Program-made: the position numbers and the translations under genes
Notes under the pieces: generated by a model
What the model was told of the DNA's origin: nothing
Seen by the model: the letters and a program-made list of their open reading frames with translations, nothing else
Database searches by the model: none
Source: a virus
Lineage: Duplodnaviria; Heunggongvirae; Uroviricota; Caudoviricetes
Reading direction: 5' to 3' (one strand)
Virus record (IMG/VR): IMGVR_UViG_2913192161_000003
Coordinates: 1-38,083 of that record
Length of the DNA: 38,083 bases
In this document: positions 1 through 38,083 of the stretch, one piece after another
Position numbering within the stretch: position 1 is the first letter of the stretch
Layout of the letters: every line of letters starts with the position of its first letter

Positions 1-237
1 TCAGGCGTGTGCAGCCAATAGTCCTTTATCTTTGCAGAACTGAATAACTTCTACATAGCGGAAGAGAGCGCCACCTTTCGGCGGGTGTATTTCTTCCACT
101 TCCTGCGGGAATGGTGTGCCAGATTCTTCCCACTGTTTGCGCTTTCGATAAAATGTGGTTCTGGAAATACCGCCAAGCATCTCCTGAACGCGCTCACGGT
201 TAACCAGAACCGGCTGAATGCTGATTGTTGTTTGCAT
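1..237 (-). CDS. Excisionase-like / AlpA-type small DNA-binding protein (stop at window edge 1-3)
   Basis: ORF 1..267; start taken at internal ATG (MQTTISI...) at 237 with GGAG about 9 nt upstream; small basic protein at the left end of the early-left operon, where xis sits in lambdoid phages. Family by recall only. Confidence 0.45.
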   Translation of the reverse strand: MQTTISIQPVLVNRERVQEMLGGISRTTFYRKRKQWEESGTPFPQEVEEIHPPKGGALFRYVEVIQFCKDKGLLAAHA

Positions 238-254
238 GCTTTTCTCCAGGCAAT

Positions 255-275
255 AAAAAACCCGCACTTGGCGGG
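255..275 (-). terminator. Rho-independent terminator for minus-strand transcripts
   Basis: Stem CCCGC/GCGGG (261-275) with a 5-nt loop; on the minus strand it is followed by a T6 run (A6 at 255-260 on plus); lies 24 nt downstream of the gene ending at 299. Confidence 0.6.
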
Positions 276-298
276 TTGTTTAGGTTTATGAAGAATTA

Positions 299-472
299 CT
301 ATTCTTCTTTTTCATCGTGGTCCTTCTTTGGTGGGTAAACTGCTCTTTTTATTGAGTCAGTTTCTCCGCAATTTCCGCAAATCCAGTCTCCCGTCTGCAT
401 GCCCATAATTCTCTCTTTTCCAACTCTGTTTGACCCACACTTAGGGCAGGTGTCTGGTACTCCAGTTGCCAT
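299..472 (-). CDS. Small zinc-ribbon protein (CPKCG...CGNCG)
   Basis: ORF 299..679; start taken at MATGVPDTCPKCG (472) with AAGGAG upstream; two CxxC pairs. Confidence 0.5.
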   Translation of the reverse strand: MATGVPDTCPKCGSNRVGKERIMGMQTGDWICGNCGETDSIKRAVYPPKKDHDEKEE

Positions 473-578
473 GCGATAACTCCTTTTGCTAATTGAAAAC
501 GTAAGGAATGTTATCGCGAATAGTGGGATGACAACAGTGCTGATGCTCAACATTTCACACCCATTAATTACGACAATC

Positions 579-818
579 TCATGCCGCACGCTGGGCGCGC
601 AGCGATTTAATGTGCTCGCTCTTCTCCAGTTCGGCGCGTATCTGTATCGCATCACGGTGATCGAGGAGCTCAAAGTCATTGTTGAATCGGTCGATTGAAG
701 CGGTGTTGATCCGGCCCTGTCGCCAGTAGCGGACTATCTGTGATGTGACGGAGTGGATTATTACCGGCCACCCGGCGCTATCAGCGTATATCTGACCCCG
801 TTGAATTAGCTGGAACAT
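579..818 (-). CDS. Hypothetical phage early protein (79 aa)
   Basis: ORF 579..818; start overlaps the stop of the upstream TraR-like gene (coupled). Confidence 0.45.
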   Translation of the reverse strand: MFQLIQRGQIYADSAGWPVIIHSVTSQIVRYWRQGRINTASIDRFNNDFELLDHRDAIQIRAELEKSEHIKSLRAQRAA

Positions 819-1033
819 TACGAACCTCGCTGTTTCTGTCTCAACTCCAACTCAGTCAGGCAGTTCACACACATCGTGCATCCAGGATACGCTTTCCGGC
901 GAGCATCAAGTAACTTATCCCCGCACTCCTCACAGTGCGTTGCTGATACTGCTGAGTGGTTAATGCGGTGGCGGCTAAGTGCGGCGTTGCGCTGCAGGTC
1001 TTCCAATTCTGATGCTGTATCGATAATGTCCAT
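818..1033 (-). CDS. TraR/DksA-family C4 zinc-finger protein
   Basis: 71 aa with CEECG...CVNC four-cysteine motif typical of phage TraR-like proteins; GGAG RBS upstream of ATG at 1033. Confidence 0.7.
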   Translation of the reverse strand: MDIIDTASELEDLQRNAALSRHRINHSAVSATHCEECGDKLLDARRKAYPGCTMCVNCLTELELRQKQRGS

Positions 1034-1124
1034 AATCAGTGCTCCATGAACTGTCGGTTAATTCGGTTGAAGGTGAACGCGACCAGTAAAAAAGGAGCCT
1101 GTAGCTCCCTGATGATTTTGATTT

Positions 1125-1412
1125 TCATGTCCACCGTTCCTTAAAGACGCCGTTCAATATGCCGATCGCCAGACTTAAATGAGTCGGTGTGAATCCCATC
1201 AGCGTTACCGTTTCCCGGTGCTTCTTCAGCACGCTACGGCAAATGTCATCGACGTTTTTATCTGGAAACTGCTGTCTGGCTTTTTTGATTTCAGAATTAG
1301 CCTGACGGGCAATGCTGCGAAGGGCGTTTTCCGGCTGATGTGTCATTGAACAAGCCCCATGTCGGCAAGCATAAGCACACAGAATATGAAGCCCACCGCT
1401 AGAAAAATACAT
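1125..1412 (-). CDS. Hypothetical protein (start uncertain)
   Basis: ORF 1125..1445 begins on TTG and overlaps the upstream gene; first in-frame ATG (MYFSS) is at 1412, another (MTHQ) at about 1346; no strong RBS for either. Confidence 0.35.
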   Translation of the reverse strand: MYFSSGGLHILCAYACRHGACSMTHQPENALRSIARQANSEIKKARQQFPDKNVDDICRSVLKKHRETVTLMGFTPTHLSLAIGILNGVFKERWT

Positions 1413-1422
1413 TTCGTGGTTG

Positions 1423-1980
1423 TCATGCAGCCTCCCGACGGGCAAGAATCCTGGAGCCGAACGCCATCAACTCGCCACGATCAACGGTCGTAAAGTGGCA
1501 GTGTGTACGGGGGTATGGGTGCCAGATAATTAGGATGGAACCTTTGCTATTTCCAGAGACCGGCTTACCGGTGACCGGGTTGATAAATGCCAGTCGTCCT
1601 GCCGTGATGAATCTGACCTCACTGGCGGTTTGTATCGCTTCATGAAACCAGCCGACAGACGTGTCAGCAGGCAATAACATTACACATCCCACACTACTGA
1701 ATTTGTTTTCAGTGGCTGCCTTTTTCACAAAAGGGGAAATATTGCTGTATGGTGGATTCAGCCAGACATAGCCAGAGGCATATCCCATTGCTTCAGGCCA
1801 TGAAGTGGTTAATGTGTTTTGCTCCTGTGAGATAAAAAGCCGACATAGCCGGTTTTTTTCGCTGGCTGCAGCATCGAGTTGAAAAACGAATTCTGCATTA
1901 AGCGCAGCAAAAATCTCTGGTGGTGTGCGCCAGCTGTCACGATGTTCGGCAGGCGTGTTGCTTCCGGTATAATCAGTCAT
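1423..1980 (-). CDS. Phage N6-adenine DNA methyltransferase (Dam-like)
   Basis: 185 aa containing the NPPY catalytic motif (WLNPPYS) characteristic of N6-adenine MTases; early-operon position typical of phage anti-restriction methylases. Confidence 0.8.
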   Translation of the reverse strand: MTDYTGSNTPAEHRDSWRTPPEIFAALNAEFVFQLDAAASEKNRLCRLFISQEQNTLTTSWPEAMGYASGYVWLNPPYSNISPFVKKAATENKFSSVGCVMLLPADTSVGWFHEAIQTASEVRFITAGRLAFINPVTGKPVSGNSKGSILIIWHPYPRTHCHFTTVDRGELMAFGSRILARREAA

Positions 1981-2141
1981 TGCTCTCGCTCCGGGTCATT
2001 CCGATTCCAACCGTTCCGCTCAATGTTCGCTTTCAACCGCCGATCAGCGACTTCCTCAATGCTGCACCCGGTCAGCTCGGCGACCGTGGCGTTGTTGTGG
2101 CGCCAGAGCAGGGCGAGTTCTTCTGTTTTCCAGTTAGTCAT
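1977..2141 (-). CDS. Small hypothetical protein (54 aa)
   Basis: Hand-translated ORF below the 60-aa track cutoff (MTNWKTEELALLW...); ATGA start/stop overlaps with both neighbours indicate translational coupling. Confidence 0.35.
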   Translation of the reverse strand: MTNWKTEELALLWRHNNATVAELTGCSIEEVADRRLKANIERNGWNRNDPEREQ

Positions 2142-2566
2142 AGCACCGCCTCAAATTCGTCAATGTAGAGATTGGCCTTTATCAGCCTGCTGCGACGTGC
2201 AGCTTTATCCATGCATTCCTGATGAGCTTTTTTAGAAGCATGGAGAACGGCGCTGCGAGTGCAAAGACGCGTCTTTCCTTGTGGGACAACTACTTTGGCC
2301 GGGGTTACTAAGTTGAATTGCCGATCGACAATTCCCGATTCAGTAACCCAGGTAGGAGATGCCTCAAGACGGGCAACCTTGCCGGTTCTGCGCGTAAGGT
2401 TCTTTGCAGAGCGGTTAAACTCGATGAGCGTTACGCCGAACTTCTCAGCGATTTCGTTTCCGGTTACCGGGCGGCCTCGCGTCTGAATCATCCAGATAAC
2501 GCGTTCACGGAGGCCGGAGAATTGCCCGGTGCGCCCGGGACTGCGGTAAAAGGGTGTGCGTTTCAT
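2138..2566 (-). CDS. Hypothetical early protein, possible HTH DNA-binding
   Basis: 142-aa ORF coupled (ATGA) to the exonuclease gene upstream; basic, HTH-like segment (TGNEIAEKFGVTLIEFNRSAKNL). Confidence 0.5.
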   Translation of the reverse strand: MKRTPFYRSPGRTGQFSGLRERVIWMIQTRGRPVTGNEIAEKFGVTLIEFNRSAKNLTRRTGKVARLEASPTWVTESGIVDRQFNLVTPAKVVVPQGKTRLCTRSAVLHASKKAHQECMDKAARRSRLIKANLYIDEFEAVL

Positions 2567-3180
2567 GCTGCACGCTCAGTAATTTTCTGAATCTCCGAAT
2601 CCAGATCAGCAAGGAAGCTCTTAACTTCAGATTCGATTTCGCCCGCGAGTTCTTCATCGAAATGAATGCGCTTCTTGAAATAGGCGAGGTCAGGCGGAAG
2701 GCGATCATCGAAACTAACGAAATCACACCATTTACGCCCGGTGCACATCATCTGTGCATGCATTTGCAGCATGTACTGGCGCTTTGGCTCGCCAGTTTTC
2801 AGAGTTTCAAGATGGGTCCAGGTGTTTGGGCATTTGATTTCGATAAGCCCGTCGTCGTTAACAAGTCCGTCCGGGCTGGCTGCGAATCCGGGGATGGTTG
2901 GGTGATCGATGAGTCCAACCTCAGTTATTTCCGCATCGAACTCATTCAGCGCGTACATCTCGCGCGCCACTGGCTCTAGCTCTGTGCCGCGCATCATCGC
3001 GGCATTGGAGAATCCTTCTTCCAGTTTCCCGGTCAGCCGCTGGCAAATCAGCTCAGCCATGTAGTTCTGGCGGCTTGCTGAGTAGCCAGACTTAGTACGG
3101 GCCATGACATCAGCCAAACGGCTGGCTGTGACCTTTCCGCAGCGCGCGGCAAACCATTCTGGTGTGCGTTGTTCCATCAC
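2563..3180 (-). CDS. YqaJ-family phage exonuclease (lambda Exo analogue)
   Basis: 205 aa; paired immediately downstream of RecT as in YqaJ/RecT recombination modules; start overlaps the RecT stop. Confidence 0.75.
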   Translation of the reverse strand: MMEQRTPEWFAARCGKVTASRLADVMARTKSGYSASRQNYMAELICQRLTGKLEEGFSNAAMMRGTELEPVAREMYALNEFDAEITEVGLIDHPTIPGFAASPDGLVNDDGLIEIKCPNTWTHLETLKTGEPKRQYMLQMHAQMMCTGRKWCDFVSFDDRLPPDLAYFKKRIHFDEELAGEIESEVKSFLADLDSEIQKITERAA

Positions 3181-3923
3181 TCAGCCTCCGTCTCTGCGGC
3201 ATTGATAGGTTCGGCGTTGTCGACAGCAAGACTCATGCTATACATGCGTCGCTTCTCAACTGCGCCGATCACCTGCTTCTCTTCTGCGCTCAGCGCCACC
3301 CAGAACTCCTGATACTTCACAGTTCCAAGGCGGGCGGCAGACTCACCTTTAGCGATTAGTTCGGGGCGGCGACTGTCTGATTCATGGCCTGCATGAACTT
3401 CCGCTGTTGTCCCTTCAATAACTCGCTCGGCTTCGTCCTGGTCAAAGATGCCAGCGAACCCAAAGGCCAGACGCGCGCACTGAATCAGTGTCTTGTGGCG
3501 AAGCATGCGGGTAGGGTGGGACTGCCATGGCTGAGTATTGCGTTTACACTCGCCCATGTACTCGGTGACAATGGTCGGGTGCTTACGGTCTTTGCGGTAA
3601 ATCTTGCAGGTGCACGCGCCTTCTTCTTTGTCATAAGAGAATTCCATGCCGTCAAACTGCGGGTGCTCGTTGATAATTCGCGCCCATCCATCCACACCGA
3701 CAACCGGGACAATCCCGCCTTTATCGGGGAATGCGTAAATCTCTTTGGTCCATGGGTTCAGACCGTACTGGTTGGCGACGATCAGCAGGGCTGTAAACTG
3801 CTCGTCCGTGACGTTGCCACCTTTAAACGCTGTATTCTTCAGCGTATTCATCAGGTCTGTACCGGCATCCATGCCGAGGCGTGCGGCCAGTTTCCCGGCC
3901 ATGGTGGAAAGTGCAGTGCTCAT
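3177..3923 (-). CDS. recT: RecT-family single-strand annealing recombinase
   Basis: ORF 3177..3938; start placed at ATG 3923 (MSTALSTMAGK) with GAGGGG RBS 7 nt upstream; RecT-like sequence and position. Confidence 0.8.
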   Translation of the reverse strand: MSTALSTMAGKLAARLGMDAGTDLMNTLKNTAFKGGNVTDEQFTALLIVANQYGLNPWTKEIYAFPDKGGIVPVVGVDGWARIINEHPQFDGMEFSYDKEEGACTCKIYRKDRKHPTIVTEYMGECKRNTQPWQSHPTRMLRHKTLIQCARLAFGFAGIFDQDEAERVIEGTTAEVHAGHESDSRRPELIAKGESAARLGTVKYQEFWVALSAEEKQVIGAVEKRRMYSMSLAVDNAEPINAAETEAE

Positions 3924-3941
3924 TGTTAATCCCCTCAAAAA

Positions 3942-4226
3942 TTAAAACGGGCAGCCGGTACGGTGCTCCCAGTCGTGCTCTGCCTGGGCGTAGGCCACTG
4001 CCGAAACGAAGTCGTTATAGGCCTCGCCAGCTTTATCGCTGCGAAGTCCTTCGTATGGGCTGGAGTCAATCGGTACGGAGAAGTGGAAGAGGCCAGACGG
4101 CTCTTTGGGCATCATGTCGATGATTTGCTGCGCCCGGTCGTCGATCCACTTCTCTTTCTCATCGGTGAGCAGCTGTTCAACCCAGCGCCGATCTTCGATG
4201 CGGTCGTAAGTGAGGAATGCGTTCAT
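3942..4226 (-). CDS. Hypothetical protein
   Basis: ORF 3942..4268; internal ATG (MNAFLTYDR) at 4226 avoids overlap with the upstream gene. Confidence 0.4.
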   Translation of the reverse strand: MNAFLTYDRIEDRRWVEQLLTDEKEKWIDDRAQQIIDMMPKEPSGLFHFSVPIDSSPYEGLRSDKAGEAYNDFVSAVAYAQAEHDWEHRTGCPF

Positions 4227-4233
4227 GGTTGCC

Positions 4234-5205
4234 TCAGTAATGAATTTTCGCGCAGGGGAGCAGGTCATCTTTCAGAGCGGTAAGTACTTCGATAGCCTGT
4301 TCGCGAGTTAAGCTGGTGTGGCTGGTGAGCGCGTTAACGATGTTGGTGCCGACCGTCTTCCGGTGCTTCACGTCTGCTTCTCGCTTCGCCTGCTCATCGG
4401 CTTTGCGTTTCTCTTCCGCCAGGCGAGCATCTTCGGCCTGTTTTGCTTTCAGACGCTCAGCTTCAACCGCCGTGACTTTTTCACGCTCCGCCCTCTCTTC
4501 TGCTTCCTGCTTCTCACGTGCCGCACGCTGTTCCGCTTCAATACGCTGGCGTTCCGCAGCTTCAGCGCGCGCTTTCTCTCCAGCTTCACGGCGCGCCGCC
4601 GCTTCAATCTCTGCCTTGTGCTTCGCTTCTGCATCTCGGCGGGCTTGTTCTGCCGCTTCACGCTTCAGCTGCTCATCACGTTCACGCTGTGCTTGTTCCA
4701 CCAGGCGACGCTGTTCTTCGCGGTCACGGTCGAAAGCATCGTTCATCAGCAGGGCCATCTCGTGGTCTGCTTTAAACTTGGCCGCCAGCTCCTGATCTAA
4801 CTTGATGTTCATCTCCAGCGCTTCGGCGTGCAGCGCGTTCATGGCTTCTTCAGCCTTGATGTGTTCCTGCTCGGCTTCCCATTCTGTGAGTGGGCGGCGG
4901 GTCGCATCGCGCAGCTCGTCACACGCATCAACGAAACGCTTAATCTCGGCCTCAGCAGGACGCACAGCCTCTTTAAGACGCTTCAGGTACTCACGGCCTG
5001 GTTTTTCGATTGCCGTCTTGCTGCGGGATACCTGCGCCGCCAGAGAGGCGATACGGTCACGGCCTTTCTTCGTGGACAGGTCTGGTACTTCGTTTACTGC
5101 CATGCGGATTTGTTCGAGGTAAGCATCTAGGCCGCCCGCTACGTAAAGCACTGGTGCCTGCTCCGGCTTGATTTCGATGACAGTTAAGTCCGTTACTTCG
5201 CTCAT
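4234..5205 (-). CDS. Coiled-coil phage protein (DUF1351-like), E/A/R/K-rich
   Basis: ORF 4234..5319; start placed at ATG 5205 (MSEVTDL) with AGGAGA RBS; long charged helical repeat region; commonly found upstream of recT in enterobacterial prophages (recall). Confidence 0.6.
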   Translation of the reverse strand: MSEVTDLTVIEIKPEQAPVLYVAGGLDAYLEQIRMAVNEVPDLSTKKGRDRIASLAAQVSRSKTAIEKPGREYLKRLKEAVRPAEAEIKRFVDACDELRDATRRPLTEWEAEQEHIKAEEAMNALHAEALEMNIKLDQELAAKFKADHEMALLMNDAFDRDREEQRRLVEQAQRERDEQLKREAAEQARRDAEAKHKAEIEAAARREAGEKARAEAAERQRIEAEQRAAREKQEAEERAEREKVTAVEAERLKAKQAEDARLAEEKRKADEQAKREADVKHRKTVGTNIVNALTSHTSLTREQAIEVLTALKDDLLPCAKIHY

Positions 5206-5275
5206 GGTTTCTCCTGAAATTTGGATGTGCAGATCCCGCCCGCAGAAAGCCAGGCTGATCGGTTGAATAGGGTGG

Positions 5276-5485
5276 TTAGTGCTGGATAGGGTTTCCGCGT
5301 CCGTCGAGAAGGACGTCAATCACGCAATCACTGAGACGGATGATTTCTGCATCGGTGTGCAGGTATACCCATTTTCTCTCCTGGATTACTGCTGAGACGC
5401 GATAGGTGCGGCCTTTGTGCAGTGCCATCATGCCGGGAGTGACGCACTGGCGAATCATTGGAGTCGTTCCGTAGTGAGACATCAT
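5276..5485 (-). CDS. Hypothetical small protein (69 aa)
   Basis: ORF in track; start ATGATG overlaps the stop of the upstream mini-ORF. Confidence 0.4.
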   Translation of the reverse strand: MMSHYGTTPMIRQCVTPGMMALHKGRTYRVSAVIQERKWVYLHTDAEIIRLSDCVIDVLLDGRGNPIQH

Positions 5486-5646
5486 TTCTTACCCTCCACC
5501 TGAGCCAGTAAACCAGCAACATGCATCTGCCAGCGGTTCAGCGTGACTTGCTCTCGCGGGTTGGTGAGCGACGTTAGCCGCCATTCGTTATTGTTAATGG
5601 CGCAGCACTTTACGGTGTACTGCTTGCCGTTGTGGGTGACTGTCAT
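5482..5646 (-). CDS. Small hypothetical protein (54 aa)
   Basis: Hand-translated (MTVTHNGKQYTVKCC...); coupled by ATGA overlaps to both flanking ORFs. Confidence 0.3.
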   Translation of the reverse strand: MTVTHNGKQYTVKCCAINNNEWRLTSLTNPREQVTLNRWQMHVAGLLAQVEGKK

Positions 5647-5772
5647 GAAGCAGCCTTAAGAGCCTTTTCGGCTTCTTTGATACGGGCTGCGGTGCCAGCA
5701 TTCTGAGCAATTTCATTAAGGTGACGAGCGTCTTCCAAAAGCTTAGCGATTATCTCTTTCAGGTCTGTCATA
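5643..5772 (-). CDS. Small hypothetical protein (42 aa), first ORF of the leftward operon
   Basis: Hand-translated (MTDLKEIIAKLLEDARHL...); AGAGGA RBS upstream of ATG at 5772. Confidence 0.3.
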
Positions 5773-6109
5773 AATCCTCTTGGCCTTATCGCGGCGAACG
5801 GAACGGTTAATACAAGACTTCTGCGCTAATGGGCGGTGGATAGCCGCCGTTCATAACTGAGCGTCCTCTGAGAAGCCGCTGAGGTATGAAAAAAGCCGCA
5901 TTGGGCTGCTTGTGTTGAAATCCTTTGTGGTGCGGTGCAGGGATGCTTATCTTCCCAGTTACTGTCTGGCAGCTGCATTTCACCGCACTACAAAACATTC
6001 CAGATTGTTGCCGGGGTATTTATCCATGCCCGGCGCATGGTTTCCTTGCTTTCCACAGACAAAGGAAATTGCTGAATTGGCTATTCCACAGGCAATTAAG
6101 GAATGATTA

Positions 6110-6337
6110 ATGAGCACTAGTACGCTGAAAATTCACTGCCCCGATTGCGGAAGTGAACTCATCAAGAGACCCGACGATTTCGACTTTGATAGTAATTTCG
6201 TGGATGTATCCTGTGCTGATTGCGGGAGGAACATAACGAAGGACGACGTTATCGAACAGGCCACTAAGGCTGTCAAGAAGCAGGTCGATGACATGCTGCG
6301 GAAGACCTTCAAAGGACACGGATGGAAGTTTAAGTAG
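6110..6337 (+). CDS. Small zinc-ribbon protein (CPDCG-N20-CADCG)
   Basis: 75 aa with two CxDCG motifs; AAGGAA RBS 8 nt upstream; opposite in orientation to the early-left operon. Confidence 0.55.
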   Translation: MSTSTLKIHCPDCGSELIKRPDDFDFDSNFVDVSCADCGRNITKDDVIEQATKAVKKQVDDMLRKTFKGHGWKFK

Positions 6338-6799
6338 CTTTATGGCTTCCTCCATTTTCTGAACTGCCTCTCTGGCGTCGAGCGTGAGCATCATCGGCGC
6401 CCTTATAACATCTCCCATATCTCACCTCTCTGTCGTTACCCGCTGATGCGGGAGAAATGCTTTGGTGCTGACTCCCCACAAGGAAGCAGGGAAGGCCGTC
6501 GTCGCCTTGGTGAGCCATTAACTCACCAACTAGCTGATAACCGTCTGCCAGCCCAAAACATTCCCTGTATTGGTCAGCGTCAACTCCCTGCCAGTGTTGC
6601 CCGTTCTCACGCCGTTCTCGCTCTCGCGCGGGGATATTCTCTCACCGACCGGATCGCACCCGGTGATACAGCACGTTTACGTGTAGGGGTCTTAACCGGT
6701 CATTGACGCTGTAAATCTGCATGTTGTTAAAAAGCAGGCGACTTGCTGTCCGCCGCTGGCTAACTTCGCTCAGCTGTCGATGTTTCGTTTCGATAGGCT

Positions 6800-6905
6800 A
6801 ATAATAGCTATGGCGATTATCGTAGTCAATCGCTTAAACGATATTAATGATAGGTAAGGCGATAAATGTGTGATTGATATGGCGATTTTTAATTAAAATT
6901 ATTTA
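6800..6905. promoter_or_regulatory. Operator-like repeat cluster (OL-like) and putative promoter upstream of the 6943 gene
   Basis: Three same-orientation GGCGAT half-sites (about 6811, 6857, 6882) and a near-palindrome ATCGCTTAAACGAT (about 6828-6841), matching the half-site of the OR palindromes at 8057-8097; TTGATA (6874-6879) as a possible -35. Confidence 0.45.
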
Positions 6906-6942
6906 CGTGGTAATCTGTTTTTTTCGGTGAAGGAGTGAATAA

Positions 6943-7317
6943 ATGGAACTTCAAGAGTGGGTTGATAGGTTGCGGTGGCTGAGCCATGAACAGATCGTTC
7001 AAGTTCATTTCGGGCTTCAGGAAGAGATTAAGAAATATTACAAACTGAGGGATGAAGCTAATAATCTTGCGCGCGCTGAGCATCTGTGTGAGCAAATGAT
7101 TGCTCTTTCAGAATTGGCATTTCCGGCGCTGAAGAGGGCTCATGATAAAAGAGTAGAAGAATATGAGTCGTTAACTGGCAACAAGTACCCGAGCGAATTC
7201 TATCCGCCATCACACTATGGATTTTCTCAGTTAGTGGTGATCTTGAAGAAAAGAAAGGATTACAAGCGGATTGAAGAACTTCGTGAAAAGATGATTAAAG
7301 AGGGGTGGAGGTGCTAA
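6943..7317 (+). CDS. Hypothetical helical protein (124 aa), AT-rich cargo gene convergent on cI
   Basis: Strong RBS GAAGGAG upstream of ATG; lower GC than flanks; sits where rexAB lie in lambda but on the opposite strand; followed by hairpin GCCCGG-TAA-CCGGGC (7318-7332). Confidence 0.6.
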   Translation: MELQEWVDRLRWLSHEQIVQVHFGLQEEIKKYYKLRDEANNLARAEHLCEQMIALSELAFPALKRAHDKRVEEYESLTGNKYPSEFYPPSHYGFSQLVVILKKRKDYKRIEELREKMIKEGWRC

Positions 7318-7331
7318 GCCCGGTAACCGGG

Positions 7332-8024
7332 CTATGCGAATCTTTTATAATCTATCGACTGTCGTAAAAGCACTCTTGCCATTACATAGAACTGGTCTTC
7401 ATCACCAGGCTCAACATACCACTTCTCGTAAATAGGGTTATCAGAGATTACAGCCAGGCGGTCACGCTGCATCTGAAGTCGCTTGACGTGTAATGTTTTA
7501 CCAAAAGCAAAGACATAAACGCCATCACTGTCGAATGCAGTGACGCCGATATCAACAAAGATTTGGTCTCCCGGAGAAATTGTTCCATCCATGCTGTCAC
7601 CGCTAACTGTGATGACCTTTATATTTTCAGCTGGGCGGTTACCGAACAGAGAGCGCGCTTGCTCAGATGTGTATTCAATAGCTCTAATGGTTTCAATGAA
7701 ATCGCTGGTAACTAAGGCACCCGGGCCCGCACTGGCTTTAACGTCGAGAACATCCACGCGATAGATCCCACTGTTTGGCTTTCTAACCTTGTATAGTGTA
7801 GGGGATTCATTTGCGCTACCGGCAAACATTTCACCTTCGCCAGTAGACAGCCATTCCGGACGCACACCGAGAACCGATGCAATTTCTACAGTTTTGCGTG
7901 AGCTGCTCGCACCATTCAATAGCTTATTAACGCTGGATTGCGCCATCCCTACAGCTTTTGCGAGCCTGCCCTGCGTATATCCTGCGGAAGACATCGCATG
8001 CGCTAAGCGCTCAGAGAATTCCAT
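7332..8024 (-). CDS. cI: CI-like prophage repressor (HTH + S24 LexA-like peptidase domain)
   Basis: N-terminal HTH (QGRLAKAVGMAQSSVNKLL), C-terminal S24 motifs (SGDSM serine, downstream lysine); divergent from the Cro-like gene; start taken at ATG 8024 (track begins on GTG 8030). Confidence 0.85.
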   Translation of the reverse strand: MEFSERLAHAMSSAGYTQGRLAKAVGMAQSSVNKLLNGASSSRKTVEIASVLGVRPEWLSTGEGEMFAGSANESPTLYKVRKPNSGIYRVDVLDVKASAGPGALVTSDFIETIRAIEYTSEQARSLFGNRPAENIKVITVSGDSMDGTISPGDQIFVDIGVTAFDSDGVYVFAFGKTLHVKRLQMQRDRLAVISDNPIYEKWYVEPGDEDQFYVMARVLLRQSIDYKRFA

Positions 8025-8056
8025 ACACACCCCTTAAAAACACTTTCTTTAATCCT

Positions 8057-8097
8057 ATCGCCTATGCGATTATTTAGCAAAAAATCGCATAGGCGAT
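8057..8097. promoter_or_regulatory. OR-like operators: two 14-bp palindromes ATCGC-N4-GCGAT
   Basis: ATCGCCTATGCGAT (8057-8070) and ATCGCATAGGCGAT (8084-8097), 27 bp centre to centre, in the cI/cro divergent intergenic region. Confidence 0.6.
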
Positions 8098-8125
8098 TGA
8101 CATTCGCCAGGGTGATAATCATAAT
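8097..8125 (+). promoter_or_regulatory. Putative PR promoter for the Cro-like gene
   Basis: -35 TTGACA (8097-8102), 17-bp spacer, -10 CATAAT (8120-8125); the -35 abuts the second operator. Confidence 0.55.
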
Positions 8126-8152
8126 CGCTTAAAATTGATAGTTGAGGTGATT

Positions 8153-8383
8153 ATGAAAAACCCCGCAGTAGAAAAGGCGATTGCCATTGCTGGCAGCCAG
8201 AAAGAGCTGGCGAAACGTTGTGGGAAGGCCCAATCAACGATCTGTGACTGGCTGAATGGCAAGAAGCGAATTTCGCCAGTCCATGTGCTCGACCTTGTTA
8301 ATGCGGTTGATGGGGAGATTAAGGCTTACGAGTTTCGTCCAGATCTCCCAGCAATTTTTCCGCATCCGGGCTCCATCGCCTGA
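8153..8383 (+). CDS. cro: Cro-like HTH regulator
   Basis: ORF 8135..8383; start taken at ATG 8153 (MKNPAVEKAI) after GAGGTG RBS; HTH segment (QKELAKRCGKAQSTICDWLNGKK). Confidence 0.7.
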   Translation: MKNPAVEKAIAIAGSQKELAKRCGKAQSTICDWLNGKKRISPVHVLDLVNAVDGEIKAYEFRPDLPAIFPHPGSIA

Positions 8384-8481
8384 GCCGCGCAACAGCTCAC
8401 CGCTCTTTAACAATCTGGAACCCTATTAAACCGGCTGAGTAATCAGCCAATTATTAACTATTCAACGATAGAGATAGCGAT

Positions 8482-9024
8482 ATGCAATCACTTACGTATC
8501 AACAGAGTACCGGAATACACAGCAGCGTGCTGATAAATCGCGCTCAACCGGAACCGGACAATAATCATGAGTTGATCCGCGCGGCGGTTCGCGGCTGGTC
8601 AGCTGCTATCGACAATCAGGACGTGGTGTCAGCGCTCATCATCAACGAATATCGGGAGCAGGGCGGGACTGCTATCAGCTTCCCGGAAGACATCAGCCGG
8701 GCGCGCCAGAAGCTCTTTCGCTTCCTGGATAACCGCTTCGACTCCGAGCAGTACCGAGAAAACGTGCGGAAACTGACTCCAGCAATCATGGCTGTTCTGC
8801 CGCTGGAATATCGGGAAAAGTTGATGCCGGAAGATAGCCTAATGGCTCGTCTGGTACGCATGGAGAAGGAAACCAGCGAAGCGAAAATTGCCGTCGCAAT
8901 GGATGCGCCACGGCATCAGAAGCTGAAAGAACTGAGCGAGGGGATTGTGGAGATGTACCGCGTTGACCCTGGCTTAACCGGTCCGCTGATGGAAATGGTT
9001 CAAATGATGTTGGGGGTTGTATGA
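8482..9024 (+). CDS. CII-like phage regulatory protein (CP76-like), tentative
   Basis: 180-aa ORF between cro and the replication genes; family by recall and position only. Confidence 0.45.
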   Translation: MQSLTYQQSTGIHSSVLINRAQPEPDNNHELIRAAVRGWSAAIDNQDVVSALIINEYREQGGTAISFPEDISRARQKLFRFLDNRFDSEQYRENVRKLTPAIMAVLPLEYREKLMPEDSLMARLVRMEKETSEAKIAVAMDAPRHQKLKELSEGIVEMYRVDPGLTGPLMEMVQMMLGVV

Positions 9025-9109
9025 CGGTTTCAAAAATGGCGAAAGCCGCTCTGCGCGAACAGAAGCGGCCTTCAGGTGGAATTAACTGGATCAATTCACA
9101 AGAGTAATT

Positions 9110-10111
9110 ATGACAAATATCGCCAGAGTATTCAACTTCCCGGCGCCTGAGCCGGGATACTTCCGGAGCAACAGAATGGAGAACAAAAAGTTCGGCCATT
9201 TCTCTCTGTTCAGAAGTCTCCTTCAAACAGATTGGGCTAAAGATACCGCAAAAATGGCTCTCTGGGTTCGATTGCTGGGAGAGGCTTCCTACCGCGTCAG
9301 AACAGTTGAATTTGCCAATAAGCAATGGGAGCTATCAAATGGTCAACTAGTCACTACAGCGGCCATTCTGGCAAGAAAACTTCGTGATCAGGACGGGAAA
9401 GAAAAGAGTCCACAAGCAGTAACCAGAATGCTTAATTTCTTCATCAAAGAGGGGATGATAAGCACTGAAGGAAACCGGTTTGGAACAGTGATAACCATCA
9501 CAAATTACGCCTCGTATCAGGTCGCTTTACCCGATGAACCTTCCGATGAACCTTCCGACAAAGGAAAAGGCAGTAATGGCGCGGGTTTGAGGTTGGTAGC
9601 CGATGAACCATCCGATAAACCAACCGATGAACAGAACAAGACATTAACTAACAATAATAAAAACAATAAGACCTCTACGTCCGAGAATTCTGACGAATCC
9701 TCTGACAAGCTTGGAAAGAAACCTCCTGTCTTGAAACCTGAAGCGGCAATTCAGAGCGGCACAAAGTGGGGTAACTCAGAAGACCTTCGCTGTGCAGAGT
9801 GGCTCTTCGATGTCGTGCAAAGCATCTCTTCGTCTGCCAGAAAACCGAACTATGCAGCATGGACCAATGATATTCGCCTGATGCGAGAGCGTGACCAGAG
9901 AACTCACAAGGAGATCGCCACACTGTTCAAGTGGGCCTGTGAAGACAAATTCTGGAAGGGAAACGTGCTTTGCCCTTCAACACTGCGTGAGAAGTGGACG
10001 CAGCTCGATATCCAGCGCACGAAACAAATCACTGGTGAAACCAGAACGACAGGTAACAAGCCAGAACTCGACTTCAACAACACTGACTGGGCCTATGAGG
10101 TTATGCGATGA
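9110..10111 (+). CDS. O: Replication initiator (lambda O-like)
   Basis: 333 aa; internal acidic linker encoded by the iteron repeats; immediately followed by, and ATGA-coupled to, the P-like gene. Confidence 0.7.
   Translation: MTNIARVFNFPAPEPGYFRSNRMENKKFGHFSLFRSLLQTDWAKDTAKMALWVRLLGEASYRVRTVEFANKQWELSNGQLVTTAAILARKLRDQDGKEKSPQAVTRMLNFFIKEGMISTEGNRFGTVITITNYASYQVALPDEPSDEPSDKGKGSNGAGLRLVADEPSDKPTDEQNKTLTNNNKNNKTSTSENSDESSDKLGKKPPVLKPEAAIQSGTKWGNSEDLRCAEWLFDVVQSISSSARKPNYAAWTNDIRLMRERDQRTHKEIATLFKWACEDKFWKGNVLCPSTLREKWTQLDIQRTKQITGETRTTGNKPELDFNNTDWAYEVMR
9531..9670. repeat. Putative origin of replication: five 12-bp iterons plus AT-rich tract inside the O-like gene
   Basis: CCGATGAACCTT x2 (9531-9554), CCGATGAACCAT, CCGATAAACCAA, CCGATGAACAGA (9600-9635), then AT-rich 9636-9670. 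Confidence 0.6.
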
Positions 10112-10797
10112 AATCTTTTGCAGAGCAGTTACGTAACCACGACCGTGAGCAGATGAGCCGCATAGCCCATAACCTGCCAGAGCAGTACCAGGAGCGCGCG
10201 CCGGTTGAGCAGGTGGCTCTGGTATTCAACGGACTGTTAAACCAGCTGCGTGCCGCGTTTCCGGCCAGCATGGCTAACTTCCGCACCCAGGACGACCTGA
10301 ACGAATTCCGCCGTCAGTGGCTGCTGGCGTTTCAGGAGAATGGGATCCACTCAATGACCCAGGTTGATGCCGGTATGCGTATAGCACGCCGCCAGGAGCG
10401 CCCATTTCTGCCGTCGCCGGGCCAGTTCGTCGCTTGGTGCAAGCAGAGTGGCGGGGTACTGGGTATCACCATTGAACAGGTGATCACCGAATACTGGGAC
10501 TGGCGTAACCGTTCGTTCGAATTCACCTCCAGCGAGCAATTCCCCTGGTCACAGCCGGTCATGTACCACATCTGCCTCGAACTTCGCCACCGCAGCACAG
10601 AGCGCCAGTTAACGCATGGTGAGCTGGCGCGTGAGGCCGGTGTCCTGCTGGACATGTGGGAGAAGCGTGTCTGTGATGGTAAGCCAGTGCCGCCTGTGCG
10701 TCGGGCAATTGCCGCACCAGTTGCCGATCGAGGACCGACGCCTATCCAACTGCTGCAGGCGAAGTACAACCGCAACAAGTCGAGCGGAATGGTGTGA
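10108..10797 (+). CDS. P: Replication protein P (lambda P-like helicase loader)
   Basis: Collinear similarity to lambda P recalled from memory (FxREQMxRIAxNxPEQY, RPFLPSPGQFVAWC). Confidence 0.85.
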   Translation: MKSFAEQLRNHDREQMSRIAHNLPEQYQERAPVEQVALVFNGLLNQLRAAFPASMANFRTQDDLNEFRRQWLLAFQENGIHSMTQVDAGMRIARRQERPFLPSPGQFVAWCKQSGGVLGITIEQVITEYWDWRNRSFEFTSSEQFPWSQPVMYHICLELRHRSTERQLTHGELAREAGVLLDMWEKRVCDGKPVPPVRRAIAAPVADRGPTPIQLLQAKYNRNKSSGMV

Positions 10798-10798
10798 G

Positions 10799-11092
10799 AT
10801 GACTGGTAAGCAGGCAATTCTTAACTACCTAAAGACGCATAAAAATTTTTGTGCGCCTGATGTATCAGCAGCCAGCGGAACAACGATGACCAGCATCAAT
10901 CAGGCTGCAAACATCATGTTTCATGACGGAGTAATTGTCCCTGAAGGAAGGGTATGGAGAACGGTGTATTACCGATACTCCACAGAAGCGGAACGTGAAG
11001 GCCTCGTTAGTACCAACGGGATATTTCAGGAATGCAAGAACTCGGCAGCAATGCAGCGTGTACTGGCGTTTTACGGGAGAACATCAGCGTGA
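10799..11092 (+). CDS. Hypothetical protein (97 aa)
   Basis: ORF 10616..11092 overlaps P; start taken at ATG 10799 just after the P stop (MTGKQAILNYLK...). Confidence 0.45.
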   Translation: MTGKQAILNYLKTHKNFCAPDVSAASGTTMTSINQAANIMFHDGVIVPEGRVWRTVYYRYSTEAEREGLVSTNGIFQECKNSAAMQRVLAFYGRTSA

Positions 11093-11247
11093 AACCAACT
11101 TATCAAGAACTGGAACTGCAACTTGCCGAGTCACATAGCGAGTTCCGGGCAGCAGACGCGACTATTCACAATCTGGAACTGAAACTCACCGATATGGCAG
11201 TACATCTCGCTAACGCCGAGAGCAAGTGCAGGGAGCTGGCGGCGTAG
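11089..11247 (+). CDS. Small coiled-coil protein (52 aa), tentative
   Basis: GTG start overlapping the upstream stop; helical sequence. Confidence 0.3.
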   Translation: MKPTYQELELQLAESHSEFRAADATIHNLELKLTDMAVHLANAESKCRELAA

Positions 11248-11271
11248 AATGTAACCGACGATGAGCGAATT

Positions 11272-11394
11272 ATGGCTATAGAGGGTATTCATAACTGCGA
11301 ACAGTGCGGTGATGAATTTTTTGAAACACAGAGCCGCAGTGTCACCGACTGGATGCCGCTGCCAGAACCGCCGAAGGAGGTTAACCGTGGCTAA
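11272..11394 (+). CDS. Small CxxC protein (40 aa), tentative
   Basis: Hand-translated MAIEGIHNCEQCGDEFF...; stop overlaps the next GTG start. Confidence 0.25.
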   Translation: MAIEGIHNCEQCGDEFFETQSRSVTDWMPLPEPPKEVNRG

Positions 11395-11668
11395 CCTGCA
11401 ACTTGCAGTCAAAGGTGAATACTTCGATGCCATGATTCGCGGAGAGAAAACGGAAGAGTATCGCCTTGTTAATGACTACTGGAAAAAGCGCCTCTTTAAC
11501 CGCGAGTATGACCGTCTGATCATCACAAAAGGATATCCGAAGCGCGATGATTCCAGTCGTAGAATTGACGTCCCGTATGGCGGATATGAAATCAAGGTAA
11601 TAACACATCCGCACTTCGGCCCTGATCCGGTTAAAGTTTTTGCTATAAAGGTGAGCATTAATACTTAA
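11387..11668 (+). CDS. Hypothetical protein, possibly ASCH-like
   Basis: ORF 11309..11668; start taken at GTG 11387 after GGAGG RBS; the KGEYFDAMIRGEKTEEYR segment resembles ASCH-domain N-termini (weak). Confidence 0.4.
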   Translation: MANLQLAVKGEYFDAMIRGEKTEEYRLVNDYWKKRLFNREYDRLIITKGYPKRDDSSRRIDVPYGGYEIKVITHPHFGPDPVKVFAIKVSINT

Positions 11669-11717
11669 ACCATTTTAAACTCAGTCTCGATCCGGTTTAC
11701 CTAAAGCAGGAGAGTTA

Positions 11718-11990
11718 ATGATGGAAAAGGTGAAGGTTTTTACACGAGAACATTTCAGTGACTATATGGATGCTGAATATATTTATTCTACCCGGCAGGG
11801 GAGGAATGGGCCGGTAGCAAATCATCAAATCACTATAGAAAAGAGTGAGCTAAGTGATGGCCTTTTCCTGGGCATGCCCTACAAGATGGCCATAAGCTTG
11901 AACGTGGTTGGGGCCGAAGATGGGTATAGAGATTATTATTTTGTCCACGATACAGCCGATGGGTATGTTTTTCAGACCAACCCCGGATAA
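11718..11990 (+). CDS. Hypothetical protein (90 aa)
   Basis: AGGAGA RBS upstream of ATG. Confidence 0.5.
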   Translation: MMEKVKVFTREHFSDYMDAEYIYSTRQGRNGPVANHQITIEKSELSDGLFLGMPYKMAISLNVVGAEDGYRDYYFVHDTADGYVFQTNPG

Positions 11991-12167
11991 TTGATTTTCT
12001 GAAATCAACCAGCCATAATCGCGTCATCGGAGCCTGAACAACTTCGATGACTTCTGCGCATTTAAGGGGACTTAAATGCGACCACAATCTGAACTCTTCA
12101 CCTTGTCACAGATGCAGAAATGCACCTGCGATTTTCTGCATTCTGCGTTACCTCCCGGAGGTGGCGT

Positions 12168-12617
12168 GTGAAGCAACAATTCCACCTCATGAACGACGCC
12201 ATCAAGCAGAACGCTATCAACTACATCCGCCAGTTGCCGGTGGATGCCAGACGACCACTGATTCTCGACATCAAGGAGATGACGCGCACGCTGGATCAGA
12301 ATCGCAAGATGTGGCCGTTACTGAAAGACCTCTCTGACCAGGTAACCTGGTTCGGCAATAAGTACGACCCTGACGACTGGAAAGACCTGATCACCGCGAT
12401 GGTCGCCAAGGCCAAAAAGCAAGAGCAGAGGATGGCACCTGGTCTCGACGGCGGCGTTGTGATGTTCGGTCAGCGTACAAGCAAGATGACCGTTCGGCAG
12501 ATGGTTGAAGTCATTGAGGCTATCTACTGGTTCGGTACGCAGCAGAGCGTGAAGTTCAGCGAGAAATCCCGCCTCGAAATCGAATGGGCGAAACAGTGGG
12601 GTGAGAAGCATGGCTAA
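12168..12617 (+). CDS. ninB: NinB recombination protein
   Basis: Strong similarity to lambda NinB recalled from memory (LDQNRKMW, VIGQRTSxM, LEIEWAKQWG); start taken at GTG 12168 after GGAGGTG. Confidence 0.8.
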   Translation: MKQQFHLMNDAIKQNAINYIRQLPVDARRPLILDIKEMTRTLDQNRKMWPLLKDLSDQVTWFGNKYDPDDWKDLITAMVAKAKKQEQRMAPGLDGGVVMFGQRTSKMTVRQMVEVIEAIYWFGTQQSVKFSEKSRLEIEWAKQWGEKHG

Positions 12618-12780
12618 CCTCATCAATCGCGTCATGAATGGAGGCATCTACAAAGTACCGGCGCACAGCAAGCGTAAGCCGGAACTGAGCCCATCAGAAA
12701 TACCCACTCTCAAAGATTACACATCCCGCCTAGTGGATCAGAAATGGCTGCGTCTCGCGGCACGGAGGCAGCATGGCTAA
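12610..12780 (+). CDS. Small basic protein, possibly NinE-like
   Basis: 56 aa hand-translated; C-terminus WLRLAARRQ resembles the lambda NinE C-terminus; overlaps the ninB stop. Confidence 0.35.
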   Translation: MANLINRVMNGGIYKVPAHSKRKPELSPSEIPTLKDYTSRLVDQKWLRLAARRQHG

Positions 12781-13063
12781 TTTGTGCAAAGCAGCACGCG
12801 GGCGCGAATGCCAGGTGCGGATCCCTGGGATATGCAACGGAAACTCTGAAACTTCGGTGCTGGCACATATCCGTATAGCTGGTCTATGCGGTACCGGAAT
12901 CAAGCCGCCTGACCTGATCGCCACCATCGCATGTAGCAGCTGCCACGACGAGATTGATCGCCGTACGCGTCTTGTCGATGCGGAATATGCGAAGGAGTGC
13001 GCGCTGGAAGGCATGGCACGCACGCAGGTTATTTGGCTGAAAGAGGGGCTCGTGAAGATATGA
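12773..13063 (+). CDS. YbcO-like protein (DUF1364, putative nuclease)
   Basis: 96 aa cysteine-rich; resembles DLP12 YbcO (recall) and holds the same nin-region position before rusA. Confidence 0.6.
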   Translation: MANLCKAARGRECQVRIPGICNGNSETSVLAHIRIAGLCGTGIKPPDLIATIACSSCHDEIDRRTRLVDAEYAKECALEGMARTQVIWLKEGLVKI

Positions 13064-13419
13064 ATATTTACGATATTACTCCTGTCAGCAAACCTCGCAT
13101 GACTCAACGGGACAGATGGGTAAAACGTCCGGGAACAGCAGCGTATTGGGCTTTTAAAGCCGAAGTACGCCTGCTAGGGATCTGCCTGCCTGAATCCGGT
13201 TATCACGTCACCTTCATCATTCCCATGCCAAAAAGCTGGAGCCAGAAGAAGCGGGCACAACTGAATGGCCATGCTCATCAGCAGAAACCGGATAAAGACA
13301 ACTTGGAAAAGGCGTTACTCGATGCCATTTTCGACGACGACAGCCGCGTCTGGGATGGCCGGGTGACAAAGCTCTGGGGAGAGAAAGGGCAGATCATTAT
13401 TGGGGAGTGTGCGCCGTGA
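13060..13419 (+). CDS. rusA: RusA-family Holliday junction resolvase
   Basis: ORF 12997..13419; start at ATG 13060 overlapping the upstream stop; acidic motif KPDKDNLEKALLDAIFDDD resembles the RusA catalytic DxDN region. Confidence 0.65.
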   Translation: MNIYDITPVSKPRMTQRDRWVKRPGTAAYWAFKAEVRLLGICLPESGYHVTFIIPMPKSWSQKKRAQLNGHAHQQKPDKDNLEKALLDAIFDDDSRVWDGRVTKLWGEKGQIIIGECAP

Positions 13420-13526
13420 CCAGAGACGAGATAGCACGGTACCAGGCAGAAAGCGTTAAGCGCGCCAGCATGCCACCAATAGCAAAGCACACTAAAACCA
13501 GCCAACCACAGAAGGAAGCCGCTTAA
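13416..13526 (+). CDS. Small hypothetical protein (36 aa)
   Basis: GTG start overlapping the rusA stop; stop overlaps the Q start. Confidence 0.25.
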   Translation: MTRDEIARYQAESVKRASMPPIAKHTKTSQPQKEAA

Positions 13527-14215
13527 TGAACACTCAATACCTCGAATACGTTCGCCAGCAGCTGATTGTGGCCACGGCAGATATGAGCGGAGCAACGAAA
13601 GGTCAACTGGTAGCATTCGCCGAGAACGCGATGTTTACAGCCACTCTACGCAGCCGGGGCAGGATGAAGGTGGTCAACCCGGTGAACGGGCGTTTAATGA
13701 ATCCCAATAACCCGCCGATCCCCGGCCAGCAGTCACGCGCGAAAGGCTCCCACATTCCACTGGTCAACCCGGTGGAGTTCTCTACAGCATCATGGCGCCG
13801 CGCGGTACTGTCGTTGGACGAACACCAGAGGGCGTGGCTGCTATGGAGCTACAGCGAGAACGTGCGCTTCGAATATCAGGTGGCGATAACCCAGTGGGCG
13901 TGGGCAGAGTTCCTGGAGCAGCTCGTCGCGAAGAAGATGGCTGGCAAGACGATGGAGCGCCTGAAGAAGCTTATCTGGCTGGCGGCGCAGGACGTCAAAG
14001 CGGAGTTGGCGGGTAAGGATGCCTACGAATACCAGGCGCTGGCAGAACTTGCTGGCGTGGCGAAATCCACTTGGACAGAAACCTATCTTCCTCACTGGCT
14101 GGCAATGCGCAACAGCTTTAAGCGGCTCGATAGCGGCTCGCTTATGGCCGTAACGCGATCACGATCACAACAAAAGTCGACAAATTATCAGCAAGATATT
14201 GCAAAACCGAACTGA
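13526..14215 (+). CDS. Late-gene antiterminator Q-like protein
   Basis: 229 aa at the end of the nin region, immediately upstream of tandem intrinsic terminators and the lysis cassette; family by position and recall. Confidence 0.6.
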   Translation: MNTQYLEYVRQQLIVATADMSGATKGQLVAFAENAMFTATLRSRGRMKVVNPVNGRLMNPNNPPIPGQQSRAKGSHIPLVNPVEFSTASWRRAVLSLDEHQRAWLLWSYSENVRFEYQVAITQWAWAEFLEQLVAKKMAGKTMERLKKLIWLAAQDVKAELAGKDAYEYQALAELAGVAKSTWTETYLPHWLAMRNSFKRLDSGSLMAVTRSRSQQKSTNYQQDIAKPN

Positions 14216-14219
14216 AACG

Positions 14220-14283
14220 CTTATATTTCATGTAAATCTGATATCGTCGCCATAGCTTTGGTTGTCGACCGAATTACAAAAAT
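14220..14283 (+). promoter_or_regulatory. Putative late promoter / Q-utilisation region
   Basis: Positional inference only (between the Q stop and the first terminator); exact -35/-10 not resolved. Confidence 0.3.
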
Positions 14284-14311
14284 AGCCCCAGTTAATCGCT
14301 GGGGCTTTTTC
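14284..14311 (+). terminator. Rho-independent terminator (tR-prime-like)
   Basis: Stem AGCCCC/GGGGCT with 11-nt loop followed by TTTTT. Confidence 0.7.
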
Positions 14312-14369
14312 GTATCTGGATACCTACCAGGACCATAAGAGCGAAAGCTCAACGCACCACCCTCATCTT

Positions 14370-14396
14370 GCCCACTGCGCCGTGGGCTCTTTATTC
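14370..14396 (+). terminator. Second rho-independent terminator
   Basis: Stem GCCCAC/GTGGGC, 6-nt loop, followed by TCTTTATT. Confidence 0.55.
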
Positions 14397-14470
14397 AGGC
14401 CGCCGACAATCACCTTCATATGCCACGTAGCTATCGTGTCGGACGGCCTACCTCTATACACGGAATAACT

Positions 14471-14869
14471 ATGTCTGAGCCAATCACAATTGCCAGTGGG
14501 GTGACCTCCGCTACGGTAGGGATCACTTTCGCTACGATGTTCCCGGAGGCGACGCCTGGCGTAATGTTATGTGCGCTGGCCGGGGCGGCAATGTATGTGC
14601 TGACCTCAGAGCCTCATCAACTCTGGAAGCAGATGCTCTTCGCGGTCATCTCGTTCATGGGCGGCGTGTTCTTCTCCGTTCCCATGGCCAAGATTCTCGC
14701 CGGGGTTATTAACACAGCTCTCGGGCTGTTGCAGCCGCCGGTCAGTATCGAAGTTTCACCGAATGTCGGTGCACTGGTATCCGCTTCCATTTCCGTCGCA
14801 GTCCTGCTTCGAATCGTCGCCAAGTCACGGCGCGGAAAGATGCCTGGACTGGAGGAGGAAGGGAAATGA
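14471..14869 (+). CDS. Putative holin (multi-TM membrane protein)
   Basis: ORF 14420..14869; start taken at MSEPIT (14471); several hydrophobic segments and a charged C-terminus; first gene of the lysis cassette. Confidence 0.5.
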   Translation: MSEPITIASGVTSATVGITFATMFPEATPGVMLCALAGAAMYVLTSEPHQLWKQMLFAVISFMGGVFFSVPMAKILAGVINTALGLLQPPVSIEVSPNVGALVSASISVAVLLRIVAKSRRGKMPGLEEEGK

Positions 14870-15141
14870 CATGGCATTCCGTCATCCTGGATGCAAACGC
14901 GATCATCTGTATGGCGATCGTGATGCGTCTGATGTTCTTCAGTAAAGCCGGGAAGACACACCGACCCGGTTACGCGTGGATGGCTTACCTGCTTATTCTG
15001 GCTGCAGGCTTCACCGCTTTCCGTATTCTCCTCGGCCACTACAGCAACGTTGATCCGGGTGAGTTATTTCTCAATCTGGCAATCTGTATTGCTGTCTGGC
15101 GAGCCAAAGGCAATCTGGCGAAAGTCGTAAGGGCTGAATGA
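14866..15141 (+). CDS. Second lysis-cassette membrane protein (holin/antiholin-like)
   Basis: 91 aa with two or three hydrophobic helices; coupled between the holin and endolysin genes. Confidence 0.5.
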   Translation: MTWHSVILDANAIICMAIVMRLMFFSKAGKTHRPGYAWMAYLLILAAGFTAFRILLGHYSNVDPGELFLNLAICIAVWRAKGNLAKVVRAE

Positions 15142-15683
15142 TGACCAAAGACGATATCTTCAACAGCATCCTCGGCAAAGAAGGTGGCTACGTTAATCAC
15201 CCGAACGACAAAGGCGGTCCCACGAACTGGGGAATTACTCAGGCAACGGCACGCGCACATGGCTATACCGGTGATATGCGTAATCTGACGCGCCAGCAAG
15301 CCCTGGAAATCCTTGAGGCTGATTACTGGTATGGCCCACGCTTCGACCAGGTTGCTGCTGTATCACCGGATATTGCCGCCGAACTCTGTGACACCGGAGT
15401 GAACATGGGGCCATCAGTGCAGGTGAAATGGTTCCAGCGTTGGCTGAACGTATTCAACAACCAGCAGCAACTCTATCCCGACCTGATTGCCGATGGCCAG
15501 ATAGGTCCGCGCAGCATCAGCGCCTTGAAGTCCTTCCTGGCGAAACGCGGAAGTGAAGGGGAGGAGGTATTGCTCCGATCACTGAACTGCAGCCAGGGTC
15601 AGCGTTATCTCGAACTGGCAGAACAGCGCCCGGCTAATGAGTCGTTCGTTTATGGCTGGGTGCGGGAGCGTGTAAGCCTATGA
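15138..15683 (+). CDS. Endolysin: GH108 N-acetylmuramidase with PG-binding domain
   Basis: N-terminal GH108 signature (GKEGGYVNHPNDKGGPTNWGIT) plus a C-terminal PG_binding_3-like region. Confidence 0.85.
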   Translation: MMTKDDIFNSILGKEGGYVNHPNDKGGPTNWGITQATARAHGYTGDMRNLTRQQALEILEADYWYGPRFDQVAAVSPDIAAELCDTGVNMGPSVQVKWFQRWLNVFNNQQQLYPDLIADGQIGPRSISALKSFLAKRGSEGEEVLLRSLNCSQGQRYLELAEQRPANESFVYGWVRERVSL

Positions 15684-15952
15684 CGAAACTGAAAGCCATA
15701 CTGGCGTTTATCGCCGCTGCTGCACTGATGGTGCTCGCAGCGTTCGGCTTGGGTAGCATGCGTGGCCGCGAGAAAGCCGAAGCAAAAGCTGATAAGCAGC
15801 ATACCGATGATAACGCCGCAGCCACCAAAGCAGCCGCAGACCGCCGCGTCGAAGTAACCAAAGAGGCCAGCAATGTACAGCAGACTGTTAGCCATATGCC
15901 TGATGACGACGTTGATCGTGAGCTGCGCTCAAACTGGACCCGCAAAGGTTGA
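15680..15952 (+). CDS. i-spanin (Rz-like)
   Basis: N-terminal TM helix followed by a charged periplasmic domain, directly after the endolysin. Confidence 0.55.
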   Translation: MTKLKAILAFIAAAALMVLAAFGLGSMRGREKAEAKADKQHTDDNAAATKAAADRRVEVTKEASNVQQTVSHMPDDDVDRELRSNWTRKG

Positions 15953-16109
15953 GTTAATCGACACTGGCTGTGACTGGGTGAGGCCAATTTATCTCACGGA
16001 AAACGATATCACCGTCATGGACAAGCAGACGAAGCGCGATGTGCTGGTGCATAACCGAGCGTGGAAATCTAATTGTTCGGTTCGAAATTCACAATCTGAT
16101 CGCCTATAG
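15873..16109 (+). CDS. o-spanin (Rz1-like lipoprotein), overlapping the i-spanin in another frame
   Basis: Signal peptide with lipobox-like IVSC (MYSRLLAICLMTTLIVSCAQ); starts inside the i-spanin gene. Confidence 0.5.
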   Translation: MYSRLLAICLMTTLIVSCAQTGPAKVELIDTGCDWVRPIYLTENDITVMDKQTKRDVLVHNRAWKSNCSVRNSQSDRL

Positions 16110-16581
16110 CTAGGGCTAGCTCAAAGAAACGTATGCATTCATCAATTGCTTCTTTATCAAAACCATTAGTATTGACATACGATCCTTCTTTGAAGTCCTG
16201 AGCCAAAGCTTGAAGTATTTGATGGTATTGGACTAATAACTTCGTTCTTTCTACACCCAGTAAACCAACCTTATTCAGGTTAGCATTATAAAACCTGGAG
16301 AAGTTGTCAGGTATCAAGATCGTGTAATAAACCTTTTCTCCAGCTAGGACTTCTGGGTGGTTAGCCATGGAGGTGAATGCCTCTAAATATTTCCTTTCCC
16401 TCATGACTTTTTGCAGTGACTCAACTTCCGCAACAAAGCCAGCAGCAAATGATAGTTTTTCAATGTCGTGATTACCACGACTGATTCGGTAGTTCACCCA
16501 TCCAGAGATACTTGCGCCTATGCATGCACCTATTAGGCCTGAGCATGCTGCGATTAATTGATTAATTGTGGTGATTTCCAT
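16069..16581 (-). CDS. Opposite-strand cargo gene: membrane-anchored protein of unknown function (170 aa)
   Basis: Only minus-strand gene in the plus-strand late block; AT-rich compared with flanks; N-terminal TM helix (INQLIAACSGLIGACIGASISGWV) plus about 140-aa soluble domain; lies where bor lies in lambda but is unrelated to Bor in sequence. Confidence 0.6.
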   Translation of the reverse strand: MEITTINQLIAACSGLIGACIGASISGWVNYRISRGNHDIEKLSFAAGFVAEVESLQKVMRERKYLEAFTSMANHPEVLAGEKVYYTILIPDNFSRFYNANLNKVGLLGVERTKLLVQYHQILQALAQDFKEGSYVNTNGFDKEAIDECIRFFELALAIGDQIVNFEPNN

Positions 16582-16662
16582 TACGACCCAACCTTCAGCT
16601 TTGTGATGAAGAACATACTATTTCATCAGTTAATAACAGAATTGCAAGTTTAAGGAGTACGC

Positions 16663-17271
16663 ATGGCATCGAAAAAGCTCACGGCAGAGCAGCAACTTCT
16701 TTTCGATGCGCTGACTCCGCTTCAGAAACAATTCTCACTGGCCATCATCAAAGGTAAGAACCAGACCGACGCATACAAGGCAGCGAAGGGGAAAGCGAGG
16801 GGCGACGCTATTCGAGCGGCAGCATCAAGAATGTATGCAAATGTTAACGTCGTAGCGTTTCTCAAATTGGTTCAGGGAGAGGTGGTAGACGAGGCCATTA
16901 TGGGGCGAGAGGAGGCACTCAAACGCCTGACCTCCCTCGGGCGCGCATCACTATTTGATCTGGCTGAGTTCCGCAACGGAATGATTGGTGAGGATGAGAA
17001 CGGCGATCCGATAATGCAGGCATCATGGAGCTTCAAAGATTCTGCACTGCTGACGCCTGAAGCAATGGCCGCTATCGCTGAGCTTACCGCTGGCCCTCAA
17101 GGCCTGAAGATTAAGCTCCACGACCCCAAAGCCGCAATTAAGCAATTGGCCGAGTTACAGGGGTGGGAGGCCGCCAAGGTGGTGGATAACGTTTCCTCTG
17201 ATGGCAGCATGTCACCAAAGCCGACCACCATCCGTTTAGTTGGAGTTTCGCCTGATGGGAGCAACAGCTGA
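16663..17271 (+). CDS. Terminase small subunit
   Basis: N-terminus typical of Terminase_2-type TerS (LTPLQKQF, NQTDAYKAA); directly upstream of the large subunit. Confidence 0.75.
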   Translation: MASKKLTAEQQLLFDALTPLQKQFSLAIIKGKNQTDAYKAAKGKARGDAIRAAASRMYANVNVVAFLKLVQGEVVDEAIMGREEALKRLTSLGRASLFDLAEFRNGMIGEDENGDPIMQASWSFKDSALLTPEAMAAIAELTAGPQGLKIKLHDPKAAIKQLAELQGWEAAKVVDNVSSDGSMSPKPTTIRLVGVSPDGSNS

Positions 17272-18547
17272 TCTGCAGATCCCCGCGAAGCTCGTTCCTG
17301 TATTCACCGCCGAGAATGTCCGTTACCGCTGCGCTTATGGTGGCCGTGGTTCGGCTAAGACGCGCACCTTTGCTTTGATGAGTGCTGTGCGCGCTTACGA
17401 GAAAGCAGAGGCGGGGATAAGTGGCGTGATTGTGTGTGGCCGCGAATACATGAACTCCCTCGAAGAGTCGAGTATGGAGGAGGTGAAGCAGGCAATCCGC
17501 GCCGTGCCGTGGCTCAATGATTACTTCGACATTGGTGAAAAGTACATCCGCACGAAGAACCGTCGCGTCAGTTACGTGTTCTGTGGCCTGCGGCATAACC
17601 TCGACAGCATCAAGTCGAAGGCGCGCATCCTGCTGGCATGGGTGGACGAAGCCGAATCGGTGTCTGATGTCGCCTGGAAAAAACTTCGTCCGACAGTGCG
17701 AGAGAAAGGATCTGAAATCTGGGTGACGTGGAACCCGGAGAAAGACGGCAGCGCCACTGATAAGCGATTCAGGAAGACCCCGCCGAAGAAATCCATCATC
17801 GTCGAGATGAACTACAACGATAACCCGTGGTTCCCCGATGTGCTGGAAGAGGAGCGACAGGACGACCTGGCAACTCTCGACTACGCCGATTACGCGTGGA
17901 TATGGGAAGGCGCATACCTCGAGAACTCCAACAAGCAGGTGCTGGCGAATCGCTATGTGGTGCAGAGCTTCCCTGATGACCTTTGGGAAAAGGCTGATCG
18001 CCTGCTGTTCGGCGGTGACTTCGGTTTCGCCGAAGATCCGTCAACACTGGTTCGCAACTTCATTCTCGATAACTGCCTGTATATCGAATACGAGGCCTAC
18101 GGCAAGCACGTTGAGCTCGACGACATGTGGAAGTTCTACGCCGGTAAGGATGGGGCGAAACCTCGCCAACTCGAAGAATGGAAAGTTACCGACGAGGCGA
18201 CATTCCCCGGCATACCAGAGGCGCGCCGCTGGCCTATCAAGGCGGATAACTCGCGGCCTGAGACAATCAGCCACATCAAGGCGCAGGGATTCAATATCTC
18301 AGCCGCCAAGAAGTGGCAGGGCAGTGTAGAAGATGGCATCACCTATCTGCGCGGGTTTAAGAAAATCATCATTCACCCGCGCTGCAAAGAGACGGCAAAA
18401 GAAGCCCGACTCTATTCCTACAAAACGGATCGCGTCACCAGTGAGGTGCTGCCGATTATCGAAGACAAAAACAACCACTGTTGGGACGCTGTCCGGTATT
18501 CACTGGATGGGCTGATCCGCAGAAAAGGGAAGGGCATTTTCTCATGA
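17255..18547 (+). CDS. Terminase large subunit
   Basis: Walker A-like YGGRGSAKT, ATPase and nuclease acidic motifs; ORF begins at TTG 17240, first ATG at 17255. Confidence 0.85.
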   Translation: MGATADLQIPAKLVPVFTAENVRYRCAYGGRGSAKTRTFALMSAVRAYEKAEAGISGVIVCGREYMNSLEESSMEEVKQAIRAVPWLNDYFDIGEKYIRTKNRRVSYVFCGLRHNLDSIKSKARILLAWVDEAESVSDVAWKKLRPTVREKGSEIWVTWNPEKDGSATDKRFRKTPPKKSIIVEMNYNDNPWFPDVLEEERQDDLATLDYADYAWIWEGAYLENSNKQVLANRYVVQSFPDDLWEKADRLLFGGDFGFAEDPSTLVRNFILDNCLYIEYEAYGKHVELDDMWKFYAGKDGAKPRQLEEWKVTDEATFPGIPEARRWPIKADNSRPETISHIKAQGFNISAAKKWQGSVEDGITYLRGFKKIIIHPRCKETAKEARLYSYKTDRVTSEVLPIIEDKNNHCWDAVRYSLDGLIRRKGKGIFS

Positions 18548-20109
18548 ACTGGAACTGGCTTAAGTGGTTTCGACCAAAAGCAGCAGTAATTGTTGAAGAG
18601 GCGAAGCCTGAGCCGGAAAAGAAGAAACGAGCAGGCACCTTCTCAACGCACAAGCAACATGCTTCATTCAGCCTGGATGATATCGAGCGCACTGCATTCC
18701 CCGTCAGGGCTGCACGTCCTGTTGATGCATCCGGTAAAGCAATGGATGAGTCGTGCGCTCAATCACCGTCTGCTGGGTATCGCTTCTCAACTATCGGCGG
18801 CGTACCGGACAACATCGTTGGCTGGTTCCTGTCGCAGAGCTTCATCGGTCATCAGCTGTGTGCCGTCATGGCTCAGCAGTGGCTGGTTAACCGTGCATGC
18901 AAAATCCCACCAGAGGACGCCACGCGCAACGGCTGGAAGATAACTGGCGTTGATCCGGAAAAGGTTCAGCGCCTGGAGAAGATCGACCGCAAGCGAGGAA
19001 TCAAACGTCAGGTGCAGGAGTATGCGCGCTTCAATCGGGTATTCGGCATTCGTATTGCCATCTTCTGTGTGGACAGCGACGACCCGAAGTATTACGAGAA
19101 GCCATTCAATATCGACGGTGTGCCAGAGGGTGGTTACCGCGGCATCAGCCAGGTAGACCCGTACTGGTGCGCACCTGAACTGGAAGGTGTGGATGTAACT
19201 GACCCATCGTCAGAGAACTTCTACGAGCCGACATACTGGCGCATAGCCAACAAGCGTTATCACCGGTCACACCTCGTCATCATTCGTTACTCAGAAGTCG
19301 CTGACGTGCTCAAGCCGACGTATCTGTTCGGTGGGCTGCCGTTGCCTCAGCTCATCTGGGAGCGCGTGTATGGCGCTGAGCGGTCGGCGAACGAAGGGCC
19401 GCAGTTGTTGATGTCTAAGCGGCTTAACGTCGTTAAGACTGACCTTGCGGAAGCGATGGCAGACCCTGACAACTTCCTGACGAAAATTCAGGAGTTCGTC
19501 GAACGTCGTGACAACTTCGGTGTGATGCCCATTGGTGACAGTGATGGGTATGAGCAGCACGAAACCTCTCTTGGCGACGTCGACTCAGTAATCATGACCG
19601 AGTATCAGCTCGTCGCGTCGGTTGCGGAGATGCCAGCAACGAAACTCCTCGGCACATCGCCGAAGGGATTCAACCCAACCGGTGATTTCGAGATGTCAGC
19701 TTACCGTGAAACGTTGGCCGGCATTCAGGAGCACAGCGGCACGCCGTTCCTGAATAGACATTACCAGTTGCTGACCAAATCAGAGTTCGGCGAGAGCATG
19801 GATATCGAAGTGGTGTGGAATCCGCTGGACGAACCTACCGAAACCGAGCAGGCGCAAACCGGCCTGGCGAAGGCGCAGACAGCTCAGATTTATCAGGAGC
19901 TGGGTGTGGTTAGCGCGAAACAGAACCAGCAGAAGCTAAAGGATGACGAATCCAGCGGCTACGAGTTTGAGGAGGTAGACGATGGCGGAGAAGAAAACGA
20001 CGGACTTGCAAGAGCAATCGCGGCCGTTCTTCAGCCCCCTGTATCTGGAGCAGCAGTACCAGCGACGGCTCCGACGCCTGGTAAACTGGATGAAAGGCAA
20101 CCTGTCTGA
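18544..20109 (+). CDS. Portal protein
   Basis: 521 aa starting at MNWNW (ATG 18544 overlapping the terminase stop); position and size typical of a portal. Confidence 0.75.
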   Translation: MNWNWLKWFRPKAAVIVEEAKPEPEKKKRAGTFSTHKQHASFSLDDIERTAFPVRAARPVDASGKAMDESCAQSPSAGYRFSTIGGVPDNIVGWFLSQSFIGHQLCAVMAQQWLVNRACKIPPEDATRNGWKITGVDPEKVQRLEKIDRKRGIKRQVQEYARFNRVFGIRIAIFCVDSDDPKYYEKPFNIDGVPEGGYRGISQVDPYWCAPELEGVDVTDPSSENFYEPTYWRIANKRYHRSHLVIIRYSEVADVLKPTYLFGGLPLPQLIWERVYGAERSANEGPQLLMSKRLNVVKTDLAEAMADPDNFLTKIQEFVERRDNFGVMPIGDSDGYEQHETSLGDVDSVIMTEYQLVASVAEMPATKLLGTSPKGFNPTGDFEMSAYRETLAGIQEHSGTPFLNRHYQLLTKSEFGESMDIEVVWNPLDEPTETEQAQTGLAKAQTAQIYQELGVVSAKQNQQKLKDDESSGYEFEEVDDGGEENDGLARAIAAVLQPPVSGAAVPATAPTPGKLDERQPV

Positions 20110-20728
20110 TGAGTTACTGGCAACCAGTGGCCCATCGCTCGACTCAAAACTGACAACACTGTCTGGCAAATACGCCAACCTGTTCCGCGATTACGCCCCC
20201 ACGATGTTTAACCCGGTACTCGACGGCGCTGATAAGTCTACTCAGCGGCAATTCACCGCGCTGAAACTTGACGATGCCGTTAACGCTGATGCTGTGCGCG
20301 GGTACTTCCGTGACGCAGCGCAGAAGAATGCACAACTGATATCGACGTTGCCGACGGACCACATCGAGAGGATTCGAAAGGCTGTGGCCGAGTCGCCTGG
20401 CGATCTGTCCGCGCTGAAAGACATCCTGTCTGATGCCAACGGCAAGCTCGACCGTCGCTCACGAAACATCGCAATGGACCAGACGCGAAAGGCGTACAAC
20501 GACACGGCAATGATGAAGGCCCAGGCAACTGGGGCAACCAAAGGCATCTGGATCCACTCACATCGAGGCCCTGCGCATTCCCGTCCTAAACATGTTAAGG
20601 CGCACGGTGAAGAGTTTGACCTTGCCGTTGGCCTTCCGGTGGGCGATAGCGGTCAGAACGTCATCCCCGGAGAGGAAATTAACTGTCGTTGCACATTCAA
20701 ACTGGTGGTCGACTTTGGAGTGAAATAA
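19982..20728 (+). CDS. Head morphogenesis protein (MuF / SPP1 gp7 family)
   Basis: GAGGAGG RBS before ATG 19982; C-terminal PGEEINCRCT motif; overlaps the portal 3-prime end by 128 nt in another frame. Confidence 0.7.
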   Translation: MAEKKTTDLQEQSRPFFSPLYLEQQYQRRLRRLVNWMKGNLSDELLATSGPSLDSKLTTLSGKYANLFRDYAPTMFNPVLDGADKSTQRQFTALKLDDAVNADAVRGYFRDAAQKNAQLISTLPTDHIERIRKAVAESPGDLSALKDILSDANGKLDRRSRNIAMDQTRKAYNDTAMMKAQATGATKGIWIHSHRGPAHSRPKHVKAHGEEFDLAVGLPVGDSGQNVIPGEEINCRCTFKLVVDFGVK

Positions 20729-21894
20729 TGACAACCGGCGCTAAAGCCCTCGACCGTTCCGCTCGCGTTATCGATGACAACGGCTGGATCAACGTTGAGG
20801 GCAACCCAATTACTAAGGCCGGGATATTCGATTATCTCGGCAGCGAGATCCCCGGCGCGCCAGACCCAGACAGAATTTACCAGGTGTACCGCCCAGCGGA
20901 GGAACTCAGCAGGCCGGAGACGCTGGAATCCTTCAAACTTATTCCCTTTACCAATGGGCATGCATGGCTTGGTACCGAAGGCGTTGATGCTGGCGATGCT
21001 GGTGTCGCCGGAATCGTTGGAGAGAAGGTCTATTTTGACCCTCCTTATCTTCGGGCAAATCTTCGCGTGTTCTCTGATGAGTTGAAGCAGGCTCTGCAAT
21101 CCGGGAAGACCGAGCTATCTCCTGGCTACAAATACGACGTTGACCCAACGCCAGGTGTGTTTGAAGGAATACCGTATCAGTATGTGCAGCGAAATATCCG
21201 CTGCGGAAACCATCTAGCCCTTGTTGATGAGGGCAGAACAGGACCTGACGTCGCAGTGATGGACCAGGCCATAAACCAAAACTCCGACGGAGATAAAACG
21301 ATGACTTTAGAGGAACTGATCGCTGCGCTCGGCAAGCTGGACGCGACGCAGCTTGCTGCTGTCATGGCCGCGCTTCAGCAGATGAACCAGACCGAAGCGA
21401 GTACTGAAACTGCTACTGACGAGGATACCACCGACACCACTACGGCGACGGATGAGGATACCTCGGAAGAAACCACTGCTCAGGATGACGACACTACCAC
21501 CGAGCAGGCTCAGGACGAAGACACTACCGAAGAAAGCAAGGCACAGGATGCGAAGATCGCTGCATTGACCAAGCAGGTGAACACCCTGACCAAGCAGGTT
21601 AAAGCCCAGGACACAGGCGCGCTGCTGAAAGAACTTGGCAAGCGTAACGAACTGGCCAATCGCCTGACTCAGCACATCGGCGCGTTTGCGTGCGACTCCA
21701 TGGATACCGTGGCGGTAGCGAAGTACGGCCTGGAGAAACTCGGCATCAAAGGCATCGCAGCTGGCCATGAAGTTTCAGCCCTGAATGCTGCACTGGCGAT
21801 GAAAGCCGCAACTCCACGCACCATCGTTGCATTCGGTCAGGACGCAGCGCCGACCAAAGACAACGCTGTATCTTCCGCAATCGATGCTCTTTAA
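20728..21894 (+). CDS. Scaffold-like head protein (DUF2213-like), acidic T/D/E-rich repeats and coiled coil
   Basis: ORF 20689..21894; start at ATG 20728 overlapping the upstream stop; sits between portal/MuF and the major capsid gene. Confidence 0.55.
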   Translation: MTTGAKALDRSARVIDDNGWINVEGNPITKAGIFDYLGSEIPGAPDPDRIYQVYRPAEELSRPETLESFKLIPFTNGHAWLGTEGVDAGDAGVAGIVGEKVYFDPPYLRANLRVFSDELKQALQSGKTELSPGYKYDVDPTPGVFEGIPYQYVQRNIRCGNHLALVDEGRTGPDVAVMDQAINQNSDGDKTMTLEELIAALGKLDATQLAAVMAALQQMNQTEASTETATDEDTTDTTTATDEDTSEETTAQDDDTTTEQAQDEDTTEESKAQDAKIAALTKQVNTLTKQVKAQDTGALLKELGKRNELANRLTQHIGAFACDSMDTVAVAKYGLEKLGIKGIAAGHEVSALNAALAMKAATPRTIVAFGQDAAPTKDNAVSSAIDAL

Positions 21895-21904
21895 GGGGAA
21901 CAGA

Positions 21905-22426
21905 ATGACCTTTCAAAAAACTGTAGGCAGCGATCTGGCATGGGGAATTCCCGGTGAACACGCGCTGGCAGGCGACGTTCGCGCCGAGCCTGTGCAGTTG
22001 AAAACTAAATTCGACGGTACTGCAGGTAAACGAGTCCCGTTCGGTGCAGTAGCACTGACGCAGTCCGCTGGTGATAACGGTATGGTATCCATCGGCGGTT
22101 CCGGGACGTATGTCGGAATCCTGTCATCACCGAAAGAGTGGGCGGCTTATACCGCGCTAGGTGGTGATGCGGCAGGTATCGAGGAGGGCGCTCAACTGGA
22201 AGCGACATCCCAGACTCCAGGCATGTTTATGGAGTTGACTACTGCCGCGGGTGTTGGTGATGCGATCGCATACAAAGCTGACGGCTCCCTGGTAGCTGCG
22301 CCGGCGTCCGCTGCCCCTGCCAGTTCTACGCTTATCCCTGGCTCCCGTGTCGTGCGTTACAACGTAACCACTGGCATTGCAATCGTCGCCCTGCAGCAAC
22401 TGCCGACTCCAGCCGTAGCACCTTAA
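21905..22426 (+). CDS. Head structural protein (function unresolved)
   Basis: ORF 21827..22426; start taken at ATG 21905 (MTFQKTVGS) after AAGGGG; G/A-rich. Confidence 0.45.
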   Translation: MTFQKTVGSDLAWGIPGEHALAGDVRAEPVQLKTKFDGTAGKRVPFGAVALTQSAGDNGMVSIGGSGTYVGILSSPKEWAAYTALGGDAAGIEEGAQLEATSQTPGMFMELTTAAGVGDAIAYKADGSLVAAPASAAPASSTLIPGSRVVRYNVTTGIAIVALQQLPTPAVAP

Positions 22427-22442
22427 TTCAAGGAAATAACAA

Positions 22443-23582
22443 ATGCCTAAAATCTCAAAGGTGCATAAGCGCCTGTCTCCTGCTGCCGCTAAATTGCTGC
22501 AAAGCAAACTGCGTGGCGTGGCGATGGATTCAGCGGATAATGTCCGTTCCCTCGCTAAAGTGGGGATCCACATTTCTGACTTTGCCGCGCAGTCCTATGC
22601 TCAGGCGTATGGCATGGACGCCGCCGTCAGCATTCCCGGTCTGACTGTCAACGCCTCTCAGGGTAACAGCCCTTACATGCAATTCCTGCAGGCATGGCTG
22701 CCTGGTCAGGTGCAGGTAATCACCGCCGCCCGCAAAGCCGATGAGCTGATGGGCGTGGTGACTGCTGGCGCGTGGGAAGACGAAGAAGTCATCCAGGAAA
22801 TTCTGGAACTGGTTGGCGTGGCACAGCCTTACACCGACTATGGCAATATTCCACTGTCCAGCTGGAACCTGACCTATGAGAAGCGAGGTGTCGTTCGCTT
22901 TGAAGAGGGCTTGCAGGTTGGTGAGCTTGAAGGTCTGCGCTCCGGTCGCATTGGCATCAACGCCTCTGAAACCAAGCGTAATGCAGCCTCCCTGGCGCTG
23001 GAAATCTCCCGTAACCGTGTCGCGTTCTATGGCTATGCGACGCATCCGGACACCCGCCCGATTTACGGATACCTGAACGATCCGAACCTTCCGGCATACA
23101 TCACCGTGTCAGCTGGCACTGGCGGTACCACCTGGGACAAAAAGACCTACGCGGAAATCGTGCGTGATCTGCTGACCGGTTTAGCGGCGCTGCGCGTTCA
23201 GTCGAAAGAAGTCATCGACCCAACCGCTACGCCAATCATCTTGGCTGTGGCATCGGAAAAAGTTGACTACCTGTCGACGCCAAACGACCTTGGTGAAACG
23301 CCGTATGACTGGCTGCGCGAGAACTACCCGAATGTAACCGTTAAGTCAGCCATCGAACTGGATGAAGCCAACGGCGGCGCTGACGTGTTCTACCTGTACG
23401 CAGAAACGGTTGGTGACTCTGGTACTGACGGTGGTGGCGTAATCGACCAGATCGTTCCTTCACGCTTCCGTGCGCTGGGCGTGGACACGTCCTGCAAGCT
23501 GGTTACCGAAGACTTCACTAACGCCACCTCCGGTGCTCTGGTGAAACGTCCATTCGCTGTCTATCGCGCAAGCGGCATCTGA
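22443..23582 (+). CDS. Major capsid protein (DUF2184-like)
   Basis: 379 aa; position after the scaffold-like gene; followed by a strong hairpin terminator. Confidence 0.65.
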   Translation: MPKISKVHKRLSPAAAKLLQSKLRGVAMDSADNVRSLAKVGIHISDFAAQSYAQAYGMDAAVSIPGLTVNASQGNSPYMQFLQAWLPGQVQVITAARKADELMGVVTAGAWEDEEVIQEILELVGVAQPYTDYGNIPLSSWNLTYEKRGVVRFEEGLQVGELEGLRSGRIGINASETKRNAASLALEISRNRVAFYGYATHPDTRPIYGYLNDPNLPAYITVSAGTGGTTWDKKTYAEIVRDLLTGLAALRVQSKEVIDPTATPIILAVASEKVDYLSTPNDLGETPYDWLRENYPNVTVKSAIELDEANGGADVFYLYAETVGDSGTDGGGVIDQIVPSRFRALGVDTSCKLVTEDFTNATSGALVKRPFAVYRASGI

Positions 23583-23588
23583 TTTAAG

Positions 23589-23610
23589 GGGCTTCGGCCC
23601 CATTTCTTTC
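23589..23610 (+). terminator. Hairpin terminator after the major capsid gene
   Basis: GGGGC-TTCG-GCCCC stem-loop followed by a T-rich stretch ATTTCTTTCT. Confidence 0.6.
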
Positions 23611-23621
23611 TGGAGATAACC

Positions 23622-23987
23622 ATGCCAGCAGTTTATTCGTCCTGTACTTCTGACAATTTTTTCCCGGTCTGGAAAGGCCATGCTCGTAAGGATACCTACG
23701 ACAAAGGCGTCCTGATTAAAGGCGGCGCTAATTCGCAAGACAAGCGCACCATGATCACCCCGCGCGGCGTGGCGACAGTAGTCACTACCGAAGAACTCGA
23801 GCAACTCAAAGCTGACCCGGCATTCATGGGCTTCGTTGAGCGCGGATTTATGTCCTTCGACGAGAAGGCAAAACACGGCTACGACGCTGAAGAGCGCGGT
23901 GCTGAGATGGACAAAGATAAGTCTGCCCAGGATACCGCTGCAGACTACGCGAAGATGGGTAAAAAGGCTCCGAAAGAGGAGAAGTAA
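23622..23987 (+). CDS. Hypothetical structural protein (121 aa)
   Basis: GGAGATAAC RBS motif upstream; position in the head module. Confidence 0.45.
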   Translation: MPAVYSSCTSDNFFPVWKGHARKDTYDKGVLIKGGANSQDKRTMITPRGVATVVTTEELEQLKADPAFMGFVERGFMSFDEKAKHGYDAEERGAEMDKDKSAQDTAADYAKMGKKAPKEEK

Positions 23988-23990
23988 CCC

Positions 23991-24422
23991 ATGATCGACG
24001 TCGACGAGTTCAGGGAAAAATTCCCGCAGTTCGTTAACCCGGTGCTCTATCCCACAGACAGTATCCTGCTGATGGCCGACATGGTGGATTGCTACATCGA
24101 CGTCGGCAACCGGTGGTTCCGGTGCGTGAAGTGCCAGGAACTGATGACCGAGCTTCTCACTGCCCACCTCTTGATGATTAACGGCACACCTGCAGCACCG
24201 GCAAGCGGATCAACAGGAATCATCAGTAACGCAACGGTTGGCTCTGTAAGTGTCGGCTTCACTAATGCAGCGTCGAGCAAGGGTGCGTTTATGGCGTGGC
24301 TTGGCAAGACTCCTTACGGTGAGCAACTCGCGGCATTGCTGGCTAGATTATCGATTGGCCTTGGCTATATTGGTGGCGCTCCGGAGCGTCGTGCATTCAG
24401 AAAGGTTGGCGGGAGGTTCTAA
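23991..24422 (+). CDS. Head-tail connector/completion protein (DUF4054-like), tentative
   Basis: Size and position; family by recall. Confidence 0.45.
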   Translation: MIDVDEFREKFPQFVNPVLYPTDSILLMADMVDCYIDVGNRWFRCVKCQELMTELLTAHLLMINGTPAAPASGSTGIISNATVGSVSVGFTNAASSKGAFMAWLGKTPYGEQLAALLARLSIGLGYIGGAPERRAFRKVGGRF

Positions 24423-24874
24423 TGGGCAGAGGTCTGGATGAGCTGGTTAAGCGCGTGCAGGAGATGGGGAGACTGAAGGTTGAGGTCGGCTGGATGGATA
24501 CCGCCAAGTATCCTGATGGCACTCCAGTGGCGCTGGTAGCGCAGACACAGGAATACGGAAGCCCCGCCAGGCATATTCCTCCCAGACCATTTGTCAGGCC
24601 AACCGTCGCCGCTGAAAAGGGTAACTGGTCCCGCCAAATGGGGATTGGCGTTAGGGCTGTGGCAAGCGGCGCTCGTTCAGCTGAACAGGTTTTTGTCGCT
24701 ATCGGAGAACTGGCAGCCGGGGATGTCCGGATGACTATCACGCAAATCAGTTCGCCACCACTTGAGGATTCTACCCAGAAAGCACGTGCAGCTAGAGGGT
24801 TAGAACCAGAGAAGCCATTGCAGGCTACCGGCCTGATGCTGGCATCCTGCACTTCACTCGTTAAGGAGAAATAA
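24422..24874 (+). CDS. Hypothetical head-tail joining protein
   Basis: 150-aa ORF coupled to its neighbours. Confidence 0.45.
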   Translation: MGRGLDELVKRVQEMGRLKVEVGWMDTAKYPDGTPVALVAQTQEYGSPARHIPPRPFVRPTVAAEKGNWSRQMGIGVRAVASGARSAEQVFVAIGELAAGDVRMTITQISSPPLEDSTQKARAARGLEPEKPLQATGLMLASCTSLVKEK

Positions 24875-25242
24875 TGTTCGTACCAGGTTCAAATCTCCTT
24901 GGCATGGCGTTATCAGCGATTAACCCGTCTGCTGGCGTCCAGATTAAGCGCTTTCTTGGTCAACAAGAGAATGACTACGGTAAAACCATCAACGCGTACA
25001 GCGCTCCTGAGGCTCTTTATGGTGCATCCGTTCAGCCTCTGTCATTCCGCGACATTCAGCAATTCGGCCTGACCACCGGGCGCGAGTACATTGGCGCATG
25101 GATACAGACTTCTGCTAACTCGGCGTATCGCGGAGCGGCGGCAGACGTAATCCTCTGGAATGCCGCTGAGTGGGAAATCATTCAGCCAACAAACTGGAAG
25201 GTTCAGGATGGGTGGACCCAACTGGTGGCGGTGAAGCAATGA
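24874..25242 (+). CDS. Hypothetical structural protein
   Basis: 122-aa ORF coupled to its neighbours. Confidence 0.45.
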   Translation: MFVPGSNLLGMALSAINPSAGVQIKRFLGQQENDYGKTINAYSAPEALYGASVQPLSFRDIQQFGLTTGREYIGAWIQTSANSAYRGAAADVILWNAAEWEIIQPTNWKVQDGWTQLVAVKQ

Positions 25243-25772
25243 ACGAAATTTATAAACTCATTCGCGAAGTACTCATCGCTGGCTTTGCCGGGCAGGGGAT
25301 GACGGTACGGGTGATGCAGAGCTATTCCGGTGTGTCGACCGGGCCGCCGGCCGTTCCTGCTATCATTATGCACCACATTTCCAGTGAGCGTGTCGGCTGG
25401 CAGTCCCGAAAGCCCAGGGTGACGAGCGGCAACCCGGAATTAATTGAGCACCAGAACGTTGCTGAGACCATTCAGTTTAACGCGGTGCTGCCGTTCGTGA
25501 AGCCCGAAGACGAAACCGTCGATACACCGACAGTTCAGGGGGTGCTGACAACCGCCTCGCTGATTCTTCAAAGTCATTCGATGCTCACTGCGCTAAAAGC
25601 CGCGGGCATGGGCATGCAGGTAGTGAAGCCCATAACCTCCAATTACATTCAGAACGAGGCCGAGCAGTGGGAGAACGTCCCTAGCTTCGATCTGATCATC
25701 TGTCACAAACTCACACTAACCCATGACGTGGGCAAGGTTGAGCAAATCACCAGCGGAATATACCGCGTTTAA
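25239..25772 (+). CDS. Hypothetical tail completion protein
   Basis: ORF 25170..25772; start at ATG 25239 overlapping the upstream stop. Confidence 0.45.
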   Translation: MNEIYKLIREVLIAGFAGQGMTVRVMQSYSGVSTGPPAVPAIIMHHISSERVGWQSRKPRVTSGNPELIEHQNVAETIQFNAVLPFVKPEDETVDTPTVQGVLTTASLILQSHSMLTALKAAGMGMQVVKPITSNYIQNEAEQWENVPSFDLIICHKLTLTHDVGKVEQITSGIYRV

Positions 25773-25784
25773 CGAGGATTGCTG

Positions 25785-27311
25785 ATGAGCATCTCTATCA
25801 AGAAATACGTGGACATTACGTCCGGCGTAGGAGGCAGCGCGGCCGTTAAAGAGCGCGAGCTTATCCTTCGCCTGTTCACGAAGGACACGAAGGTTCCTGC
25901 TGGCGTAGTGATGGAATTTACCGACATTAACGATGTTGCCACTACCTTTGGTACCGCGTCTGAGGAATACAAACGCGCTGCGCTGTATTTTGGCTTTGTG
26001 TCGAAAATTATCACCAAGGCAAAAAAACTCTCCTTCGCGCATTACAGTGATGCTTCTTCTGCGGCTGCACCGGGGATTGTCGGCGGTACTCCGATGACAA
26101 CCATCGCGACATGGCAGGCCATCACTGACGGTGTTGTTCGTATCACTGTTGGCCAGTCTGATTACCTGCTTGACGATCTCGACTTCTCTTCAGCTGTAGC
26201 TCTGGCTGATGTGGCAGCCGCTATCCAGACCAAACTCCGGGGTATTCTCGGCGGTGCGACGGTTACTTACGACTCTCTGGAGCAAAGGTTCAACGCGTCG
26301 TTTGTTGGTCATGATGTTCCTGCGGCTGTAAACGTGATTGCTGCGGGGACCGGTGTCGATATCGCCGACAACCTTGGCTGGACCATCGCGAAAGGTATGG
26401 TTACCTCTCCGGGGTCAAATGCCACAACCACTCTCGATTATGTGATCGAGGCGGATGAAATTAGCGACAATTACGGCTCATTCGCTTTCTGCGGCACCGC
26501 GCTTACTCATGACATCGTGCAGGGTATCGCAGCGTGGAACGCAACGCAGAACGTTAAATACATGTACCTGGTGCCGGTGACAATGGCTGATTACGGCGCA
26601 TGGTATGGAACGCTGCAAACCTATAGCGGCTGCGCGATGACCATCGTCAACGACGCCAACACAGAGTTTGATGAACAAATTCCCGGCATTATCCTTGGCG
26701 CCACCGACTACAAACAGCGCAACGCCAGCCAGAACTACATGTTCCAGCAGGTGTCAGGTATCACTCCGAAGGTTGATAGTAATACTGACGCCAATGCGAT
26801 CGACACTGACACTCGCGTGAACTACTACGGGCGCACGAAGAACGCAGGCCAGGCCATCGATTTTTACCAGAACGGCTATCTGTGCGGCACCAATACGGAT
26901 CCGCTGCAGATGAACGTTTATGCCAACGAGCAGTGGTTTAAATCGGCCGCGACCGCAGTGCTGATGTCTGGTCTTCTGTCATTGCCAATCATCCCGGCAA
27001 CGGAAGAAGGGCGCGCTATCGTGATCAGCCTTCTTAACGGCGGTGATGATGCGCCAATCCCGCGCGCGCAGTTCAACGGCACTATTAAGGCCGAGAAGGA
27101 TTTGACGGTTACGCAGAAGGCTTACGTCACCCAAATCACTGGTGACCCGCTGGCCTGGCACCAGGTGCAGTCAATTGGCTACTGGCTTGATGCCTCCGTG
27201 CAGCAGGAGTCGCAGACGAACGGCACTATCAAATACGTTATCGACTATCTGCTGGTCTACTCGAAGGCCGATGCAGTAAACAAAATAACCGGTCGGGATA
27301 TCCTGATTTAA
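25785..27311 (+). CDS. Tail sheath protein (DUF3383-like)
   Basis: About 508 aa immediately upstream of a tube-sized gene and followed by a strong terminator; family by recall and position. Confidence 0.6.
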   Translation: MSISIKKYVDITSGVGGSAAVKERELILRLFTKDTKVPAGVVMEFTDINDVATTFGTASEEYKRAALYFGFVSKIITKAKKLSFAHYSDASSAAAPGIVGGTPMTTIATWQAITDGVVRITVGQSDYLLDDLDFSSAVALADVAAAIQTKLRGILGGATVTYDSLEQRFNASFVGHDVPAAVNVIAAGTGVDIADNLGWTIAKGMVTSPGSNATTTLDYVIEADEISDNYGSFAFCGTALTHDIVQGIAAWNATQNVKYMYLVPVTMADYGAWYGTLQTYSGCAMTIVNDANTEFDEQIPGIILGATDYKQRNASQNYMFQQVSGITPKVDSNTDANAIDTDTRVNYYGRTKNAGQAIDFYQNGYLCGTNTDPLQMNVYANEQWFKSAATAVLMSGLLSLPIIPATEEGRAIVISLLNGGDDAPIPRAQFNGTIKAEKDLTVTQKAYVTQITGDPLAWHQVQSIGYWLDASVQQESQTNGTIKYVIDYLLVYSKADAVNKITGRDILI

Positions 27312-27323
27312 CGAACCTGATAA

Positions 27324-27348
27324 GGCTGCCGTGCGCAGCCTTTTTTCT
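27324..27348 (+). terminator. Rho-independent terminator after the sheath gene
   Basis: GGCTGC/GCAGCC stem with 5-nt loop followed by TTTTTT. Confidence 0.7.
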
Positions 27349-27359
27349 GGAGATAACAG

Positions 27360-27809
27360 ATGCAAGACATCGCAGGCTTTGGCCTACAGGTTCGCGTCAT
27401 CGCGAGCAAGACGTATCCTTCCGGGTTCACGATCACTGAGTTCCCTGATGACGCTGACCCATTCGATCTGCCAACCTTGCAGATCAACGATGCAGCTATG
27501 GGGCTCAACGGCGATATGGTTCACTGGTCTAAGGCTAACCCAATTCCTCTGGCAATTGCGGTGATCCCCGGCGGTGAAGATGACAAAAATCTGGCAGTCG
27601 TATTTGAAGCCAACCGTGCTGCTCGCGGTAAGCGCCCCGCAAAAGACACCATCACCATCGTCGGTACGTATCCGAACGGCTCCACCATTACGCTTACGCC
27701 GGGTATCATTTTTGATGGTCTCCCGGGTAACGCTGTAGCGTCAGCGGGCCGTATGAAATCGAAGGTATATAACTTCCGCTTTGAAGGCATGAGCCGGGTA
27801 GAGGTATAA
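27360..27809 (+). CDS. Tail tube protein (DUF3277-like)
   Basis: 149 aa directly after the sheath gene; GGAGATAAC RBS. Confidence 0.55.
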   Translation: MQDIAGFGLQVRVIASKTYPSGFTITEFPDDADPFDLPTLQINDAAMGLNGDMVHWSKANPIPLAIAVIPGGEDDKNLAVVFEANRAARGKRPAKDTITIVGTYPNGSTITLTPGIIFDGLPGNAVASAGRMKSKVYNFRFEGMSRVEV

Positions 27810-27810
27810 C

Positions 27811-28263
27811 GTGGCTGAATTACTGGAAGCGAAAAACGTCACGGTGAAAGACCGGGCCGGTAACGATGTACCGTTTATCATCGGTAAGTTTCCTGCCATT
27901 GCAGCGCGGGAGATTGCCGCGAAGTATCCAACCTCGATTGCGGCACTGGCGAAGCAGTGGGAAGAGAACCAGTACGCTGAGAGTGAGAAGATCATGCTCA
28001 AGGCGATGACGTTCGTTGATCGCGTACTGGATGACGGCTCAACCATTCGCCTGACCACTGCGGCTCTGGTTGATAACCATGTGCCGGACGGCGAAGCGTT
28101 GATGCGTCTTGAGAAAGAGTTGCTCGAGTATAACTTCTCTTTTTTCGAAAAGTTCACCCGCTCCATTTCCTCCGGCGGTATCGTGCAGAATATGATCAAG
28201 TTGATTACGTCAACGCTGACCAGTTCATTGCAACAATCCTCTCGGCAGGACAAGCAACCCTGA
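27811..28263 (+). CDS. Tail assembly chaperone (G-like), with -1 frameshift extension to 28379
   Basis: GTG start; slippery heptamer T_TTT_TTC at 28140-28146; the -1 frame is open from 28146 to the TGA at 28377-28379 (checked codon by codon). Confidence 0.6.
   Translation: MAELLEAKNVTVKDRAGNDVPFIIGKFPAIAAREIAAKYPTSIAALAKQWEENQYAESEKIMLKAMTFVDRVLDDGSTIRLTTAALVDNHVPDGEALMRLEKELLEYNFSFFEKFTRSISSGGIVQNMIKLITSTLTSSLQQSSRQDKQP
28140..28146 (+). other. Putative -1 programmed ribosomal frameshift slippery site (U UUU UUC)
   Basis: X_XXY_YYZ heptamer in the zero frame of the chaperone gene; the conserved position between tube and tape measure genes supports a G/GT-type frameshift. Confidence 0.55.
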
Positions 28264-28432
28264 CAGAACTGAAGACCTCCGTCACGCTGGAGGAGGCCTT
28301 TAGCCTTTGGGAAATTGTCATGACTACACGGTTTAACGAGTGGTGGGCAATGGAGCAGATCAATAAAAAACGAAGTTGAGATCGAAAATTCATACCGCTT
28401 TCGCCGCCTGTGATATTTTTACGGAGATATCA

Positions 28433-28915
28433 ATGCCATTGGTGAGGATGGTCGTGAAATATTCTGACTTCAAAAAAATGCCGTACAGGCAGCGAAGAGA
28501 TTACATAAAAGGCGGCGGTAAAGTAGAGCGGACGTTAGGGCAAAAGGTTGTTTACTACGGGTCAACGATCTTTATTGTTCTGGTGGCTATCTCGTTTGTG
28601 AGGTCGTGCTCAAATCAGCCCAGAGATAACCAGTACATCTCTGACATGATGATCGCGATATGCACTACCGAAGTTAAAGAAAGAATCAAAGATCCAAGCA
28701 GCTTCGACGCTGACAGATCAAACACCATTACGACCAGCACTACTGACGGTTACAGTGTTGACATGGTGTTCCATGCTAAAAACTCTTTTGGTGCCACGGT
28801 TCCTGGTTCAGCAAAATGCACTTTCAGCAAGTTAGGTGAAGATAAAAAACCATTGCTGGAGTCCAAAGAGAAGGCAGTTATGACGTCGATATCTGTTAAC
28901 GGGAAGAGAGCATGA
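28433..28915 (+). CDS. Cargo gene 1: single-pass membrane protein of unknown function (161 aa)
   Basis: ORF 28376..28915 begins on TTG; ATG 28433 has a GGAG RBS; basic N-terminus, TM helix (VVYYGSTIFIVLVAISFV), about 100-aa C-terminal domain; AT-rich; possible sigma70 promoter TTCATA-17-GATATT at 28389-28417. Confidence 0.55.
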   Translation: MPLVRMVVKYSDFKKMPYRQRRDYIKGGGKVERTLGQKVVYYGSTIFIVLVAISFVRSCSNQPRDNQYISDMMIAICTTEVKERIKDPSSFDADRSNTITTSTTDGYSVDMVFHAKNSFGATVPGSAKCTFSKLGEDKKPLLESKEKAVMTSISVNGKRA

Positions 28916-29424
28916 TGGATGAGATTATTTCTGACTTGGTAGAAAAACACGGCATAGATAGTTCTCTCGCCGCCCAAATAGCTAACGATTTTCTGGAAAT
29001 GGATTTTGATAAGTTTCAAGTTGAAATGTCAGAGCTTGAACTCGCGGTCCTTAAGTCTTGGGGTGGGTCTCAAGAGTTATCGGCACTTTTAATCGAGAGA
29101 TATTCAGGAATAAACGCTAAGAAAGTTGGATTTATTGCAGCTAGATTTTGCTGCAAATATGTATCCTACGCAAACATTAATAAGTTATTAAAGGCTGGCG
29201 TCAAGAGTGGGGAATGGATTTATGGTGGTGCCGTGTGTGAGCATGCGGAGTTGGCATCGAAAAAATTCAATCTTTCTGAGGGCGCTAACTTTAACGGAAT
29301 TAATATCTTCCCAGGAAGGGAGTGGGATTGCCGTTGTTCGTCTAAACCCATAATCGACTTCTTCGACGAAGAGGAGAAAGTTCCGCCCAAAAAAGGCTTC
29401 TTCGCTAAGTTGTTTGGTAAATAG
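28912..29424 (+). CDS. Cargo gene 2: protein with a MuF-like C-terminal region (170 aa)
   Basis: ATGA-coupled to cargo gene 1; C-terminal segment FPGREWDCRCS resembles the C-terminus of the head morphogenesis protein in this window (IPGEEINCRCT); AT-rich. Confidence 0.55.
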   Translation: MMDEIISDLVEKHGIDSSLAAQIANDFLEMDFDKFQVEMSELELAVLKSWGGSQELSALLIERYSGINAKKVGFIAARFCCKYVSYANINKLLKAGVKSGEWIYGGAVCEHAELASKKFNLSEGANFNGINIFPGREWDCRCSSKPIIDFFDEEEKVPPKKGFFAKLFGK

Positions 29425-29446
29425 CCATTTCTTTATAAGTTAACAA

Positions 29447-29468
29447 CCCCGCTCTGCGGGGTTTTTTA
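29447..29468 (+). terminator. Rho-independent terminator closing the cargo cassette
   Basis: CCCCGC-TCT-GCGGGG hairpin followed by TTTTTTA. Confidence 0.75.
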
Positions 29469-29479
29469 TTGGAGCCAGC

Positions 29480-31204
29480 ATGGGCATTCTCGACACGTTT
29501 GTATTTCTCCTGGAAACAGATAACCGTGATGCGTTACGCGGATTGCGCGACACTGACCGTGCGCTTGGAGATGTAGAGGACGGTTCTAACAGTGCTCATA
29601 AATCCATGCTTGGCATGTTTGATGGCGTGCTGCAAAAAGCAGGGTTAACTAGCGATGGCTTTAAAGAACTCGCAGTAAGCGCCCTGGGTATAGCCGGGGC
29701 TGGCTTATCGCTCAATGCGATGCTTGATCATACAGCTGAAATGTTAGCCAAAGTTCAGGCTGCTGAAACAGTTGGTGTGAATATCGGCGAATATGACGCC
29801 CTGTCTAGGACGTTCCTGGCACTTGGCGTAGATGCTGACGGATTTCGTGACTCCATGATCGACCTTAACGAGGCGATGGGTGAGGCGGCATCCGATGCAA
29901 AATCAGGGAAGGCTGAGTCATTCAAAACTTTTGGCGTCAGCCTGAAGGATGTCAAAGGCAACATCAAATCTGCTGATGAGGCGTTGCTCGAGTTATCCGA
30001 CACGATGTCGAAGATGGATAAACAGCAGGCCACTTTCCAGATCAAGCAACTTGGCATTACGGACAATGCCGTTATTGCCGCCATGCTGAATGGGCGCAAG
30101 GCACTGGAAAAGCAAATCCAACTGCAGAAAGAGTTGGGCGTCCTGAACGAAAAAGACGTAGAGCAACTTAAGCGATTCAAGCAGGCGCAAAACGAGTTAA
30201 ATACAATCTTCTCGCGATTTGCTGATCAGATAGCAATGAGTGTAACTCCGGCCCTCGAATTGTTAATTGAAACAACTCAAAAGGTAATCGCGTGGGGGCG
30301 TGAGCATAAAGTTTTCCTATTCACCTTCTTTGGAGCGCTTGCAACCGTAGCTATTCCCGCCTTGACCGCTTCATTATGGCGAATGGCGGCGGCGGCATGG
30401 GGTGCGATGGCTCCATTTATTCCAATCATTGCTGTCGCTGCTGCTCTGGGCCTAGTAGTGGAAGACCTCTGGCAGTACTTCAACGGCGGCGAATCAGTCA
30501 TCGGTGATCTGGTACAGAAGTTCCCTGCGCTAGCCGGTGTCTTAGAGAATGTGAAAGAAAGTTTCCTGGGGGCATGGGAGGCGCTGAAACTCCTGTTTTC
30601 CGATCCTTCACAATTCATGGATGTGCTGGTTGCAGAGCTGCAGGCCAGTTGGGATGAGATAGTTCAGGGTGTAGTCGATGCTGGCGATGCCATAGGAAAG
30701 GCTCTCAACAGTGCATGGGAGAAACTCACCGCTGACACCAAGAAAGTATTCAATGACCTGCTGTCATGGGTAAAGAACATCTTCTCCCAGATAGGAGCCT
30801 ACATTTCAGACGCCGTATCAAACGCAGGCAAGGCCGCCTATGACAAGTTGCCTGACTTCATGAAAAAGGCGATCAACGCCGTGAAGGGAGAGGACGAACC
30901 GAAATCGGTACAGCCTACGCCAGACGGCGTGGTTGATGACGTTAATCCAATCAAACAACCAATGCCGTCAGTGCAGGCCGCAAACAGCTCTATGCAGGAT
31001 ATTGCCAATGCCCCGGCAATACCGGCAAATCCAGGCGCAGGCCGCTCATCGAGGGTCAGTAACACACAAAACGTCAATGTCGCCAAGGTCGAAGTGACCA
31101 CGCAGGCCACTGACGCGCAGGGTATTGCCAGCAGTATGACCGATGGGCTGAAGAATGCTTACGGAGATATGGCAAACCAATATGACGATGGAAGGAGCCA
31201 TTAA
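29480..31204 (+). CDS. Tail tape measure protein
   Basis: 574 aa, helical with a hydrophobic central segment; GGAG RBS; position after the chaperone. Confidence 0.75.
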   Translation: MGILDTFVFLLETDNRDALRGLRDTDRALGDVEDGSNSAHKSMLGMFDGVLQKAGLTSDGFKELAVSALGIAGAGLSLNAMLDHTAEMLAKVQAAETVGVNIGEYDALSRTFLALGVDADGFRDSMIDLNEAMGEAASDAKSGKAESFKTFGVSLKDVKGNIKSADEALLELSDTMSKMDKQQATFQIKQLGITDNAVIAAMLNGRKALEKQIQLQKELGVLNEKDVEQLKRFKQAQNELNTIFSRFADQIAMSVTPALELLIETTQKVIAWGREHKVFLFTFFGALATVAIPALTASLWRMAAAAWGAMAPFIPIIAVAAALGLVVEDLWQYFNGGESVIGDLVQKFPALAGVLENVKESFLGAWEALKLLFSDPSQFMDVLVAELQASWDEIVQGVVDAGDAIGKALNSAWEKLTADTKKVFNDLLSWVKNIFSQIGAYISDAVSNAGKAAYDKLPDFMKKAINAVKGEDEPKSVQPTPDGVVDDVNPIKQPMPSVQAANSSMQDIANAPAIPANPGAGRSSRVSNTQNVNVAKVEVTTQATDAQGIASSMTDGLKNAYGDMANQYDDGRSH

Positions 31205-31833
31205 TGTCTTCATTCTCTGACCTGATGAATACCGCATCCGGATCCCTGTCATCGTACAACATGGTGATGTCTTCATTTGCTGTGGATGTTGTACGGATAA
31301 CGGATGAATTTGGCGCTCAGATGTTCACTGAATGCCGTGCTATGCGCGCCGCGTTGAATCGTTCTTCCGATTTGTGTGAGCATCCGCTGGAAACCGGTAA
31401 CACCATCGCTGACTTTAAAATCATCAAACCTAACGTCGCGCAGCTCACGATGTTTATCCCGGCAGATGCGTATGGTTCGGTGTATGGCGACATTGAGCAG
31501 GCTTACGTCAACAGTACATCGCTGATCGTACAGACCCGCGCATCGTCATACGCGGATATGGTTATCACCGACATGCCGCACGATGAGGCGCCAGACCTTG
31601 GTGACACGGTAGCTGTAACGCTAACCCTAAAAGAGGTTCAGTGGTTCACATCGACCGTTGAAACGATGCCTGCCAAAGAGGTTGCGGTGTCCAGCAAGTC
31701 TGCAAAAACAGGAGGCACGGCCAAATCTGATGCCGACACAGTGAAGCAGGGGCAGAAACGCCCATCAGATGCTTCTCCAGCCACTCAAACAAAGTCCAGC
31801 TCTGTGGCGAAGGATATTAAGGACTGGTTCTGA
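31204..31833 (+). CDS. Hypothetical tail protein
   Basis: 209-aa ORF coupled to the tape measure gene. Confidence 0.45.
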   Translation: MSSFSDLMNTASGSLSSYNMVMSSFAVDVVRITDEFGAQMFTECRAMRAALNRSSDLCEHPLETGNTIADFKIIKPNVAQLTMFIPADAYGSVYGDIEQAYVNSTSLIVQTRASSYADMVITDMPHDEAPDLGDTVAVTLTLKEVQWFTSTVETMPAKEVAVSSKSAKTGGTAKSDADTVKQGQKRPSDASPATQTKSSSVAKDIKDWF

Positions 31834-32135
31834 TGAAGCAAATCCCATTGAAGTCTTTCCCAAGGCAATCACTTTCCGTTGTCCTCGAGGGCGCTTTGTA
31901 TGAGCTATCCCTCAAAGAGTGCAACGGCATCATGGCGGTCTCAGTCACTCGCGATGGCACAGTAATCGTCAACAATCGCCGTGCGGTTGCCAGTGCGCCA
32001 ATCATTCCATCGCGTTACCTCAATGACGGTAATTTTTTCATCATCACCGACAATGACGAGCTGCCGTACTACACATCTTTTGAGGGGAGCGATGTTTTTG
32101 TCTGGATGACGAATGAGGAGATCGACAATGCTTGA
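31833..32135 (+). CDS. Hypothetical tail protein
   Basis: 100-aa coupled ORF. Confidence 0.45.
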   Translation: MKQIPLKSFPRQSLSVVLEGALYELSLKECNGIMAVSVTRDGTVIVNNRRAVASAPIIPSRYLNDGNFFIITDNDELPYYTSFEGSDVFVWMTNEEIDNA

Positions 32136-33027
32136 TGGCCGTGTGCTAAAAATTGGAATCGAGATTAACGGGCAGATGAAGTTTTACGAAGGCGCGGCCG
32201 CCACGGCGAAGATTGTTAAAACGTCAGATGGAAAACAGAACAGCTGCCAGATAACACTCGACAACCTCCTTCTTGAAACCATTGATTATCTCGTCACCGA
32301 AACTTCCCCCTGGAATCCAAACAAGAAGCCAAAGTTGATCACCGTGATGGCCGGTCGTCAGTCCACTGGTGTAGAGACTATCTATAACGGTGATGTTGTT
32401 CTGGCTGAACCCAGCATGCCGCCTGATCGCCGACTCACCATGAAGGCTTTAACCCAGAATGGTGCGAAGTACAAATGGGCGTCGCGTTCGTCTCCGAAAA
32501 CAACCCAGCTCTCCGAACTGTGTAAGGGGGTGGCGAAAGACTACGACCTTACTCTGCGGTTTGAGGCCAAAGACAAGACTGTTGCCAACTACGTCTATAA
32601 CGGACCCGTCGGCAAGCAGATACAAAAACTTGAGCAGGTGGGCGATGTAGACTGCTTTATTGACGATGATTTCCTGGTGGTTAAAGACCTTGGGAAAGGA
32701 ATGAAGGGCGAAGTGAGGGTAATCTCGTCGGCTACCGGAATGATTGGCAACCCGGTTCTGGATGATAAAGGCGTTAAGGTGCGCATGCTGTTCGACCCGT
32801 CAGTAAAGCTTGGGCAGCAGATTGAAATTCAGTCCTCGGTCAACAAAGCCGCAAATGGTCAGTACGTGATTTACAACTGGGCAGCCAGCCTGGCGACGCA
32901 CGAAAATGACTGGTATCTCGACCTGTCCTGCAACAACGACAACATCACATCAATAGCCGAAAAACGCGAGGCGCAGAAGAAAGCTGATGCCAAATCCAAC
33001 TCCAAGCCAAAAGCCGGGACAAAGTGA
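32128..33027 (+). CDS. Baseplate hub-like protein, tentative
   Basis: ORF 32113..33027; start taken at ATG 32128 after GAGGAG RBS. Confidence 0.5.
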   Translation: MLDGRVLKIGIEINGQMKFYEGAAATAKIVKTSDGKQNSCQITLDNLLLETIDYLVTETSPWNPNKKPKLITVMAGRQSTGVETIYNGDVVLAEPSMPPDRRLTMKALTQNGAKYKWASRSSPKTTQLSELCKGVAKDYDLTLRFEAKDKTVANYVYNGPVGKQIQKLEQVGDVDCFIDDDFLVVKDLGKGMKGEVRVISSATGMIGNPVLDDKGVKVRMLFDPSVKLGQQIEIQSSVNKAANGQYVIYNWAASLATHENDWYLDLSCNNDNITSIAEKREAQKKADAKSNSKPKAGTK

Positions 33028-33640
33028 CAGCCTTTCCGGCTCGATGGACCTGGTGCTGAGAAAGTTTTTGCTAGATGTCGATGACATGTTGCCGGCAAGA
33101 ATCGTGTCGTATAACCCCCCGCCGGTTAATCGGGCGCAAATAGAAATTCTCTATAAAGTCACAATGACGGACGGCTCCCTGAATCCACTCATGGCACCTG
33201 CAGAGGTTCCGGTGCTGACAATCGGTGGCGGTGGTATGTGTCTTACGTTTCCGATAAAACCAGGCGACCTGGGATGGATAAAGGCAAGTGACAGGGATAT
33301 GTCGTTATTCCTGCAGAGTTATGAAGCGGAGCCGGGCAATACAACCCGGCTTCACTGTTTTGAGGACGGCGTCTTTATACCGGATGTAATGAAGGACTTT
33401 GTTGTCAGCGATGGTACAGCTGCCACGCTACAGACTATCGACGGTACGACATCAGTAGCGGTTAAGCCAGGTAGCATAGTGCTGACAGCGGGCTCCACTG
33501 TCGTGTCGATAACTGAAAGCGGTATTGAGTCCAATAAGCCGATCAAAGCACCACAATTCACTGACGGCACCATCAATACGTTTGGTCACGTCCATACCAA
33601 TCCGGAGGGCGGCAACGTAGGGCCGATGAAGAACCCATGA
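32987..33640 (+). CDS. Baseplate central spike (gpV-like), tentative
   Basis: 217-aa ORF in the baseplate block; start uncertain (overlaps the upstream gene by 41 nt). Confidence 0.45.
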   Translation: MPNPTPSQKPGQSDSLSGSMDLVLRKFLLDVDDMLPARIVSYNPPPVNRAQIEILYKVTMTDGSLNPLMAPAEVPVLTIGGGGMCLTFPIKPGDLGWIKASDRDMSLFLQSYEAEPGNTTRLHCFEDGVFIPDVMKDFVVSDGTAATLQTIDGTTSVAVKPGSIVLTAGSTVVSITESGIESNKPIKAPQFTDGTINTFGHVHTNPEGGNVGPMKNP

Positions 33641-33987
33641 AGACATTAGCCACCAACAATGACTTTGATATCTACCTGGATAACTCCCGAAACATCGCAA
33701 TGGCTACTGGCCTACAGGCCGTCATTCAGACGTGCGAACACGTAGCCAGGACAAAGCTAACTGAGTTGCCGTACGCGCAGTCGCGCGGTATCCCGTTCTT
33801 CGATATTGCGCTGGGGTCCCAACCAGACATTAGCTTGTACGACATGTTCCTGCGAAAGGTCTACAAGACCGTTCCAGGCGTCGAAGGGGTGGGGAACATC
33901 AATTTCGAAAAAAACGGCGATACGCTGAGTTACACCGCCCAGATAAGAACGATTTACGGAACGGAGAGCGCAAGTGGAATCATATAA
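33637..33987 (+). CDS. Baseplate protein (gp25/W or Mu gp46-like)
   Basis: 116 aa immediately upstream of the J-like gene; typical size and position. Confidence 0.5.
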   Translation: MKTLATNNDFDIYLDNSRNIAMATGLQAVIQTCEHVARTKLTELPYAQSRGIPFFDIALGSQPDISLYDMFLRKVYKTVPGVEGVGNINFEKNGDTLSYTAQIRTIYGTESASGII

Positions 33988-35182
33988 ATACCTCTCGCCA
34001 GAAGGTGTGATTGTCCCGGATACATCGCAAATCCTGACTGATACAGAGAATGAGTGGAAATCCACTTTTGGCAGCGATCTGGACGTTACGCCGGACACGC
34101 CGCAGGGCATGATCATCGCCAGCGACGTTGCAGTTCGTTCTGAAGTTGTAGCGAACAATGCTGCTGTAGCAAACCAGATTAACCCCAACTATGCAGGCGG
34201 CCTGTTCCTGGATGATATCTGGGCGCTAACAGGAGGGAAGCGCCGGGCCTCAACATATACGCTTGTCGATGGTGTCGCGCTAACTGGTGTCCCAGGCGTG
34301 GTGATACCGTCCGGCTCGAGGCGTTCATCAAATGGAAATCTGTTTGAGCTGCTTTCTACCGTCGCGCTGGATAACTCAGGGAAAGGAACCGGTATATTTC
34401 AGGCTCTGGAGCCAGGAGCCATTCCTTGCCCAGCTCATACGCTGAAAGACCCTGTCGTTGGGTACACGTCTGTGGGCTGGGAAACATCGGATAATCCGGT
34501 TGCCGGGACAATGGGTACTGAAGAGCAGTCAGACCTGTCAGCAAGGAAAGAACGGCGCCAGACTCTGGCCATTCAAGGTCGATCCATTGGAGAGGCTGTC
34601 TATTCAAATGTCAGGGCGGTGGTAGGGGTTAATTCGCTGTCGTTTCGTGAGAACGTAGACAACACAACTAAAACGATTGATGGGATTAGCCTTATTGGTC
34701 ATTCAGTCTGGGCATGTGTTGATGGCGGCGAAGATGCCGCAGTTGCAGCAGCACTCTATCGCTCTAAAACAGGTGGGGCTGCGTGGAATGGGGCTGTAAG
34801 TGTTGATGTGACAGATGCCTGGTCTGGGCAGAAATCAACAGTCAAGTTTGACAGGCCTATAGCCAAGCCTGTTATGGCGAAATTTACGGTTGTCTCTAAA
34901 GGTGTTGGTACAGGCGATCCAACTTCGCTTATCAAAGATACCATCGTGAAATATGCAAACGGGCAACTCGATAATGGAGAAGAAGGGTTTACTCTCGGCA
35001 CAGACGTATCTCCGTTCGAATTGTCAGCCGCAGCTAACACTGCCTCACCTCAAATATTTATTAAAAGCGTTGATATAGCGAATAAAGCAACTGCCCCGAC
35101 CTGGTCAAAAGATGATATTGCGATAGGGTTAAACGAAAAGGCTACTATTCAGGTTGACGATATTCTTGTGGTGACAACATGA
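33974..35182 (+). CDS. Baseplate J-like protein
   Basis: 402 aa with GTG start; position and size consistent with a baseplate wedge J family protein. Confidence 0.55.
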   Translation: MESYKYLSPEGVIVPDTSQILTDTENEWKSTFGSDLDVTPDTPQGMIIASDVAVRSEVVANNAAVANQINPNYAGGLFLDDIWALTGGKRRASTYTLVDGVALTGVPGVVIPSGSRRSSNGNLFELLSTVALDNSGKGTGIFQALEPGAIPCPAHTLKDPVVGYTSVGWETSDNPVAGTMGTEEQSDLSARKERRQTLAIQGRSIGEAVYSNVRAVVGVNSLSFRENVDNTTKTIDGISLIGHSVWACVDGGEDAAVAAALYRSKTGGAAWNGAVSVDVTDAWSGQKSTVKFDRPIAKPVMAKFTVVSKGVGTGDPTSLIKDTIVKYANGQLDNGEEGFTLGTDVSPFELSAAANTASPQIFIKSVDIANKATAPTWSKDDIAIGLNEKATIQVDDILVVTT

Positions 35183-35832
35183 ATATTCAACGGTTCGACT
35201 TCTCTCTGGATTTGATGAAGGTTTTAAAGTGGGAGTATGATCAGTCACCGAACCTGGTGAATATTTTTAACCTGAAGCAGAAATGGTATGGCGATAATCA
35301 TCAGGTTTTCTGGACCTCGTGGGAAAGGGATGTGTTCAATCTGTTTACTGCGAATGATTTCGGGCTGAATGTCTGGGCAATCATCCTTAACCTACCTCTG
35401 TATACCGAATCAAAAGCGAGCCCCGCAAACTATCCAGCATTTGGATTTGCAGATATTGGCCTGAATTTCGGCAGAAGTAACTTCGCGGTTGATGTTGACT
35501 CAGTAAATAAACTTACGGTCGAGCAAAAGCGACAATTACTTCGCATGCGTTGGTGGCAGATAACTTCCGATGGCTCAATGCCTTCCATAAACCATGCTTT
35601 ATATGACGTGTTCGGGAAGGATGTCTACGCACTTGATGGGCAGGATATGACTATAACCGTTGTTTATCAGATTATCCTTCCAGATATCATGATGAGGCTC
35701 CTTCAGGATTTCGACCTTATACCCAGACCATCAGGCGTCAAATTCAACCATCTTGTTAAACCACGAGATGCTTTTGGGTTTGCTGACTATAACCTCAATT
35801 TCGATCAGAATAATTCACAATTTGGGAGTTAA
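35179..35832 (+). CDS. Baseplate/tail protein (gpI-like, DUF2612-like)
   Basis: 217 aa between the J-like and tail fibre genes. Confidence 0.5.
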   Translation: MNIQRFDFSLDLMKVLKWEYDQSPNLVNIFNLKQKWYGDNHQVFWTSWERDVFNLFTANDFGLNVWAIILNLPLYTESKASPANYPAFGFADIGLNFGRSNFAVDVDSVNKLTVEQKRQLLRMRWWQITSDGSMPSINHALYDVFGKDVYALDGQDMTITVVYQIILPDIMMRLLQDFDLIPRPSGVKFNHLVKPRDAFGFADYNLNFDQNNSQFGS

Positions 35833-35833
35833 T

Positions 35834-36700
35834 ATGACCTCATTTATTAAGGTCCCCTTTGCATCATCAGGGGATAAAGCTGCCGTGCCTGATACTGATG
35901 CTGGAGGCGGTGTAAATATGACACAGGGGTATGGTCAGGCTTACTCTTTGGATCCTGCCACTGACCCATCAGCAAAACGAATTGAACGCGATAAGATGAA
36001 CTGGTTATTCAACAGAATAACTCAGGCAATTAATGAAATTCAGTCAGGTGGCGTCGCACCTTTTATTACCAGTGCAGATAATGGTGGATCTGCGTTCTCT
36101 TATGGTAAAGGTGCTTTAGTTTCGTTGAGCGGGGTTGTTTATCAGTCTTTGGTGGCGAGCAATACAAGCACTCCACCAGGCGCGAACTGGTCAGCATTGC
36201 CAGAAAAAATACAACCCCTCGACGCAACCTTAACAGCTCTTGCTGGTCTTGTTGGTGTGGCCAATAAGCTCCCGTACTTCAACGGTGATGACACTGCGGC
36301 ACTGGCTGACCTGACGCAAGTAGGTAGGGACATCATCGGCAAAACTGATATCGCTGCGGTTCTCCAATACCTTGGTTTGAAAACCGCCGCACAACGCGAC
36401 GTTGGGACTGGCACAAATCAAATTCCTGACATGAACGCTTTTAGCTCTGGCTCCGGCTGGCAGAAATTACCAGGAGGCAGGATTCTGCAGTGGCGGGGAA
36501 TAGCCAATGGCCCTGGGGATATTACAAGCCCGCTACCCATTCCATTTCCAAATCGCGCAATAGGATGGGCAATTACGTCCGATTATGTACCAGGGTCAGG
36601 CGGAGTTGGCACAATAGCCGGGACGTGTACTGCAACGAATATCATTTCACGAAATACAAATGTGAGCACTGGTGGTAGCGCTATCGTAGTGGGGGAATAG
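35834..36700 (+). CDS. Tail fibre protein
   Basis: ORF 35753..36700; start at ATG 35834 (MTSFIKVPFASSGDKAAVPDTDAGG), an N-terminus typical of enterobacterial tail fibres; G/S/T-rich C-terminus. Confidence 0.6.
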   Translation: MTSFIKVPFASSGDKAAVPDTDAGGGVNMTQGYGQAYSLDPATDPSAKRIERDKMNWLFNRITQAINEIQSGGVAPFITSADNGGSAFSYGKGALVSLSGVVYQSLVASNTSTPPGANWSALPEKIQPLDATLTALAGLVGVANKLPYFNGDDTAALADLTQVGRDIIGKTDIAAVLQYLGLKTAAQRDVGTGTNQIPDMNAFSSGSGWQKLPGGRILQWRGIANGPGDITSPLPIPFPNRAIGWAITSDYVPGSGGVGTIAGTCTATNIISRNTNVSTGGSAIVVGE

Positions 36701-36702
36701 GT

Positions 36703-37125
36703 ATGAGAACGTATCGCTATGACGCAATAACAAACGCATTTTATCCGTATGAGCTACAGAATGAGTATGAACAAGCAGGGATGTGGCCGGAGTCGGGCCA
36801 TGATGTGAATGAAGATATTTTTCAGCAATTCATCAACCCTCCCGCAGGTAAGGTGCGTGTTGCCGGGAATGACGGAATGCCAGCATGGGGGGATATTCCG
36901 CCACCGGCTCATGATGAACTCGTTGCGGTAGCAGATGTGAAAAAAGCAGCACTATTGGCAGAAGCGTCAGTCGTTATCGCCCCGCTGGCTGATGCGCTGG
37001 CGGGCGGTTATATCGATGACGCTGACGTGCCGCGACTGGCAGCATGGCAGAAATATCGCTATGCACTGACGAAAGTGGATACATCAACTGCGCCGGATAT
37101 CACCTGGCCGCTGCAACCAGTGTAG
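36703..37125 (+). CDS. Tail fibre assembly chaperone (Tfa)
   Basis: 140 aa directly after the fibre gene; Tfa-like N-terminal YDAxTNAFYP and C-terminal W-P-L-Q-P motifs. Confidence 0.65.
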   Translation: MRTYRYDAITNAFYPYELQNEYEQAGMWPESGHDVNEDIFQQFINPPAGKVRVAGNDGMPAWGDIPPPAHDELVAVADVKKAALLAEASVVIAPLADALAGGYIDDADVPRLAAWQKYRYALTKVDTSTAPDITWPLQPV

Positions 37126-37230
37126 AAATCTTTAGTGTAAATCGTCAAAGATGCTGGCGACTTGATGATCGATGACGGTATCAGTGATGATAATTTACAG
37201 GTTGTACGGGAATAATACATGACAATTTGA

Positions 37231-37280
37231 ATGGGGTATAATAGATAAATAATACATCATCATACCCCATTTTCGCTATT
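37231..37280 (+). terminator. Hairpin between the convergent tail and acyltransferase genes
   Basis: 9-bp perfect inverted repeat ATGGGGTAT / ATACCCCAT with 23-nt AT-rich loop followed by TTTTCGCTATT. Confidence 0.4.
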
Positions 37281-37309
37281 ATCTATTGGCAAAAATATTC
37301 TTAATACCT

Positions 37310-38083
37310 TTATATTTGCCTACCTCCTAATAAAATGTGTGAGGTGTATTTGTTGGTTTTCAATAACCTTGCTACAATTATGCAGGTGGTTACAATAAGG
37401 AAAACAAATGAAGGGGTTATGATGAGGTTATATATGAGTGGATTTTCGCATAGGTTATTAATGTTCACGTATGCCTCTATTCTGTAAAAAATAAACGACG
37501 AAATTATATAGATAGGAAATGTGTAAATACCGACAAAGGATGTGGTTCGTATAAATAAATTATTTTTCGTTGATAAAAATGTATATGCATATATAAGCGA
37601 CATGCTTCCGGCGAAGCCAATGAAGTAGCGAAATATAATAATGAATGATTGATGCCAGAAATCAACATTATCATATGTCATTTTAGATATGTAAATATAA
37701 TACTCCCTATTCCATAGGAGAAGCATACCAATCCATGTTAATACGGATAAGACACCAAGTTTGTGCCTATTTTTAGAGGCGAAGTCTAAAATGCGATGGG
37801 CGAATATACCAGCGATAAAATAAGGGGCCATAAATTTAATTTTGTCCATATTCCAATCATCTCCATATGCAAGAGATATACTAAAGAACAGTAAATAAAG
37901 CACCGCAGAATATTGTTTGCTTATTGAGTGACAAATAGTATAAGCAATAGATACTGCAAAGAGTGCGGAAAGGAACCAGAAGGCGTAGATGGCTCCATAT
38001 CTAATATTTATTAAATTTATATCTCTTCCCACAAAAATGGATTCAGCAATGAACCATGCAATGGATGGGATTATTAATTGCAT
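37310..38083 (-). CDS. Acyltransferase family 3 integral membrane protein (O-antigen acetylase-like), N-terminus beyond the window
   Basis: 257 aa visible, very hydrophobic multi-TM and aromatic-rich; strongly AT-rich; located after the tail fibre genes, a common place for lysogenic-conversion genes; the ORF runs to the window edge so the true start is probably outside. Confidence 0.65.
   Translation of the reverse strand: MQLIIPSIAWFIAESIFVGRDINLINIRYGAIYAFWFLSALFAVSIAYTICHSISKQYSAVLYLLFFSISLAYGDDWNMDKIKFMAPYFIAGIFAHRILDFASKNRHKLGVLSVLTWIGMLLLWNREYYIYISKMTYDNVDFWHQSFIIIFRYFIGFAGSMSLIYAYTFLSTKNNLFIRTTSFVGIYTFPIYIISSFIFYRIEAYVNINNLCENPLIYNLIITPSFVFLIVTTCIIVARLLKTNKYTSHILLGGRQI

What the first reader, a model, noticed from the sequence alone, without database searches (positions are those of the whole stretch)
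6110..6337. Small zinc-ribbon protein oriented against the early-left operon
A 75-aa protein with CPDCG and CADCG motifs 20 residues apart and a good RBS lies on the plus strand, immediately upstream (in transcriptional terms) of the leftward early operon that starts at 5772. Its antisense frame is also open (6107-6418), so either reading could be real. If the plus-strand gene is real it would collide with any leftward PL transcript originating near the operator-like repeats at 6800-6900, which hints at transcriptional interference or an unusual promoter layout.
Basis: seen in the sequence. Interest (0 to 1): 0.4.

Follow-up and report, generated by a model that had tools for sequence, protein, structure and literature searches.

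The report
Two genes nested on opposite strands
The small zinc-binding gene is real, and the longer gene read backwards across the same DNA very probably is too, so this prophage carries a widely conserved pair of protein genes written on opposite strands of one stretch of DNA, which is rare in bacteria and their viruses.

Summary
Both ORFs exist exactly as described: Z (6110-6337, +, 75 aa, CPDCG...CADCG) and ORF-A (6107-6418, -, 103 aa). Their codons are in register, so Z residue n faces ORF-A residue 104-n.

Z is a genuine gene. It scores 81 bits against NCBIfam NF047912 (cutoff 37). Its third codon positions vary at 55 of 59 sites, against 29 and 21 at positions 1 and 2. dN/dS is 0.14, against 1.17 for the minus frame.

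ORF-A is very probably also a gene:
- It is open in every lineage examined.
- It has a strong SD and ATG, and a conserved N-terminus encoded outside Z (Asp14 in 162 of 171 cluster representatives).
- It runs with the surrounding lytic operon in seven genomic contexts, and shows start/stop overlaps with neighbouring genes in two of them.
- It constrains Z's synonymous sites site-specifically (Fisher p = 7e-9).

The four ORF-A columns opposite Z's cysteines are Ala or Thr in 690 of 692 cells, so the two families coincide from Enterobacterales to Betaproteobacteria.

In this window the pair replaces the phi80 N gene behind a phi80-type pL/nutL leader. The function is unknown. Reciprocal expression (Z in the lysogen, ORF-A on induction) is inferred, not shown. 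Databases annotate one strand or the other, never both.

The parts
6110..6337 (+). Z: 75-aa CPxCG-type zinc-ribbon protein with a C-terminal helix (ECs_2282 family)
   Evidence: NCBIfam NF047912.1 at 81.3 bits, cutoff 37. 23 homologous clusters, most of those named by a source called 'ECs_2282 family putative zinc-binding protein'. Variable sites at codon positions 1/2/3 are 29/21/55 of 59, and dN/dS is 0.14. AF2 pLDDT 72.5, with a zinc ribbon followed by helix 44-69.
6098..6103 (+). Shine-Dalgarno sequence of Z (AAGGAA, 6 nt before the ATG)
   Evidence: Read from the sequence. An AAGGA/AGGGA/GGAG element is kept at this place in all lineages.
6107..6418 (-). ORF-A: 103-aa protein that contains Z on its antisense strand, in register. 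It is the first ORF of the pL transcript and sits where phi80 has N.
   Evidence: Open in all lineages. Its N-terminal 27 codons lie outside Z and are conserved. 214 clusters in a profile search. Site-specific constraint on Z's synonymous sites. Always co-oriented with its neighbours.
6422..6428 (-). Shine-Dalgarno sequence of ORF-A (GAGGTGA, 3 nt before the ATG at 6418)
   Evidence: A GAGGTG-type SD plus an ATG 8-10 codons before the conserved motif is present in 8 of 9 lambdoid-type lineages listed (Yersinia L021 is the exception).
6428..6465 (-). Leader with hairpin CCCGC-ATCA-GCGGG, 100% identical to the leader just upstream of the phi80 N start codon
   Evidence: blastn matches 6428-6465 to phi80 L001 3207-3244 at 100%, and phi80 N starts at L001 3197.
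6549..6802 (-). phi80-type early leftward leader. By mapping from the phi80 annotation, boxA is at about 6728-6736 (TGCTTTTTAA) and the nutL core at about 6672-6683.
   Evidence: 96.9% identity to phi80 L001 3362-3615. The hairpin plus boxA-like run was picked up at 6754-6727.
6801..6829 (-). pL-like promoter (TTGACT, 17-nt spacer, TATTAT)
   Evidence: The -10 element coincides with the phi80 pL -10 by alignment.
6804..6887 (.). Three operator-like 15-nt repeats (6804-6818, 6850-6864, 6873-6887)
6083..6092 (+). Conserved nucleotide motif TTCCACAGGC, 18-27 nt upstream of Z's ATG, with a second copy at 6051-6059. It is probably part of Z's 5' control region.
   Evidence: TTC(T/C)CACA(C)AG is kept before Z's SD in most contexts, in Gamma- and Betaproteobacteria, whether or not ORF-A reads through it. 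It is not evident in L006, L096 or L099.
6012..6040 (+). Two overlapping conserved hairpins between the tL1-like region and Z: A (6012-6016 with 6030-6035) and B (6024-6029 with 6035-6040)
   Evidence: Alignment A5. Helix A is 96.5% paired, with compensatory changes at 2 pairs; helix B is 64.8% paired on this alignment. B is followed by TTTCCTTGCT and was scored as terminator-like on the + strand.
5768..5899 (-). Region homologous to the phi80 tL1 terminator region, marking the left boundary of the replaced segment
   Evidence: 75.5% identity to phi80 L001 2742-2889. tL1B and tL1A are annotated there.

Best explanation
Window 6107-6418 holds a nested antisense gene pair. Z (+, 75 aa) is a real zinc-binding protein of the ECs_2282 family and is under strong purifying selection. 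ORF-A (-, 103 aa) is also a translated, conserved protein. Its first 27 codons lie outside Z. Its last 76 codons are the in-register reverse complement of Z.

Where they overlap, Z dominates the sequence constraints. ORF-A is read from Z's wobble positions, which makes most Z-synonymous changes conservative in ORF-A (for example Asp GAY faces Ile/Val, and Lys AAR faces Phe/Leu). ORF-A nevertheless filters those wobble positions site by site.

The pair moves as one cassette among phages. It is always inserted so that ORF-A is read with the surrounding lytic operon and Z against it. In this window it has replaced the N gene behind a phi80-type pL/nutL leader.

Inferred, not shown: ORF-A is made from pL after induction, while Z is made when that operon is silent, in the lysogen. 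Convergent transcription and sense-antisense RNA pairing would then make the two products mutually exclusive. The biochemical roles of both proteins are unknown. Z's zinc ribbon resembles a domain found in candidate anti-phage defence proteins.
For: Evidence that Z is coding:
- NF047912.1 at 81.3 bits against a cutoff of 37, and a PHROG 4852 match.
- Variable sites at codon positions 1/2/3 are 29/21/55 of 59. Median dN/dS is 0.14 for Z and 1.17 for the minus frame, over 270 diverged pairs.
- tblastn identity is 69-72% for Z against 41-45% for the minus frame in the same phages, and only Z finds distant hits.
- In 173 ORF-A cluster representatives, the four columns opposite Z's Cys codons are Ala or Thr only (171/173, 173/173, 173/173, 173/173). 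Ala GCA and Thr ACA are the reverse complements of TGC and TGT.

Evidence that ORF-A is coding:
- It is open in all 14 or more diverged lineages. The per-lineage chance under synonymous recoding is 0.09-0.46, with a product of about 1e-7.
- A GAGGTG-type SD and an ATG lie at a fixed distance from the conserved motif L-x-[ILF]-D-[AT]-S. That motif is encoded outside Z, and the third positions of the minus frame vary most there (0.41/0.30/0.57; pN/pS 0.55).
- A profile search finds 214 clusters at 50% identity, nearly all 85-120 aa and matched full-length.
- N-terminal columns outside Z are conserved: D14 in 162 of 171, Q/K21 in 161 of 172, L25 in 122, L28 and L29 in 120 each.
- Z's A-ending codons are depleted only where the ORF-A codon would become TGN or TAN: 20 of 325 against 70.9 expected, and at column level 4 of 30 against 22.3. 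There is no depletion where it would be TCN (34 of 108 against 27.9) or TTN (69 of 162 against 80.7). The control genes cI, cro and orf124 show no depletion.
- Z Gly14 never uses GGG (Pro in ORF-A: 0 of 167), whereas Gly39 does (25 of 161). Fisher p = 6.7e-9.
- Z-synonymous differences give more conservative ORF-A replacements than expected (z = 5.1 against background usage, 2.6 against family usage).
- ORF-A is co-oriented with its neighbours in seven contexts: the lambdoid pL operon, a Rac-like kilR-racR gap, a KilA/Rha operon, after a tape-measure gene, two baseplate modules, and two pR operons.
- In L100 its start overlaps the upstream stop by 1 nt, and in L101 by 4 nt.
- In the window its leader and SD region (6428-6465) are 100% identical to those of phi80 N.
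Against: - There are no expression data of any kind.
- AF2 gives ORF-A only pLDDT 56.7, so a folded protein is not demonstrated.
- Within the overlap ORF-A's own dN/dS is about 1. This is expected under dual coding, but it is not positive evidence.
- If the synonymous recoding test is conditioned on codon blocks (Leu all CTN, Ser mostly AGY), its significance falls to roughly 1e-2 to 1e-3 (my estimate from the counts).
- No sigma-70 promoter for Z passed the scan.
- NCBI's pipeline annotates only Z.
- The lysogen/lytic toggle is pure inference from orientation.
Confidence: 0.75

Rival explanations
1. Only Z is a gene. ORF-A is a shadow ORF that stays open because the in-register antisense frame of a gene rich in Asp, Lys and Glu rarely acquires stops, and gene callers pick it because it is longer and runs with its neighbours.
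For: dN/dS of the minus frame is 1.17 in the overlap. AF2 pLDDT for ORF-A is 56.7. PGAP calls only Z. The chance of the frame being open is 0.09-0.46 per lineage. No Pfam or NCBIfam family matches ORF-A.
Against: This does not explain several observations:
- The conserved SD, ATG and N-terminal motif encoded outside Z.
- Co-orientation with the host operon in 7 of 7 contexts, with start/stop overlaps.
- Class-specific depletion of Z's A-ending codons.
- The Gly14 versus Gly39 contrast.
Confidence: 0.1
2. ORF-A is translated, but only as a 'ribosome carrier'. The cassette puts about 300 nt of antisense DNA inside an operon, and an ORF with its own SD keeps the transcript covered by ribosomes so that Rho does not terminate it. 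On this reading the ORF-A polypeptide itself has no function.
For: ORF-A is open everywhere, has a strong SD, always runs with the operon, and shows translational-coupling overlaps. Sequence conservation in the overlap is weak and confidence in the fold is low.
Against: Stop avoidance alone does not explain the near-invariant Asp14 and the helix-like periodicity in the N-terminus across 173 clusters. Nor does it explain avoidance of Cys, Trp and Tyr codons (20 of 256 non-stop cases against about 60 expected, from the and 63 counts) or of Pro at one specific Gly site.
Confidence: 0.12
3. Only ORF-A is a gene, as annotated in HK639 (HK639_45), ST974-OXA48phi18.2, Edno5, KP12 and 2b LV-2017, and the zinc-ribbon frame is its shadow.
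For: GenBank annotators of five phages chose this strand. PHROG 29546 is built from those calls. ORF-A is co-oriented with its neighbours.
Against: ORF-A's first codon positions are its most variable (65 of 70 in the overlap), which is the reverse of a coding pattern. Z's dN/dS is 0.14. The Ala/Thr-only columns at exactly the four positions opposite Cys have no explanation from ORF-A alone. Z also has its own conserved SD and ATG, and a curated HMM.
Confidence: 0.02

Closest known systems
NCBIfam NF047912.1 'ECs_2282 family putative zinc-binding protein' (also precomputed Pfam PF26408)
   Same: Z is a full-length member: 81.3 bits against a cutoff of 37, two CxxC pairs, and 60-76 aa.
   Different: The family is only a name; no function is recorded. 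In what I could see, nothing notes that every member lies antisense inside a second conserved ORF.
Antisense overlapping protein-coding genes described in E. coli O157:H7 (e.g. PMC9927249)
   Same: Two protein-coding frames on opposite strands of the same DNA, with one fully embedded in the other.
   Different: Those cases are described as taxonomically restricted, young orphan genes limited to Escherichia/Shigella (PMC9927249). This pair is kept in more than 170 clusters at 50% identity, from Enterobacterales to Betaproteobacteria, and it moves between phage modules as a unit. Here the embedded gene, not the longer one, carries the stronger constraint.
Phage phi80 / lambda N gene slot (first gene of the pL operon, after nutL)
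   Same: ORF-A occupies exactly N's place behind a phi80-type pL, boxA and nutL leader, and has the identical translation-initiation region.
   Different: ORF-A has no sequence similarity to phi80 N and no arginine-rich motif. The same family also sits in tail, baseplate and pR operons, so it is not an N-type antiterminator.
Lar / Ral restriction-alleviation proteins of Rac and lambda (TIGR03655, PF14354)
   Same: Small zinc-ribbon proteins of lambdoid early-left regions. Z shows weak sub-threshold similarity to them.
   Different: The scores are well below the cutoffs: 18.6 against 39.6, and 15.2 against 28.6. The orientation is opposite to pL.
PADLOC defence candidates PDC-M14A, PDC-S64 and HEC-08
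   Same: Z aligns over nearly its whole length to the N-terminal half of PDC-M14A (E = 1.2e-8; residues 6-73 against positions 18-89 of 152).
   Different: Those are longer proteins of untested candidate systems. Z has only the shared domain, and no partner genes of those systems were looked for.
Small CPxCG-type zinc-finger proteins of archaea (e.g. PDB 8q5b, HVO_2753 family)
   Same: The CPxCG knuckle and the small size.
   Different: The similarity is only marginal: E = 0.012 against 8q5b, and below the cutoffs for NF041909 and PF07754.

Membership tests
NCBIfam NF047912.1 ECs_2282_CxxC (Z) | HMM score at or above the curated cutoff | tested here: met
   81.3 bits against a cutoff of 37; residues 7-65 cover profile positions 2-60 of 60.
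NCBIfam NF047912.1 ECs_2282_CxxC (Z) | Two CxxC pairs in a protein of about 60-76 aa | tested here: met
   C10/C13 and C35/C38. All four Cys are kept in every DNA homologue fetched and in 171-173 of 173 inferred cases. One cluster representative (P0009) has Arg at the first Cys.
Antisense overlapping protein-coding gene pair | Both frames intact across diverged relatives | tested here: met
   Both are open in every lineage for which DNA was fetched, including Betaproteobacteria.
Antisense overlapping protein-coding gene pair | Purifying selection attributable to each frame separately | tested here: met
   Z: dN/dS 0.14. ORF-A: a conserved N-terminus outside the overlap and site-specific filtering of Z's synonymous sites. 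A formal overlap-aware codon model was not run.
Antisense overlapping protein-coding gene pair | Own translation signals for each gene | tested here: met
   AAGGA-type SD before Z, and a GAGGTG-type SD before ORF-A in most lineages.
Antisense overlapping protein-coding gene pair | Direct evidence that both products are made (Ribo-seq, proteomics, tagging) | not testable with these tools
   No expression data were available, and the literature search found nothing on this locus.
Lambda/phi80 N-type antiterminator (ORF-A) | Sequence homology to an N protein, or an arginine-rich RNA-binding motif | tested here: not met
   tblastn of phi80 N against the window gave no hit better than E = 0.65. ORF-A's N-terminus, MGDVIRAPMMLTLDAREAV, has no arginine-rich motif.
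Lambda/phi80 N-type antiterminator (ORF-A) | First gene after pL and nutL | tested here: met
   The flanks are homologous to phi80 on both sides of its N gene. The same family also lies in tail, baseplate and pR operons.
Lar family restriction alleviation protein (TIGR03655 / PF14354) (Z) | HMM score at or above the cutoff | tested here: not met
   18.6 against 39.6 and 15.2 against 28.6.
Type I toxin-antitoxin (protein toxin plus non-coding antisense RNA) | A small hydrophobic toxin, with an antisense partner that is a non-coding RNA | tested here: not met
   Z is hydrophilic and Cys4-type. The antisense strand carries a conserved ORF with an SD.
PADLOC PDC-M14 candidate defence system (Z) | Full-length match to PDC-M14A together with the system's partner gene(s) | tested here: inconclusive
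   The match is partial: E = 1.2e-8, covering profile positions 18-89 of 152. Partner genes were not searched for.

The most novel reading that the evidence does not exclude
The pair is an ancient, mobile two-protein switch. Z would be a prophage-expressed zinc-finger factor (defence, exclusion or regulation) made only while the surrounding lytic operon is silent. ORF-A, written on the other strand of the same DNA, would be made only when that operon fires. It would counteract or replace Z, with RNA polymerase collision and sense-antisense RNA pairing enforcing the either/or. The shared DNA would then be the regulatory device itself, which would explain why the two genes have stayed superimposed from Enterobacterales to Betaproteobacteria and why the cassette is always inserted in one orientation.
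Probability: 0.2. Interest if true: 0.85.

Novelty: new variant of a known kind. Interest (0 to 1): 0.7.

Why it matters
Antisense overlapping protein genes in bacteria and phages are few and disputed. The accepted cases are described as young and confined to a genus (PMC9927249).

This is a fully nested pair whose two frames can each be shown to be under selection from sequence alone. It is kept in more than 170 diverged clusters across two classes of Proteobacteria and carried between unrelated phage modules. That makes it an unusually clean test case for two questions: how two proteins can share one DNA segment over long evolutionary times, and whether such sharing serves regulation.

It also exposes a systematic annotation conflict. 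NCBI's pipeline names the zinc-ribbon strand, while several GenBank phage records and PHROG 29546 name the other strand. Neither records both, so one real protein is missing from each annotation.

For lambdoid biology, it shows a phage line in which the N slot behind a phi80 nutL leader is filled by something that is not N.

Tried and rejected
- **Structure searches for Z.** The Z model (pLDDT 72.5) searched against PDB and BFVD gave only generic zinc-ribbon ribosomal proteins, none with E below 0.1. Sequence searches of PDB with both profiles gave nothing significant.
- **AF2 of ORF-A.** Confidence was low (56.7), so no fold search was attempted on it.
- **Family searches for ORF-A.** Pfam, NCBIfam and PADLOC gave nothing. 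Only PHROG 29546 matched, and it is built from the same calls.
- **Rfam.** No known RNA family lies in 4500-9500 apart from a sub-threshold 16S-like fragment. The HK639 putL-like RNA is not homologous to the window's leader; only 6751-6794 matches HK639.
- **ORF-A as an N analogue.** Rejected: no similarity to phi80 N, and the family also occurs in tail and baseplate operons.
- **Z as Lar/Ral.** Rejected: below the cutoffs.
- **A promoter for Z.** The consensus scan found none in 5900-6109. My own scan found only weak, inconsistently placed matches; in the window these are TTGTGG-17-TATCTT about 156 nt upstream of the ATG and a second 7-of-12 match 2 nt upstream.
- **A covarying stem around the TTCNCACAG motif.** This could not be established by eye.
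- **Literature.** Searches for ECs2282, HK639 and antisense overlapping genes in prophages found nothing on this locus.
- **Naive product of 'frame open' probabilities (1e-7).** I consider this overstated, because Leu and Ser codon blocks are not freely interchangeable. The class-specific and site-specific tests replace it.

Full report
**1. What is in the window.**
The window is the immunity region of a lambdoid prophage. It has a cI-type repressor (7332-8030, -; Peptidase_S24 plus HTH), a Cro/YdaS-type gene (8135-8383, +), and three operator-like repeats (6804-6887). The repeats overlap a minus-strand promoter, TTGACT-17-TATTAT, at 6829-6801.

Z is 6110-6337 (+), 75 aa, with CPDCG and CADCG motifs and an AAGGAA Shine-Dalgarno at 6098-6103. 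ORF-A is 6107-6418 (-), 103 aa. ORF-A's stop codon abuts Z's ATG, so Z lies wholly inside ORF-A. The codons are in register: + position 1 faces - position 3, second positions face each other, and Z residue n faces ORF-A residue 104-n.

**2. Genomic setting.**
Phage phi80 matches the window on both sides of the pair.
- 6549-6802 is 97% identical to the phi80 pL / boxA / nutL leader.
- 6428-6465 is 100% identical to the 38 nt just upstream of the phi80 N start codon.
- 5768-5899 matches the phi80 tL1 terminator region.

The N gene itself is replaced by window ~5900-6427, and no N homologue exists anywhere in the window. ORF-A is therefore the first ORF of the pL transcript, with N's own ribosome-binding region. 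The SD is GAGGTGA at 6428-6422, 3 nt before the ATG. The closest relative fetched is a prophage of Escherichia sp. E1V33, with Z 96% identical in protein and 6401-6850 99% identical in DNA.

**3. Z is a real gene.**
- It scores 81.3 bits against NCBIfam NF047912.1 'ECs_2282 family putative zinc-binding protein', whose cutoff is 37.
- A search of 5.8 billion proteins returns 23 clusters. All those with a taxon name are Enterobacterales, and most of the named ones carry that family name.
- tblastn against phages gives 69-72% identity for Z but only 41-45% for the minus frame in the same records. Only Z reaches distant phages: Edno5, KP12 and 2b LV-2017.
- On 29 distinct sequences from 92 fetched loci, Z's codon positions 1/2/3 are variable at 29/21/55 of 59 sites.
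- Median dN/dS over 270 pairs more than 8% diverged is 0.14 for Z and 1.17 for the minus frame.

AF2 gives a zinc ribbon followed by a helix at residues 44-69 (pLDDT 72.5). No structural or sequence neighbour of known function was found. The one functional hint is similarity to domains of candidate anti-phage defence proteins in PADLOC (PDC-M14A, E = 1.2e-8).

**4. The minus ORF is not just a shadow.**
GenBank annotators of HK639 (HK639_45), ST974-OXA48phi18.2, Edno5, KP12 and 2b LV-2017 all called the minus ORF. NCBI's pipeline calls only Z (E. coli R1). Several independent observations indicate that ORF-A is itself translated and selected.

(a) *Open frame.* It is open in every lineage for which I obtained DNA. 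These include distant members found through an ORF-A profile, from Brenneria and two metagenomic phages, and two prophages from a remote part of the family, one of them (L100) in a cluster that includes a Curvibacter (Betaproteobacteria) protein. Under synonymous recoding of Z the per-lineage chance of this is 0.09-0.46.

(b) *Translation start and N-terminus.* In 8 of the 9 lambdoid-type lineages listed, an ATG preceded by a GAGGTG-type SD lies 8-10 codons before a conserved peptide motif, L-x-[ILF]-D-[AT]-S-x-x-x-x-[QK]-[ILV]-x-E-L. This motif is encoded beyond Z's stop codon. In that stretch the third positions of the minus frame vary most (0.41/0.30/0.57; pN/pS 0.55).

(c) *Family size and the cysteine test.* A profile search of 1.84 billion cluster representatives finds 214 clusters with E ≤ 1e-3, of which 71 have E ≤ 1e-10. 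Nearly all are 85-120 aa and matched end to end.
- In an alignment of 173 of them, the N-terminal columns outside Z are conserved: Asp14 in 162 of 171, Gln/Lys21 in 161 of 172, Leu25 in 122, Leu28 and Leu29 in 120 each.
- In the same alignment, the four columns opposite Z's cysteines hold only Ala or Thr: 171/173, 173/173, 173/173, 173/173.
- Ala GCA and Thr ACA are exactly the reverse complements of TGC and TGT, so Z's four cysteines are present throughout the ORF-A family. The two families coincide.

(d) *Constraint on Z's synonymous sites.* These sites carry the imprint of the ORF-A frame.
- A-ending codons are depleted only in families where the ORF-A codon would become TGN or TAN (Cys, Trp, Tyr, stop): 20 of 325 against 70.9 expected. 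Only 4 of 30 alignment columns ever show one, against 22.3 expected.
- They are not depleted where the ORF-A codon would be Ser (34 of 108 against 27.9) or Phe/Leu (69 of 162 against 80.7).
- cI, cro and the 124-aa ORF of the same window show no such depletion.
- The constraint is site-specific. Z's Gly14 never uses GGG, which would put Pro into ORF-A (0 of 22 distinct DNAs; 0 of 167 proteins). Gly39 uses it freely (4 of 22; 25 of 161). Fisher p = 6.7e-9.
- Opposite Z's Val47, ORF-A has Asp in 122 and Asn in 31, but Tyr in 4 and His in 3.
- Z-synonymous differences produce more conservative ORF-A replacements than expected (mean BLOSUM62 0.64 against 0.27, z = 5.1; against family-pooled usage 0.45, z = 2.6).

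(e) *Orientation and coupling.* ORF-A runs with the surrounding operon, and Z against it, in all seven kinds of context seen:
- lambdoid pL operons (window, HK639, Klebsiella phages, Edno5);
- a Rac-like kilR-racR gap;
- a KilA/Rha operon (KP12);
- after a tape-measure gene (2b LV-2017);
- two baseplate modules, just before the sheath-initiator gene;
- two pR operons, just after cro.

In the two pR cases ORF-A's start overlaps the upstream stop (TGATG, ATGA). In L100 its end also overlaps the next gene. This is the usual sign of translational coupling.

**5. What argues the other way.**
- Inside the overlap ORF-A's own dN/dS is about 1, and its first codon positions are its most variable. This is expected when the partner frame dominates, because ORF-A's 'synonymous' sites are Z's first positions. 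It still means ORF-A's case rests on the indirect tests above.
- AF2 gives ORF-A only pLDDT 56.7.
- There are no expression data, and I found no literature on the locus.

I put dual coding at about 0.75. The main rivals are 'Z only' at 0.10 and 'ORF-A translated only to keep ribosomes on the operon transcript' at 0.12. 'ORF-A only' is contradicted by the substitution pattern.

**6. How it probably works.**
*Shown:* the anatomy, and the selection on both frames.

*Follows from the genetic code:* Z is rich in Asp, Lys, Glu, Asn and Gln. The wobble changes of these codons become Ile/Val, Phe/Leu or Leu/Leu changes in ORF-A. This in-register antisense arrangement therefore lets Z drift synonymously while ORF-A keeps its hydrophobic pattern.

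*Inferred:* ORF-A is always read with an operon that is silent in a lysogen (pL, pR, tail, baseplate), and Z always against it. The simplest model is therefore reciprocal expression: Z in the lysogen, ORF-A after induction. Polymerase collision and sense-antisense RNA pairing would enforce the exclusion.

Z's promoter was not found. A conserved motif, TTC(T/C)CACA(C)AG, lies 18-27 nt upstream of Z's ATG in the window and at a similar distance in most other contexts (it is not evident in L006, L096 or L099), with a tandem second copy in the lambdoid group (window 6083-6092 and 6051-6059). It is conserved whether or not ORF-A reads through it, so it acts at the nucleic-acid level and probably belongs to Z's control region.

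**7. Comparison with what is known.**
- Z is a member of a curated but functionally blank family.
- It is not a Lar/Ral protein; the scores are below the cutoffs.
- ORF-A is not an N protein.
- The arrangement belongs to the known but rare class of antisense overlapping protein genes. Published bacterial examples are described as taxonomically restricted orphans (PMC9927249). This pair is old, widespread and mobile, and the embedded gene is the more constrained one.

I therefore rate it a new variant of a known kind. I did not find any record that annotates both genes.

**8. Verdict.**
The real finding is larger than the one reported: a conserved nested antisense gene pair that, in this prophage, fills the N slot of a phi80-type early-left operon.

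Noticed in passing
window 6495-6541 (-): A 47-nt stretch of the pL leader matches bacterial 16S rRNA positions 237-283 (the helix 11 region) in Rfam at 34.1 bits, E = 2.6e-7, which is below the gathering score. It lies in a segment (6466-6548) that phi80 lacks. In an HK639-like contig (L050) it is present on the other side of the gene pair (window 6428-6572 is 92% identical to L050 2746-2893). Its function is unknown.
   Followed up: partly
window 5900-6802, compared with phi80 (L001): The prophage keeps a phi80-type pL, boxA and nutL leader at 97% identity, and the exact N ribosome-binding region, but it has no N gene anywhere in the 38 kb. How, or whether, its early-left operon is antiterminated is open.
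   Followed up: partly
window 6428-6465; also phi80 L001 3207-3244 and three further places in the blastn output (2846-2874, 2617-2640, 3182-3397): A short element with the hairpin CCCGC-TGAT-GCGGG followed by GAGAAATGCTTTG recurs in intergenic gaps of related early-left operons. It lies upstream of ORF-A in the window and downstream of it in HK639-like loci.
   Followed up: partly
window 6012-6040: Two overlapping conserved hairpins lie between the tL1-like region and Z. Helix A is 96.5% paired across 12 lineages, with compensatory changes at two pairs. Helix B is followed by TTTCCTTGCT. They share bases, so they are probably alternative structures, like an attenuator. G-U pairs favour the + strand.
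   Followed up: partly
window 6051-6059 and 6083-6092: Tandem TTCCACAG motifs lie just upstream of Z's Shine-Dalgarno. A single copy of the related motif GTTCTCACACA(G/A)CC precedes Z even in Brenneria and in the two remote prophages L100 and L101. It is a candidate binding site or promoter element of unknown kind.
   Followed up: partly
public annotation of homologues (HK639 HK639_45, QBP28601.1, Edno5_0050, KP12_367, ARB15630.1, versus WP_157911358.1 in E. coli R1): Databases disagree on which strand is the gene. Five GenBank phage records and PHROG 29546 call the minus ORF, while NCBI's pipeline calls the zinc-ribbon ORF. None calls both.
   Followed up: yes
protein P0009 (Klebsiella quasipneumoniae cluster, 122 members): The cluster representative has Arg in place of Z's first Cys (VARPDCGS). 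If the codon is CGC (the DNA was not fetched), the change would be silent in ORF-A (GCA to GCG, Ala). This may be a lineage where Z is decaying while ORF-A is untouched.
   Followed up: no
proteins P0096, P0099, P0187, P0194: Some called ORF-A products switch midway into another antisense frame of Z (tails such as ...SLPQSGQ...). This points to frameshifts or sequencing errors in those contigs.
   Followed up: no
window 6943-7317 (+): A 124-aa ORF lies between the pL operators and cI, where lambda has rexAB. It is preceded by a weak + strand promoter-like site (6874-6902). It has no match in Pfam, NCBIfam or PADLOC.
   Followed up: partly
L007 (Klebsiella phage 2b LV-2017) 2486-2953: Here the annotated minus ORF is a fusion. 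Its first 60 aa match PHROG 21096 (E = 5e-35) and the rest is ORF-A. An internal ATG with a GGAGG SD at 2887 could start ORF-A on its own.
   Followed up: partly

What the first reader, a model, noticed from the sequence alone, without database searches (positions are those of the whole stretch)
6780..7335. Cargo gene convergent on cI, preceded by repressor-operator-like repeats
The 124-aa helical protein at 6943-7317 occupies the cI-proximal slot where lambda carries rexAB, a classic defence locus, but on the opposite strand. It has its own strong RBS and a bidirectional-looking hairpin shared with the cI stop. The 120 bp upstream contain at least three same-orientation GGCGAT half-sites and a near-palindrome ATCGCTTAAACGAT, the same half-site as the OR palindromes at 8057-8097. 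This suggests the gene is wired into the immunity circuit by CI or Cro. No function is recognisable from sequence.
Basis: partly seen in the sequence, partly recalled or inferred. Interest (0 to 1): 0.65.

Follow-up and report, generated by a model that had tools for sequence, protein, structure and literature searches.

The report
Prophage OL operators plus unknown cargo gene
The repeats are the left operator set (OL) of a phi80-like prophage and mainly control the leftward early promoter, while the 124-aa gene beside them is a real but uncharacterised helical-repeat accessory gene in the repressor-adjacent hotspot where phages often keep host-protecting genes.

Summary
The interpretation needs re-centring.

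**The repeats are OL.** The repeats at 6804-6886 are the left operator cluster of a phi80-like lambdoid prophage of Escherichia sp. E10V10. They overlap a strong minus-strand promoter, pL (TTGACT-17-TATTAT, 6829..6801). This pL lies at the same aligned positions as the annotated phi80 pL and OL. It fires away from the gene, into a nutL leader almost identical to that of phi80.

**ORF124 (6943-7317) is a real gene.**
- It is under strong purifying selection.
- It was convergent on the same cI/cro immunity type wherever the flanking DNA was recovered (about 26 related loci).
- Its confident model is a small all-helical TPR-like fold.
- It is the short form of a very large uncharacterised ~200-aa family. 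Erwinia, Yersinia and Serratia prophages place that family directly downstream of cI, on the same strand.

**Promoter.** A conserved extended -10 element (TGgTAATCT, 6908-6916) lies about 24 bp from the distal OL operator, in a pRM-like geometry.

**Best reading.** This is an accessory gene coupled to the lysogenic state, and its product acts by binding other proteins. The sign of CI control and the biochemical function are unproven.

The finding is ordinary in kind and moderately interesting as a family.

The parts
6560..6795 (-). pL leader / nutL region, near-identical to phi80 and HK225. The boxA-like GCTTTTTAA lies at 6728-6736 and the 'nutL core' CACGTTTACGTG at 6672-6683.
   Evidence: alignment. 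One search gives the phi80 nutL annotation, mapped by ungapped alignment. Homology ends at about 6795, at the -10 of pL.
6801..6829 (-). pL, the leftward early promoter: TTGACT (6829..6824), 17-nt spacer, TATTAT (6806..6801).
   Evidence: 10 of 12 consensus matches. It falls in the same alignment columns as the annotated phi80 pL -10 and -35. It is invariant or conservatively changed in relatives.
6804..6817 (.). OL1 operator ATAGCTATGGCGAT, lying over the spacer and -10 of pL.
   Evidence: 9 of 10 half-site matches. Invariant half-sites. Equivalent in position to the phi80 CI operator at L001 3102-3120.
6829..6842 (.). OL2 operator ATCGCTTAAACGAT, abutting the -35 of pL.
   Evidence: Equivalent in position to the phi80 operator at L001 3125-3143.
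6850..6863 (.). Possible extra weak operator ATAGGTAAGGCGAT.
   Evidence: 8 of 10 matches. It is poorly conserved in relatives (GCGAT, GTGAT or GCTAT, with a variable left half). phi80 has no operator at this position.
6873..6886 (.). Distal OL operator ATTGATATGGCGAT (OL3-equivalent), next to the gene's promoter.
   Evidence: 8 of 10 matches. ATTGnTAnnGCGAT is invariant in relatives. Equivalent in position to the phi80 operator at L001 3168-3187.
6908..6916 (+). Candidate promoter of ORF124: extended -10 element TGgTAATCT, with a predicted start near 6923.
   Evidence: Read from the sequence. TGnTAnnnT is kept in 26 of 27 related loci, mostly as TGGTATGCT. phi80 and HK225 carry TGATATGCT in the equivalent place. 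No transcript data exist.
6874..6902 (+). Alternative candidate promoter TTGATA-17-AATTAT, whose -35 lies inside the distal operator.
   Evidence: 9 of 12 consensus matches. In 25 of 27 relatives the -10 reads ATTTAT and lacks the A at position 2, so this promoter is less conserved.
6930..6935 (+). Shine-Dalgarno AAGGAG, 7 nt before the ATG.
6943..7317 (+). ORF124: 124-aa all-helical TPR-like protein (phrog_22434; identical to WP_130257726.1).
7317..7333 (.). GC-rich hairpin AGCCCGG-TAA-CCGGGCT holding both stop codons. It may be a weak bidirectional terminator or a 3' end stabiliser.
   Evidence: It was not called a terminator because no U-run follows it.
7332..8024 (-). cI repressor, 230 aa from the ATG at 8024, with HTH and S24 peptidase domains.
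8052..8080 (-). Candidate pRM: TTGCTA-17-TAGGAT.
   Evidence: Read from the sequence and conserved as TAGAGT in relatives. This is inference; it scored below the scan threshold.
8057..8116 (.). OR operators: OR3 8057-8070, OR2 8084-8097, OR1 8103-8116.
8097..8125 (+). pR: TTGACA-17-CATAAT.
   Evidence: 11 of 12 consensus matches.
8153..8383 (+). Cro-like repressor (YdaS-type HTH).

Best explanation
The window carries the immunity module of a phi80-like lambdoid prophage.

Shown:
- The GGCGAT/ATCGC repeats at 6804-6886 are the OL operators. Their first job is to let CI (and Cro) shut off pL, a strong minus-strand promoter (6829..6801) that transcribes leftward into a phi80-type nutL leader.
- ORF124 (6943-7317) is a genuine accessory ('moron') gene lodged between OL and the 3' end of cI, and it is inherited as part of this immunity type.
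- It encodes a small TPR-like helical-repeat protein with no catalytic domain of known type.
- It is the short form of a very widespread ~200-aa family. Other temperate phages place that family directly inside repressor operons, downstream of cI or of an Arc/Mnt-like repressor.

Inferred:
- The gene is transcribed rightward from a conserved extended -10 promoter (6908-6916).
- The weak -35 region of that promoter abuts the distal OL operator, much as OR2 abuts pRM. CI bound there in the lysogen would then permit or stimulate expression.
- The protein would therefore be made in the lysogenic state and act by binding a host or incoming-phage protein, through the conserved His22/Tyr33/Arg36/Cys49/His91 surface. 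The benefit would go to the lysogen, for example exclusion, defence or host modulation.
- The GC hairpin containing both stop codons separates or stabilises the two convergent transcripts.
For: OL and pL:
- Window 6560-6795 is almost identical to the phi80 and HK225 nutL leader, and homology stops at the pL -10.
- The phi80 records place the 'O-L region', three CI operators and pL at exactly the equivalent positions.
- The promoter scan finds TTGACT-17-TATTAT on the minus strand.
- The operator cluster is non-random, and its half-sites are invariant across relatives while the centres vary, as at OR.

Real gene:
- Substitutions by codon position are 12/10/67, against relatives 76% identical in DNA and 85% in protein.
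- Every related locus with recovered flanks has the same ORF124 -> <- cI, cro order, while the outer flanks differ.

Fold and family:
- The AF2 model has pLDDT 94 and six helices.
- The protein aligns to the C-terminal domain of ~200-aa proteins. That family has 1795 representatives at 50% identity clustering.
- H22, Y33, R36, C49, P89, H91, G93 and W122 are 94-98% conserved.

Link to lysogeny:
- The long form lies 12-23 bp downstream of cI on the same strand in Erwinia phage 49 and in Yersinia and Serratia prophages, which carry different cI types.
- A 132-aa short form overlaps the stop of an Arc-like RHH gene that is divergent from a Bro-N gene.

Promoter:
- TGnTAnnnT is kept in 26 of 27 loci.
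- phi80 and HK225 have TGATATGCT plus a small rightward ORF at the same place beside their own OL.

Other:
- ORF124 is 43% GC against 51% for the window.
- The cI-to-N interval is a documented hotspot for lysogen-expressed defence genes such as rexAB and bstA (PMC8585504).
Against: - There are no transcription data. The promoter is a consensus prediction, its -10 in the window (TAATCT) is weak, and the predicted start falls in a T-run.
- A second candidate promoter (TTGATA-17-AATTAT) would have its -35 inside the distal operator and would be repressed by CI, not activated.
- The operator-to-promoter spacing differs by about 2 bp from my pRM assignment, and that pRM is itself only predicted.
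- There is no hit to any PADLOC defence model and no significant Foldseek match to a solved structure.
- Most long-form relatives in genomes (Shewanella, Patescibacteria and others) are not next to repressors. The family's function is therefore not phage-specific.
- The short form lacks the N-terminal domain of the long form and might work differently.
Confidence: 0.55

Rival explanations
1. ORF124 is an early lytic gene repressed by CI. Its promoter is TTGATA-17-AATTAT, whose -35 lies inside the distal OL operator. It would therefore be silent in the lysogen and switched on together with pL and pR at induction or infection. Because the hairpin is a poor terminator, read-through would run antisense into cI and help commit the phage to lysis. 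The protein would act early, for example against a host defence or a host regulator.
For: - The promoter scan finds this promoter (9 of 12 consensus matches) with its -35 at 6874-6879, inside operator 6873-6886.
- The conserved TTGnTA inside the operator looks like a -35 hexamer.
- The hairpin has no U-run on the plus strand.
- The gene is convergent on cI.
Against: - The -10 of this promoter reads ATTTAT in 25 of 27 relatives, lacking the near-essential A at position 2. The extended -10 further downstream is conserved in 26 of 27.
- Family members in four other phage lineages are placed inside repressor operons, which are lysogen-expressed.
Confidence: 0.25
2. ORF124 is a dedicated regulator of the immunity switch itself. 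It would be, for instance, a TPR-type protein that binds CI, RecA or a protease and tunes repressor stability or induction. That would explain why it is inherited strictly with this cI/cro type.
For: - It is strictly linked to one immunity type in every related locus with recovered flanks, and its divergence (81-85% aa) parallels that of cI and cro.
- Long-form relatives lie immediately next to cI in other phages.
Against: - The family accompanies at least four unrelated repressor types, including an Arc/Mnt-type RHH, and mostly occurs in genomes with no repressor nearby. This argues against a specific repressor partner.
- Linkage follows simply from lying inside the immunity module, between OL and OR.
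- CI here has its own S24 self-cleavage domain, so no anti-repressor is needed.
Confidence: 0.12
3. The ORF is a chance open frame or a decaying remnant, and the repeats are chance matches.
For: - The protein has no Pfam or NCBIfam family.
- Whole-window motif counts are near chance.
Against: - Third-position substitution bias is strong (12/10/67).
- The protein matches phrog_22434 at E = 7e-38 and gives a confident fold prediction.
- The gene has a strong Shine-Dalgarno sequence.
- The operator cluster was never reached in 1000 simulations.
- The cluster coincides in position with the phi80 OL.
Confidence: 0.02

Closest known systems
OL/pL region of phage phi80, and of lambdoid phages generally
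   Same: - There are several copies of the same inverted-repeat operator as at OR.
- They overlap a leftward sigma-70 promoter that reads into nutL and the early-left operon.
- The positions of the -10, the -35 and three operators coincide column for column with the annotated phi80 features.
- The mosaic joint lies exactly at the pL -10.
   Different: - The operator sequence is ATCGC-N4-GCGAT, so this is a different immunity specificity. The CI proteins share only about 23% identity.
- There may be a fourth weak site at 6850-6863.
Lambda rexAB, BTP1 bstA and phi80 gene 40A: accessory genes in the cI-to-pL interval
   Same: They occupy the same interval between the repressor gene and OL/pL. This interval is a documented hotspot of mosaic diversity holding lysogen-expressed genes that protect the host (PMC8585504).
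   Different: - Those genes lie on the cI strand and share pRM. ORF124 is on the opposite strand with its own promoter.
- There is no sequence or model similarity to RexA/B or to any PADLOC family.
- No defence phenotype is known for ORF124.
HK225_042 and the unannotated 69-aa ORF of phi80 (L001 3243-3452)
   Same: - Each is a small rightward ORF immediately to the right of OL, convergent on the cI operon.
- Each is preceded by an extended -10 element (TGATATGCT) and a Shine-Dalgarno sequence.
- In phi80 a GC-rich palindrome follows the ORF's stop.
   Different: The protein is unrelated: 69 aa against a 124-aa TPR-like protein. Only the slot and promoter layout are shared.
The ~200-aa 'tetratricopeptide repeat protein' family, e.g. 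Erwinia phage vB_EhrS_49 gp51 (YP_009824001.1) and Yersinia WP_145507614.1
   Same: - It is homologous over ORF124 residues ~16-122 (29-40% identity).
- It carries the same invariant H, Y, R, C, PSHxG and W positions.
- In phages it lies in the same cI-to-N interval.
   Different: - The long form has an extra ~85-aa N-terminal domain (GYxGLxDWW motif) and a C-terminal DWxxRIxRC tail.
- It sits on the cI strand, 12-23 bp after cI.
- ORF124 is the truncated single-domain version on the opposite strand.

Membership tests
Lambdoid OL/pL operator-promoter region | Multiple copies of the same operator motif as at OR, clustered within about 100 bp | tested here: met
   There are four sites with at most 2 mismatches in 6804-6886, against three in 8057-8116. 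A cluster of 4 was never reached in 1000 simulations.
Lambdoid OL/pL operator-promoter region | The operators overlap a sigma-70 promoter that points away from cI toward nutL/N | tested here: met
   TTGACT-17-TATTAT lies on the minus strand at 6829..6801. Downstream is a leader almost identical to the phi80 nutL.
Lambdoid OL/pL operator-promoter region | Positional equivalence to an OL annotated in a characterised relative | tested here: met
   The phi80 'O-L region' (X13065 1139-1230) begins exactly where homology to the window ends. The pL hexamers fall in the same columns.
Lambdoid OL/pL operator-promoter region | CI and Cro bind the sites and repress pL | not testable with these tools
   This needs EMSA, footprinting or reporter assays.
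Moron / lysogenic-conversion gene | Autonomous unit with its own promoter and terminator, inserted between conserved phage genes, often with atypical composition | tested here: inconclusive
   - The gene has its own Shine-Dalgarno sequence and a conserved candidate extended -10.
- The hairpin lacks a U-run.
- GC is 43% against 51% for the window.
- phi80 and HK225 carry different cargo in the same slot.
Moron / lysogenic-conversion gene | Expressed from the repressed prophage | not testable with these tools
   There is only indirect support: relatives lie in repressor operons.
Tetratricopeptide-repeat (TPR) proteins | Match to a Pfam TPR model at the curated threshold | tested here: not met
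   - ORF124 has no Pfam family.
- All 10 long-form relatives in the alignment match TPR_1 (best E = 5.7e-6), over a single repeat only.
Tetratricopeptide-repeat (TPR) proteins | Helix-turn-helix repeat fold | tested here: met
Known anti-phage defence systems (RexAB, Abi and others; PADLOC-DB) | Sequence match to a defence-protein model | tested here: not met
   None of the 15 family members in alignment A2 matched a PADLOC family. One long-form relative lies between a Mko/PDC-S37-like helicase and AbiEii, which is context only.
phrog_22434 | Significant full-length match to the PHROG profile | tested here: met
   E = 7e-38 over residues 1-122. The family has no assigned function.

The most novel reading that the evidence does not exclude
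Two linked readings remain open.
- ORF124 and its ~200-aa relatives may be an unrecognised, very widespread protein family. It has an invariant His/Tyr/Arg/Cys/His site on a TPR-like scaffold. Temperate phages have repeatedly captured it into repressor operons (cI, Mnt-like) as a new kind of lysogen-expressed protective or host-modulating factor.
- phi80-like immunity regions may carry a second, pRM-like promoter at the distal OL operator that depends on CI and drives exchangeable cargo genes rightward.
Probability: 0.25. Interest if true: 0.6.

Novelty: new member of a known kind. Interest (0 to 1): 0.35.

Why it matters
- The result corrects a tempting misreading. Repeats upstream of a cargo gene are, first of all, the phage's own OL/pL control region.
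- It defines the operator consensus (ATCGC-N4-GCGAT) and the promoter map of an immunity type common in Enterobacter and cryptic Escherichia prophages.
- It flags a large, entirely uncharacterised protein family that sits next to repressor genes in several phage lineages. rexAB and bstA were found in that same place. The family is therefore a reasonable candidate for a phage-challenge screen.
- The conserved rightward promoter beside OL, also present but unannotated in phi80 and HK225, would be a small addition to the classical lambdoid switch if CI controls it.

Tried and rejected
- Pfam and NCBIfam gave nothing for ORF124. PADLOC gave nothing for ORF124 or for the other 14 family members in the alignment.
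- Foldseek against the PDB gave no match with E <= 0.001. A profile search of PDB sequences gave only sub-threshold TPR matches. BFVD returned only unannotated members of the same family. The AFDB library was unavailable.
- I considered a four-ligand zinc site (H22, C49, H91 and the C-terminal Cys). I rejected it because only about half of the family keeps the tail Cys. Model coordinates could not be inspected.
- No LexA box lies upstream of ORF124 (read from the sequence).
- Rfam and tRNA scans found nothing in the region.
- Megablast against E. coli complete genomes and phage records found only the nutL leader or weak cI/cro similarity, never the ORF.
- A full-text search on DUF4236, a recurrent neighbour and fusion partner of the long form, gave one unrelated paper.
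- dS between the window and its relatives is saturated, so only codon-position counts are reported.
Full report
**1. What is in the sequence**

The region lies in a lambdoid immunity module.
- cI: 7332-8024 on the minus strand, with HTH and S24 peptidase domains.
- A YdaS-type cro: 8153-8383.
- A YdaT-type gene at the cII position: 8482-9024.
- ORF124: 6943-7317 on the plus strand. It starts at an ATG right after an in-frame TAA, with AAGGAG 7 nt upstream.

- GGCGAT occurs at 6812, 6858 and 6881.
- ATCGCTTAAACGAT lies at 6829-6842.
- The perfect ATCGC-N4-GCGAT palindromes lie at 8057-8070 and 8084-8097.

The motif is not over-represented in the window as a whole (32 matches, 24 +/- 5 expected). 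Its clustering is what stands out.
- Four sites fall in 83 bp at 6804-6886, and three fall at 8057-8116.
- A cluster of four in 90 bp never appeared in 1000 Markov simulations.

The hairpin at 7317-7333 folds as described and contains both stop codons.

**2. The repeats are OL, and they sit on pL**

A megablast of 6700-7340 hit phi80 and HK225 only over the first ~100 bases.
- The alignment shows that window 6560-6795 is almost identical to the phi80 and HK225 pL leader. This stretch includes the annotated nutL boxA and core.
- Similarity ends abruptly at ~6795.
- In the phi80 records the next features are the 'O-L region' (X13065 1139-1230) and three CI operators overlapping pL.

The promoter scan independently finds TTGACT-17-TATTAT on the minus strand at 6829..6801.
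- Its hexamers fall in the same alignment columns as the phi80 pL -35 and -10.
- Sites 6804-6817, 6829-6842 and 6873-6886 fall where the three phi80 operators lie.
- Site 6850-6863 has no phi80 counterpart and is poorly conserved in relatives.

Across 18 distinct upstream sequences from related prophages, the half-sites and the pL hexamers are invariant while the operator centres vary. The three OR operators show the same pattern.

So the repeats are the left operator set of this immunity type. Their primary target is a promoter that fires away from ORF124.

**3. ORF124 is a real gene and part of the immunity module**

- The protein is identical to WP_130257726.1, a hypothetical protein of Escherichia sp. 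E10V10.
- It matches phrog_22434 at E = 7e-38.
- Homologues with 81-98% identity occur in cryptic Escherichia and Enterobacter prophages and in IMG/VR contigs.
- Every such locus with recovered flanks shows ORF124 convergent on the same cI type, followed by the same cro. The genes further left and right differ.
- Against relatives ~76% identical in DNA, substitutions fall 12/10/67 by codon position. That is strong purifying selection.
- The gene is 43% GC in a 51% GC window.

**4. The protein**

AlphaFold2 gives a confident six-helix model with pLDDT 94.
- Foldseek finds nothing significant in the PDB.
- In BFVD, Foldseek finds only unannotated relatives.

By sequence, ORF124 aligns to the C-terminal half of ~200-aa 'tetratricopeptide repeat proteins'.
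- A profile search finds 1795 representatives at 50% clustering, 1104 of them below 1e-10.
- They range from Shewanella to Patescibacteria.
- H22, Y33, R36, C49, P89, H91, G93 and W122 are 94-98% conserved across 168 sequences. That is more than a plain scaffold needs, and it suggests a specific binding or active site.
- A four-ligand zinc site was considered and dropped, because only about half of the family keeps the tail Cys.
- There is no PADLOC, Pfam or NCBIfam family.

**5. Where relatives sit**

- In Erwinia phage 49, and in Yersinia and Serratia prophages with different cI types, the long form lies 12-23 bp downstream of cI on the same strand. This is the rexAB/bstA position.
- In IMG/VR contig L034, a 132-aa short form overlaps the stop codon of an Arc-like RHH gene. 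That gene is divergent from a Bro-N gene, a layout reminiscent of P22 mnt/ant (the P22 comparison is from my own knowledge).
- In L011, a long form lies between a Mko/PDC-S37-like helicase and AbiEii, overlapping the latter by 4 bp.
- Many genomic copies have no repressor nearby. Several follow a DUF4236 protein or are fused to one.

Within phages, then, the family is repeatedly tied to genes expressed in the lysogen. Its function is not phage-specific.

**6. How ORF124 is probably expressed**

Two plus-strand promoters are possible.
- **Option A.** The scan's TTGATA-17-AATTAT (6874-6902) has its -35 inside the distal operator. Its -10 becomes ATTTAT in 25 of 27 relatives.
- **Option B.** An extended -10, TGgTAATCT (6908-6916), is kept as TGnTAnnnT in 26 of 27 loci.

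phi80 and HK225 also have TGATATGCT, followed by a small rightward ORF, at the corresponding place beside their own OL.

With the extended -10, the distal operator ends 24 bp before the hexamer. Its centre is then about -43.5 from the predicted start. OR2 ends 26 bp before my predicted pRM -10.

I therefore infer a pRM-like arrangement in which CI at the distal OL site permits or stimulates transcription. The opposite sign, repression through Option A, cannot be excluded.

The hairpin is conserved with variable loops but has no U-run. It is at best a weak bidirectional terminator or a 3' end stabiliser.

**7. Comparison and verdict**

- The operator and promoter layout is a textbook lambdoid OL/pL of a different specificity.
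- The slot is the known cI-to-N hotspot (PMC8585504).
- The rightward-gene layout is shared with phi80 and HK225.
- The cargo protein belongs to a large, uncharacterised TPR-like family.

The finding is a new member of known kinds. Interest is moderate, and it rests on the unexplored protein family and on the possible CI-dependent promoter at OL.

Noticed in passing
window 6107-6418: Two ORFs overlap antisense at the position where phi80 has N. One is a 103-aa minus-strand ORF, the one called in the related genome L004. The other is a 75-aa plus-strand CxxC...CxxC zinc-ribbon ORF (6110-6337) with its own AAGGA and a phrog_4852 hit at 2.9e-8. Which one is expressed is unclear. No phi80-N homologue was found in the window.
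   Followed up: partly
window 6737-6754 (minus strand): A terminator-like hairpin GGCGGACAGCAAGTCGCC followed by TGCTTTTTAA lies about 40-65 nt downstream of the predicted pL start. Its U-run overlaps the boxA annotated in phi80. It may be an early attenuator in the pL leader.
   Followed up: no
L001 3243-3452 (phi80 JX871397 33348-33557): phi80 has an unannotated 69-aa rightward ORF just right of OL. It has AAAGGAG, an extended -10 TGATATGCT, and a GC-rich palindrome after its stop, just before the 3' end of gene 40A. It occupies the slot annotated as HK225_042 in HK225.
   Followed up: partly
L006 6001-6645: The same prophage that carries a normal 124-aa copy next to cI also encodes a 214-aa chimera (P0005). 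Its first ~93 residues are ORF124-like and are fused to a TraR/DksA C4 zinc finger in the early-left region.
   Followed up: no
L011 447-8834: A long-form family member sits between a 1516-aa SF1 helicase (matching PADLOC PDC-S37/MkoC/MkoA) and an AbiEii protein, overlapping AbiEii by 4 bp. This is the place normally held by the AbiEi antitoxin. A PDC-S18 gene lies nearby.
   Followed up: partly
L061, L065 and L070 (upstream neighbours); P0053: A DUF4236 protein of about 375-380 aa often lies directly before the long form, confirmed by Pfam in L061 and by near-identical N-termini in L065 and L070. In P0053 the long form is fused to DUF4236. This may be a two-gene module of unknown function.
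   Followed up: partly
window 8127-8142: A further conserved ATCGC half-site (ATCGCTTAAAATTGAT) lies just downstream of the pR -10, in the cro leader. Its left half is invariant in relatives. It might be a fourth right-hand operator.
   Followed up: no
window 14231-14307 (+): Rfam match to isrJ, an Hfq-binding sRNA: 47.2 bits against a gathering score of 37.
   Followed up: no

Follow-up and report, generated by a model that had tools for sequence, protein, structure and literature searches.

Early antitermination decides the expression of the recombination and replication genes and, via Q, of the late and toxin genes in lambdoid phages. How early terminators are passed without a recognisable N gene is an open question in many of these phages, and the literature offers 'maybe put-like' (PMC12315714). 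The window, the whole 38,083-nt stretch of DNA analysed here, is a phi80-like lambdoid prophage, and the genes flanking the leader were identified by PHROG matches. The original prediction had described positions 6340-6780 as a GC-rich, structured stretch without a convincing ORF, lying between the OL region and the early-left genes. We analysed what this stretch is.

The location was borne out. The genes for cI, Cro, CII, O and Q lie on one flank and those for Bet and the exonuclease on the other (Table 1), and a pL-like promoter aligned with the annotated pL -35 and -10 elements of phi80, indicating that 6340-6780 is the beginning of the leftward early transcript. The minus strand of 6419-6794 is the untranslated leader of this pL transcript, and its predicted start is where conservation among phages of different immunity begins. 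The distinct composition that had been pointed out was also recovered, with a GC content of 0.53-0.57 in 6300-6800 versus 0.36-0.40 in 6700-7000 on the operator side. About 3.6 kb around the leader showed 98.7% identity to a contig of Escherichia sp. E1V33. On the immunity side, a 124-aa ORF (6943-7317, plus strand; phrog_22434) lies between pL and the repressor gene and reads towards cI, and at OR (8053-8100) operator half-sites form a palindrome that is long and perfect, TATCGCCTATGCGATT...AATCGCATAGGCGATT. Matches of Rfam microRNA models to this palindrome (E = 0.05-3) were the only Rfam 'hits' obtained and were rejected as false positives.

Table 1. Positions of features at and around the pL leader in the window.
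Feature	Position	Strand	Basis or remark
Exonuclease	2563-3180	-	PHROG match
Bet-like annealing protein	3177-3938	-	PHROG match
Weak terminator-like hairpin + U6, GCAGCC-CAAU-GCGGC UUUUUU	5910-5889	-	by eye, tentative
ECs_2282-family zinc-ribbon gene	6110-6337	+	NCBIfam NF047912, 81 bits; antisense to pL transcript
Hairpin-SD block: hairpin CCCGC-AUCA-GCGGG (6452-6439), then UAACGACAGAGAGGUGAG (Shine-Dalgarno), AUG at 6418	6452-6421	-	
Three-way-junction motif, 105 nt	6561-6457	-	
Outer stem of three-way junction	6561-6547 with 6472-6457	-	
Arm A, 16S rRNA helix 11 mimic	6542-6494	-	contains hairpin 6507-6529
Arm B, variable hairpin	6492-6473	-	
Structured core domain, 133 nt	6709-6577	-	RNAalifold consensus and covariation
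Helix Pa	6709-6704 with 6582-6577	-	
Helix Pb	6699-6694 with 6592-6587	-	
Helix Pc	6688-6686 with 6602-6600	-	
Hairpin P1, CACG-UAAA-CGUG	6683-6672	-	phi80 'nutL core'
Hairpin P2	6665-6643	-	nearly invariant
Hairpin P3	6631-6612	-	variable sequence
boxA TGCTTTTTAACAA	6736-6724	-	exact match to TGCTYTTTAACAA
Start-proximal leader block, small hairpins GCUGA-GCGAAG-UUAGC and GGCGGACAGCAAGUCGCC	6738-6794	-	
pL-like sigma-70 promoter TTGACT-17-TATTAT	6829-6801	-	10/12 matches; predicted start ~A6794
CI-like repressor	7332-8030	-	PHROG match
Cro-like	8135-8383	+	PHROG match
Rightward boxA CGCTCTTTAACAA	8401-8413	+	just after cro
Hairpin GGCTGA-GTAA-TCAGCC	8433-8448	+	nutR-like site with boxA; without core domain, without N gene
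CII-like	8482-9024	+	PHROG match
O-like	9110-10111	+	PHROG match
Q-like	13526-14215	+	PHROG match

No credible gene was found in 6338-6794 on either strand, in agreement with the earlier reading of the stretch as non-coding. The plus-strand ORF 6446-6706 was rejected as a gene: it had no family match, and its homologues carry indels of 1, 7 and 9 nt across the ORF. The minus-strand ORF 6107-6418, which overlaps 6340-6418, was rejected as the antisense shadow of the zinc-ribbon gene. Compared with HK639, the zinc-ribbon frame showed 71% identity, with 18, 7 and 38 nucleotide differences at codon positions 1, 2 and 3, and the minus frame showed 43% identity to HK639 gp45. Together with the family match, these values indicate that the zinc-ribbon frame is the selected one and the minus-strand ORF its shadow. 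In HK639 the full-length shadow ORF is annotated as the gene gp45, and the zinc-ribbon cassette there has a different position relative to the block of hairpin and Shine-Dalgarno sequence described below.

From ~6794 to the first early-left gene, which starts at 5771, the pL transcript carries no supported ORF over ~1 kb, and such an untranslated leader would be exposed to Rho. The terminator-like hairpin at 5910-5889 is situated in the interval that separates the antisense gene from the first early-left ORF, and it fell below the thresholds of the terminator scan. A conserved non-coding block at ~5772-5870 on the minus strand, 5' of the first early-left gene, contains GGCGGCUAUCCACCGCC. Several related loci show this block as a recurring spurious ORF (...GGHPPPISAEVL...), and a further conserved element of RNA or DNA may lie here.

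The original prediction had failed to identify a canonical boxA. The minus strand does carry one, an exact match to the consensus TGCTYTTTAACAA 58 nt after the predicted pL start; boxA is the known NusB/NusE site. It is preceded by the start-proximal leader block, which HK639-type leaders share as far as ...GCCAGCGGCG. The GGCGGACAGCAAGUCGCC hairpin of this block, with the U-rich boxA after it, scored as terminator-like and was the sole such site inside 6340-6780. The suggestion of a region with nutL and terminators thus held for its first part, as the stretch is homologous to the phi80 nutL region, and failed for the terminators. The boxA was kept in all subtypes though their upstream flanks differ; homology begins at boxA, which marks the 5' edge of the module.

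Fourteen nucleotides after boxA a structured core domain of 133 nt begins. The RNAalifold consensus of 29 non-redundant sequences is a junction closed by three stacked helices (Pa, Pb and Pc) and bearing three hairpins (P1, P2 and P3). On a curated version of this structure, 96.4% of the alignment cells were paired, compared to 28-42% in slid controls, and changes on both sides of a pair numbered 12 versus 0-5. With 69 distinct sequences, the corresponding values were 98.7% versus 26-45% and 12 versus 0-7; most of the aligned sequences are closely related, and several of these compensatory changes are single events inherited by many. None of 500 shuffles reached the observed covariation score on either alignment. 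Helix Pa is formed by at least three kinds of complementary pairs (GCGUCA/UGGCGC, GCACAU/GUGUGC and GCACUC/GAG.GGUGC), and P3 is swapped for unrelated hairpin sequences in other subtypes. Several G-U pairs of the core are possible only in the minus-strand RNA, indicating that the structure belongs to the pL-sense transcript. Folding stability was not exceptional for the core alone (z = -1.35) and modest for the whole leader (z = -2.57); the evidence for structure is comparative.

The search for covariance and for compensatory changes in related prophages, proposed with the original prediction, was thereby carried out, and such changes were found. They lie in the 6577-6709 core, the main conserved structure, which that account of 6340-6780 had missed, and in the basal helix of a second motif described below. 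The idea of 'a different antitermination or RNA element' in the original prediction fits a covarying domain linked to boxA. No Rfam family matched 6340-6800 at E<=10, and none matched three more loci with the core (phi80 and two diverged members) at E<=5. A covariance model of the core scored 225 bits in the window and 233 bits in phi80. Its match in the window was confined to 6546-6747, and each phage locus carried exactly one copy; with this model no second or rightward copy was found in the window or in related loci. A T-loop reading of P2 was rejected, as a U8-to-C change keeps the pair with G16. An alternative pairing of P2, ACCGG with CCGGU, was considered; a subtype with the P2 loop CGGCGAA still fits the irregular-helix model, and P2 may switch between conformations. 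The core was also tried as a mimic of rRNA or the rrn leader and rejected, since neither its likeness to 16S h41 (CCUCGCGAGAGC) nor that to a segment of 23S rRNA rose above the null level.

The first ~210 nt of the transcript were 97-98% identical in phi80, HK225, Klebsiella phage KO-TP1 and the E. coli M37H prophage, whose operators and downstream genes differ despite the common leader start. From boxA on, identity was ~92% in the TL-2011c/P13374 group of O104:H4-type Stx2a phages and 73-80% in Klebsiella phage ST13-OXA48phi12.2 and Edwardsiella phage Edno5. Pattern scans detected the core in more than 120 IMG/VR contigs and in nine species-representative genomes of Enterobacter, Kluyvera and Escherichia. 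A 900-nt leader query matched 275 of 5426 complete E. coli genomes, phi80-derived laboratory strains among them, and plasmids gave a single match at 86%. The range of the core domain is that of Enterobacterales phages. With most copies more than 95% identical and the folding energy of the core unremarkable, the module could be functionless mosaic debris that looks conserved through recent divergence. We regard this as extremely improbable, because subtypes diverged to 73-80% identity still form the helices, with compensatory changes and replaced hairpins, and homology starts exactly at boxA while the flanks recombine freely around an intact module.

Many family members, among them loci L007, L018, L028, L045 and L066, carry a strong Shine-Dalgarno sequence and then a mini-ORF of 2-5 codons ~30-60 nt after the core, for example AGAGGAGUGAUUCCAAUGAAGCACUAA, which reads MKH*; the window lacks this feature. 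In O104:H4-type Stx2a phages (TL-2011c, positions 3446-5775 of locus L005) a strong terminator comes after the boxA-domain and precedes a Rha-family gene, and an N gene is not annotated. Where lambda has rex, between the cI gene and pL, these phages carry a BsuBI-type restriction-modification pair.

If boxA and P1 made up a classical nut site, with P1 as boxB bound by a phage antiterminator (phi80 'N', or unrecognised analogues elsewhere), a partner gene would be looked for nearby. The phi80 records do annotate a nutL boxA and a 12-nt 'nutL core', which equals P1, and gene N follows directly; the P1 hairpin covaries and its loop is A-rich, and N proteins diverge fast, which makes detection hard. 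However, across 129 loci no universal partner gene was found within 3 kb of the element. A cI-like repressor family, in 110 of the 129 loci, was the only near-universal neighbour, whereas the phi80 N family occurred in 8, and 20 or more first ORFs without relation to one another were found behind the same leader. The left operon of the window contains no arginine-rich N-like ORF, and nothing in the window showed similarity to phi80 N, which itself lacks an arginine-rich N-terminus. Queries with approximate sequences of lambda N, P22 gp24 and Nun gave chance matches only. A strictly N-dependent nut site therefore fits poorly, also because no rightward copy exists. Moreover, P1 sits 40 nt after boxA with a loop that is not GNRA-like, and the RNA is near-invariant while the candidate partners vary, the opposite of what is seen in lambda, P22 and phage 21. 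We consider a classical nut site unlikely. That P2 hardly varies between phages whose genes are unrelated points instead to a host target.

The window does have a rightward boxA followed by a hairpin just after cro, and such a pair was present in 8 of 99 related loci. The stem of this GGCTGA hairpin resembles the GCUGA...UUAGC hairpin near the pL start, and post-cro sites with variable loops also occur in a few HK639-type phages.

A scan for the start-proximal block showed ~100 IMG/VR contigs with the same leader start and the same downstream sequence, in which an HK639-type put RNA replaces boxA and the domain. This put RNA is homologous to HK022 putL (score 76 vs null 13.9). The put-type loci searched by the covariance model contained no core domain, bar two recombinant loci. 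In three loci (L158, L161 and L203) the same slot holds a third cassette (GGAGUUAGAUGACCGCUUAGAGCCGCC...) unrelated to these two, and in another (L193) it holds a boxA and, after it, a domain of ~115 nt that is of yet another kind and is closed by GCAUCCGA/UCGGAUGC. Several structured RNAs thus seem to be alternatives for the leader slot. Strong intrinsic terminators were found within 2 kb downstream of the element in 84 of 111 loci on the sense strand, versus 24 of 111 on the antisense strand. TL-2011c has one strong terminator between the element and the first gene, 239 nt after P2; the window itself has a weak candidate only.

The coupling of boxA to the domain, the slot shared with put and the downstream terminators argue for cis-acting antitermination via host factors. 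We judge it about an even chance that boxA and the 133-nt domain form one unit, a cis-acting processive antitermination signal (anti-Rho and anti-terminator) that works through boxA and host factors; antitermination activity, Nus-factor binding and polymerase contact are all three what we infer from these comparisons. NusB/NusE of the host would bind boxA while the RNA emerges, and the folded domain, above all P2, would contact RNA polymerase or a Nus factor and so stand in for N-boxB of lambda or the put RNA of HK022/HK639. The modified polymerase would then cross ~1 kb of untranslated RNA, the antisense gene and terminators to reach the recombination genes. Several observations speak against this proposal: each phage has a single left copy, unlike nut and HK022 put, a gene named N lies just downstream in phi80, the window has no more than a weak terminator candidate, and most of the aligned sequences are closely related. 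The site may need a phage protein, to which phi80 N would be a pointer, and the shared slot could reflect mosaic recombination at conserved flanks and not equivalent function.

The two hairpins on which the original prediction had focused were confirmed as such: TTGGTGAG/CTCACCAA at 6507-6514/6522-6529 forms a perfect 8-bp stem with a 7-nt loop, and CCCGC-TGAT-GCGGG is present at 6439-6452. Both are conserved in other phages and are thus more than chance. They do not belong to the nut-like part; the first forms the end of an arm that mimics helix 11 of 16S rRNA, and the second precedes a Shine-Dalgarno sequence. The helix-11 mimic and the hairpin-SD block are conserved modules separate from the boxA-domain.

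The first lead to the helix-11 likeness was a BLAST match to Salmonella 16S rRNA. Window positions 6547-6499 were identical to 16S nt 225-272 at 43 of 49 positions (score 66 vs null 21.8 +/- 2.7), and this arm was the only significant similarity of the leader to a whole rrn operon. The phage copies have AUCAGCUAG in place of 16S AUUAGCUAG. The three-way-junction pattern matched 108 IMG/VR contigs in at least four sequence classes, and the same fold was predicted in four of them: that of lambdoid pL leaders, that of Yersinia phage vB_YenM_30.14, that of Jedunavirus ZCEC13 and relatives, and one with a match in Shewanella phage vB_SbaS_Y11 and a weaker, partial one in Moraxella phage Mcat16. The basal helix, which the search pattern left free, covaries (GC/AU/UG/CG, GC/CG/GU and UG/GC/UA/CG), and the inner pair 58/80 switches from U-A to A-U. 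In lambdoid leaders ~82 nt separate the motif from the hairpin-SD block downstream, and the motif may come after the boxA-domain or after a put cassette. Two helix-11-mimic loci gave no Rfam match at E<=10, and a literature search for the mimic found nothing. In the 30S subunit, the region to which ribosomal protein S17 binds includes helix 11.

The hairpin-SD block, a CCCGC hairpin followed by UAACGACAGAGGGUAAGG and a start codon, was present in 32 of 116 unique loci. It fronts at least 20 different N-termini, phi80 'N' and HK639 gene 44 also among the genes behind it, and in the window it precedes the shadow ORF 6107-6418. The block looks like a portable translation-initiation joint.

A neighbouring module that mimics rRNA suggests protein-binding decoys, which bears on what the 133-nt domain does. 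It is a compact domain with a long closing stem in the first RNA made upon induction. It might be a stable or processed leader RNA that titrates a protein or small RNA of the host in trans, as a decoy or sponge, or a 5' stability or processing element of the pL mRNA. We hold this to be quite improbable, since downstream of the domain there is neither a terminator nor a conserved 3' end and the sequences vary, boxA is rigidly linked to its 5' edge, the slot is shared with a known cis-acting antiterminator, and no Rfam small RNA matched. Even less probable, and in our view a long shot, is a ligand- or factor-sensing aptamer, with the four-way junction gating pL elongation by host physiology in the manner of a riboswitch. 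It would suit a 5' leader with a junction of several helices whose joining strands are highly conserved and whose peripheral hairpins vary, but no conserved expression platform (terminator/antiterminator pair or Shine-Dalgarno sequestration) lies downstream, no known riboswitch class was matched, and the range is narrow, namely Enterobacterales phages.

Under the antitermination proposal, the boxA-domain is a concrete, testable candidate for the missing antitermination mechanism of N-less lambdoid phages. That the leader holds two apparently undescribed families, with the boxA-domain as a third class of protein-independent antiterminator RNA and, jointly, the helix-11 motif as a true rRNA mimic, is a tentative and rather doubtful reading. 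If true, the boxA-domain would work with host Nus factors alone, in a class after put and EAR, and would control early expression in phi80-like and O104:H4-type Stx2a phages; as it is present in phi80, it is also present in DH5alpha and DH10B. The helix-11 mimic would capture a host factor that binds helix 11, for example ribosomal protein S17, and unrelated phages of Escherichia, Klebsiella, Yersinia and Shewanella would share the copy, which a Moraxella phage matches in part. Phages rarely copy a piece of ribosomal RNA; the mimic would be such a case and could point to a recruited or neutralised host factor.

Sequence-string and keyword searches of the literature other than the primary phi80 and HK639 papers found nothing on the boxA-domain. 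The 133-nt covarying domain is absent from the phi80 annotation, Rfam and the searchable literature, while its location and boxA were already known through phi80 nutL. The independence from phi80 N, the exchange with put cassettes and the helix-11 motif are likewise not in annotation, Rfam or searchable literature, and the helix-11 motif may be more novel than the boxA-domain.

Compared with known systems, the window element resembles lambda-type nut sites in having a canonical boxA in the early leader with a hairpin nearby. It differs in lacking a GNRA-like boxB at the usual spacing (the P1 loops are UAAA, AAAA, CAAA and UUUAAU), an arginine-rich N and a matching nutR copy, and its structured part is far larger. 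The boxB-boxA-boxC leader of rrn operons has an almost identical boxA, with a hairpin directly upstream as in the phi80-like subtype, and both would protect a long untranslated transcript, as is proposed for the window. A GU-rich, boxC-like element was not seen in the window, however, the upstream hairpin is absent from other subtypes, and comparison of the core with rrn leader, spacer and rRNA sequences gave no similarity. Helix 11 of 16S rRNA (nt ~240-286) is matched by Arm A at 43 of 49 positions of the enterobacterial sequence with the same predicted fold, including internal loops, whereas the phage copy sits in a three-way junction with an unrelated second hairpin and a covarying basal helix.

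Put RNA is an established protein-independent antiterminator of ~70 nt with two stem-loops and does not need boxA (PMC9378689). HK022 putL and putR and the putL-like RNA of HK639 are likewise cis RNAs at the pL transcript start of phages without a lambda-type N, and the HK639-type put occupies the same slot just downstream of pL, between the same flanking leader sequences as the window element. HK639 is annotated with putL only, and the window element too has one copy, on the left. Put RNAs act in cis on RNA polymerase, at its beta' zinc-binding domain, and need neither phage nor Nus proteins. The core, by contrast, is a 133-nt junction of six helices that always follows boxA. It showed no sequence similarity to put (scores 16-17 vs null ~15), and homology between the two was rejected because the alignment was at null level and a GAACGG(G)CAA motif seen by eye was not above chance.

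With phi80 nutL (M11919, 'nutL regulatory signal', 278 nt; JX871397, 'nutL boxA' and 'nutL core') the relation is one of common membership. The phi80 annotation names a 9-nt boxA and the 12-nt core only, as putative, and leaves the 133-nt domain unannotated. The window differs in its operators and immunity, lacks the phi80 N gene and has the helix-11 mimic where phi80 carries other sequence. With 97-98% identity over ~290 nt in two blocks, and with boxA, all helices of the domain and the hairpin-SD block in common, the window element is a member of the phi80 nutL group.

What the first reader, a model, noticed from the sequence alone, without database searches (positions are those of the whole stretch)
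8041..8160. Immunity switch built on 14-bp ATCGC-N4-GCGAT operators
Two 14-bp palindromes with identical half-sites (ATCGCCTATGCGAT at 8057-8070 and ATCGCATAGGCGAT at 8084-8097) lie 27 bp apart between the divergent CI-like and Cro-like genes. The second abuts a consensus -35 TTGACA with a CATAAT -10 at 17-bp spacing, reading into the cro-like gene. Matching half-sites recur at 6800-6900. This defines the likely operator specificity (immunity type) of the prophage.
Basis: seen in the sequence. Interest (0 to 1): 0.4.

Follow-up and report, generated by a model that had tools for sequence, protein, structure and literature searches.

The report
Operator sites of a prophage immunity switch
The two 14-bp palindromes are real and are almost certainly the binding sites of this prophage's CI and Cro regulators: an ordinary lambda-type lysis/lysogeny switch whose DNA-recognition specificity (ATCGC-N4-GCGAT) has apparently not been described before.

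Summary
ATCGCCTATGCGAT (8057-8070) and ATCGCATAGGCGAT (8084-8097) are the only exact ATCGC-N4-GCGAT matches in 38 kb, where 0.10 are expected. They lie between a divergent CI-like repressor (HTH + S24 peptidase) and a YdaS-family Cro.

- A third, imperfect site (8103-8116) fills the PR spacer.
- A weak PRM-like promoter has O3 in its spacer.
- Four imperfect sites (6804-6886) flank a leftward PL promoter.

Support from relatives:
- In 37 distinct OR variants, O2 is always perfect and O3 is perfect in 30.
- O1 is always imperfect.
- The central 4 bp vary freely while the half-sites and the 27-bp spacing hold.
- The half-site tracks the recognition helix: CI MAQSSV and Cro KAQSTI go with ATCGC. 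HK639, ST160 and HK022 relatives have other helices and other half-sites.

The cassette (6803-8481) replaces the immunity region of a phi80-like backbone. The same cassette occurs in Klebsiella phage Mulock and in many Enterobacterales prophages.

No paper in the library reports this operator. Binding is inferred, not shown. I rate it a new member of a known kind, of modest interest.

The parts
8057..8070 (.). O3 (OR3-like operator), ATCGCCTATGCGAT. A perfect half-site palindrome that lies in the spacer of the putative PRM.
   Evidence: Exact match. At this position, 30 of 37 distinct OR variants from relatives are perfect and 7 have 1 mismatch. The central 4 bp take 16 different values.
8084..8097 (.). 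O2 (OR2-like operator), ATCGCATAGGCGAT. It overlaps the PR -35 by 1 bp and lies 3 bp upstream of the putative PRM -35.
   Evidence: Exact match. It is perfect in 37 of 37 distinct OR variants. The centre is ATAG or its complement CTAT in 19 of 23 distinct pairs.
8103..8116 (.). O1 (OR1-like operator), TTCGCCAGGGTGAT, with 2 mismatches. It fills the PR spacer directly after the -35.
   Evidence: An imperfect site (1-3 mismatches) occupies the same position in all 37 distinct variants. The mismatches fall at different positions in different lineages, e.g. ATCTCTTTTGCGAT and ATCGCTAAAGTGAT.
8097..8125 (+). PR: -35 TTGACA (8097-8102), 17-bp spacer, -10 CATAAT (8120-8125).
   Evidence: 11 of 12 positions. 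TTGACA occurs in 32 of 37 and CATAAT in 36 of 37 distinct variants.
8052..8080 (-). Putative PRM (weak): -35 TTGCTA (8080..8075), 17-bp spacer, -10 TAGGAT (8057..8052).
   Evidence: My own reading of the sequence; it matches 8 of 12 positions, below the scan's threshold. The TTG of the -35 and the TA...T of the -10 are kept at these positions in all 37 distinct variants. Inferred, not shown.
7332..8024 (-). cI-like repressor, 230 aa. The recognition helix is MAQSSVNKL (residues 27-35). The LexA-type self-cleavage motifs are Ala99-Gly100, Ser144 (GDSM) and Lys181.
   Evidence: Pfam HTH_3 plus Peptidase_S24 and PHROG 4. The N-terminal domain aligns with the 434 repressor at E=1.7e-5.
8153..8383 (+). 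cro-like gene, 76 aa, YdaS family. The recognition helix is KAQSTICDW. The ribosome-binding site GAGGTG lies at 8144-8149.
   Evidence: Pfam PF15943 and HTH_3 and PHROG 35. The HTH is 48% identical to the CI HTH over 29 residues.
6801..6829 (-). PL: -35 TTGACT (6829..6824), 17-bp spacer, -10 TATTAT (6806..6801).
   Evidence: 10 of 12 positions. The -10 falls at the same aligned position as the annotated phi80 pL -10.
6804..6817 (.). OL1, ATAGCTATGGCGAT, with 1 mismatch. It lies in the PL spacer, and its first 3 bp are shared with the PL -10.
   Evidence: A site with 1 mismatch is present at this position in 53 of 54 distinct OL variants; the remaining variant has 2 mismatches.
6829..6842 (.). 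OL2, ATCGCTTAAACGAT, with 1 mismatch. It overlaps the PL -35 by 1 bp.
   Evidence: It is present with 1 mismatch in all 54 distinct OL variants, always 25 bp from OL1.
6850..6863 (.). OL3, ATAGGTAAGGCGAT, with 2 mismatches, 21 bp from OL2.
   Evidence: A site with 2 or fewer mismatches is found at this offset in 47 of 54 distinct OL variants.
6873..6886 (.). OL4, ATTGATATGGCGAT, with 2 mismatches and only the right half-site good. It overlaps the -35 of a promoter-like site for the 6943-7317 ORF.
   Evidence: At this offset most relatives keep a GCGAT or GTGAT right half-site, with or without the extra ORF. This is the weakest of the seven sites.
6803..8481 (.). The exchangeable immunity cassette: OL/PL, an extra ORF, cI, OR, cro and the cro-cII spacer. 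It sits inside a phi80-like backbone.
   Evidence: Similarity to phi80 ends at 6802 (97% over 6549-6802) and resumes at 8482. The cI-OR-cro and OL parts recur in Klebsiella phage Mulock at 72-76% nucleotide identity.

Best explanation
These are the operators of a lambda-type bistable immunity switch.

The prophage's CI repressor has a 434-like helix-turn-helix N-terminal domain and a LexA-like self-cleaving C-terminal domain. It binds as a dimer to 14-bp sites with the consensus ATCGC-N4-GCGAT. Each monomer reads one outer 5-bp half-site, and the central 4 bp are not read base-specifically.

At OR:
- Occupancy of O2 (which touches the PR -35) and of the weak O1 (in the PR spacer, 5-bp gap from O2, probably filled cooperatively) shuts off PR and hence cro and the early-right operon.
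- O2-bound CI lies just upstream of the -35 of a weak PRM and probably stimulates it.
- O3 lies in the PRM spacer and would shut PRM off, either through CI at high concentration or through Cro.

At OL, OL1 and OL2 bracket the PL -35 and spacer in mirror image and shut off the leftward operon. OL3 and OL4 add cooperativity and possibly OL-OR looping.

The small YdaS-family Cro carries nearly the same recognition helix and is expected to bind the same sites, with a different order of preference, in the lytic direction. SOS-activated RecA would trigger CI self-cleavage at Ala99-Gly100 and induce the prophage.

Shown here: the sites, their positions on the promoters, their conservation pattern, and their co-variation with the recognition helix. 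Inferred: actual binding, the order of filling, cooperativity, PRM activation and looping.
For: - Sites beyond chance.
- Gene identities: HTH_3 + Peptidase_S24; YdaS-type Cro; PHROGs; Ala-Gly, Ser and Lys motifs.
- Promoter overlap: for PR and PL. The PL -10 coincides with the annotated phi80 pL -10.
- Conservation at OR: across 37 distinct OR variants, O2 is perfect in 37 of 37 and O3 perfect in 30 of 37. O1 is always present but imperfect. The O2-O3 spacing is 27 bp in 36 of 37, and the PRM TTG / TA...T positions are kept in all. The central 4 bp of O3 take 16 values. Column entropy is near zero in the half-sites and high in the centres.
- Conservation at OL: across 54 distinct OL variants, OL1 and OL2 are always present 25 bp apart.
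- Distant relatives: N-terminal-domain homologues in Xenorhabdus, Arsenophonus, Tatumella and Scandinavium (52-66% identity over the first 80 residues, all with the MAQSSV helix) also have ATCGC-N4-GCGAT-type sites in their divergent regions, in different arrangements.
- Specificity: relatives with other helices have other half-sites. HK639 (ISQPAI) has ATAAC-N4-GTTAT, ST160 (VAQPTI) has ATACG-N4-CGTAT, and HK022 (VTPKAI) has TGAAC-N5-GTTCA. In each case Cro shares the CI helix motif.
- Reverse search: 51 of 52 loci with the two-site architecture encode an AQSS helix next to it, against 0 of 68 without the architecture.
- Structural homologue: the closest solved homologue of the DNA-binding domain is the 434 repressor, which also uses 14-bp operators (the operator length is from my own knowledge).
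Against: - There is no binding, footprint or reporter data for this repressor or any close relative. Nothing was found in the paper library.
- O3 is as good a match as O2, in fact the same 14-mer inverted. A lambda-like order of filling (O1 > O2 > O3) therefore cannot be assumed, and strong O3 binding would make PRM mostly self-repressed.
- There is a 3-bp gap between O2 and the putative PRM -35. From memory, lambda OR2 overlaps the PRM -35, so activation of PRM is the weakest inferred step.
- The putative PRM matches only 8 of 12 positions and was not picked up by the scan.
- The related loci are dominated by close relatives, so part of the conservation reflects shared ancestry.
Confidence: 0.88

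Rival explanations
1. The sites are bound only by the small YdaS-family Cro-like protein, or only by CI. The other regulator acts elsewhere, so this would not be a shared-operator switch of the lambda or 434 kind.
For: Cro belongs to a different Pfam family (YdaS, PF15943) from CI. Nothing computed here separates CI binding from Cro binding.
Against: - The two HTH motifs are 48% identical over 29 residues, and both carry AQS[ST][VI] at the start of the recognition helix.
- The same CI/Cro helix pairing is seen in HK639, ST160/D2 and HK022, each with its own operator type.
- No other repeated motif is evident in the 128-bp intergenic region.
Confidence: 0.07
2. The two palindromes matter as nucleic-acid structure rather than as protein-binding sites. 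Because they are reverse complements of each other, they could form a 15-bp hairpin or cruciform. Alternatively, O2 plus the T-run on the minus strand could act as a small intrinsic terminator for leftward read-through transcripts.
For: The minus-strand RNA of 8045-8110 folds at -26.8 kcal/mol, z = -5.1. The consensus scan flags 8098..8083 as terminator-like.
Against: - Only 1 of 23 distinct O3/O2 pairs in relatives keeps the central 4 bp complementary; the other 22 have 0-2 of 4. The long stem is therefore peculiar to this strain, while the half-sites are conserved.
- The region lies upstream of both the PR and the PRM start points, so neither promoter transcribes it.
- The same motif recurs as single imperfect copies at O1 and OL1-OL4, where no such hairpin is possible.
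- Any palindromic operator next to an A/T run triggers the terminator pattern.
Confidence: 0.03
3. The palindromes are a chance occurrence or a remnant without function, for example in a defective prophage.
For: None beyond the absence of experiments. The weakest sites (OL3, OL4, O1, each with 2 mismatches) are individually within chance expectation: 32 hits were found against 24 expected at 2 or fewer mismatches.
Against: - Exact matches: 2 found against 0.10 expected.
- Clustering was not reproduced in shuffles.
- Position-specific conservation holds across dozens of lineages in several genera.
- cI, cro and both promoters are intact.
Confidence: 0.02

Closest known systems
Klebsiella phage Mulock and Klebsiella prophages ST11-VIM1phi8.1, ST512-KPC3phi13.1 and ST13-OXA48phi12.5 (sequenced; immunity region not characterised)
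   Same: - CI is 86% identical, and cI-OR-cro is about 76-77% identical at the nucleotide level.
- The O3/O2/O1 layout is the same: ATCGCCAAGGCGAT, ATCGCATAGGCGAT (identical to this O2) and ATCTCTTTTGCGAT.
- PR is the same and the OL sites are equivalent.
- These phages are probably homoimmune with this prophage, or nearly so.
   Different: - The backbones differ: Mulock is described as a temperate myophage (PMC6856289), whereas this prophage is phi80-like.
- Mulock has no extra ORF between OL and cI, and its cII is lambda-type rather than YdaT-type.
- The genome announcement does not mention operators, a repressor or immunity.
Coliphage HK022 CI / OR-OL (Carlson & Little 1993, as cited in PMC8053113)
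   Same: - It is the closest experimentally studied repressor, with 53% identity over the full length.
- It has the same gene order and several operators at OR and OL.
- HK022 CI binds adjacent operators cooperatively and loops OL to OR (PMC8053113).
   Different: - The operator is TGAACCATAAGTTCA (15 bp, TGAAC-N5-GTTCA) and the recognition helix is VTPKAISKW.
- In HK022 a perfect site follows the PR -10 and the imperfect site is in the spacer, so the sites are placed differently.
- The two are therefore heteroimmune.
Coliphage HK639 immunity region
   Same: - CI is 51% identical.
- OR holds three 14-bp palindromes of the same geometry, ATAAC-N4-GTTAT.
- Cro is of the same YdaS type, and CI and Cro share a helix motif.
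   Different: - Positions 3-5 of the half-site differ (AAC versus CGC).
- The helix is ISQPAIQKM rather than MAQSSVNKL.
- The site spacings are 24 and 25 bp rather than 19 and 27 bp.
Phage 434 repressor/Cro and its 14-bp operators
   Same: - It is the closest solved structure for the DNA-binding domain, with residues 4-62 aligned at E=1.7e-5. The Gln that opens the recognition helix is aligned.
- From my own knowledge, 434 uses 14-bp operators with conserved outer bases and a variable centre that is not contacted.
- Also from my own knowledge, CI and Cro share the start of the recognition helix.
   Different: - The 434 half-site is ACAA (from my own knowledge), not ATCGC.
- Similarity is low outside the HTH.
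Phage phi80 immunity region
   Same: The surrounding backbone is phi80-like: nutL and the PL start are 97% identical, and the YdaT-like cII and the replication genes are 81-88% identical. The overall layout OL-cI-OR-cro is the same.
   Different: phi80 has 19-bp operators of unrelated sequence and a different cI and cro. There is no similarity between window positions 6803 and 8481. This prophage is in effect a phi80 backbone with a foreign immunity cassette.

Membership tests
Lambdoid CI/Cro immunity switch | Divergent genes for a two-domain repressor (HTH plus LexA-like S24 self-cleaving domain) and a small Cro-type HTH protein. | tested here: met
   Pfam HTH_3 plus Peptidase_S24 for 7332-8024(-), and YdaS plus HTH_3 for 8153-8383(+). 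The Ala99-Gly100, Ser144 and Lys181 motifs are present.
Lambdoid CI/Cro immunity switch | Several related palindromic operators in the intergenic region that overlap the rightward lytic promoter and the repressor-maintenance promoter. | tested here: met
   Three sites at 8057-8116 lie on PR and on a conserved weak PRM-like promoter. The PRM assignment is itself inferred.
Lambdoid CI/Cro immunity switch | A second operator cluster on a leftward early promoter (OL/PL) on the other side of cI. | tested here: met
   Four sites at 6804-6886 lie on the TTGACT-17-TATTAT promoter. They are conserved in 54 distinct variants, and the promoter is positionally equivalent to phi80 pL.
Lambdoid CI/Cro immunity switch | The region behaves as an exchangeable immunity cassette bounded by PL and the end of cro. 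| tested here: met
   The phi80 homology breaks at 6802 and resumes at 8482. The cassette is shared with Mulock in another backbone.
Lambdoid CI/Cro immunity switch | Repressor and Cro physically bind the operators; repression of PR and PL; immunity to superinfection; SOS induction. | not testable with these tools
   This needs EMSA or footprinting, reporter fusions and lysogen tests. No published data were found.
434-type HTH / 14-bp operator class | An N-terminal domain homologous to the 434 repressor, and a 14-bp operator with conserved outer half-sites and a variable centre. | tested here: met
   Alignment to 434 repressor chains at E=1.7e-5. The half-sites are invariant and the centre variable in relatives.
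434 immunity specificity | ACAA-N6-TTGT operators (from my own knowledge). | tested here: not met
   The sites are ATCGC-N4-GCGAT.
HK022 immunity specificity | TGAAC-N5-GTTCA operators and the matching recognition helix. | tested here: not met
   HK022 OR was read. The helix is VTPKAISKW against MAQSSVNKL here. CI is only 53% identical.
phi80 immunity specificity | phi80 cI and its annotated 19-bp operators. | tested here: not met
   There is no similarity to phi80 across 6803-8481. The phi80 operator sequences are unrelated.
Intrinsic terminator / structured RNA | A stem conserved through compensatory changes, and transcription across the element. | tested here: not met
   Only 1 of 23 distinct O3/O2 pairs keeps the centre complementary. 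The element lies upstream of both predicted start points.

The most novel reading that the evidence does not exclude
ATCGC-N4-GCGAT, read by the MAQSSV (CI) and KAQSTI (Cro) helices, is an undescribed immunity specificity that is widespread in Enterobacterales prophages (Klebsiella, Enterobacter, Citrobacter, Leclercia, Escherichia; variants in Xenorhabdus and Arsenophonus).

Together with HK639 (ATAAC) and ST160 (ATACG) it forms a natural series of 14-bp operators that differ only at half-site positions 3-5. From such a series a helix-to-base recognition code could be read.

The switch logic may also differ from lambda's. The site in the PR spacer is always the weakest. O3, in the PRM spacer, is as good as O2 and sits at a fixed 27-bp distance, roughly on the opposite face of the helix. 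This suggests strong direct self-repression of cI rather than lambda's late filling of OR3.
Probability: 0.3. Interest if true: 0.35.

Novelty: new member of a known kind. Interest (0 to 1): 0.22.

Why it matters
- **Immunity prediction.** The operator consensus predicts which prophages and phages are homoimmune. This bears on superinfection exclusion and on choosing temperate or engineered phages against Klebsiella and Enterobacter strains, many of which carry this cassette.
- **Synthetic biology.** It adds one more likely orthogonal repressor/operator pair to the CI toolbox. Orthogonality would need testing.
- **Recognition rules.** Alongside HK639- and ST160-type relatives it gives a small natural series for studying how a 434-like helix reads half-site positions 3-5.
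- **No new principle.** The architecture is the textbook lambdoid switch.

Tried and rejected
- **Fourth OR site after the PR -10.** I looked at ATCGCTTAAAATTGAT, 8123-8138, by analogy with HK022 OR1. Only the left half-site matches, the spacing would be N6, and the Klebsiella lineage has ATCATCAAAAACCAAT there. Rejected as an operator. The 11-mer AATCGCTTAAA that it shares with OL2 remains unexplained.
- **Alternative registers.** I tested an O1 placed 25 bp from O2, and an OL1 placed 19 bp from OL2. By hand these match 4-5 of 10 half-site positions. Rejected.
- **Distal operator like HK022's.** The 2-mismatch hits at 7993-8006 and 8468-8481 are within chance expectation. A perfect site about 794 bp from the cI start in 13 relatives lies inside the ydaT-like gene and encodes I-A-x-A-M. 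It is absent from the window and was not counted.
- **Hairpin or terminator reading.** Rejected because the long stem is not conserved.
- **Literature.** Exact-string searches for the operator sequences found 0 papers. The Mulock announcement has no operator analysis. The HK639 and HK022 searches gave only context.
- **E. coli complete genomes.** None carries this exact cassette. The best matches are 77% identical.

Full report
**1. Observation**

- ATCGCCTATGCGAT lies at 8057-8070 and ATCGCATAGGCGAT at 8084-8097. The starts are 27 bp apart.
- These are the only exact matches to ATCGCNNNNGCGAT in the 38-kb window. The expected number is 0.10, and no shuffle gave two.
- The two 14-mers are exact reverse complements of each other.
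- TTGACA (8097-8102), a 17-bp spacer and CATAAT (8120-8125) form the strongest promoter-like site in the region, matching 11 of 12 positions. It reads into an ORF that starts at ATG 8153 behind a GAGGTG ribosome-binding site.
- With up to 2 mismatches the pattern gives 32 hits against 24 expected. Seven of them fall in two tight clusters: 8057-8116 (three sites) and 6804-6886 (four sites).
- A cluster of four within 70 bp never arose in 300 block shuffles, and a cluster of three arose in 3.

**2. Surrounding genes**

- 7332-8024 (-) encodes a 230-aa protein with HTH_3 and Peptidase_S24 domains (PHROG 4 'transcriptional repressor'). It carries the LexA-type motifs Ala99-Gly100, Ser144 in GDSM, and Lys181.
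- 8153-8383 (+) encodes a 76-aa YdaS-family HTH protein, the Cro type found in many lambdoid phages.
- 8482-9024 (+) encodes a YdaT-family 'CII-like' protein.
- The N-terminal domain of CI aligns with the solved 434 repressor at E=1.7e-5, and the Gln that opens the 434 recognition helix is aligned.

**3. Anatomy of the switch**

*At OR*
- O2 (8084-8097) shares one base with the PR -35.
- A third site, O1 (TTCGCCAGGGTGAT, 8103-8116, 2 mismatches), fills the PR spacer.
- On the minus strand I read a weak promoter: TTGCTA (8080..8075), 17 bp, TAGGAT (8057..8052). O3 lies in its spacer and O2 lies 3 bp upstream of its -35. It matches 8 of 12 positions, which is below the scan's threshold. A weak promoter is what one expects for a repressor-maintenance promoter.
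- Centre-to-centre distances are 19 bp for O1-O2 and 27 bp for O2-O3.

*At OL*
- The scan finds a leftward promoter: TTGACT (6829..6824), 17 bp, TATTAT (6806..6801).
- OL2 (6829-6842) touches its -35 in mirror image of O2 at PR.
- OL1 (6804-6817) lies in the spacer and shares 3 bp with the -10. That overlap explains OL1's constant C-to-A mismatch.
- OL3 (6850-6863) and OL4 (6873-6886) follow at 21 and 23 bp.

**4. Relatives**

The CI protein retrieved 9 genome loci at 64-100% identity (Escherichia sp. E1V33 at 100%, plus Enterobacter, Citrobacter, Leclercia, Trabulsiella, Apirhabdus and Tatumella), a more distant Scandinavium locus (38%) that I also analysed, and 80 viral contigs at 81-86%.

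*OR, 37 distinct variants*
- O2 is a perfect match in all 37. O3 is perfect in 30 and has one mismatch in 7.
- O1 is always present at the same position and always imperfect (1-3 mismatches). The mismatches fall at different positions in different lineages, e.g. ATCTCTTTTGCGAT, ATCGCTAAAGTGAT and TTCGATTAAGCGAT.
- The O2-O3 distance is 27 bp in 36 of 37.
- PR is TTGACA in 32 and CATAAT in 36.
- The TTG of the PRM -35 and the TA...T of the PRM -10 are kept in all 37.
- The centre of O3 takes 16 different tetranucleotides among 23 distinct O3/O2 pairs. Column entropy is near zero in the half-sites.
- Fixed outer half-sites with a free centre is the pattern expected for a dimeric HTH protein that reads two half-sites.

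*OL, 54 distinct variants*
- OL1 and OL2 are always present 25 bp apart.
- OL3 is found (2 or fewer mismatches) in 47 of the 54 variants.
- A right half-site is usually present at the OL4 position, whether or not the extra ORF is there.

**5. Specificity**

- More distant homologues of the DNA-binding domain in Tatumella, Scandinavium, Xenorhabdus and Arsenophonus are 52-66% identical over the first 80 residues. All keep the helix MAQSSV.
- All of them have ATCGC-N4-GCGAT-type sites in their divergent regions, in partly different arrangements.
- Relatives with a different helix have different operators, which I read directly from their OR regions:

| Phage | CI helix | Cro helix | Operator |
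|---|---|---|---|
| This prophage | MAQSSVNKL | KAQSTICDW | ATCGC-N4-GCGAT |
| HK639 | ISQPAIQKM | VSQPAVHKW | ATAAC-N4-GTTAT |
| ST160 / D2 | VAQPTIWRL | V(K/A)QPTVWRW | ATACG-N4-CGTAT (ST160) |
| HK022 | VTPKAISKW | LTPKAIYKW | TGAAC-N5-GTTCA |

- In this window the CI and Cro HTH motifs are 48% identical over 29 residues. I take this as evidence that both proteins read the same sites, as in 434 and lambda. That comparison rests on my own knowledge.
- A reverse search for ATCGCN4GCGATTGACA in viral contigs returned 120 loci. Of the 52 that also have a second site 25 or 27 bp upstream, 51 encode an AQSS helix in the adjacent leftward ORF. None of the other 68 does.

**6. Module boundaries**

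- The window is a phi80-like prophage. Similarity to phi80 runs up to 6802, covering nutL and the PL start at 97% identity. It resumes exactly at 8482, the start of the YdaT-like cII.
- The phi80 pL -10 maps to the same aligned position as the PL -10 found here.
- Between these points there is no similarity to phi80. Instead, cI-OR-cro and OL recur at 72-77% nucleotide identity in Klebsiella phage Mulock and three Klebsiella prophages (CI 86% identical).
- So 6803-8481 is a classical exchangeable immunity cassette.
- No complete E. coli genome carries this exact cassette. The best matches are 77% identical.

**7. Mechanism**

*Best explanation (confidence 0.88)*
- CI dimers bind the 14-bp sites.
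- O2 together with the weak O1 (probably filled cooperatively across the 5-bp gap) shuts PR. OL2 and OL1 shut PL.
- O2-bound CI may stimulate the weak PRM.
- O3 in the PRM spacer gives negative control by CI or by Cro.
- RecA-stimulated self-cleavage induces the prophage.

*What is shown and what is inferred*
- Shown: the sites, their placement on promoters, their conservation, and the helix/half-site correlation.
- Inferred: binding, order of occupancy, cooperativity, PRM activation, and OL-OR looping. HK022 CI, the closest studied relative, does loop (PMC8053113).

*Caveats*
- O3 is as good a site as O2.
- O2 does not overlap the PRM -35.
- The details of autoregulation may therefore differ from lambda.

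**8. Rivals**

- **Hairpin, cruciform or terminator.** This reading is suggested by the -26.8 kcal/mol fold and by a terminator-pattern hit. It is not supported. The long stem exists only because this strain's O2 and O3 centres happen to be complementary, and only 1 of 23 distinct pairs in relatives keeps that complementarity. The region also lies upstream of both predicted transcription starts.
- **Binding by only one of the two regulators.** This cannot be excluded, but the shared helix motif makes it unlikely.
- **Chance.** Excluded.

**9. Comparison and novelty**

- In architecture this is a standard lambdoid switch.
- In its DNA-binding domain it is 434-like.
- In overall sequence it is closest to the uncharacterised Mulock group, and then to HK022 (53%) and HK639 (51%).
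- It fails the specificity test for the 434, HK022, HK639 and phi80 immunities.
- Neither operator sequence appears in any paper in the library, and the Mulock announcement does not discuss operators.
- I therefore class it as a new member of a known kind: a sound and useful annotation, but not surprising.

Noticed in passing
window 6943-7317 (+), with 6874-6902 and 7317-7333: A 124-aa ORF of unknown function (PHROG 22434, no Pfam hit) sits between OL and cI, convergent with cI. It is present in 19 of the roughly 90 related loci. Its promoter-like site (TTGATA-17-AATTAT) overlaps OL4, so CI may regulate it. The hairpin AGCCCGGTAACCGGGCT spans both stop codons. It sits in the position of a lysogenic-conversion or exclusion gene.
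   Followed up: partly
window 6107-6418: The phi80 N gene has no match in the window (tblastn), although the phi80 nutL region is 97% conserved. At N's position a 103-aa minus-strand ORF without any family hit overlaps a 75-aa plus-strand ORF with two CxxC pairs (zinc-ribbon-like). It is unclear which of the two is the real gene, and what supplies antitermination.
   Followed up: partly
window 8401-8413 and 8433-8448: The cro-cII spacer contains a boxA-like CGCTCTTTAACAA and a hairpin GGCTGA-GTAA-TCAGCC, which looks like a nutR site. The hairpin differs from the phi80 nutL core hairpin (CACGT..ACGTG). Seen by eye only.
   Followed up: no
L006 1707-1720 and 12 other related loci (about 794 bp from the cI start): Thirteen relatives carry a perfect ATCGC-N4-GCGAT with a variable centre inside the ydaT-like cII gene, encoding I-A-x-A-M. 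It could be a distal operator, as HK022 has one about 300 bp downstream of OR, or simply a coding constraint. The window has no equivalent.
   Followed up: partly
window 6828-6838 and 8122-8132: The 11-mer AATCGCTTAAA occurs both in OL2 and immediately after the PR -10, around the PR start point. At PR it provides a lone left half-site. It is partly conserved in the Enterobacter lineage (ATCGCTTTAAACTGAT) but not in the Klebsiella lineage.
   Followed up: partly
L005 (Escherichia sp. E1V33, NZ_RHJI01000010.1) versus window 8073 and 8106: The genome with a 100% identical CI differs from the window at two intergenic bases. One of them adds a third mismatch to O1 (TTCACC versus TTCGCC). The window therefore comes from a different strain, and O1 tolerates further weakening.
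   Followed up: no
L016-L021 (Xenorhabdus); L015, L022, L023, L028 (Arsenophonus): Homologues matching only the N-terminal ~70 residues of CI keep the MAQSSV helix and ATCGC-type sites, but in a different layout: one site overlaps the -10, as in TATAATAGCTATAGCGAT. The DNA-binding domain and its operator appear to travel together independently of the C-terminal domain.
   Followed up: partly

Follow-up and report, generated by a model that had tools for sequence, protein, structure and literature searches.

The O-like initiator gene and its repeats

The window, that is, the whole stretch of 38,083 nucleotides analysed here, carries on its plus strand, at 9110..10111, a gene that the ORF listing translates into an O-like replication initiator of 333 residues. 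The protein is 47% identical to lambda O over residues 111-331 and matches PHROG families of O-like replication initiation proteins and of DnaD-like loaders. Overlapping the O stop codon by 4 bases lies a lambda-P-type helicase-loader gene (10108..10797, plus strand; Pfam Phage_lambda_P, E 5.5e-46), whose product is 46% identical to lambda P, and both reading frames are intact. Homology to lambda O and P, the PHROG matches and the adjacent P-type gene bear out the earlier, sequence-only reading of this DNA in its claim of an O-like initiator gene. Residues R19, S20 and R22, located upstream of Met23, the start chosen by NCBI, are invariant across the repeat classes described below; we therefore favour the start at 9110 over Met23.

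The O-like protein is composed of an N-terminal winged-helix domain, a disordered linker region that holds the putative origin and a lambda-O-type C-terminal domain. Its AlphaFold model is confident only for residues ~34-133 and ~210-308 (mean pLDDT 57.5), and linker residues 138-210, including the stretch encoded by the repeats, are predicted to be disordered (pLDDT <50). The predicted winged-helix DNA-binding domain (residues 34-133, encoded at 9209..9508 on the plus strand) comprises helix 46-59, a beta hairpin, helices 84-90 and 101-113 and a wing at 117-130, modelled at pLDDT about 64-80. Helix 101-113, encoded at 9410-9448 on the plus strand, is the predicted recognition helix. A fold search with the model returned generic neighbours, mostly winged-helix regulators, the best of them weak (E of at least 0.045), and a sequence search with the O-like protein found no match among solved structures. 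Unlike in the ori-lambda system, the N-domain matches Pfam Phage_rep_O (PF04492) only below the cut-off (E 3.4e-5, 24.7 bits, cut-off 28.7); PF04492 is present in the precomputed annotation of relatives assigned to repeat class C.

Within the gene, two blocks of three codon-phased 12-bp units occupy 9530..9565 (block 1) and 9599..9634 (block 2) on the plus strand. The six units begin at 9530, 9542, 9554, 9599, 9611 and 9623; five are good copies, and the one at 9554 (TCCGACAAAGGA) is degenerate. The conserved part of the 12-mer is an 8-bp core, CGATGAAC, whereas the final two to three bases are variable. In block 1, this core is found at 9532-9539 and 9544-9551, followed by the degenerate third core CGACAAAG at 9556-9563; in block 2, it is found at 9601-9608 and 9625-9632, with CGATAAAC at 9613-9620 between them, all on the plus strand. 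Tandem Repeats Finder reported 2.3 copies at 9531-9558 (period 12, 100% match, unit CCGATGAACCTT) and 2.8 copies at 9600-9632 (period 12, 85% match). The five repeat copies are in register, with spacings of 12, 12, 57 and 12, and the blocks start 69 bp apart. Searching the 38 kb with CCGATGAACC at no more than one mismatch gave 8 matches against 2.65 expected, a number reached in 0 of 100 shuffles. Five of these matches lie within 9531-9633, all on the plus strand, and the remaining three are scattered singletons; elsewhere in the window the repeat core does not exceed chance. Thus, the five 12-bp repeats in two blocks proposed in the sequence-only reading were recovered at their positions within the O-like gene both by Tandem Repeats Finder and by the repeat search. 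The O gene was searched for further repeat families and none was found.

The blocks are separated by a 33-bp spacer, AAAGGCAGTAATGGCGCGGGTTTGAGGTTGGTA (9566..9598, plus strand), which encodes KGSNGAGLRLV and is conserved in relatives. Its centre, AGTAATGGCGCGG, is common to all specificity classes. Among 33 distinct spacers, the codon GGC is used in 26 (other Gly codons in 3) and GCG in 27 (other Ala codons in 4).

Immediately after block 2 comes an A-rich, easily melted tract (9635..9676, plus strand), which we presume to be the DNA-unwinding element because of its low GC content, its low stability and its alignment with the tracts of lambdoid phages. Positions 9635-9670 (36 bp) have 20% GC, with 22 A and 6 T, and this 36-mer is the least stable duplex in 7000-13000; over the whole window, it ranks among the lowest 0.17% in stability. 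The 35-bp AT-rich tract noted earlier after the repeats is therefore real (9636-9670, 20% GC). It is followed by the conserved right arm of the putative origin, ACGTCCGAGAATTCTGACGAATCCTCTGAC (9677..9706, plus strand), homologous to lambda TCGTCAGAGAATTCTGGCGAATCCTCTGAC.

Upstream of the array, a perfect palindrome, GTGATAACCATCAC, spans 9488..9501 and ends 28 bp before the first unit (9530). It encodes the wing strand V-I-T-I-T and is found in nearly all classes, and its four-fold degenerate sites are unusually constant (V127 is GTG in 14/17, T129 is ACC in 12/14). Whether it forms part of the origin is uncertain. A wider palindrome, I1, was noted at 9454-9499, and a single IHF-like match with a mismatch occurs at 9333, about 200 bp upstream of the array.

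Repeat cores and N-domains among relatives

The two halves of the gene differ in their relatives. Megablast matches to the O genes of lambda-like phages begin at query base 521 (window position 9630), and this C-domain half is the only part that matches known phages by megablast. No close DNA relatives of the N-domain half were found by megablast in the phage and E. coli genome collections; its relatives were reached by protein searches. A query with the N-domain alone retrieved only 12 proteins, mostly truncated, so the structure alignment was built with the full-length protein as query. In IMG/VR there are at least 572 relatives. They include Stx2a phages, CUS-3/Kapi1 and phages of Klebsiella, Yersinia and Enterobacter. 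The layout seen in the window recurs in about 100 related loci; among the loci inspected, this layout is present wherever the region could be located. The same architecture is present in the isolated phages Kapi1, CUS-3, Mulock and Yersinia 29.18. The number of blocks ranges from one, with three repeats, in locus L083 to four in locus L040. The single block of L083 means that two blocks may be dispensable, or else that the L083 prophage may be defective. In block 2, the first and last units are best kept among relatives, and the middle unit drifts.

Across these ~100 loci, the 8-bp core changes together with the recognition helix of the N-domain, defining at least six specificity classes. The window belongs to class A, in which the core CGATGAAC goes with a helix starting SPQAVTRM. 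In the other classes, GTCGAA is paired with SAKAVERM, CGCACAT with SRDxVERM, GGTAACAAA with xAKQVRDM, CGCGCAT with SRHAVxRM and CCGnnnAACC with SAKAVTRM. Residues 101, 102 and 105 differ by repeat class; at position 102, D accompanies CGCACAT, H accompanies CGCGCAT and Q accompanies CGATGAAC. The mosaic N-domains of loci L075 and L077 have helix 2 and a wing resembling those of class D, but their helix 3 starts SRDQVKRM and their repeats are of the CGCACAT type. A C-domain nearly identical to that of the window occurs with class-C N-domains and class-C repeats. In the sequences compared, then, the repeat core follows the N-domain and not the swappable C-domain. The sequences share ancestry, and class assignment was done by eye and by regular expression; the number of independent lineages behind this covariation is therefore about six or seven.

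The pattern of conservation within the units indicates what is being conserved. The class-A units, 84 in number and drawn from 14 distinct origins, all have C (84/84) at position 3, which is the third, four-fold degenerate position of a codon. Constancy is 94% or higher at positions 4-5 and 8-9, whereas positions 1 and 11, which are first and second codon positions, vary freely, as does position 12. Units of the CGCACAT class likewise keep one base at two four-fold sites, in 106/106 and 105/106 cases. The control was taken from conserved codons of the same N-domains, whose four-fold sites agree in only 29-58% of pairwise comparisons. The encoded peptides (DEPS, AHEA, VEGS/DEPP and EVTK, depending on the class) have no common physicochemical character. 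Moreover, in Salmonella phage L, the repeats have an 11-bp period and are read in three frames, so there is no peptide repeat at all. Because the core is conserved whatever the codon position, and because of the 11-bp period of phage L, the repeat is to be regarded as a DNA element. This bears on the acidic DEPSDEPSD linker proposed in the sequence-only reading. The repeats do encode PDEPSDEPSD (residues 141-150) in block 1 and ADEPSDKPTDEQ (residues 164-175) in block 2; the acidic character, however, is a by-product, as other classes encode different peptides. Judging from these profiles, the DEPS-type peptide is a tolerated, disordered by-product rather than a selected feature. Since one 12-bp period corresponds to four codons, and relatives differ in the copy number of the blocks by 12, 24 or 69 bp, the array can grow or shrink in frame.

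Comparison with lambda, phage L and plasmid origins

Origins lie inside initiator genes also in phi80 (gene 15) and P22 (gene 18). In lambda, binding of O to ori-lambda and unwinding there are well established, and the iterons are imperfect inverted repeats of about 19 bp, each bound by an O dimer (PMC7466680). Lambda iterons are annotated in NC_001416, where ori-lambda spans 39034-39166 inside gene O. The sequence-only reading had likened the window to this arrangement and had suggested a comparison with the ori regions of lambda-like phages. In that comparison, the A-rich tract and the right arm do align with those of lambda, phi80 and other lambdoid phages. As in lambda, the putative origin occupies the central part of the initiator gene, flanked by the regions for the N- and C-domains (repeats and tract encode residues 141-187), and has an initiator-specific repeat array with an A-rich tract of about 40 bp downstream of it. 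Homology at the DNA level extends to the right arm (TCGTCnGAGAATTCTGnCGAATCCTCTGAC), which begins at a nearly equal distance from the last iteron, 44 bp in the window and 42 bp in lambda. Its alignment has columns invariant among the window, lambda, phi80, Lambda_4C10, GF-2, Mulock and Yersinia phage 29.18. In both systems, repeats differ between phages of different specificity.

The likeness to lambda thus holds for the location in the initiator gene, the tract and the right arm, but does not extend to the repeats, which are 12-bp head-to-tail units rather than 19-bp inverted repeats. Iterons of lambda, phi80 and Lambda_4C10 are 15-19 bp long, about 20-24 bp apart and have internal dyad symmetry. 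Perfect 5-bp inverted repeats with a gap of at most 8 number 5 in the lambda array, 6 in that of phi80 and 13 in that of Lambda_4C10, whereas none is present in the arrays of the window, Kapi1 or ENT1. We also considered a hidden lambda-like dyad and rejected it, since its GATG...CATC arms arise only if position 12 of the unit is A, and that position is freely variable. Lambda, in turn, lacks the conserved 33-bp spacer that splits the window's two blocks of three. Given the lack of dyad symmetry in the repeats, the placement of the protein on them probably differs from that in lambda, and, with no dyad of the kind used by lambda O dimers, the analogy with the O-some may fail in detail.

A parallel in layout is offered by gene 18 of Salmonella phage L, whose repeats were taken as a likely origin by the authors from sequence alone (GenBank MW013503, rep_origin 31650-31726; G3 2021, PMC8022706). 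Apart from that paper, literature searches on the repeat sequence, on 12-bp O-gene repeats and on Kapi1/CUS-3 origins yielded no description. Both systems have, inside an O-like gene, three short direct repeats, a spacer with AGTAATG(G/A)CGCGG, three more repeats and an AT-rich stretch. The window conforms to this type in every element: 3+3 direct repeats, the AGTAATGrCGCGG spacer, the AT-rich tract and a gene 18 homologue. The phage L spacer carries AGTAATGACGCGGCT although the N-domain of phage L is a distant homologue (27% identity, E 2e-7). Phage L differs in its repeat core (TGTCCAACGGA), in a period that is not codon-phased, in the distance between blocks (66 bp, against 69 in the window), in having another C-domain and in its partner, a DnaB-like helicase instead of a P-type loader.

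Plasmid iteron origins such as those of pPS10 (RepA), R6K (pi) and RK2 (TrfA) likewise place asymmetric direct repeats, recognised by a winged-helix initiator, beside an AT-rich unwinding element, and their iterons evolve in step with the initiator, the two forming a specificity pair. Such iterons typically measure 17-22 bp, follow one another at intervals of about two helical turns and usually have DnaA boxes in the vicinity; they are bound by Rep monomers having two winged-helix domains. The window shares with theta-plasmid iteron origins the asymmetric direct repeats, the adjoining AT-rich element and the co-variation of repeats with the initiator. It differs in the 12-bp length of the units, in the single predicted winged-helix domain, in having no DnaA box and in the placement of the array within the initiator coding sequence. 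A plasmid-type iteron origin was rejected on account of the 12-bp units, the single predicted winged-helix domain and the lack of a DnaA box in 9300-9900.

The putative origin and its significance

Taken together, these observations make it probable that 9530-9706 is the replication origin of a lambdoid prophage, lying within the prophage's own initiator gene, in the part that codes for the linker. Covariation and the constraint on synonymous sites suggest that the O-like protein would bind the 8-bp core CGATGAAC through its N-terminal winged-helix domain. Its six sites, five good and one weak, would follow one another head to tail in 12-bp steps, three to each of the two blocks. By homology with ori-lambda and from the computed stability, the assembly of several protomers formed in this way, similar to the lambda O-some, may be expected to destabilise the adjoining 36-42-bp A-rich tract. 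The lambda-type C-domain of O would then bring the P-like protein and host DnaB to the opened DNA, as the homology with lambda O and P implies. The prophage itself may be inactive. For this subfamily, the searchable literature yielded no experimental report of DNA binding by O, of unwinding or of an active origin.

Other explanations fare considerably worse. It is unlikely that the array is a relic of a defective prophage, or that the repeats are bound by a host factor instead of O. Many enterobacterial lambdoid prophages are indeed cryptic, and the class-invariant spacer suggests that a factor common to all classes may act here. However, the intact O and P frames and the occurrence of the same architecture in isolated phages (Kapi1, CUS-3, Mulock, Yersinia 29.18) speak against a relic. 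A shared host factor, for its part, could not account for cores that change with the phage's own N-domain, and no DnaA box was found within 9300-9900 at up to 1 mismatch.

If anything, it is even a little less likely that the repeats, while being O-binding sites, are chiefly regulatory, serving initiator titration, handcuffing, exclusion of related phages or autoregulation. According to PMC3349717, lambda-type replication is inhibited in trans by cloned lambda iterons. Unit and block copy number varies among relatives, and small Salmonella Infantis circles of 5.87 kb carry the N-domain and repeats without the C-domain, all of which would fit such a role. Yet the repeats occupy the position of lambda iterons, directly upstream of a tract and right arm homologous to those of ori-lambda, and no alternative origin-like array was found in or near the O and P genes. 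Besides, regulation and origin firing are compatible in lambda and in plasmids. The Infantis circles were also considered as proof of an autonomous origin; they are suggestive only, as their O is truncated and the loader gene is absent.

The least plausible idea, and a very improbable one, is that the repeats are selected as a peptide, for instance an acidic flexible linker, with initiator-binding sites elsewhere: the repeats are in frame at four codons per unit with a DEPS-type output, and the region is predicted to be disordered as in many repetitive linkers, but the conservation tracks a contiguous 8-bp DNA block including four-fold sites while amino-acid-changing positions vary, the peptides are unlike across classes, phage L keeps the DNA layout without a peptide repeat, and the O gene has no other repeat family. 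Peptide-level selection was accordingly discarded on the codon-position profile and the phage L period.

The putative origin is thus an ordinary lambda-style one with unusual short one-directional repeats, a design already suspected in Salmonella phage L, and the accepted picture of lambdoid replication initiation is unchanged. We tentatively suggest, as a possibility somewhat short of an even chance, that it represents a widespread, so far uncharacterised sub-type of lambdoid origin. In this sub-type, a single winged-helix domain would be placed head to tail on asymmetric iterons of 11-12 bp, not as a dimer on palindromic 19-mers, and specificity would reside in residues 101-105 at the start of helix 3. 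The triplets of iterons would flank the class-invariant AGTAATGGCGCGG (peptide SNGA), which would have a partner shared by all classes and would act either as DNA, through a host factor, or as a short peptide motif in the linker.

For this prophage, the analysis locates the most likely replication start and accounts for the striking repeat in the coding sequence, which is seen as an element of the DNA and not as a peptide feature. For the family, it reveals a natural series of matched initiator-iteron pairs, with at least six specificities on one scaffold and a mosaic that maps specificity to helix 3. Such pairs may be useful for understanding how a winged-helix initiator reads short one-directional sites and for designing orthogonal lambda-type replicons. 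They may also help to predict which lambdoid prophages, Stx2a-converting phages among them, are compatible in replication and which exclude one another.

The repeat array and its lambdoid setting

The repeats lie within an O-like ORF of 333 codons (9110-10111, plus strand), which shares a 4-base overlap with the 229-codon ORF that follows (10108-10797, plus strand). The latter clearly encodes a lambda-P homologue: it matches Pfam Phage_lambda_P at E 5.5e-46, and its product and lambda P are 46% identical. The O-like ORF matches Pfam Phage_rep_O weakly (E 3.4e-5, score below the cut-off), the C-terminal two-thirds of its product are 47% identical to lambda O, and it matches PHROG families labelled replication initiation O-like. 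Upstream are a cI-like S24 repressor (7332-8030, minus strand; Pfam/PHROG), an HTH protein in the cro position and a CII-like protein; together with them, the O-like/P-like region makes up the early-right operon of a lambdoid prophage. Pfam names the ORFs in the cro and cII positions (8135-8383 and 8482-9024) YdaS_toxin and YdaT_toxin (compare the Rac prophage), and PHROG identifies the second as a CII-like activator; the "toxin" names are probably mislabels of ordinary lambdoid regulators. Escherichia sp. E1V33 carries an N-terminal domain (N-domain) of the O-like protein 100% identical to that of the window. NCBI records of this protein family begin at Met23 (311 aa). The longer 333-aa form is probably the right one: R19, S20 and R22, upstream of Met23, do not vary between divergent classes, and the ATG at 9110 has an AAGAG Shine-Dalgarno-like motif in front of it.

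The sequence-only reading had described five 12-bp repeats in two blocks, followed by an AT-rich tract, as a putative origin. Tandem Repeats Finder reports period-12 arrays at 9531-9558 and 9600-9632, and the five copies share one register. The 10-mer CCGATGAACC (at most one mismatch) occurs eight times in the window against 2.65 expected, a count reached in 0 of 100 shuffles, and five of the eight matches fall within 103 bp on a single strand. Cut in codon phase, the array comprises six plus-strand units: CCCGATGAACCT (starting at 9530), TCCGATGAACCT (9542) and a degenerate TCCGACAAAGGA (9554), then GCCGATGAACCA (9599), TCCGATAAACCA (9611) and ACCGATGAACAG (9623). The tract at 9635-9670 is 20% GC with a strong A bias and, by computed duplex stability, is the least stable 36-mer in 7000-13000. 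The arrays and the unstable A-rich tract thus confirm the earlier observation. Elsewhere in the window, a very AT-rich island (37237-38028) holds most of its least stable 36-mers and may be foreign cargo or the end of the prophage.

Comparison with ori-lambda and a conserved layout

A lambdoid origin within the O gene is an already known kind of element. Experiments defined the lambda origin as iterons and an AT-rich tract lying in the central part of O, and likewise showed unwinding by two iterons with the tract (PMC7466680). Megablast matches between the window and O genes of lambda-like phages start at 9630, the exact end of the repeats. An alignment that starts at the last repeat and covers the window and six phages (lambda, phi80, Lambda_4C10, Edwardsiella phage GF-2, Klebsiella phage Mulock and Yersinia phage 29.18) shows an A-rich tract in every sequence and, after it, a nearly invariant TCGTCnGAGAATTCTGnCGAATCCTCTGAC. 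In lambda, the tract and the TCGTCnGAGAATTCTGnCGAATCCTCTGAC-type motif lie directly to the right of the four annotated iterons, and the motif starts 42 bp after the last repeat ends, compared with 44 bp in the window. This comparison supports the proposed interpretation as a lambda-like origin embedded in the initiator gene.

The repeats themselves differ from those of lambda. Lambda-type iterons are 15-19 bp long with internal dyad symmetry, and perfect 5-bp inverted repeats number 5 per array in lambda, 6 in phi80 and 13 in Lambda_4C10, whereas none occur in the arrays of the window, Kapi1 and ENT1. The window-type sites are therefore asymmetric, arranged head to tail 12 bp apart, which suggests that each unit would be bound by a single winged-helix domain instead of by a symmetric dimer, as proposed for an iteron. 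The structure model supports a single winged-helix domain with moderate confidence, and its fold matches are weak.

By tblastn, the N-domain is present in isolated phages of Escherichia, Klebsiella, Yersinia, Enterobacter and Salmonella and in 48 Stx2a-converting phages; an IMG/VR profile scan gave at least 572 relatives, from which 80 loci were retained. Every locus where the region could be located shows one layout, except L083, a relative with a single block and no spacer. The end of the winged-helix domain (…VITITNY…) is followed by a block of short direct repeats, a spacer with AGTAATGGCGCGG, a second block, GAACAGAACAAGAAGG, an AT-rich stretch and one of at least three unrelated C-domains (a lambda-O type with P, a P22-gp18 type with a DnaB-like helicase, and a third type). 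Array lengths differ by 24 bp (two units) or by 69/138 bp (one or two blocks plus spacer), and in some relatives whole 69-bp block-plus-spacer modules have been gained or lost: L083 has one block, L040 four, and L053 and L040 at least three to four. Unless the prophages concerned are defective, such duplication and loss imply that the number of units in the origin can range between 3 and at least 12. This sub-architecture of short direct repeats, spacer and second block had been noticed once before, in Salmonella phage L (MW013503), where six imprecise 11-bp repeats were named the likely origin from sequence alone (PMC8022706) and GenBank marks a putative rep_origin. In the literature outside subscription papers, we found neither experimental work on any subfamily member nor a description of the CGATGAAC or CGCACAT repeat classes.

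Salmonella Infantis has circular elements of ~5.87 kb corresponding to a lambdoid immunity segment, represented by L107 (NZ_CP148820.1, 5872 bp circular; truncated O gene of class A, the window's own repeat-core class, at 5285-5872 wrapping to 30), about 17 similar PLSDB records and L108. They encode an N-like antiterminator, a ParA-like protein, cI, cro, cII and, at the end, a truncated O (205 aa) that retains the class-A DNA-binding domain together with the two repeat blocks and the AT tract but lacks the C-domain; no P, DnaB or other loader gene is present on the circles. Possible explanations are mini-replicons that depend on a helper, a decoy against related phages, or an artefact of assembly. 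The 2.7-kb record OR850084.1 is probably mislabelled or contaminated: under the name "Staphylococcus phage SA 1298 Kay" it encodes an enterobacterial O N-domain of class A, whose match scores identically to that of Salmonella phage S.Inf 5-2.

Probable selection on DNA rather than on the encoded peptide

Conservation was scored per position in codon-phased 12-mers cut from the arrays. In the class to which the window belongs, sampled by 84 units from 14 distinct origins, positions 2-10 form the contiguous conserved part; at position 3, a third codon position with four-fold degeneracy, every unit has C (84/84), and positions 1 and 11 (first and second codon positions) and 12 are variable. In the CGCACAT class two four-fold sites are constant (106/106 and 105/106 units). 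By comparison, four-fold sites of conserved codons in the same N-domains are 29-58% identical pairwise, and only 40% identical even where the proteins are 91% identical. As read from these alignments, the pattern is the reverse of that expected under protein selection. Phage L has the same layout with an 11-bp unit that uses three reading frames and yields no peptide repeat; the repeat peptides of the classes (DEPS, AHEA, VEGS, EVTK) share nothing, and aa 138-210 are predicted to be disordered (pLDDT < 50). Peptide-level selection of the repeat is rejected on the four-fold constancy and phage L's 11-bp period. The repeats do encode the DEPS acidic linker, as had been pointed out, but the synonymous-site constraint, phage L's unit and the dissimilar, disordered peptides make the linker a by-product of the DNA element.

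Two neighbouring segments also have conserved four-fold sites. The core of the 33-bp spacer between the blocks (9566-9598, plus strand; also 1685-1716 in L110, another compared locus), AGTAATGGCGCGG, encodes SNGA and is shared by all six specificity classes, with conservation also at four-fold sites; among 33 distinct spacers, GGC is used in 26 (three other Gly codons) and GCG in 27 (four other Ala codons). It is retained in phage L despite 27% N-domain identity, and may serve as a site for a shared host factor or, within the disordered linker, as a short peptide motif. The perfect palindrome GTGATAACCATCAC (9488-9501), which begins 42 bp and ends 28 bp upstream of the first unit, encodes the wing strand VITIT and occurs in nearly all classes. 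With two unusually constant four-fold sites (GTG 14/17, ACC 12/14), it may be a DNA element besides coding sequence.

Specificity classes and the presumed binder

There are at least six repeat-core classes, each with its own N-domain version, and the N-domains differ most sharply where predicted helix 3 begins (aa 101-105, window numbering). SPQAVTRM accompanies the core CGATGAAC, SAKAVERM GTCGAA, SRDxVERM CGCACAT, xAKQVRDM GGTAACAAA (class D), SRHAVxRM CGCGCAT, and SAKAVTRM CCGnnnAACC. Within the window's class, two sub-lineages agree in helix 3 and core although they are only ~70% identical overall. Two IMG/VR contigs, L075 and L077, encode naturally mosaic N-domains that resemble the GGTAACAAA class in helix 2 and the wing, and the CGCACAT class where helix 3 starts (SRDQVKRM). 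Their repeats are of the CGCACAT type, an indication that helix 3 is the putative specificity determinant. C-domains nearly identical to that of the window were found in proteins with the N-domain and repeats of another class, C. Class matching and these class-C proteins indicate that the repeats are inherited with the N-domain and not with the C-domain. Such co-inheritance would be expected for an initiator paired with its iterons, and it argues against a host factor as the binder. Beyond the origin itself, the analysis is most useful for its comparative series of specificity classes.

What the first reader, a model, noticed from the sequence alone, without database searches (positions are those of the whole stretch)
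16069..16581. Opposite-strand AT-rich membrane-anchored gene at the bor-equivalent position
This is the only minus-strand gene within about 24 kb of plus-strand late genes. It has visibly lower GC than its neighbours, sits in a divergent promoter region shared with the terminase operon, and overlaps the 3-prime end of the o-spanin gene convergently. In lambda this position holds bor, a lysogen-expressed cargo gene, but this 170-aa protein (N-terminal TM helix plus cytoplasmic or periplasmic domain) shows no resemblance to Bor. A single-gene membrane-anchored protein at a known cargo hotspot is a plausible abortive-infection or exclusion factor.
Basis: partly seen in the sequence, partly recalled or inferred. 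Interest (0 to 1): 0.7.

Follow-up and report, generated by a model that had tools for sequence, protein, structure and literature searches.

The report
Unnamed membrane-anchored prophage cargo gene
A real, strongly conserved but completely unannotated gene for a small inner-membrane protein sits backwards between a prophage's lysis and DNA-packaging genes, where lambda carries bor; its context suggests an anti-phage protection gene, but this is untested.

Summary
ORF 16069-16581 (minus strand, 170 aa) is real: GC is 0.405 against about 0.55 in its neighbours, dN/dS is 0.04-0.11, and it is the only supported minus-strand gene between the CI repressor and 37.3 kb. It is a 589-bp cargo module (16065-16653). 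E. coli relatives with the same flanks carry other inserts in this slot.

The protein has one N-terminal, glycine-rich TM helix and a cytoplasmic helical-bundle domain. In 83 of 84 relatives, lysine and arginine cluster after the TM helix.

It matches no Pfam, PHROG, NCBIfam or PADLOC family, no solved or viral structure, and not Bor or SieA. A profile search finds 476 related clusters of similar size.

In about 15 non-redundant Enterobacterales prophage loci the gene is always antisense between the lysis cassette and the terminase, whatever the endolysin or terminase type. Distant relatives sit between Gabija and PDC-S18, beside DarT-NADAR, in an integron cassette, and in an ICE-like region.

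Best reading (confidence 0.4): a lysogen-expressed, stand-alone anti-phage gene acting at the inner membrane. This is circumstantial; no expression or phenotype data exist. The claimed divergent promoter shared with the terminase operon is not supported. It is a good candidate for experiment, not a surprise.

The parts
16065..16653 (.). 589-bp cargo module: the low-GC segment absent from E. coli prophages that share both flanks.
   Evidence: Homology to L033 ends at 16064 and resumes at 16654; homology to L034 ends at 16075 and to L035 at 16064. The module is 98.6% identical to L001, while the flanking terS is 70.7% and the endolysin 86.1% identical. GC is 0.38-0.42 against about 0.55 in the flanks.
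16069..16581 (-). Coding sequence of the 170-aa protein (stop codon TAG at 16069-16071). It is identical to WP_130257736.1 from Escherichia sp. E10V10, annotated 'hypothetical protein'.
   Evidence: ORF list; exact look-up; 23 homologue clusters; dN/dS 0.04-0.11.
16498..16569 (-). Codons for residues 5-28, the single N-terminal TM helix. It is rich in small residues (S14/G15, G18, G22, S26/G27), a glycine-zipper-like pattern.
   Evidence: Kyte-Doolittle maximum 1.78. G18 and G22 are invariant in the family. 73 of 84 superfamily members have a segment of at least 1.6, with on average 7.6 G/A/S residues in the 19-residue core.
16072..16497 (-). Codons for residues 29-170, the predicted cytoplasmic helical-bundle domain. 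R63 is invariant and E52, Y65 and D129 are near-invariant across the superfamily. R96-F97-Y98, N101, K104, Y119-H120-Q121, Q124 and Q128 are invariant in the close family.
   Evidence: AF2 model with pLDDT 84.3 and pTM 0.71, all-helical. A distant subfamily gives the same helix order, with domain pLDDT above 90. Conservation; charge bias.
16582..16653 (-). 72-bp upstream part of the module. It holds a Shine-Dalgarno-like GAAGG at 16592-16596 and a -10-like TAGTAT at 16615-16620. There is no good -35 element.
   Evidence: Sequence read directly. The tool scan finds no canonical sigma-70 promoter. A -10-like hexamer lies 20-50 nt upstream of the ATG in 11 of 12 family loci, against 7.05 +/- 1.6 expected (P about 0.015).
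15873..16109 (+). o-spanin ORF with lipobox IVSC. Its last 13-15 codons (about 16065-16109) are encoded by the cargo module, antisense to the 3' end of the target gene.
   Evidence: The o-spanin is conserved up to '...AW(K/Q)xNC' and then has a different short tail in every relative. This makes the overlap a by-product of the junction.
15680..15952 (+). i-spanin ORF, the end of the lysis cassette and the left boundary context.
   Evidence: ORF list; 92% identical counterparts flank homologues in L022/L023.
16663..17271 (+). terS (Terminase_2), the right boundary. Homology to gene-less relatives resumes 9 nt before its ATG.
   Evidence: Pfam E = 2.7e-11; breakpoints.
14231..14307 (+). Late-operon leader and terminator: an isrJ-like RNA with a bidirectional hairpin at 14284-14306. 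This is the first intrinsic terminator a minus-strand transcript from the target gene would meet.
   Evidence: Rfam isrJ, 47.2 bits against a gathering score of 37, E = 9.4e-07. Terminator scan on both strands.

Best explanation
The 589-bp segment is a moron-type cargo module in a lambdoid prophage of Escherichia sp. E10V10. It sits in the same slot, and in the same convergent orientation, as bor in lambda.

It encodes a single-pass inner-membrane protein. About four N-terminal residues face the periplasm. A TM helix rich in small residues follows. The remaining roughly 140 residues form a helical bundle in the cytoplasm.

I propose that it is expressed from its own weak promoter in the lysogen and protects the lysogen against other phages as a stand-alone gene. 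The most likely mechanism has three steps:
1. The cytoplasmic bundle, which carries about a dozen invariant polar residues, recognises a phage-derived cue.
2. The glycine-zipper-like TM helices then associate.
3. This compromises the inner membrane, giving abortive infection. A less likely variant is that the protein blocks an inner-membrane step of genome entry.

**Shown:** gene reality and purifying selection, module boundaries, variable occupancy of the slot, architecture and topology, family size, and the genomic contexts.

**Inferred:** expression in lysogens, the anti-phage role, oligomerisation and membrane permeabilisation.
For: **1. Mobile cargo, not core phage.**
- GC is 0.405 against 0.55 in the neighbours.
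- Breakpoints against gene-less relatives are sharp, and those relatives hold other inserts.
- The module is 98.6% identical to L001 while the flanking terS is 70.7% identical.

**2. Selected function.** dN/dS is 0.04-0.11.

**3. Orientation and position.**
- The gene is opposite to the Q-dependent late operon in every Enterobacterales locus examined: 28 retrieved, about 15 non-redundant.
- It always lies between the lysis cassette and the terminase.
- This holds across GH108, GH19 and Phage_lysozyme endolysins and across Terminase_3, GpA and TerL_ATPase terminases.
- This is the pattern expected of a lysogen-expressed moron such as bor.

**4. Hint of its own promoter.** -10-like hexamers are enriched upstream (P about 0.015).

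**5. Distant homologues keep defence or mobile company.**
- Idiomarina (two species): between Gabija (GajA E = 1.9e-269, GajB E = 9.7e-201) and PDC-S18 (E = 5.7e-129), in an island whose downstream genes vary.
- Vibrio plasmids: after DarT and a NADAR antitoxin (E = 2.4e-87).
- Gammaproteobacterium UBA7310: first cassette next to an integron-type integrase, followed by an attC-like hairpin (z = -5.6).
- Moraxellaceae: an ICE-like region with Mrr and a reverse transcriptase.
- Ewingella prophage: the same slot also holds a PD-T4-6-like kinase.

**6. Stand-alone gene.** No neighbour is conserved across these contexts.

**7. Architecture suits a membrane effector.** There is a single TM rich in G/A/S and a cytoplasmic domain, with K+R more frequent after the TM than before it in 83 of 84 members. 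Small TM-containing single genes are a documented class of validated defence genes (bioRxiv 10.1101/2024.07.02.601719).
Against: - There is no sequence match to any PADLOC, Pfam, PHROG or NCBIfam family.
- No canonical sigma-70 promoter and no terminator of its own were found, so expression in lysogens is unproven.
- Several distant contexts are not defence-like: an LPS locus in Hydrogenophilales, a position between leuC and leuD, and a Marinobacter contig of unknown small genes.
- The context sample is small and has no matched control, so the 'defence island' association is anecdotal.
- None of 50,697 deposited phage genomes encodes a homologue.
- The strict adjacency to lysis genes could mean a lysis-related role instead.
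Confidence: 0.4

Rival explanations
1. The protein is a lysis-module accessory. It would be a membrane protein that modulates lysis, for example by restraining holin triggering, protecting the lysogen from leaky lysis-gene expression, or setting lysis timing. A variant is that its transcript acts as an antisense RNA across the lysis cassette.
For: - In about 15 non-redundant Enterobacterales loci the gene is next to the lysis cassette.
- In most of them its 3' end lies within -80 to +185 nt of the spanin end.
- A more distant member (L043) is again convergent with an endolysin/RzoQ module in a different kind of prophage.
- The protein shares the inner membrane with holins.
- No minus-strand intrinsic terminator lies between its stop codon and 14306, so a transcript could run antisense through the spanin, endolysin and holin genes.
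Against: - It is on the opposite strand from the late operon, so it is not co-expressed with the lysis genes.
- It accompanies unrelated holin, endolysin and spanin types.
- Close relatives with the same two holins, endolysin and spanins lack it.
- In Ewingella other cargo separates it from the spanin.
- Distant homologues occur with no phage genes nearby.
- No match to any lysis-category PHROG or Pfam family was found.
- The o-spanin overlap is a by-product of the junction.
Confidence: 0.15
2. The protein is a lysogenic-conversion or fitness factor for the host that has nothing to do with phages. It would be a functional analogue of Bor, affecting envelope stress, serum resistance, colonisation or metabolism.
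For: - It has the same slot and orientation as bor, which confers serum resistance (record annotation).
- Another conversion-type cargo, an Acyl_transf_3 gene with GC 0.30, lies at 37310-38083 in the same prophage.
- Two distant copies sit beside LPS-core genes.
Against: - The protein exposes almost nothing outside the inner membrane: about four periplasmic residues and a cytoplasmic domain. Surface phenotypes such as serum resistance are therefore unlikely.
- There is no homology to Bor.
- Homologues occur in free-living marine and sediment bacteria (Idiomarina, Marinobacter, Thiobacillus), which argues against a host-association role.
Confidence: 0.12
3. The protein is a selfish stabilisation or toxin-like membrane protein (an addiction module). 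Its expression would be kept in check by antisense late or lysis transcription or by an unrecognised partner.
For: - Copies occur in an integron cassette, among VapBC/PIN pairs inside a leu operon, and beside DarT-NADAR. Toxin-antitoxin genes typically occupy such niches.
- The convergent overlap with another gene resembles type I toxin-antitoxin layouts.
Against: - At 170 aa with a structured cytoplasmic domain, it is far larger than type I membrane toxins.
- No partner gene is conserved.
- The overlap partner, the o-spanin tail, varies and is incidental.
- Toxicity is untested.
Confidence: 0.08

Closest known systems
Lambda bor (Bor outer-membrane lipoprotein moron)
   Same: The genomic slot and geometry are the same: a single gene convergent with the end of Rz/Rz1, antisense to the late operon, between the lysis genes and the packaging end. 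It behaves as cargo.
   Different: There is no sequence relationship (hhalign probability 0.2%). Bor is a 97-aa lipoprotein with a signal peptide. This protein is 170 aa, has no basic n-region or lipobox, and is an N-out/C-in inner-membrane anchor with a cytoplasmic domain.
P22 SieA (prophage inner-membrane superinfection-exclusion protein; PMC10883804)
   Same: Both are prophage-encoded, opposite-strand, inner-membrane proteins of about 165 aa expressed independently of the late genes. SieA is a model for how such a protein could exclude phages.
   Different: SieA has three predicted TM segments and lies between genes 16 and 9 of P22-like phages. hhalign probability against this family is 0.5%. 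The superficial resemblance of SieA's motif FxRYPxEAxxFNK to FSRFYNANLNK did not align.
Csx28 (Cas13b accessory membrane pore; PDB 8gi1)
TM-containing integron-cassette defence genes (BRiCs such as Deva/brcWGS21; bioRxiv 10.1101/2024.07.02.601719)
   Same: These are small single genes with TM helices and no recognisable domains, carried as mobile cassettes and experimentally shown to protect against phages. One distant homologue of this family is itself an integron cassette.
   Different: Homology could not be tested because no sequence was at hand. A tblastn search of 72,556 plasmids found no mobile-integron copy. Deva appears to be larger and multi-TM.

Membership tests
Moron (independent cargo unit in a prophage) | Inserted between genes that are adjacent in related phages. 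| tested here: met
   Breakpoints at 16064-16075 and 16654 against L033-L035. Those relatives carry other inserts in the slot.
Moron (independent cargo unit in a prophage) | Nucleotide composition differs from the surrounding phage genes. | tested here: met
   GC 0.405 and GC3 0.39, against 0.54-0.55 and 0.58-0.68 in the neighbours.
Moron (independent cargo unit in a prophage) | Own promoter and terminator. | tested here: inconclusive
   There is no canonical sigma-70 promoter or terminator. A -10-like hexamer is modestly enriched upstream across the family (P about 0.015).
Moron (independent cargo unit in a prophage) | Expressed from the repressed prophage. | not testable with these tools
   This needs RNA-seq, 5'-RACE or proteomics of a lysogen.
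Bor family | Sequence homology to Bor; lipoprotein signal peptide with lipobox. | tested here: not met
   hhalign probability 0.2%. The N-terminus MEITT... has no basic n-region or lipobox.
SieA family | Sequence homology; three TM segments; located between genes 16 and 9 of P22-like phages. | tested here: not met
   hhalign probability 0.5%. The protein has a single TM and lies in the lysis-terminase slot.
Known anti-phage defence families (PADLOC-DB 2.0) | A significant HMM match. | tested here: not met
   The query matched no family at E up to 10. Across 84 superfamily members there was no consistent family.
Defence-island gene (guilt by association) | Recurrent neighbourhood with known defence systems, above background. 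| tested here: inconclusive
   Positive contexts are Gabija with PDC-S18, DarT-NADAR and a PD-T4-6-like kinase. Other contexts are neutral. The sample is about 9 distinct distant loci with no matched control.
Holin, antiholin, spanin or other lysis accessory | HMM match to a lysis family; co-transcription with the lysis cassette. | tested here: not met
   No Pfam or PHROG lysis family matched. The gene is on the opposite strand from the late operon.
Csx28-like HEPN membrane pore | N-terminal TM plus a helical cytoplasmic domain. | tested here: met
   AF2 models; topology statistics.
Csx28-like HEPN membrane pore | Specific fold or sequence similarity and an Rx4-6H motif. | tested here: not met
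Csx28-like HEPN membrane pore | Homo-oligomeric pore and membrane depolarisation. | not testable with these tools
   Only monomer prediction was available. This needs multimer modelling and experiment.
Integron gene cassette (applies to the distant copy in L038 only) | Adjacent integron-type integrase and a 3' attC hairpin with R''/R' boxes. | tested here: met
   Divergent recombinase with Phage_integrase (E = 3.5e-34) and Phage_int_SAM_4 (E = 1.2e-27) domains. The element at 8552-8672 has TTATAAC and GTTAAAT boxes; its bottom strand folds at -32 kcal/mol with z = -5.57. The window copy is not a cassette.

The most novel reading that the evidence does not exclude
This protein would be the prophage-borne branch of a new, previously unnamed family of stand-alone, membrane-anchored sensor-effector immunity proteins. 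The family has about 476 clusters at 50% identity. Its defining features are an N-out single TM with a glycine zipper and a cytoplasmic four-helix bundle with an E...RxY...D core. It travels between the bor slot of lambdoid prophages, defence islands, integron cassettes and ICEs. It would kill or arrest infected cells by self-assembling into a membrane lesion, working like Csx28 or a holin but without any partner system.
Probability: 0.25. Interest if true: 0.6.

Novelty: new member of a known kind. Interest (0 to 1): 0.45.

Why it matters
If the gene protects lysogens, it would add a compact (about 0.6 kb) single-gene defence family that current annotation and defence-finding tools miss entirely.

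It would also support treating the lysis-to-terminase junction of lambdoid prophages as a searchable defence and cargo hotspot. In the loci examined here that junction variously holds this gene, a PD-T4-6-like kinase pair, an S1 peptidase and other unknown genes.

The family's spread across prophages, an integron cassette and defence islands would be another example of the same immunity gene using several mobility routes.

If it is not a defence gene, the strict linkage to lysis cassettes would point to an unrecognised layer of lysis control. Either answer is reachable with simple experiments.

Tried and rejected
**Family libraries.** Pfam, PHROGs, PADLOC and NCBIfam scans of the protein and of 84 superfamily members gave no family.

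**Domain fusions.** Pfam and NCBIfam scans of longer superfamily members, looking for informative fused domains, found nothing.

**Structure.**
- The afdb50 library was unavailable.
- A PDB sequence-profile search gave only an insignificant HD-domain hit (E = 0.59).

**Named candidates tested and rejected.**
- P22 SieA.
- Lambda Bor.
- Lambda's other gap ORF, lambdap78.

**Literature leads rejected.**
- GiPD474 is an Avs2-like ATPase encoded in the immunity region.
- HepS is a soluble HEPN protein encoded elsewhere in Gifsy-1.
- Deva/BRiC homology could not be tested because no sequence was available.

**Two-gene system idea.** I tested this for the distant branch. The 273-aa and 289-aa upstream genes in Idiomarina and Vibrio are unrelated, and so are the downstream genes.

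**Functional spanin overlap.** Rejected, because the o-spanin tail differs in every relative.

**Cassette array on the Vibrio plasmid.** No repeated attC-like elements were found.

**Searches that failed or found nothing.**
- A2 was too divergent for pattern-based locus retrieval.
- The distant subfamily is absent from IMG/VR.
- The distant subfamily is present in only 4 of 100,044 species-representative genomes.
- No deposited phage genome and no complete E. coli genome carries the gene.

Full report
**Observation**

The ORF at 16069-16581 on the minus strand (ATG start, 170 aa) is present.
- Its GC content is 0.405 and its GC3 is 0.39.
- The endolysin, terS, terL and portal genes around it have GC 0.54-0.55 and GC3 0.58-0.68.
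- On one side lie a Q antiterminator, two holins and a GH108 endolysin, followed by i-spanin and o-spanin ORFs. On the other side lie terS, terL and portal. The two spanin ORFs have no Pfam match and are assigned by position and by the o-spanin lipobox.
- It overlaps the o-spanin ORF convergently by 41 nt.
- Between the CI-like repressor (7332-8030) and 37310 it is the only supported minus-strand gene. The one competing minus ORF (11131-11433) is a shadow of a plus-strand phrog_625 gene.
- The exact protein is on record as WP_130257736.1, a 'hypothetical protein' of Escherichia sp. E10V10.

**Is it a real gene?**

Yes. Twenty-three clusters of homologues, all 166-173 aa, occur in Citrobacter, Klebsiella, Enterobacter, Lelliottia, Edwardsiella, Serratia and Yersinia. 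Pairwise Nei-Gojobori estimates give dN/dS of 0.04-0.11. Synonymous sites are saturated while the proteins stay 55-99% identical.

**Module boundaries**

E. coli prophages share the same lysis cassette and, in one case, the same terminase, but lack the gene.
- Homology to them stops at 16064-16075 and resumes at 16654.
- The cargo module is therefore 16065-16653. It contains the ORF plus 72 bp upstream and nothing else.
- In those relatives the slot holds an S1 family peptidase with two small ORFs, or four small ORFs, or one small ORF.
- P22 has rha, orf25, orf80 and orf59c in this gap.
- Between the window and a Citrobacter relative (L001) the module is 98.6% identical, while terS is 70.7% and the endolysin 86.1% identical. 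The module has therefore been exchanged as a unit.
- The o-spanin is conserved up to '...AW(K/Q)xNC' and then carries a different short tail in every relative.

**Position across the family**

I retrieved 28 loci for the Enterobacterales branch, about 15 of them non-redundant and reaching down to 37% protein identity.
- In all of them the gene is antisense to the phage late genes and lies between the lysis cassette and the terminase.
- In most, its 3' end lies within -80 to +185 nt of the spanin end.
- This holds across GH108, GH19 and Phage_lysozyme endolysins, and across Terminase_3, GpA, TerL_ATPase and unassigned terminases.
- In a Ewingella prophage a PD-T4-6-like kinase and a PP2C phosphatase lie between it and the spanin.
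- Lambda has the same geometry for bor, which begins 31 nt after Rz ends.
- No genome among 50,697 deposited phages and no complete E. coli genome carries the gene.

**The protein**

*Architecture and topology*
- The N-terminus (MEITTINQLIAACSGLIGACIGASISGWV) is hydrophobic and rich in small residues, and has no basic n-region. It is therefore a membrane anchor rather than a signal peptide.
- Across 84 superfamily members, 73 have an N-terminal segment above the usual TM threshold.
- Only 7 of the 84 show a possible second TM segment.
- In 83 of 84, lysine and arginine are more frequent after the segment than before it (means 3.93 and 0.56).
- By the positive-inside rule the protein is N-out/C-in with a cytoplasmic domain.

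*Predicted structure*
- AlphaFold2 gives a confident all-helical model (pLDDT 84.3, pTM 0.71). One long helix runs from the TM into the domain and packs with further helices into a bundle.
- A distant subfamily gives the same order of helices, with domain pLDDT above 90.

*Conserved residues*
- Invariant or near-invariant polar residues are E52, R63, Y65 and D129 across the superfamily.
- In the close family R96, Y98, N101, K104, H120, Q121, Q124 and Q128 are also invariant.
- So many fixed polar residues in about 130 residues suggest a specific binding or catalytic surface. This is an inference.

**Comparison with what is known**

- No Pfam, PHROG, PADLOC or NCBIfam family matches the protein or its relatives.
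- Foldseek against PDB and BFVD finds nothing significant.
- Profile comparisons exclude Bor, lambdap78 and SieA.
- A profile search of 1.84 billion representatives finds 476 related clusters, nearly all 155-200 aa and matched end to end. This is a sizeable unnamed family.

**Contexts of distant relatives**

| Organism or locus | Context |
|---|---|
| Idiomarina (two species) | After GajA, GajB and a 273-aa unknown gene. PDC-S18 follows in one species and unrelated genes in the other, so the island is variable |
| Vibrio plasmids | After DarT, its NADAR antitoxin and an HNH-like gene |
| Gammaproteobacterium UBA7310 | First cassette beside an integron-type integrase, followed by an attC-like hairpin |
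| Moraxellaceae | Region with a T4SS coupling protein, Mrr and a reverse transcriptase |
| L043 (unknown taxon) | Prophage end, convergent with an endolysin/RzoQ module |
| Hydrogenophilales and Thiobacillus | Beside LPS-core genes |
| L017 (unknown taxon) | Between leuC and leuD, among PIN toxin-antitoxin pairs |
| Marinobacter | Among unknown small genes |

No neighbour is conserved between these contexts. The family behaves as a stand-alone accessory gene that uses several mobility routes, often in defence company. The sample is small and has no control.

**Expression signals**

- The tool scan finds no canonical sigma-70 promoter in the 72-bp upstream region and no terminator after the gene.
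- A -10-like hexamer (TAGTAT at 16615-16620 in the window) lies 20-50 nt upstream of the ATG in 11 of 12 family loci, against 7.05 +/- 1.6 expected from shuffles (P about 0.015). This is suggestive only.
- The first minus-strand intrinsic terminator downstream is the bidirectional hairpin at 14284-14306. It coincides with an Rfam isrJ match and, by position, is the late-operon leader and terminator.
terS is most simply read through from the Q-dependent late promoter.

**Interpretation**

*Best explanation (0.4).* The gene is a lysogen-expressed, stand-alone anti-phage gene. Its product is anchored in the inner membrane, senses a phage cue with its cytoplasmic bundle, and acts through association of its glycine-zipper-like TM helix. 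That action would either damage the membrane (abortive infection) or, less likely, block an inner-membrane step of genome entry.

*Rivals.*
- Modulator of the adjacent lysis module (0.15).
- Bor-like host fitness factor (0.12). This is disfavoured because almost nothing is exposed outside the inner membrane.
- Toxin or addiction-like element (0.08).
- The remaining probability is for functions not yet imagined.

**Verdict**

The defence interpretation is plausible and somewhat strengthened, but unproven. The family is unnamed and unannotated, yet the kind of thing it is, a single-gene moron at a known prophage hotspot, is well known. It is a worthwhile experimental candidate rather than a surprise.

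Noticed in passing
window 37310-38083 (minus strand): A 257-aa ORF with the lowest GC in the window (about 0.30) lies directly after the tail-fibre assembly gene (36703-37125). It matches Pfam Acyl_transf_3 (E = 2.9e-10), so it is probably an O-antigen or surface-sugar acyltransferase acting as lysogenic-conversion cargo. Its ATG is the last base of the window.
   Followed up: partly
window 14231-14307: An Rfam isrJ (Hfq-binding sRNA) match above the gathering score (47.2 bits against 37, E = 9.4e-07) overlaps a bidirectional terminator hairpin at 14284-14306. It lies between Q and the first holin. By position it is the short leader and terminator of the Q-dependent late promoter, which suggests that 'isrJ' is a prophage late-leader RNA.
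   Followed up: partly
window 16065-16109: The last 13-15 codons of the o-spanin are supplied by the cargo module. Every relative has a different short tail after the conserved '...NC'. The spanin C-terminus evidently tolerates arbitrary extensions created by cargo exchange.
   Followed up: yes
window 6601-7211, 11261-11671, 28181-29111, 34731-35741: Four further low-GC patches (0.40-0.44) exist. They include a phrog_22434 gene next to the repressor (6943-7317), a phrog_625 gene in the nin region (11309-11668), and an unknown 179-aa ORF among the tail and virion genes (28376-28915). These may be other cargo or mosaic segments.
   Followed up: partly
L018 (Ewingella americana plasmid pB61a) 9767-11271: A protein kinase (PADLOC PD-T4-6 E = 1e-26, mad6 E = 4e-31) and a PP2C phosphatase sit in the same lysis-terminase gap of a prophage carried on a 331-kb plasmid, next to a homologue of the target. 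A 485-aa 'glycosyltransferase' recurs on the terminase side in L010, L018, L020 and L021.
   Followed up: partly
L005/L006 (Yersinia kristensenii prophage) 10546-14537: Between the Q antiterminator and the holins, on the strand opposite the late genes, lies a cluster that includes an Mrr_cat nuclease, a HATPase_c protein and a 139-aa unknown. This is a second antisense cargo hotspot in the same prophage that carries a target homologue.
   Followed up: no
L038 (Gammaproteobacteria UBA7310) 6496-8672: A distant homologue is the first cassette of an integron. There is a divergent integrase with the SAM_4 N-terminal domain. The attC-like element has TTATAAC and GTTAAAT boxes, and its bottom strand folds at -32 kcal/mol (z = -5.6).
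   Followed up: yes
L017 (metagenome contig) 6595-9127: A 171-aa homologue is wedged between leuC and leuD with overlapping start and stop codons. The genome in this region has several VapBC/PIN and Phd-PIN pairs inserted among housekeeping operons.
   Followed up: no
L014 and L039 (Idiomarina) 7139-7960: A 273-aa protein with no Pfam or PADLOC match is conserved (92% identity) between Gabija and the target homologue in two Idiomarina species. It may be another uncharacterised defence-island gene.
   Followed up: partly
L001 (Citrobacter relative of the window prophage) 14730-15714: The nin/replication-side region of the closest relative carries a 138-aa protein with a weak HEPN hit and a dATP/dGTP pyrophosphohydrolase. 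This recalls the HepS-type solo HEPN defence described in Gifsy-1 (PMC13043305). I did not check whether the window has the same genes.
   Followed up: no
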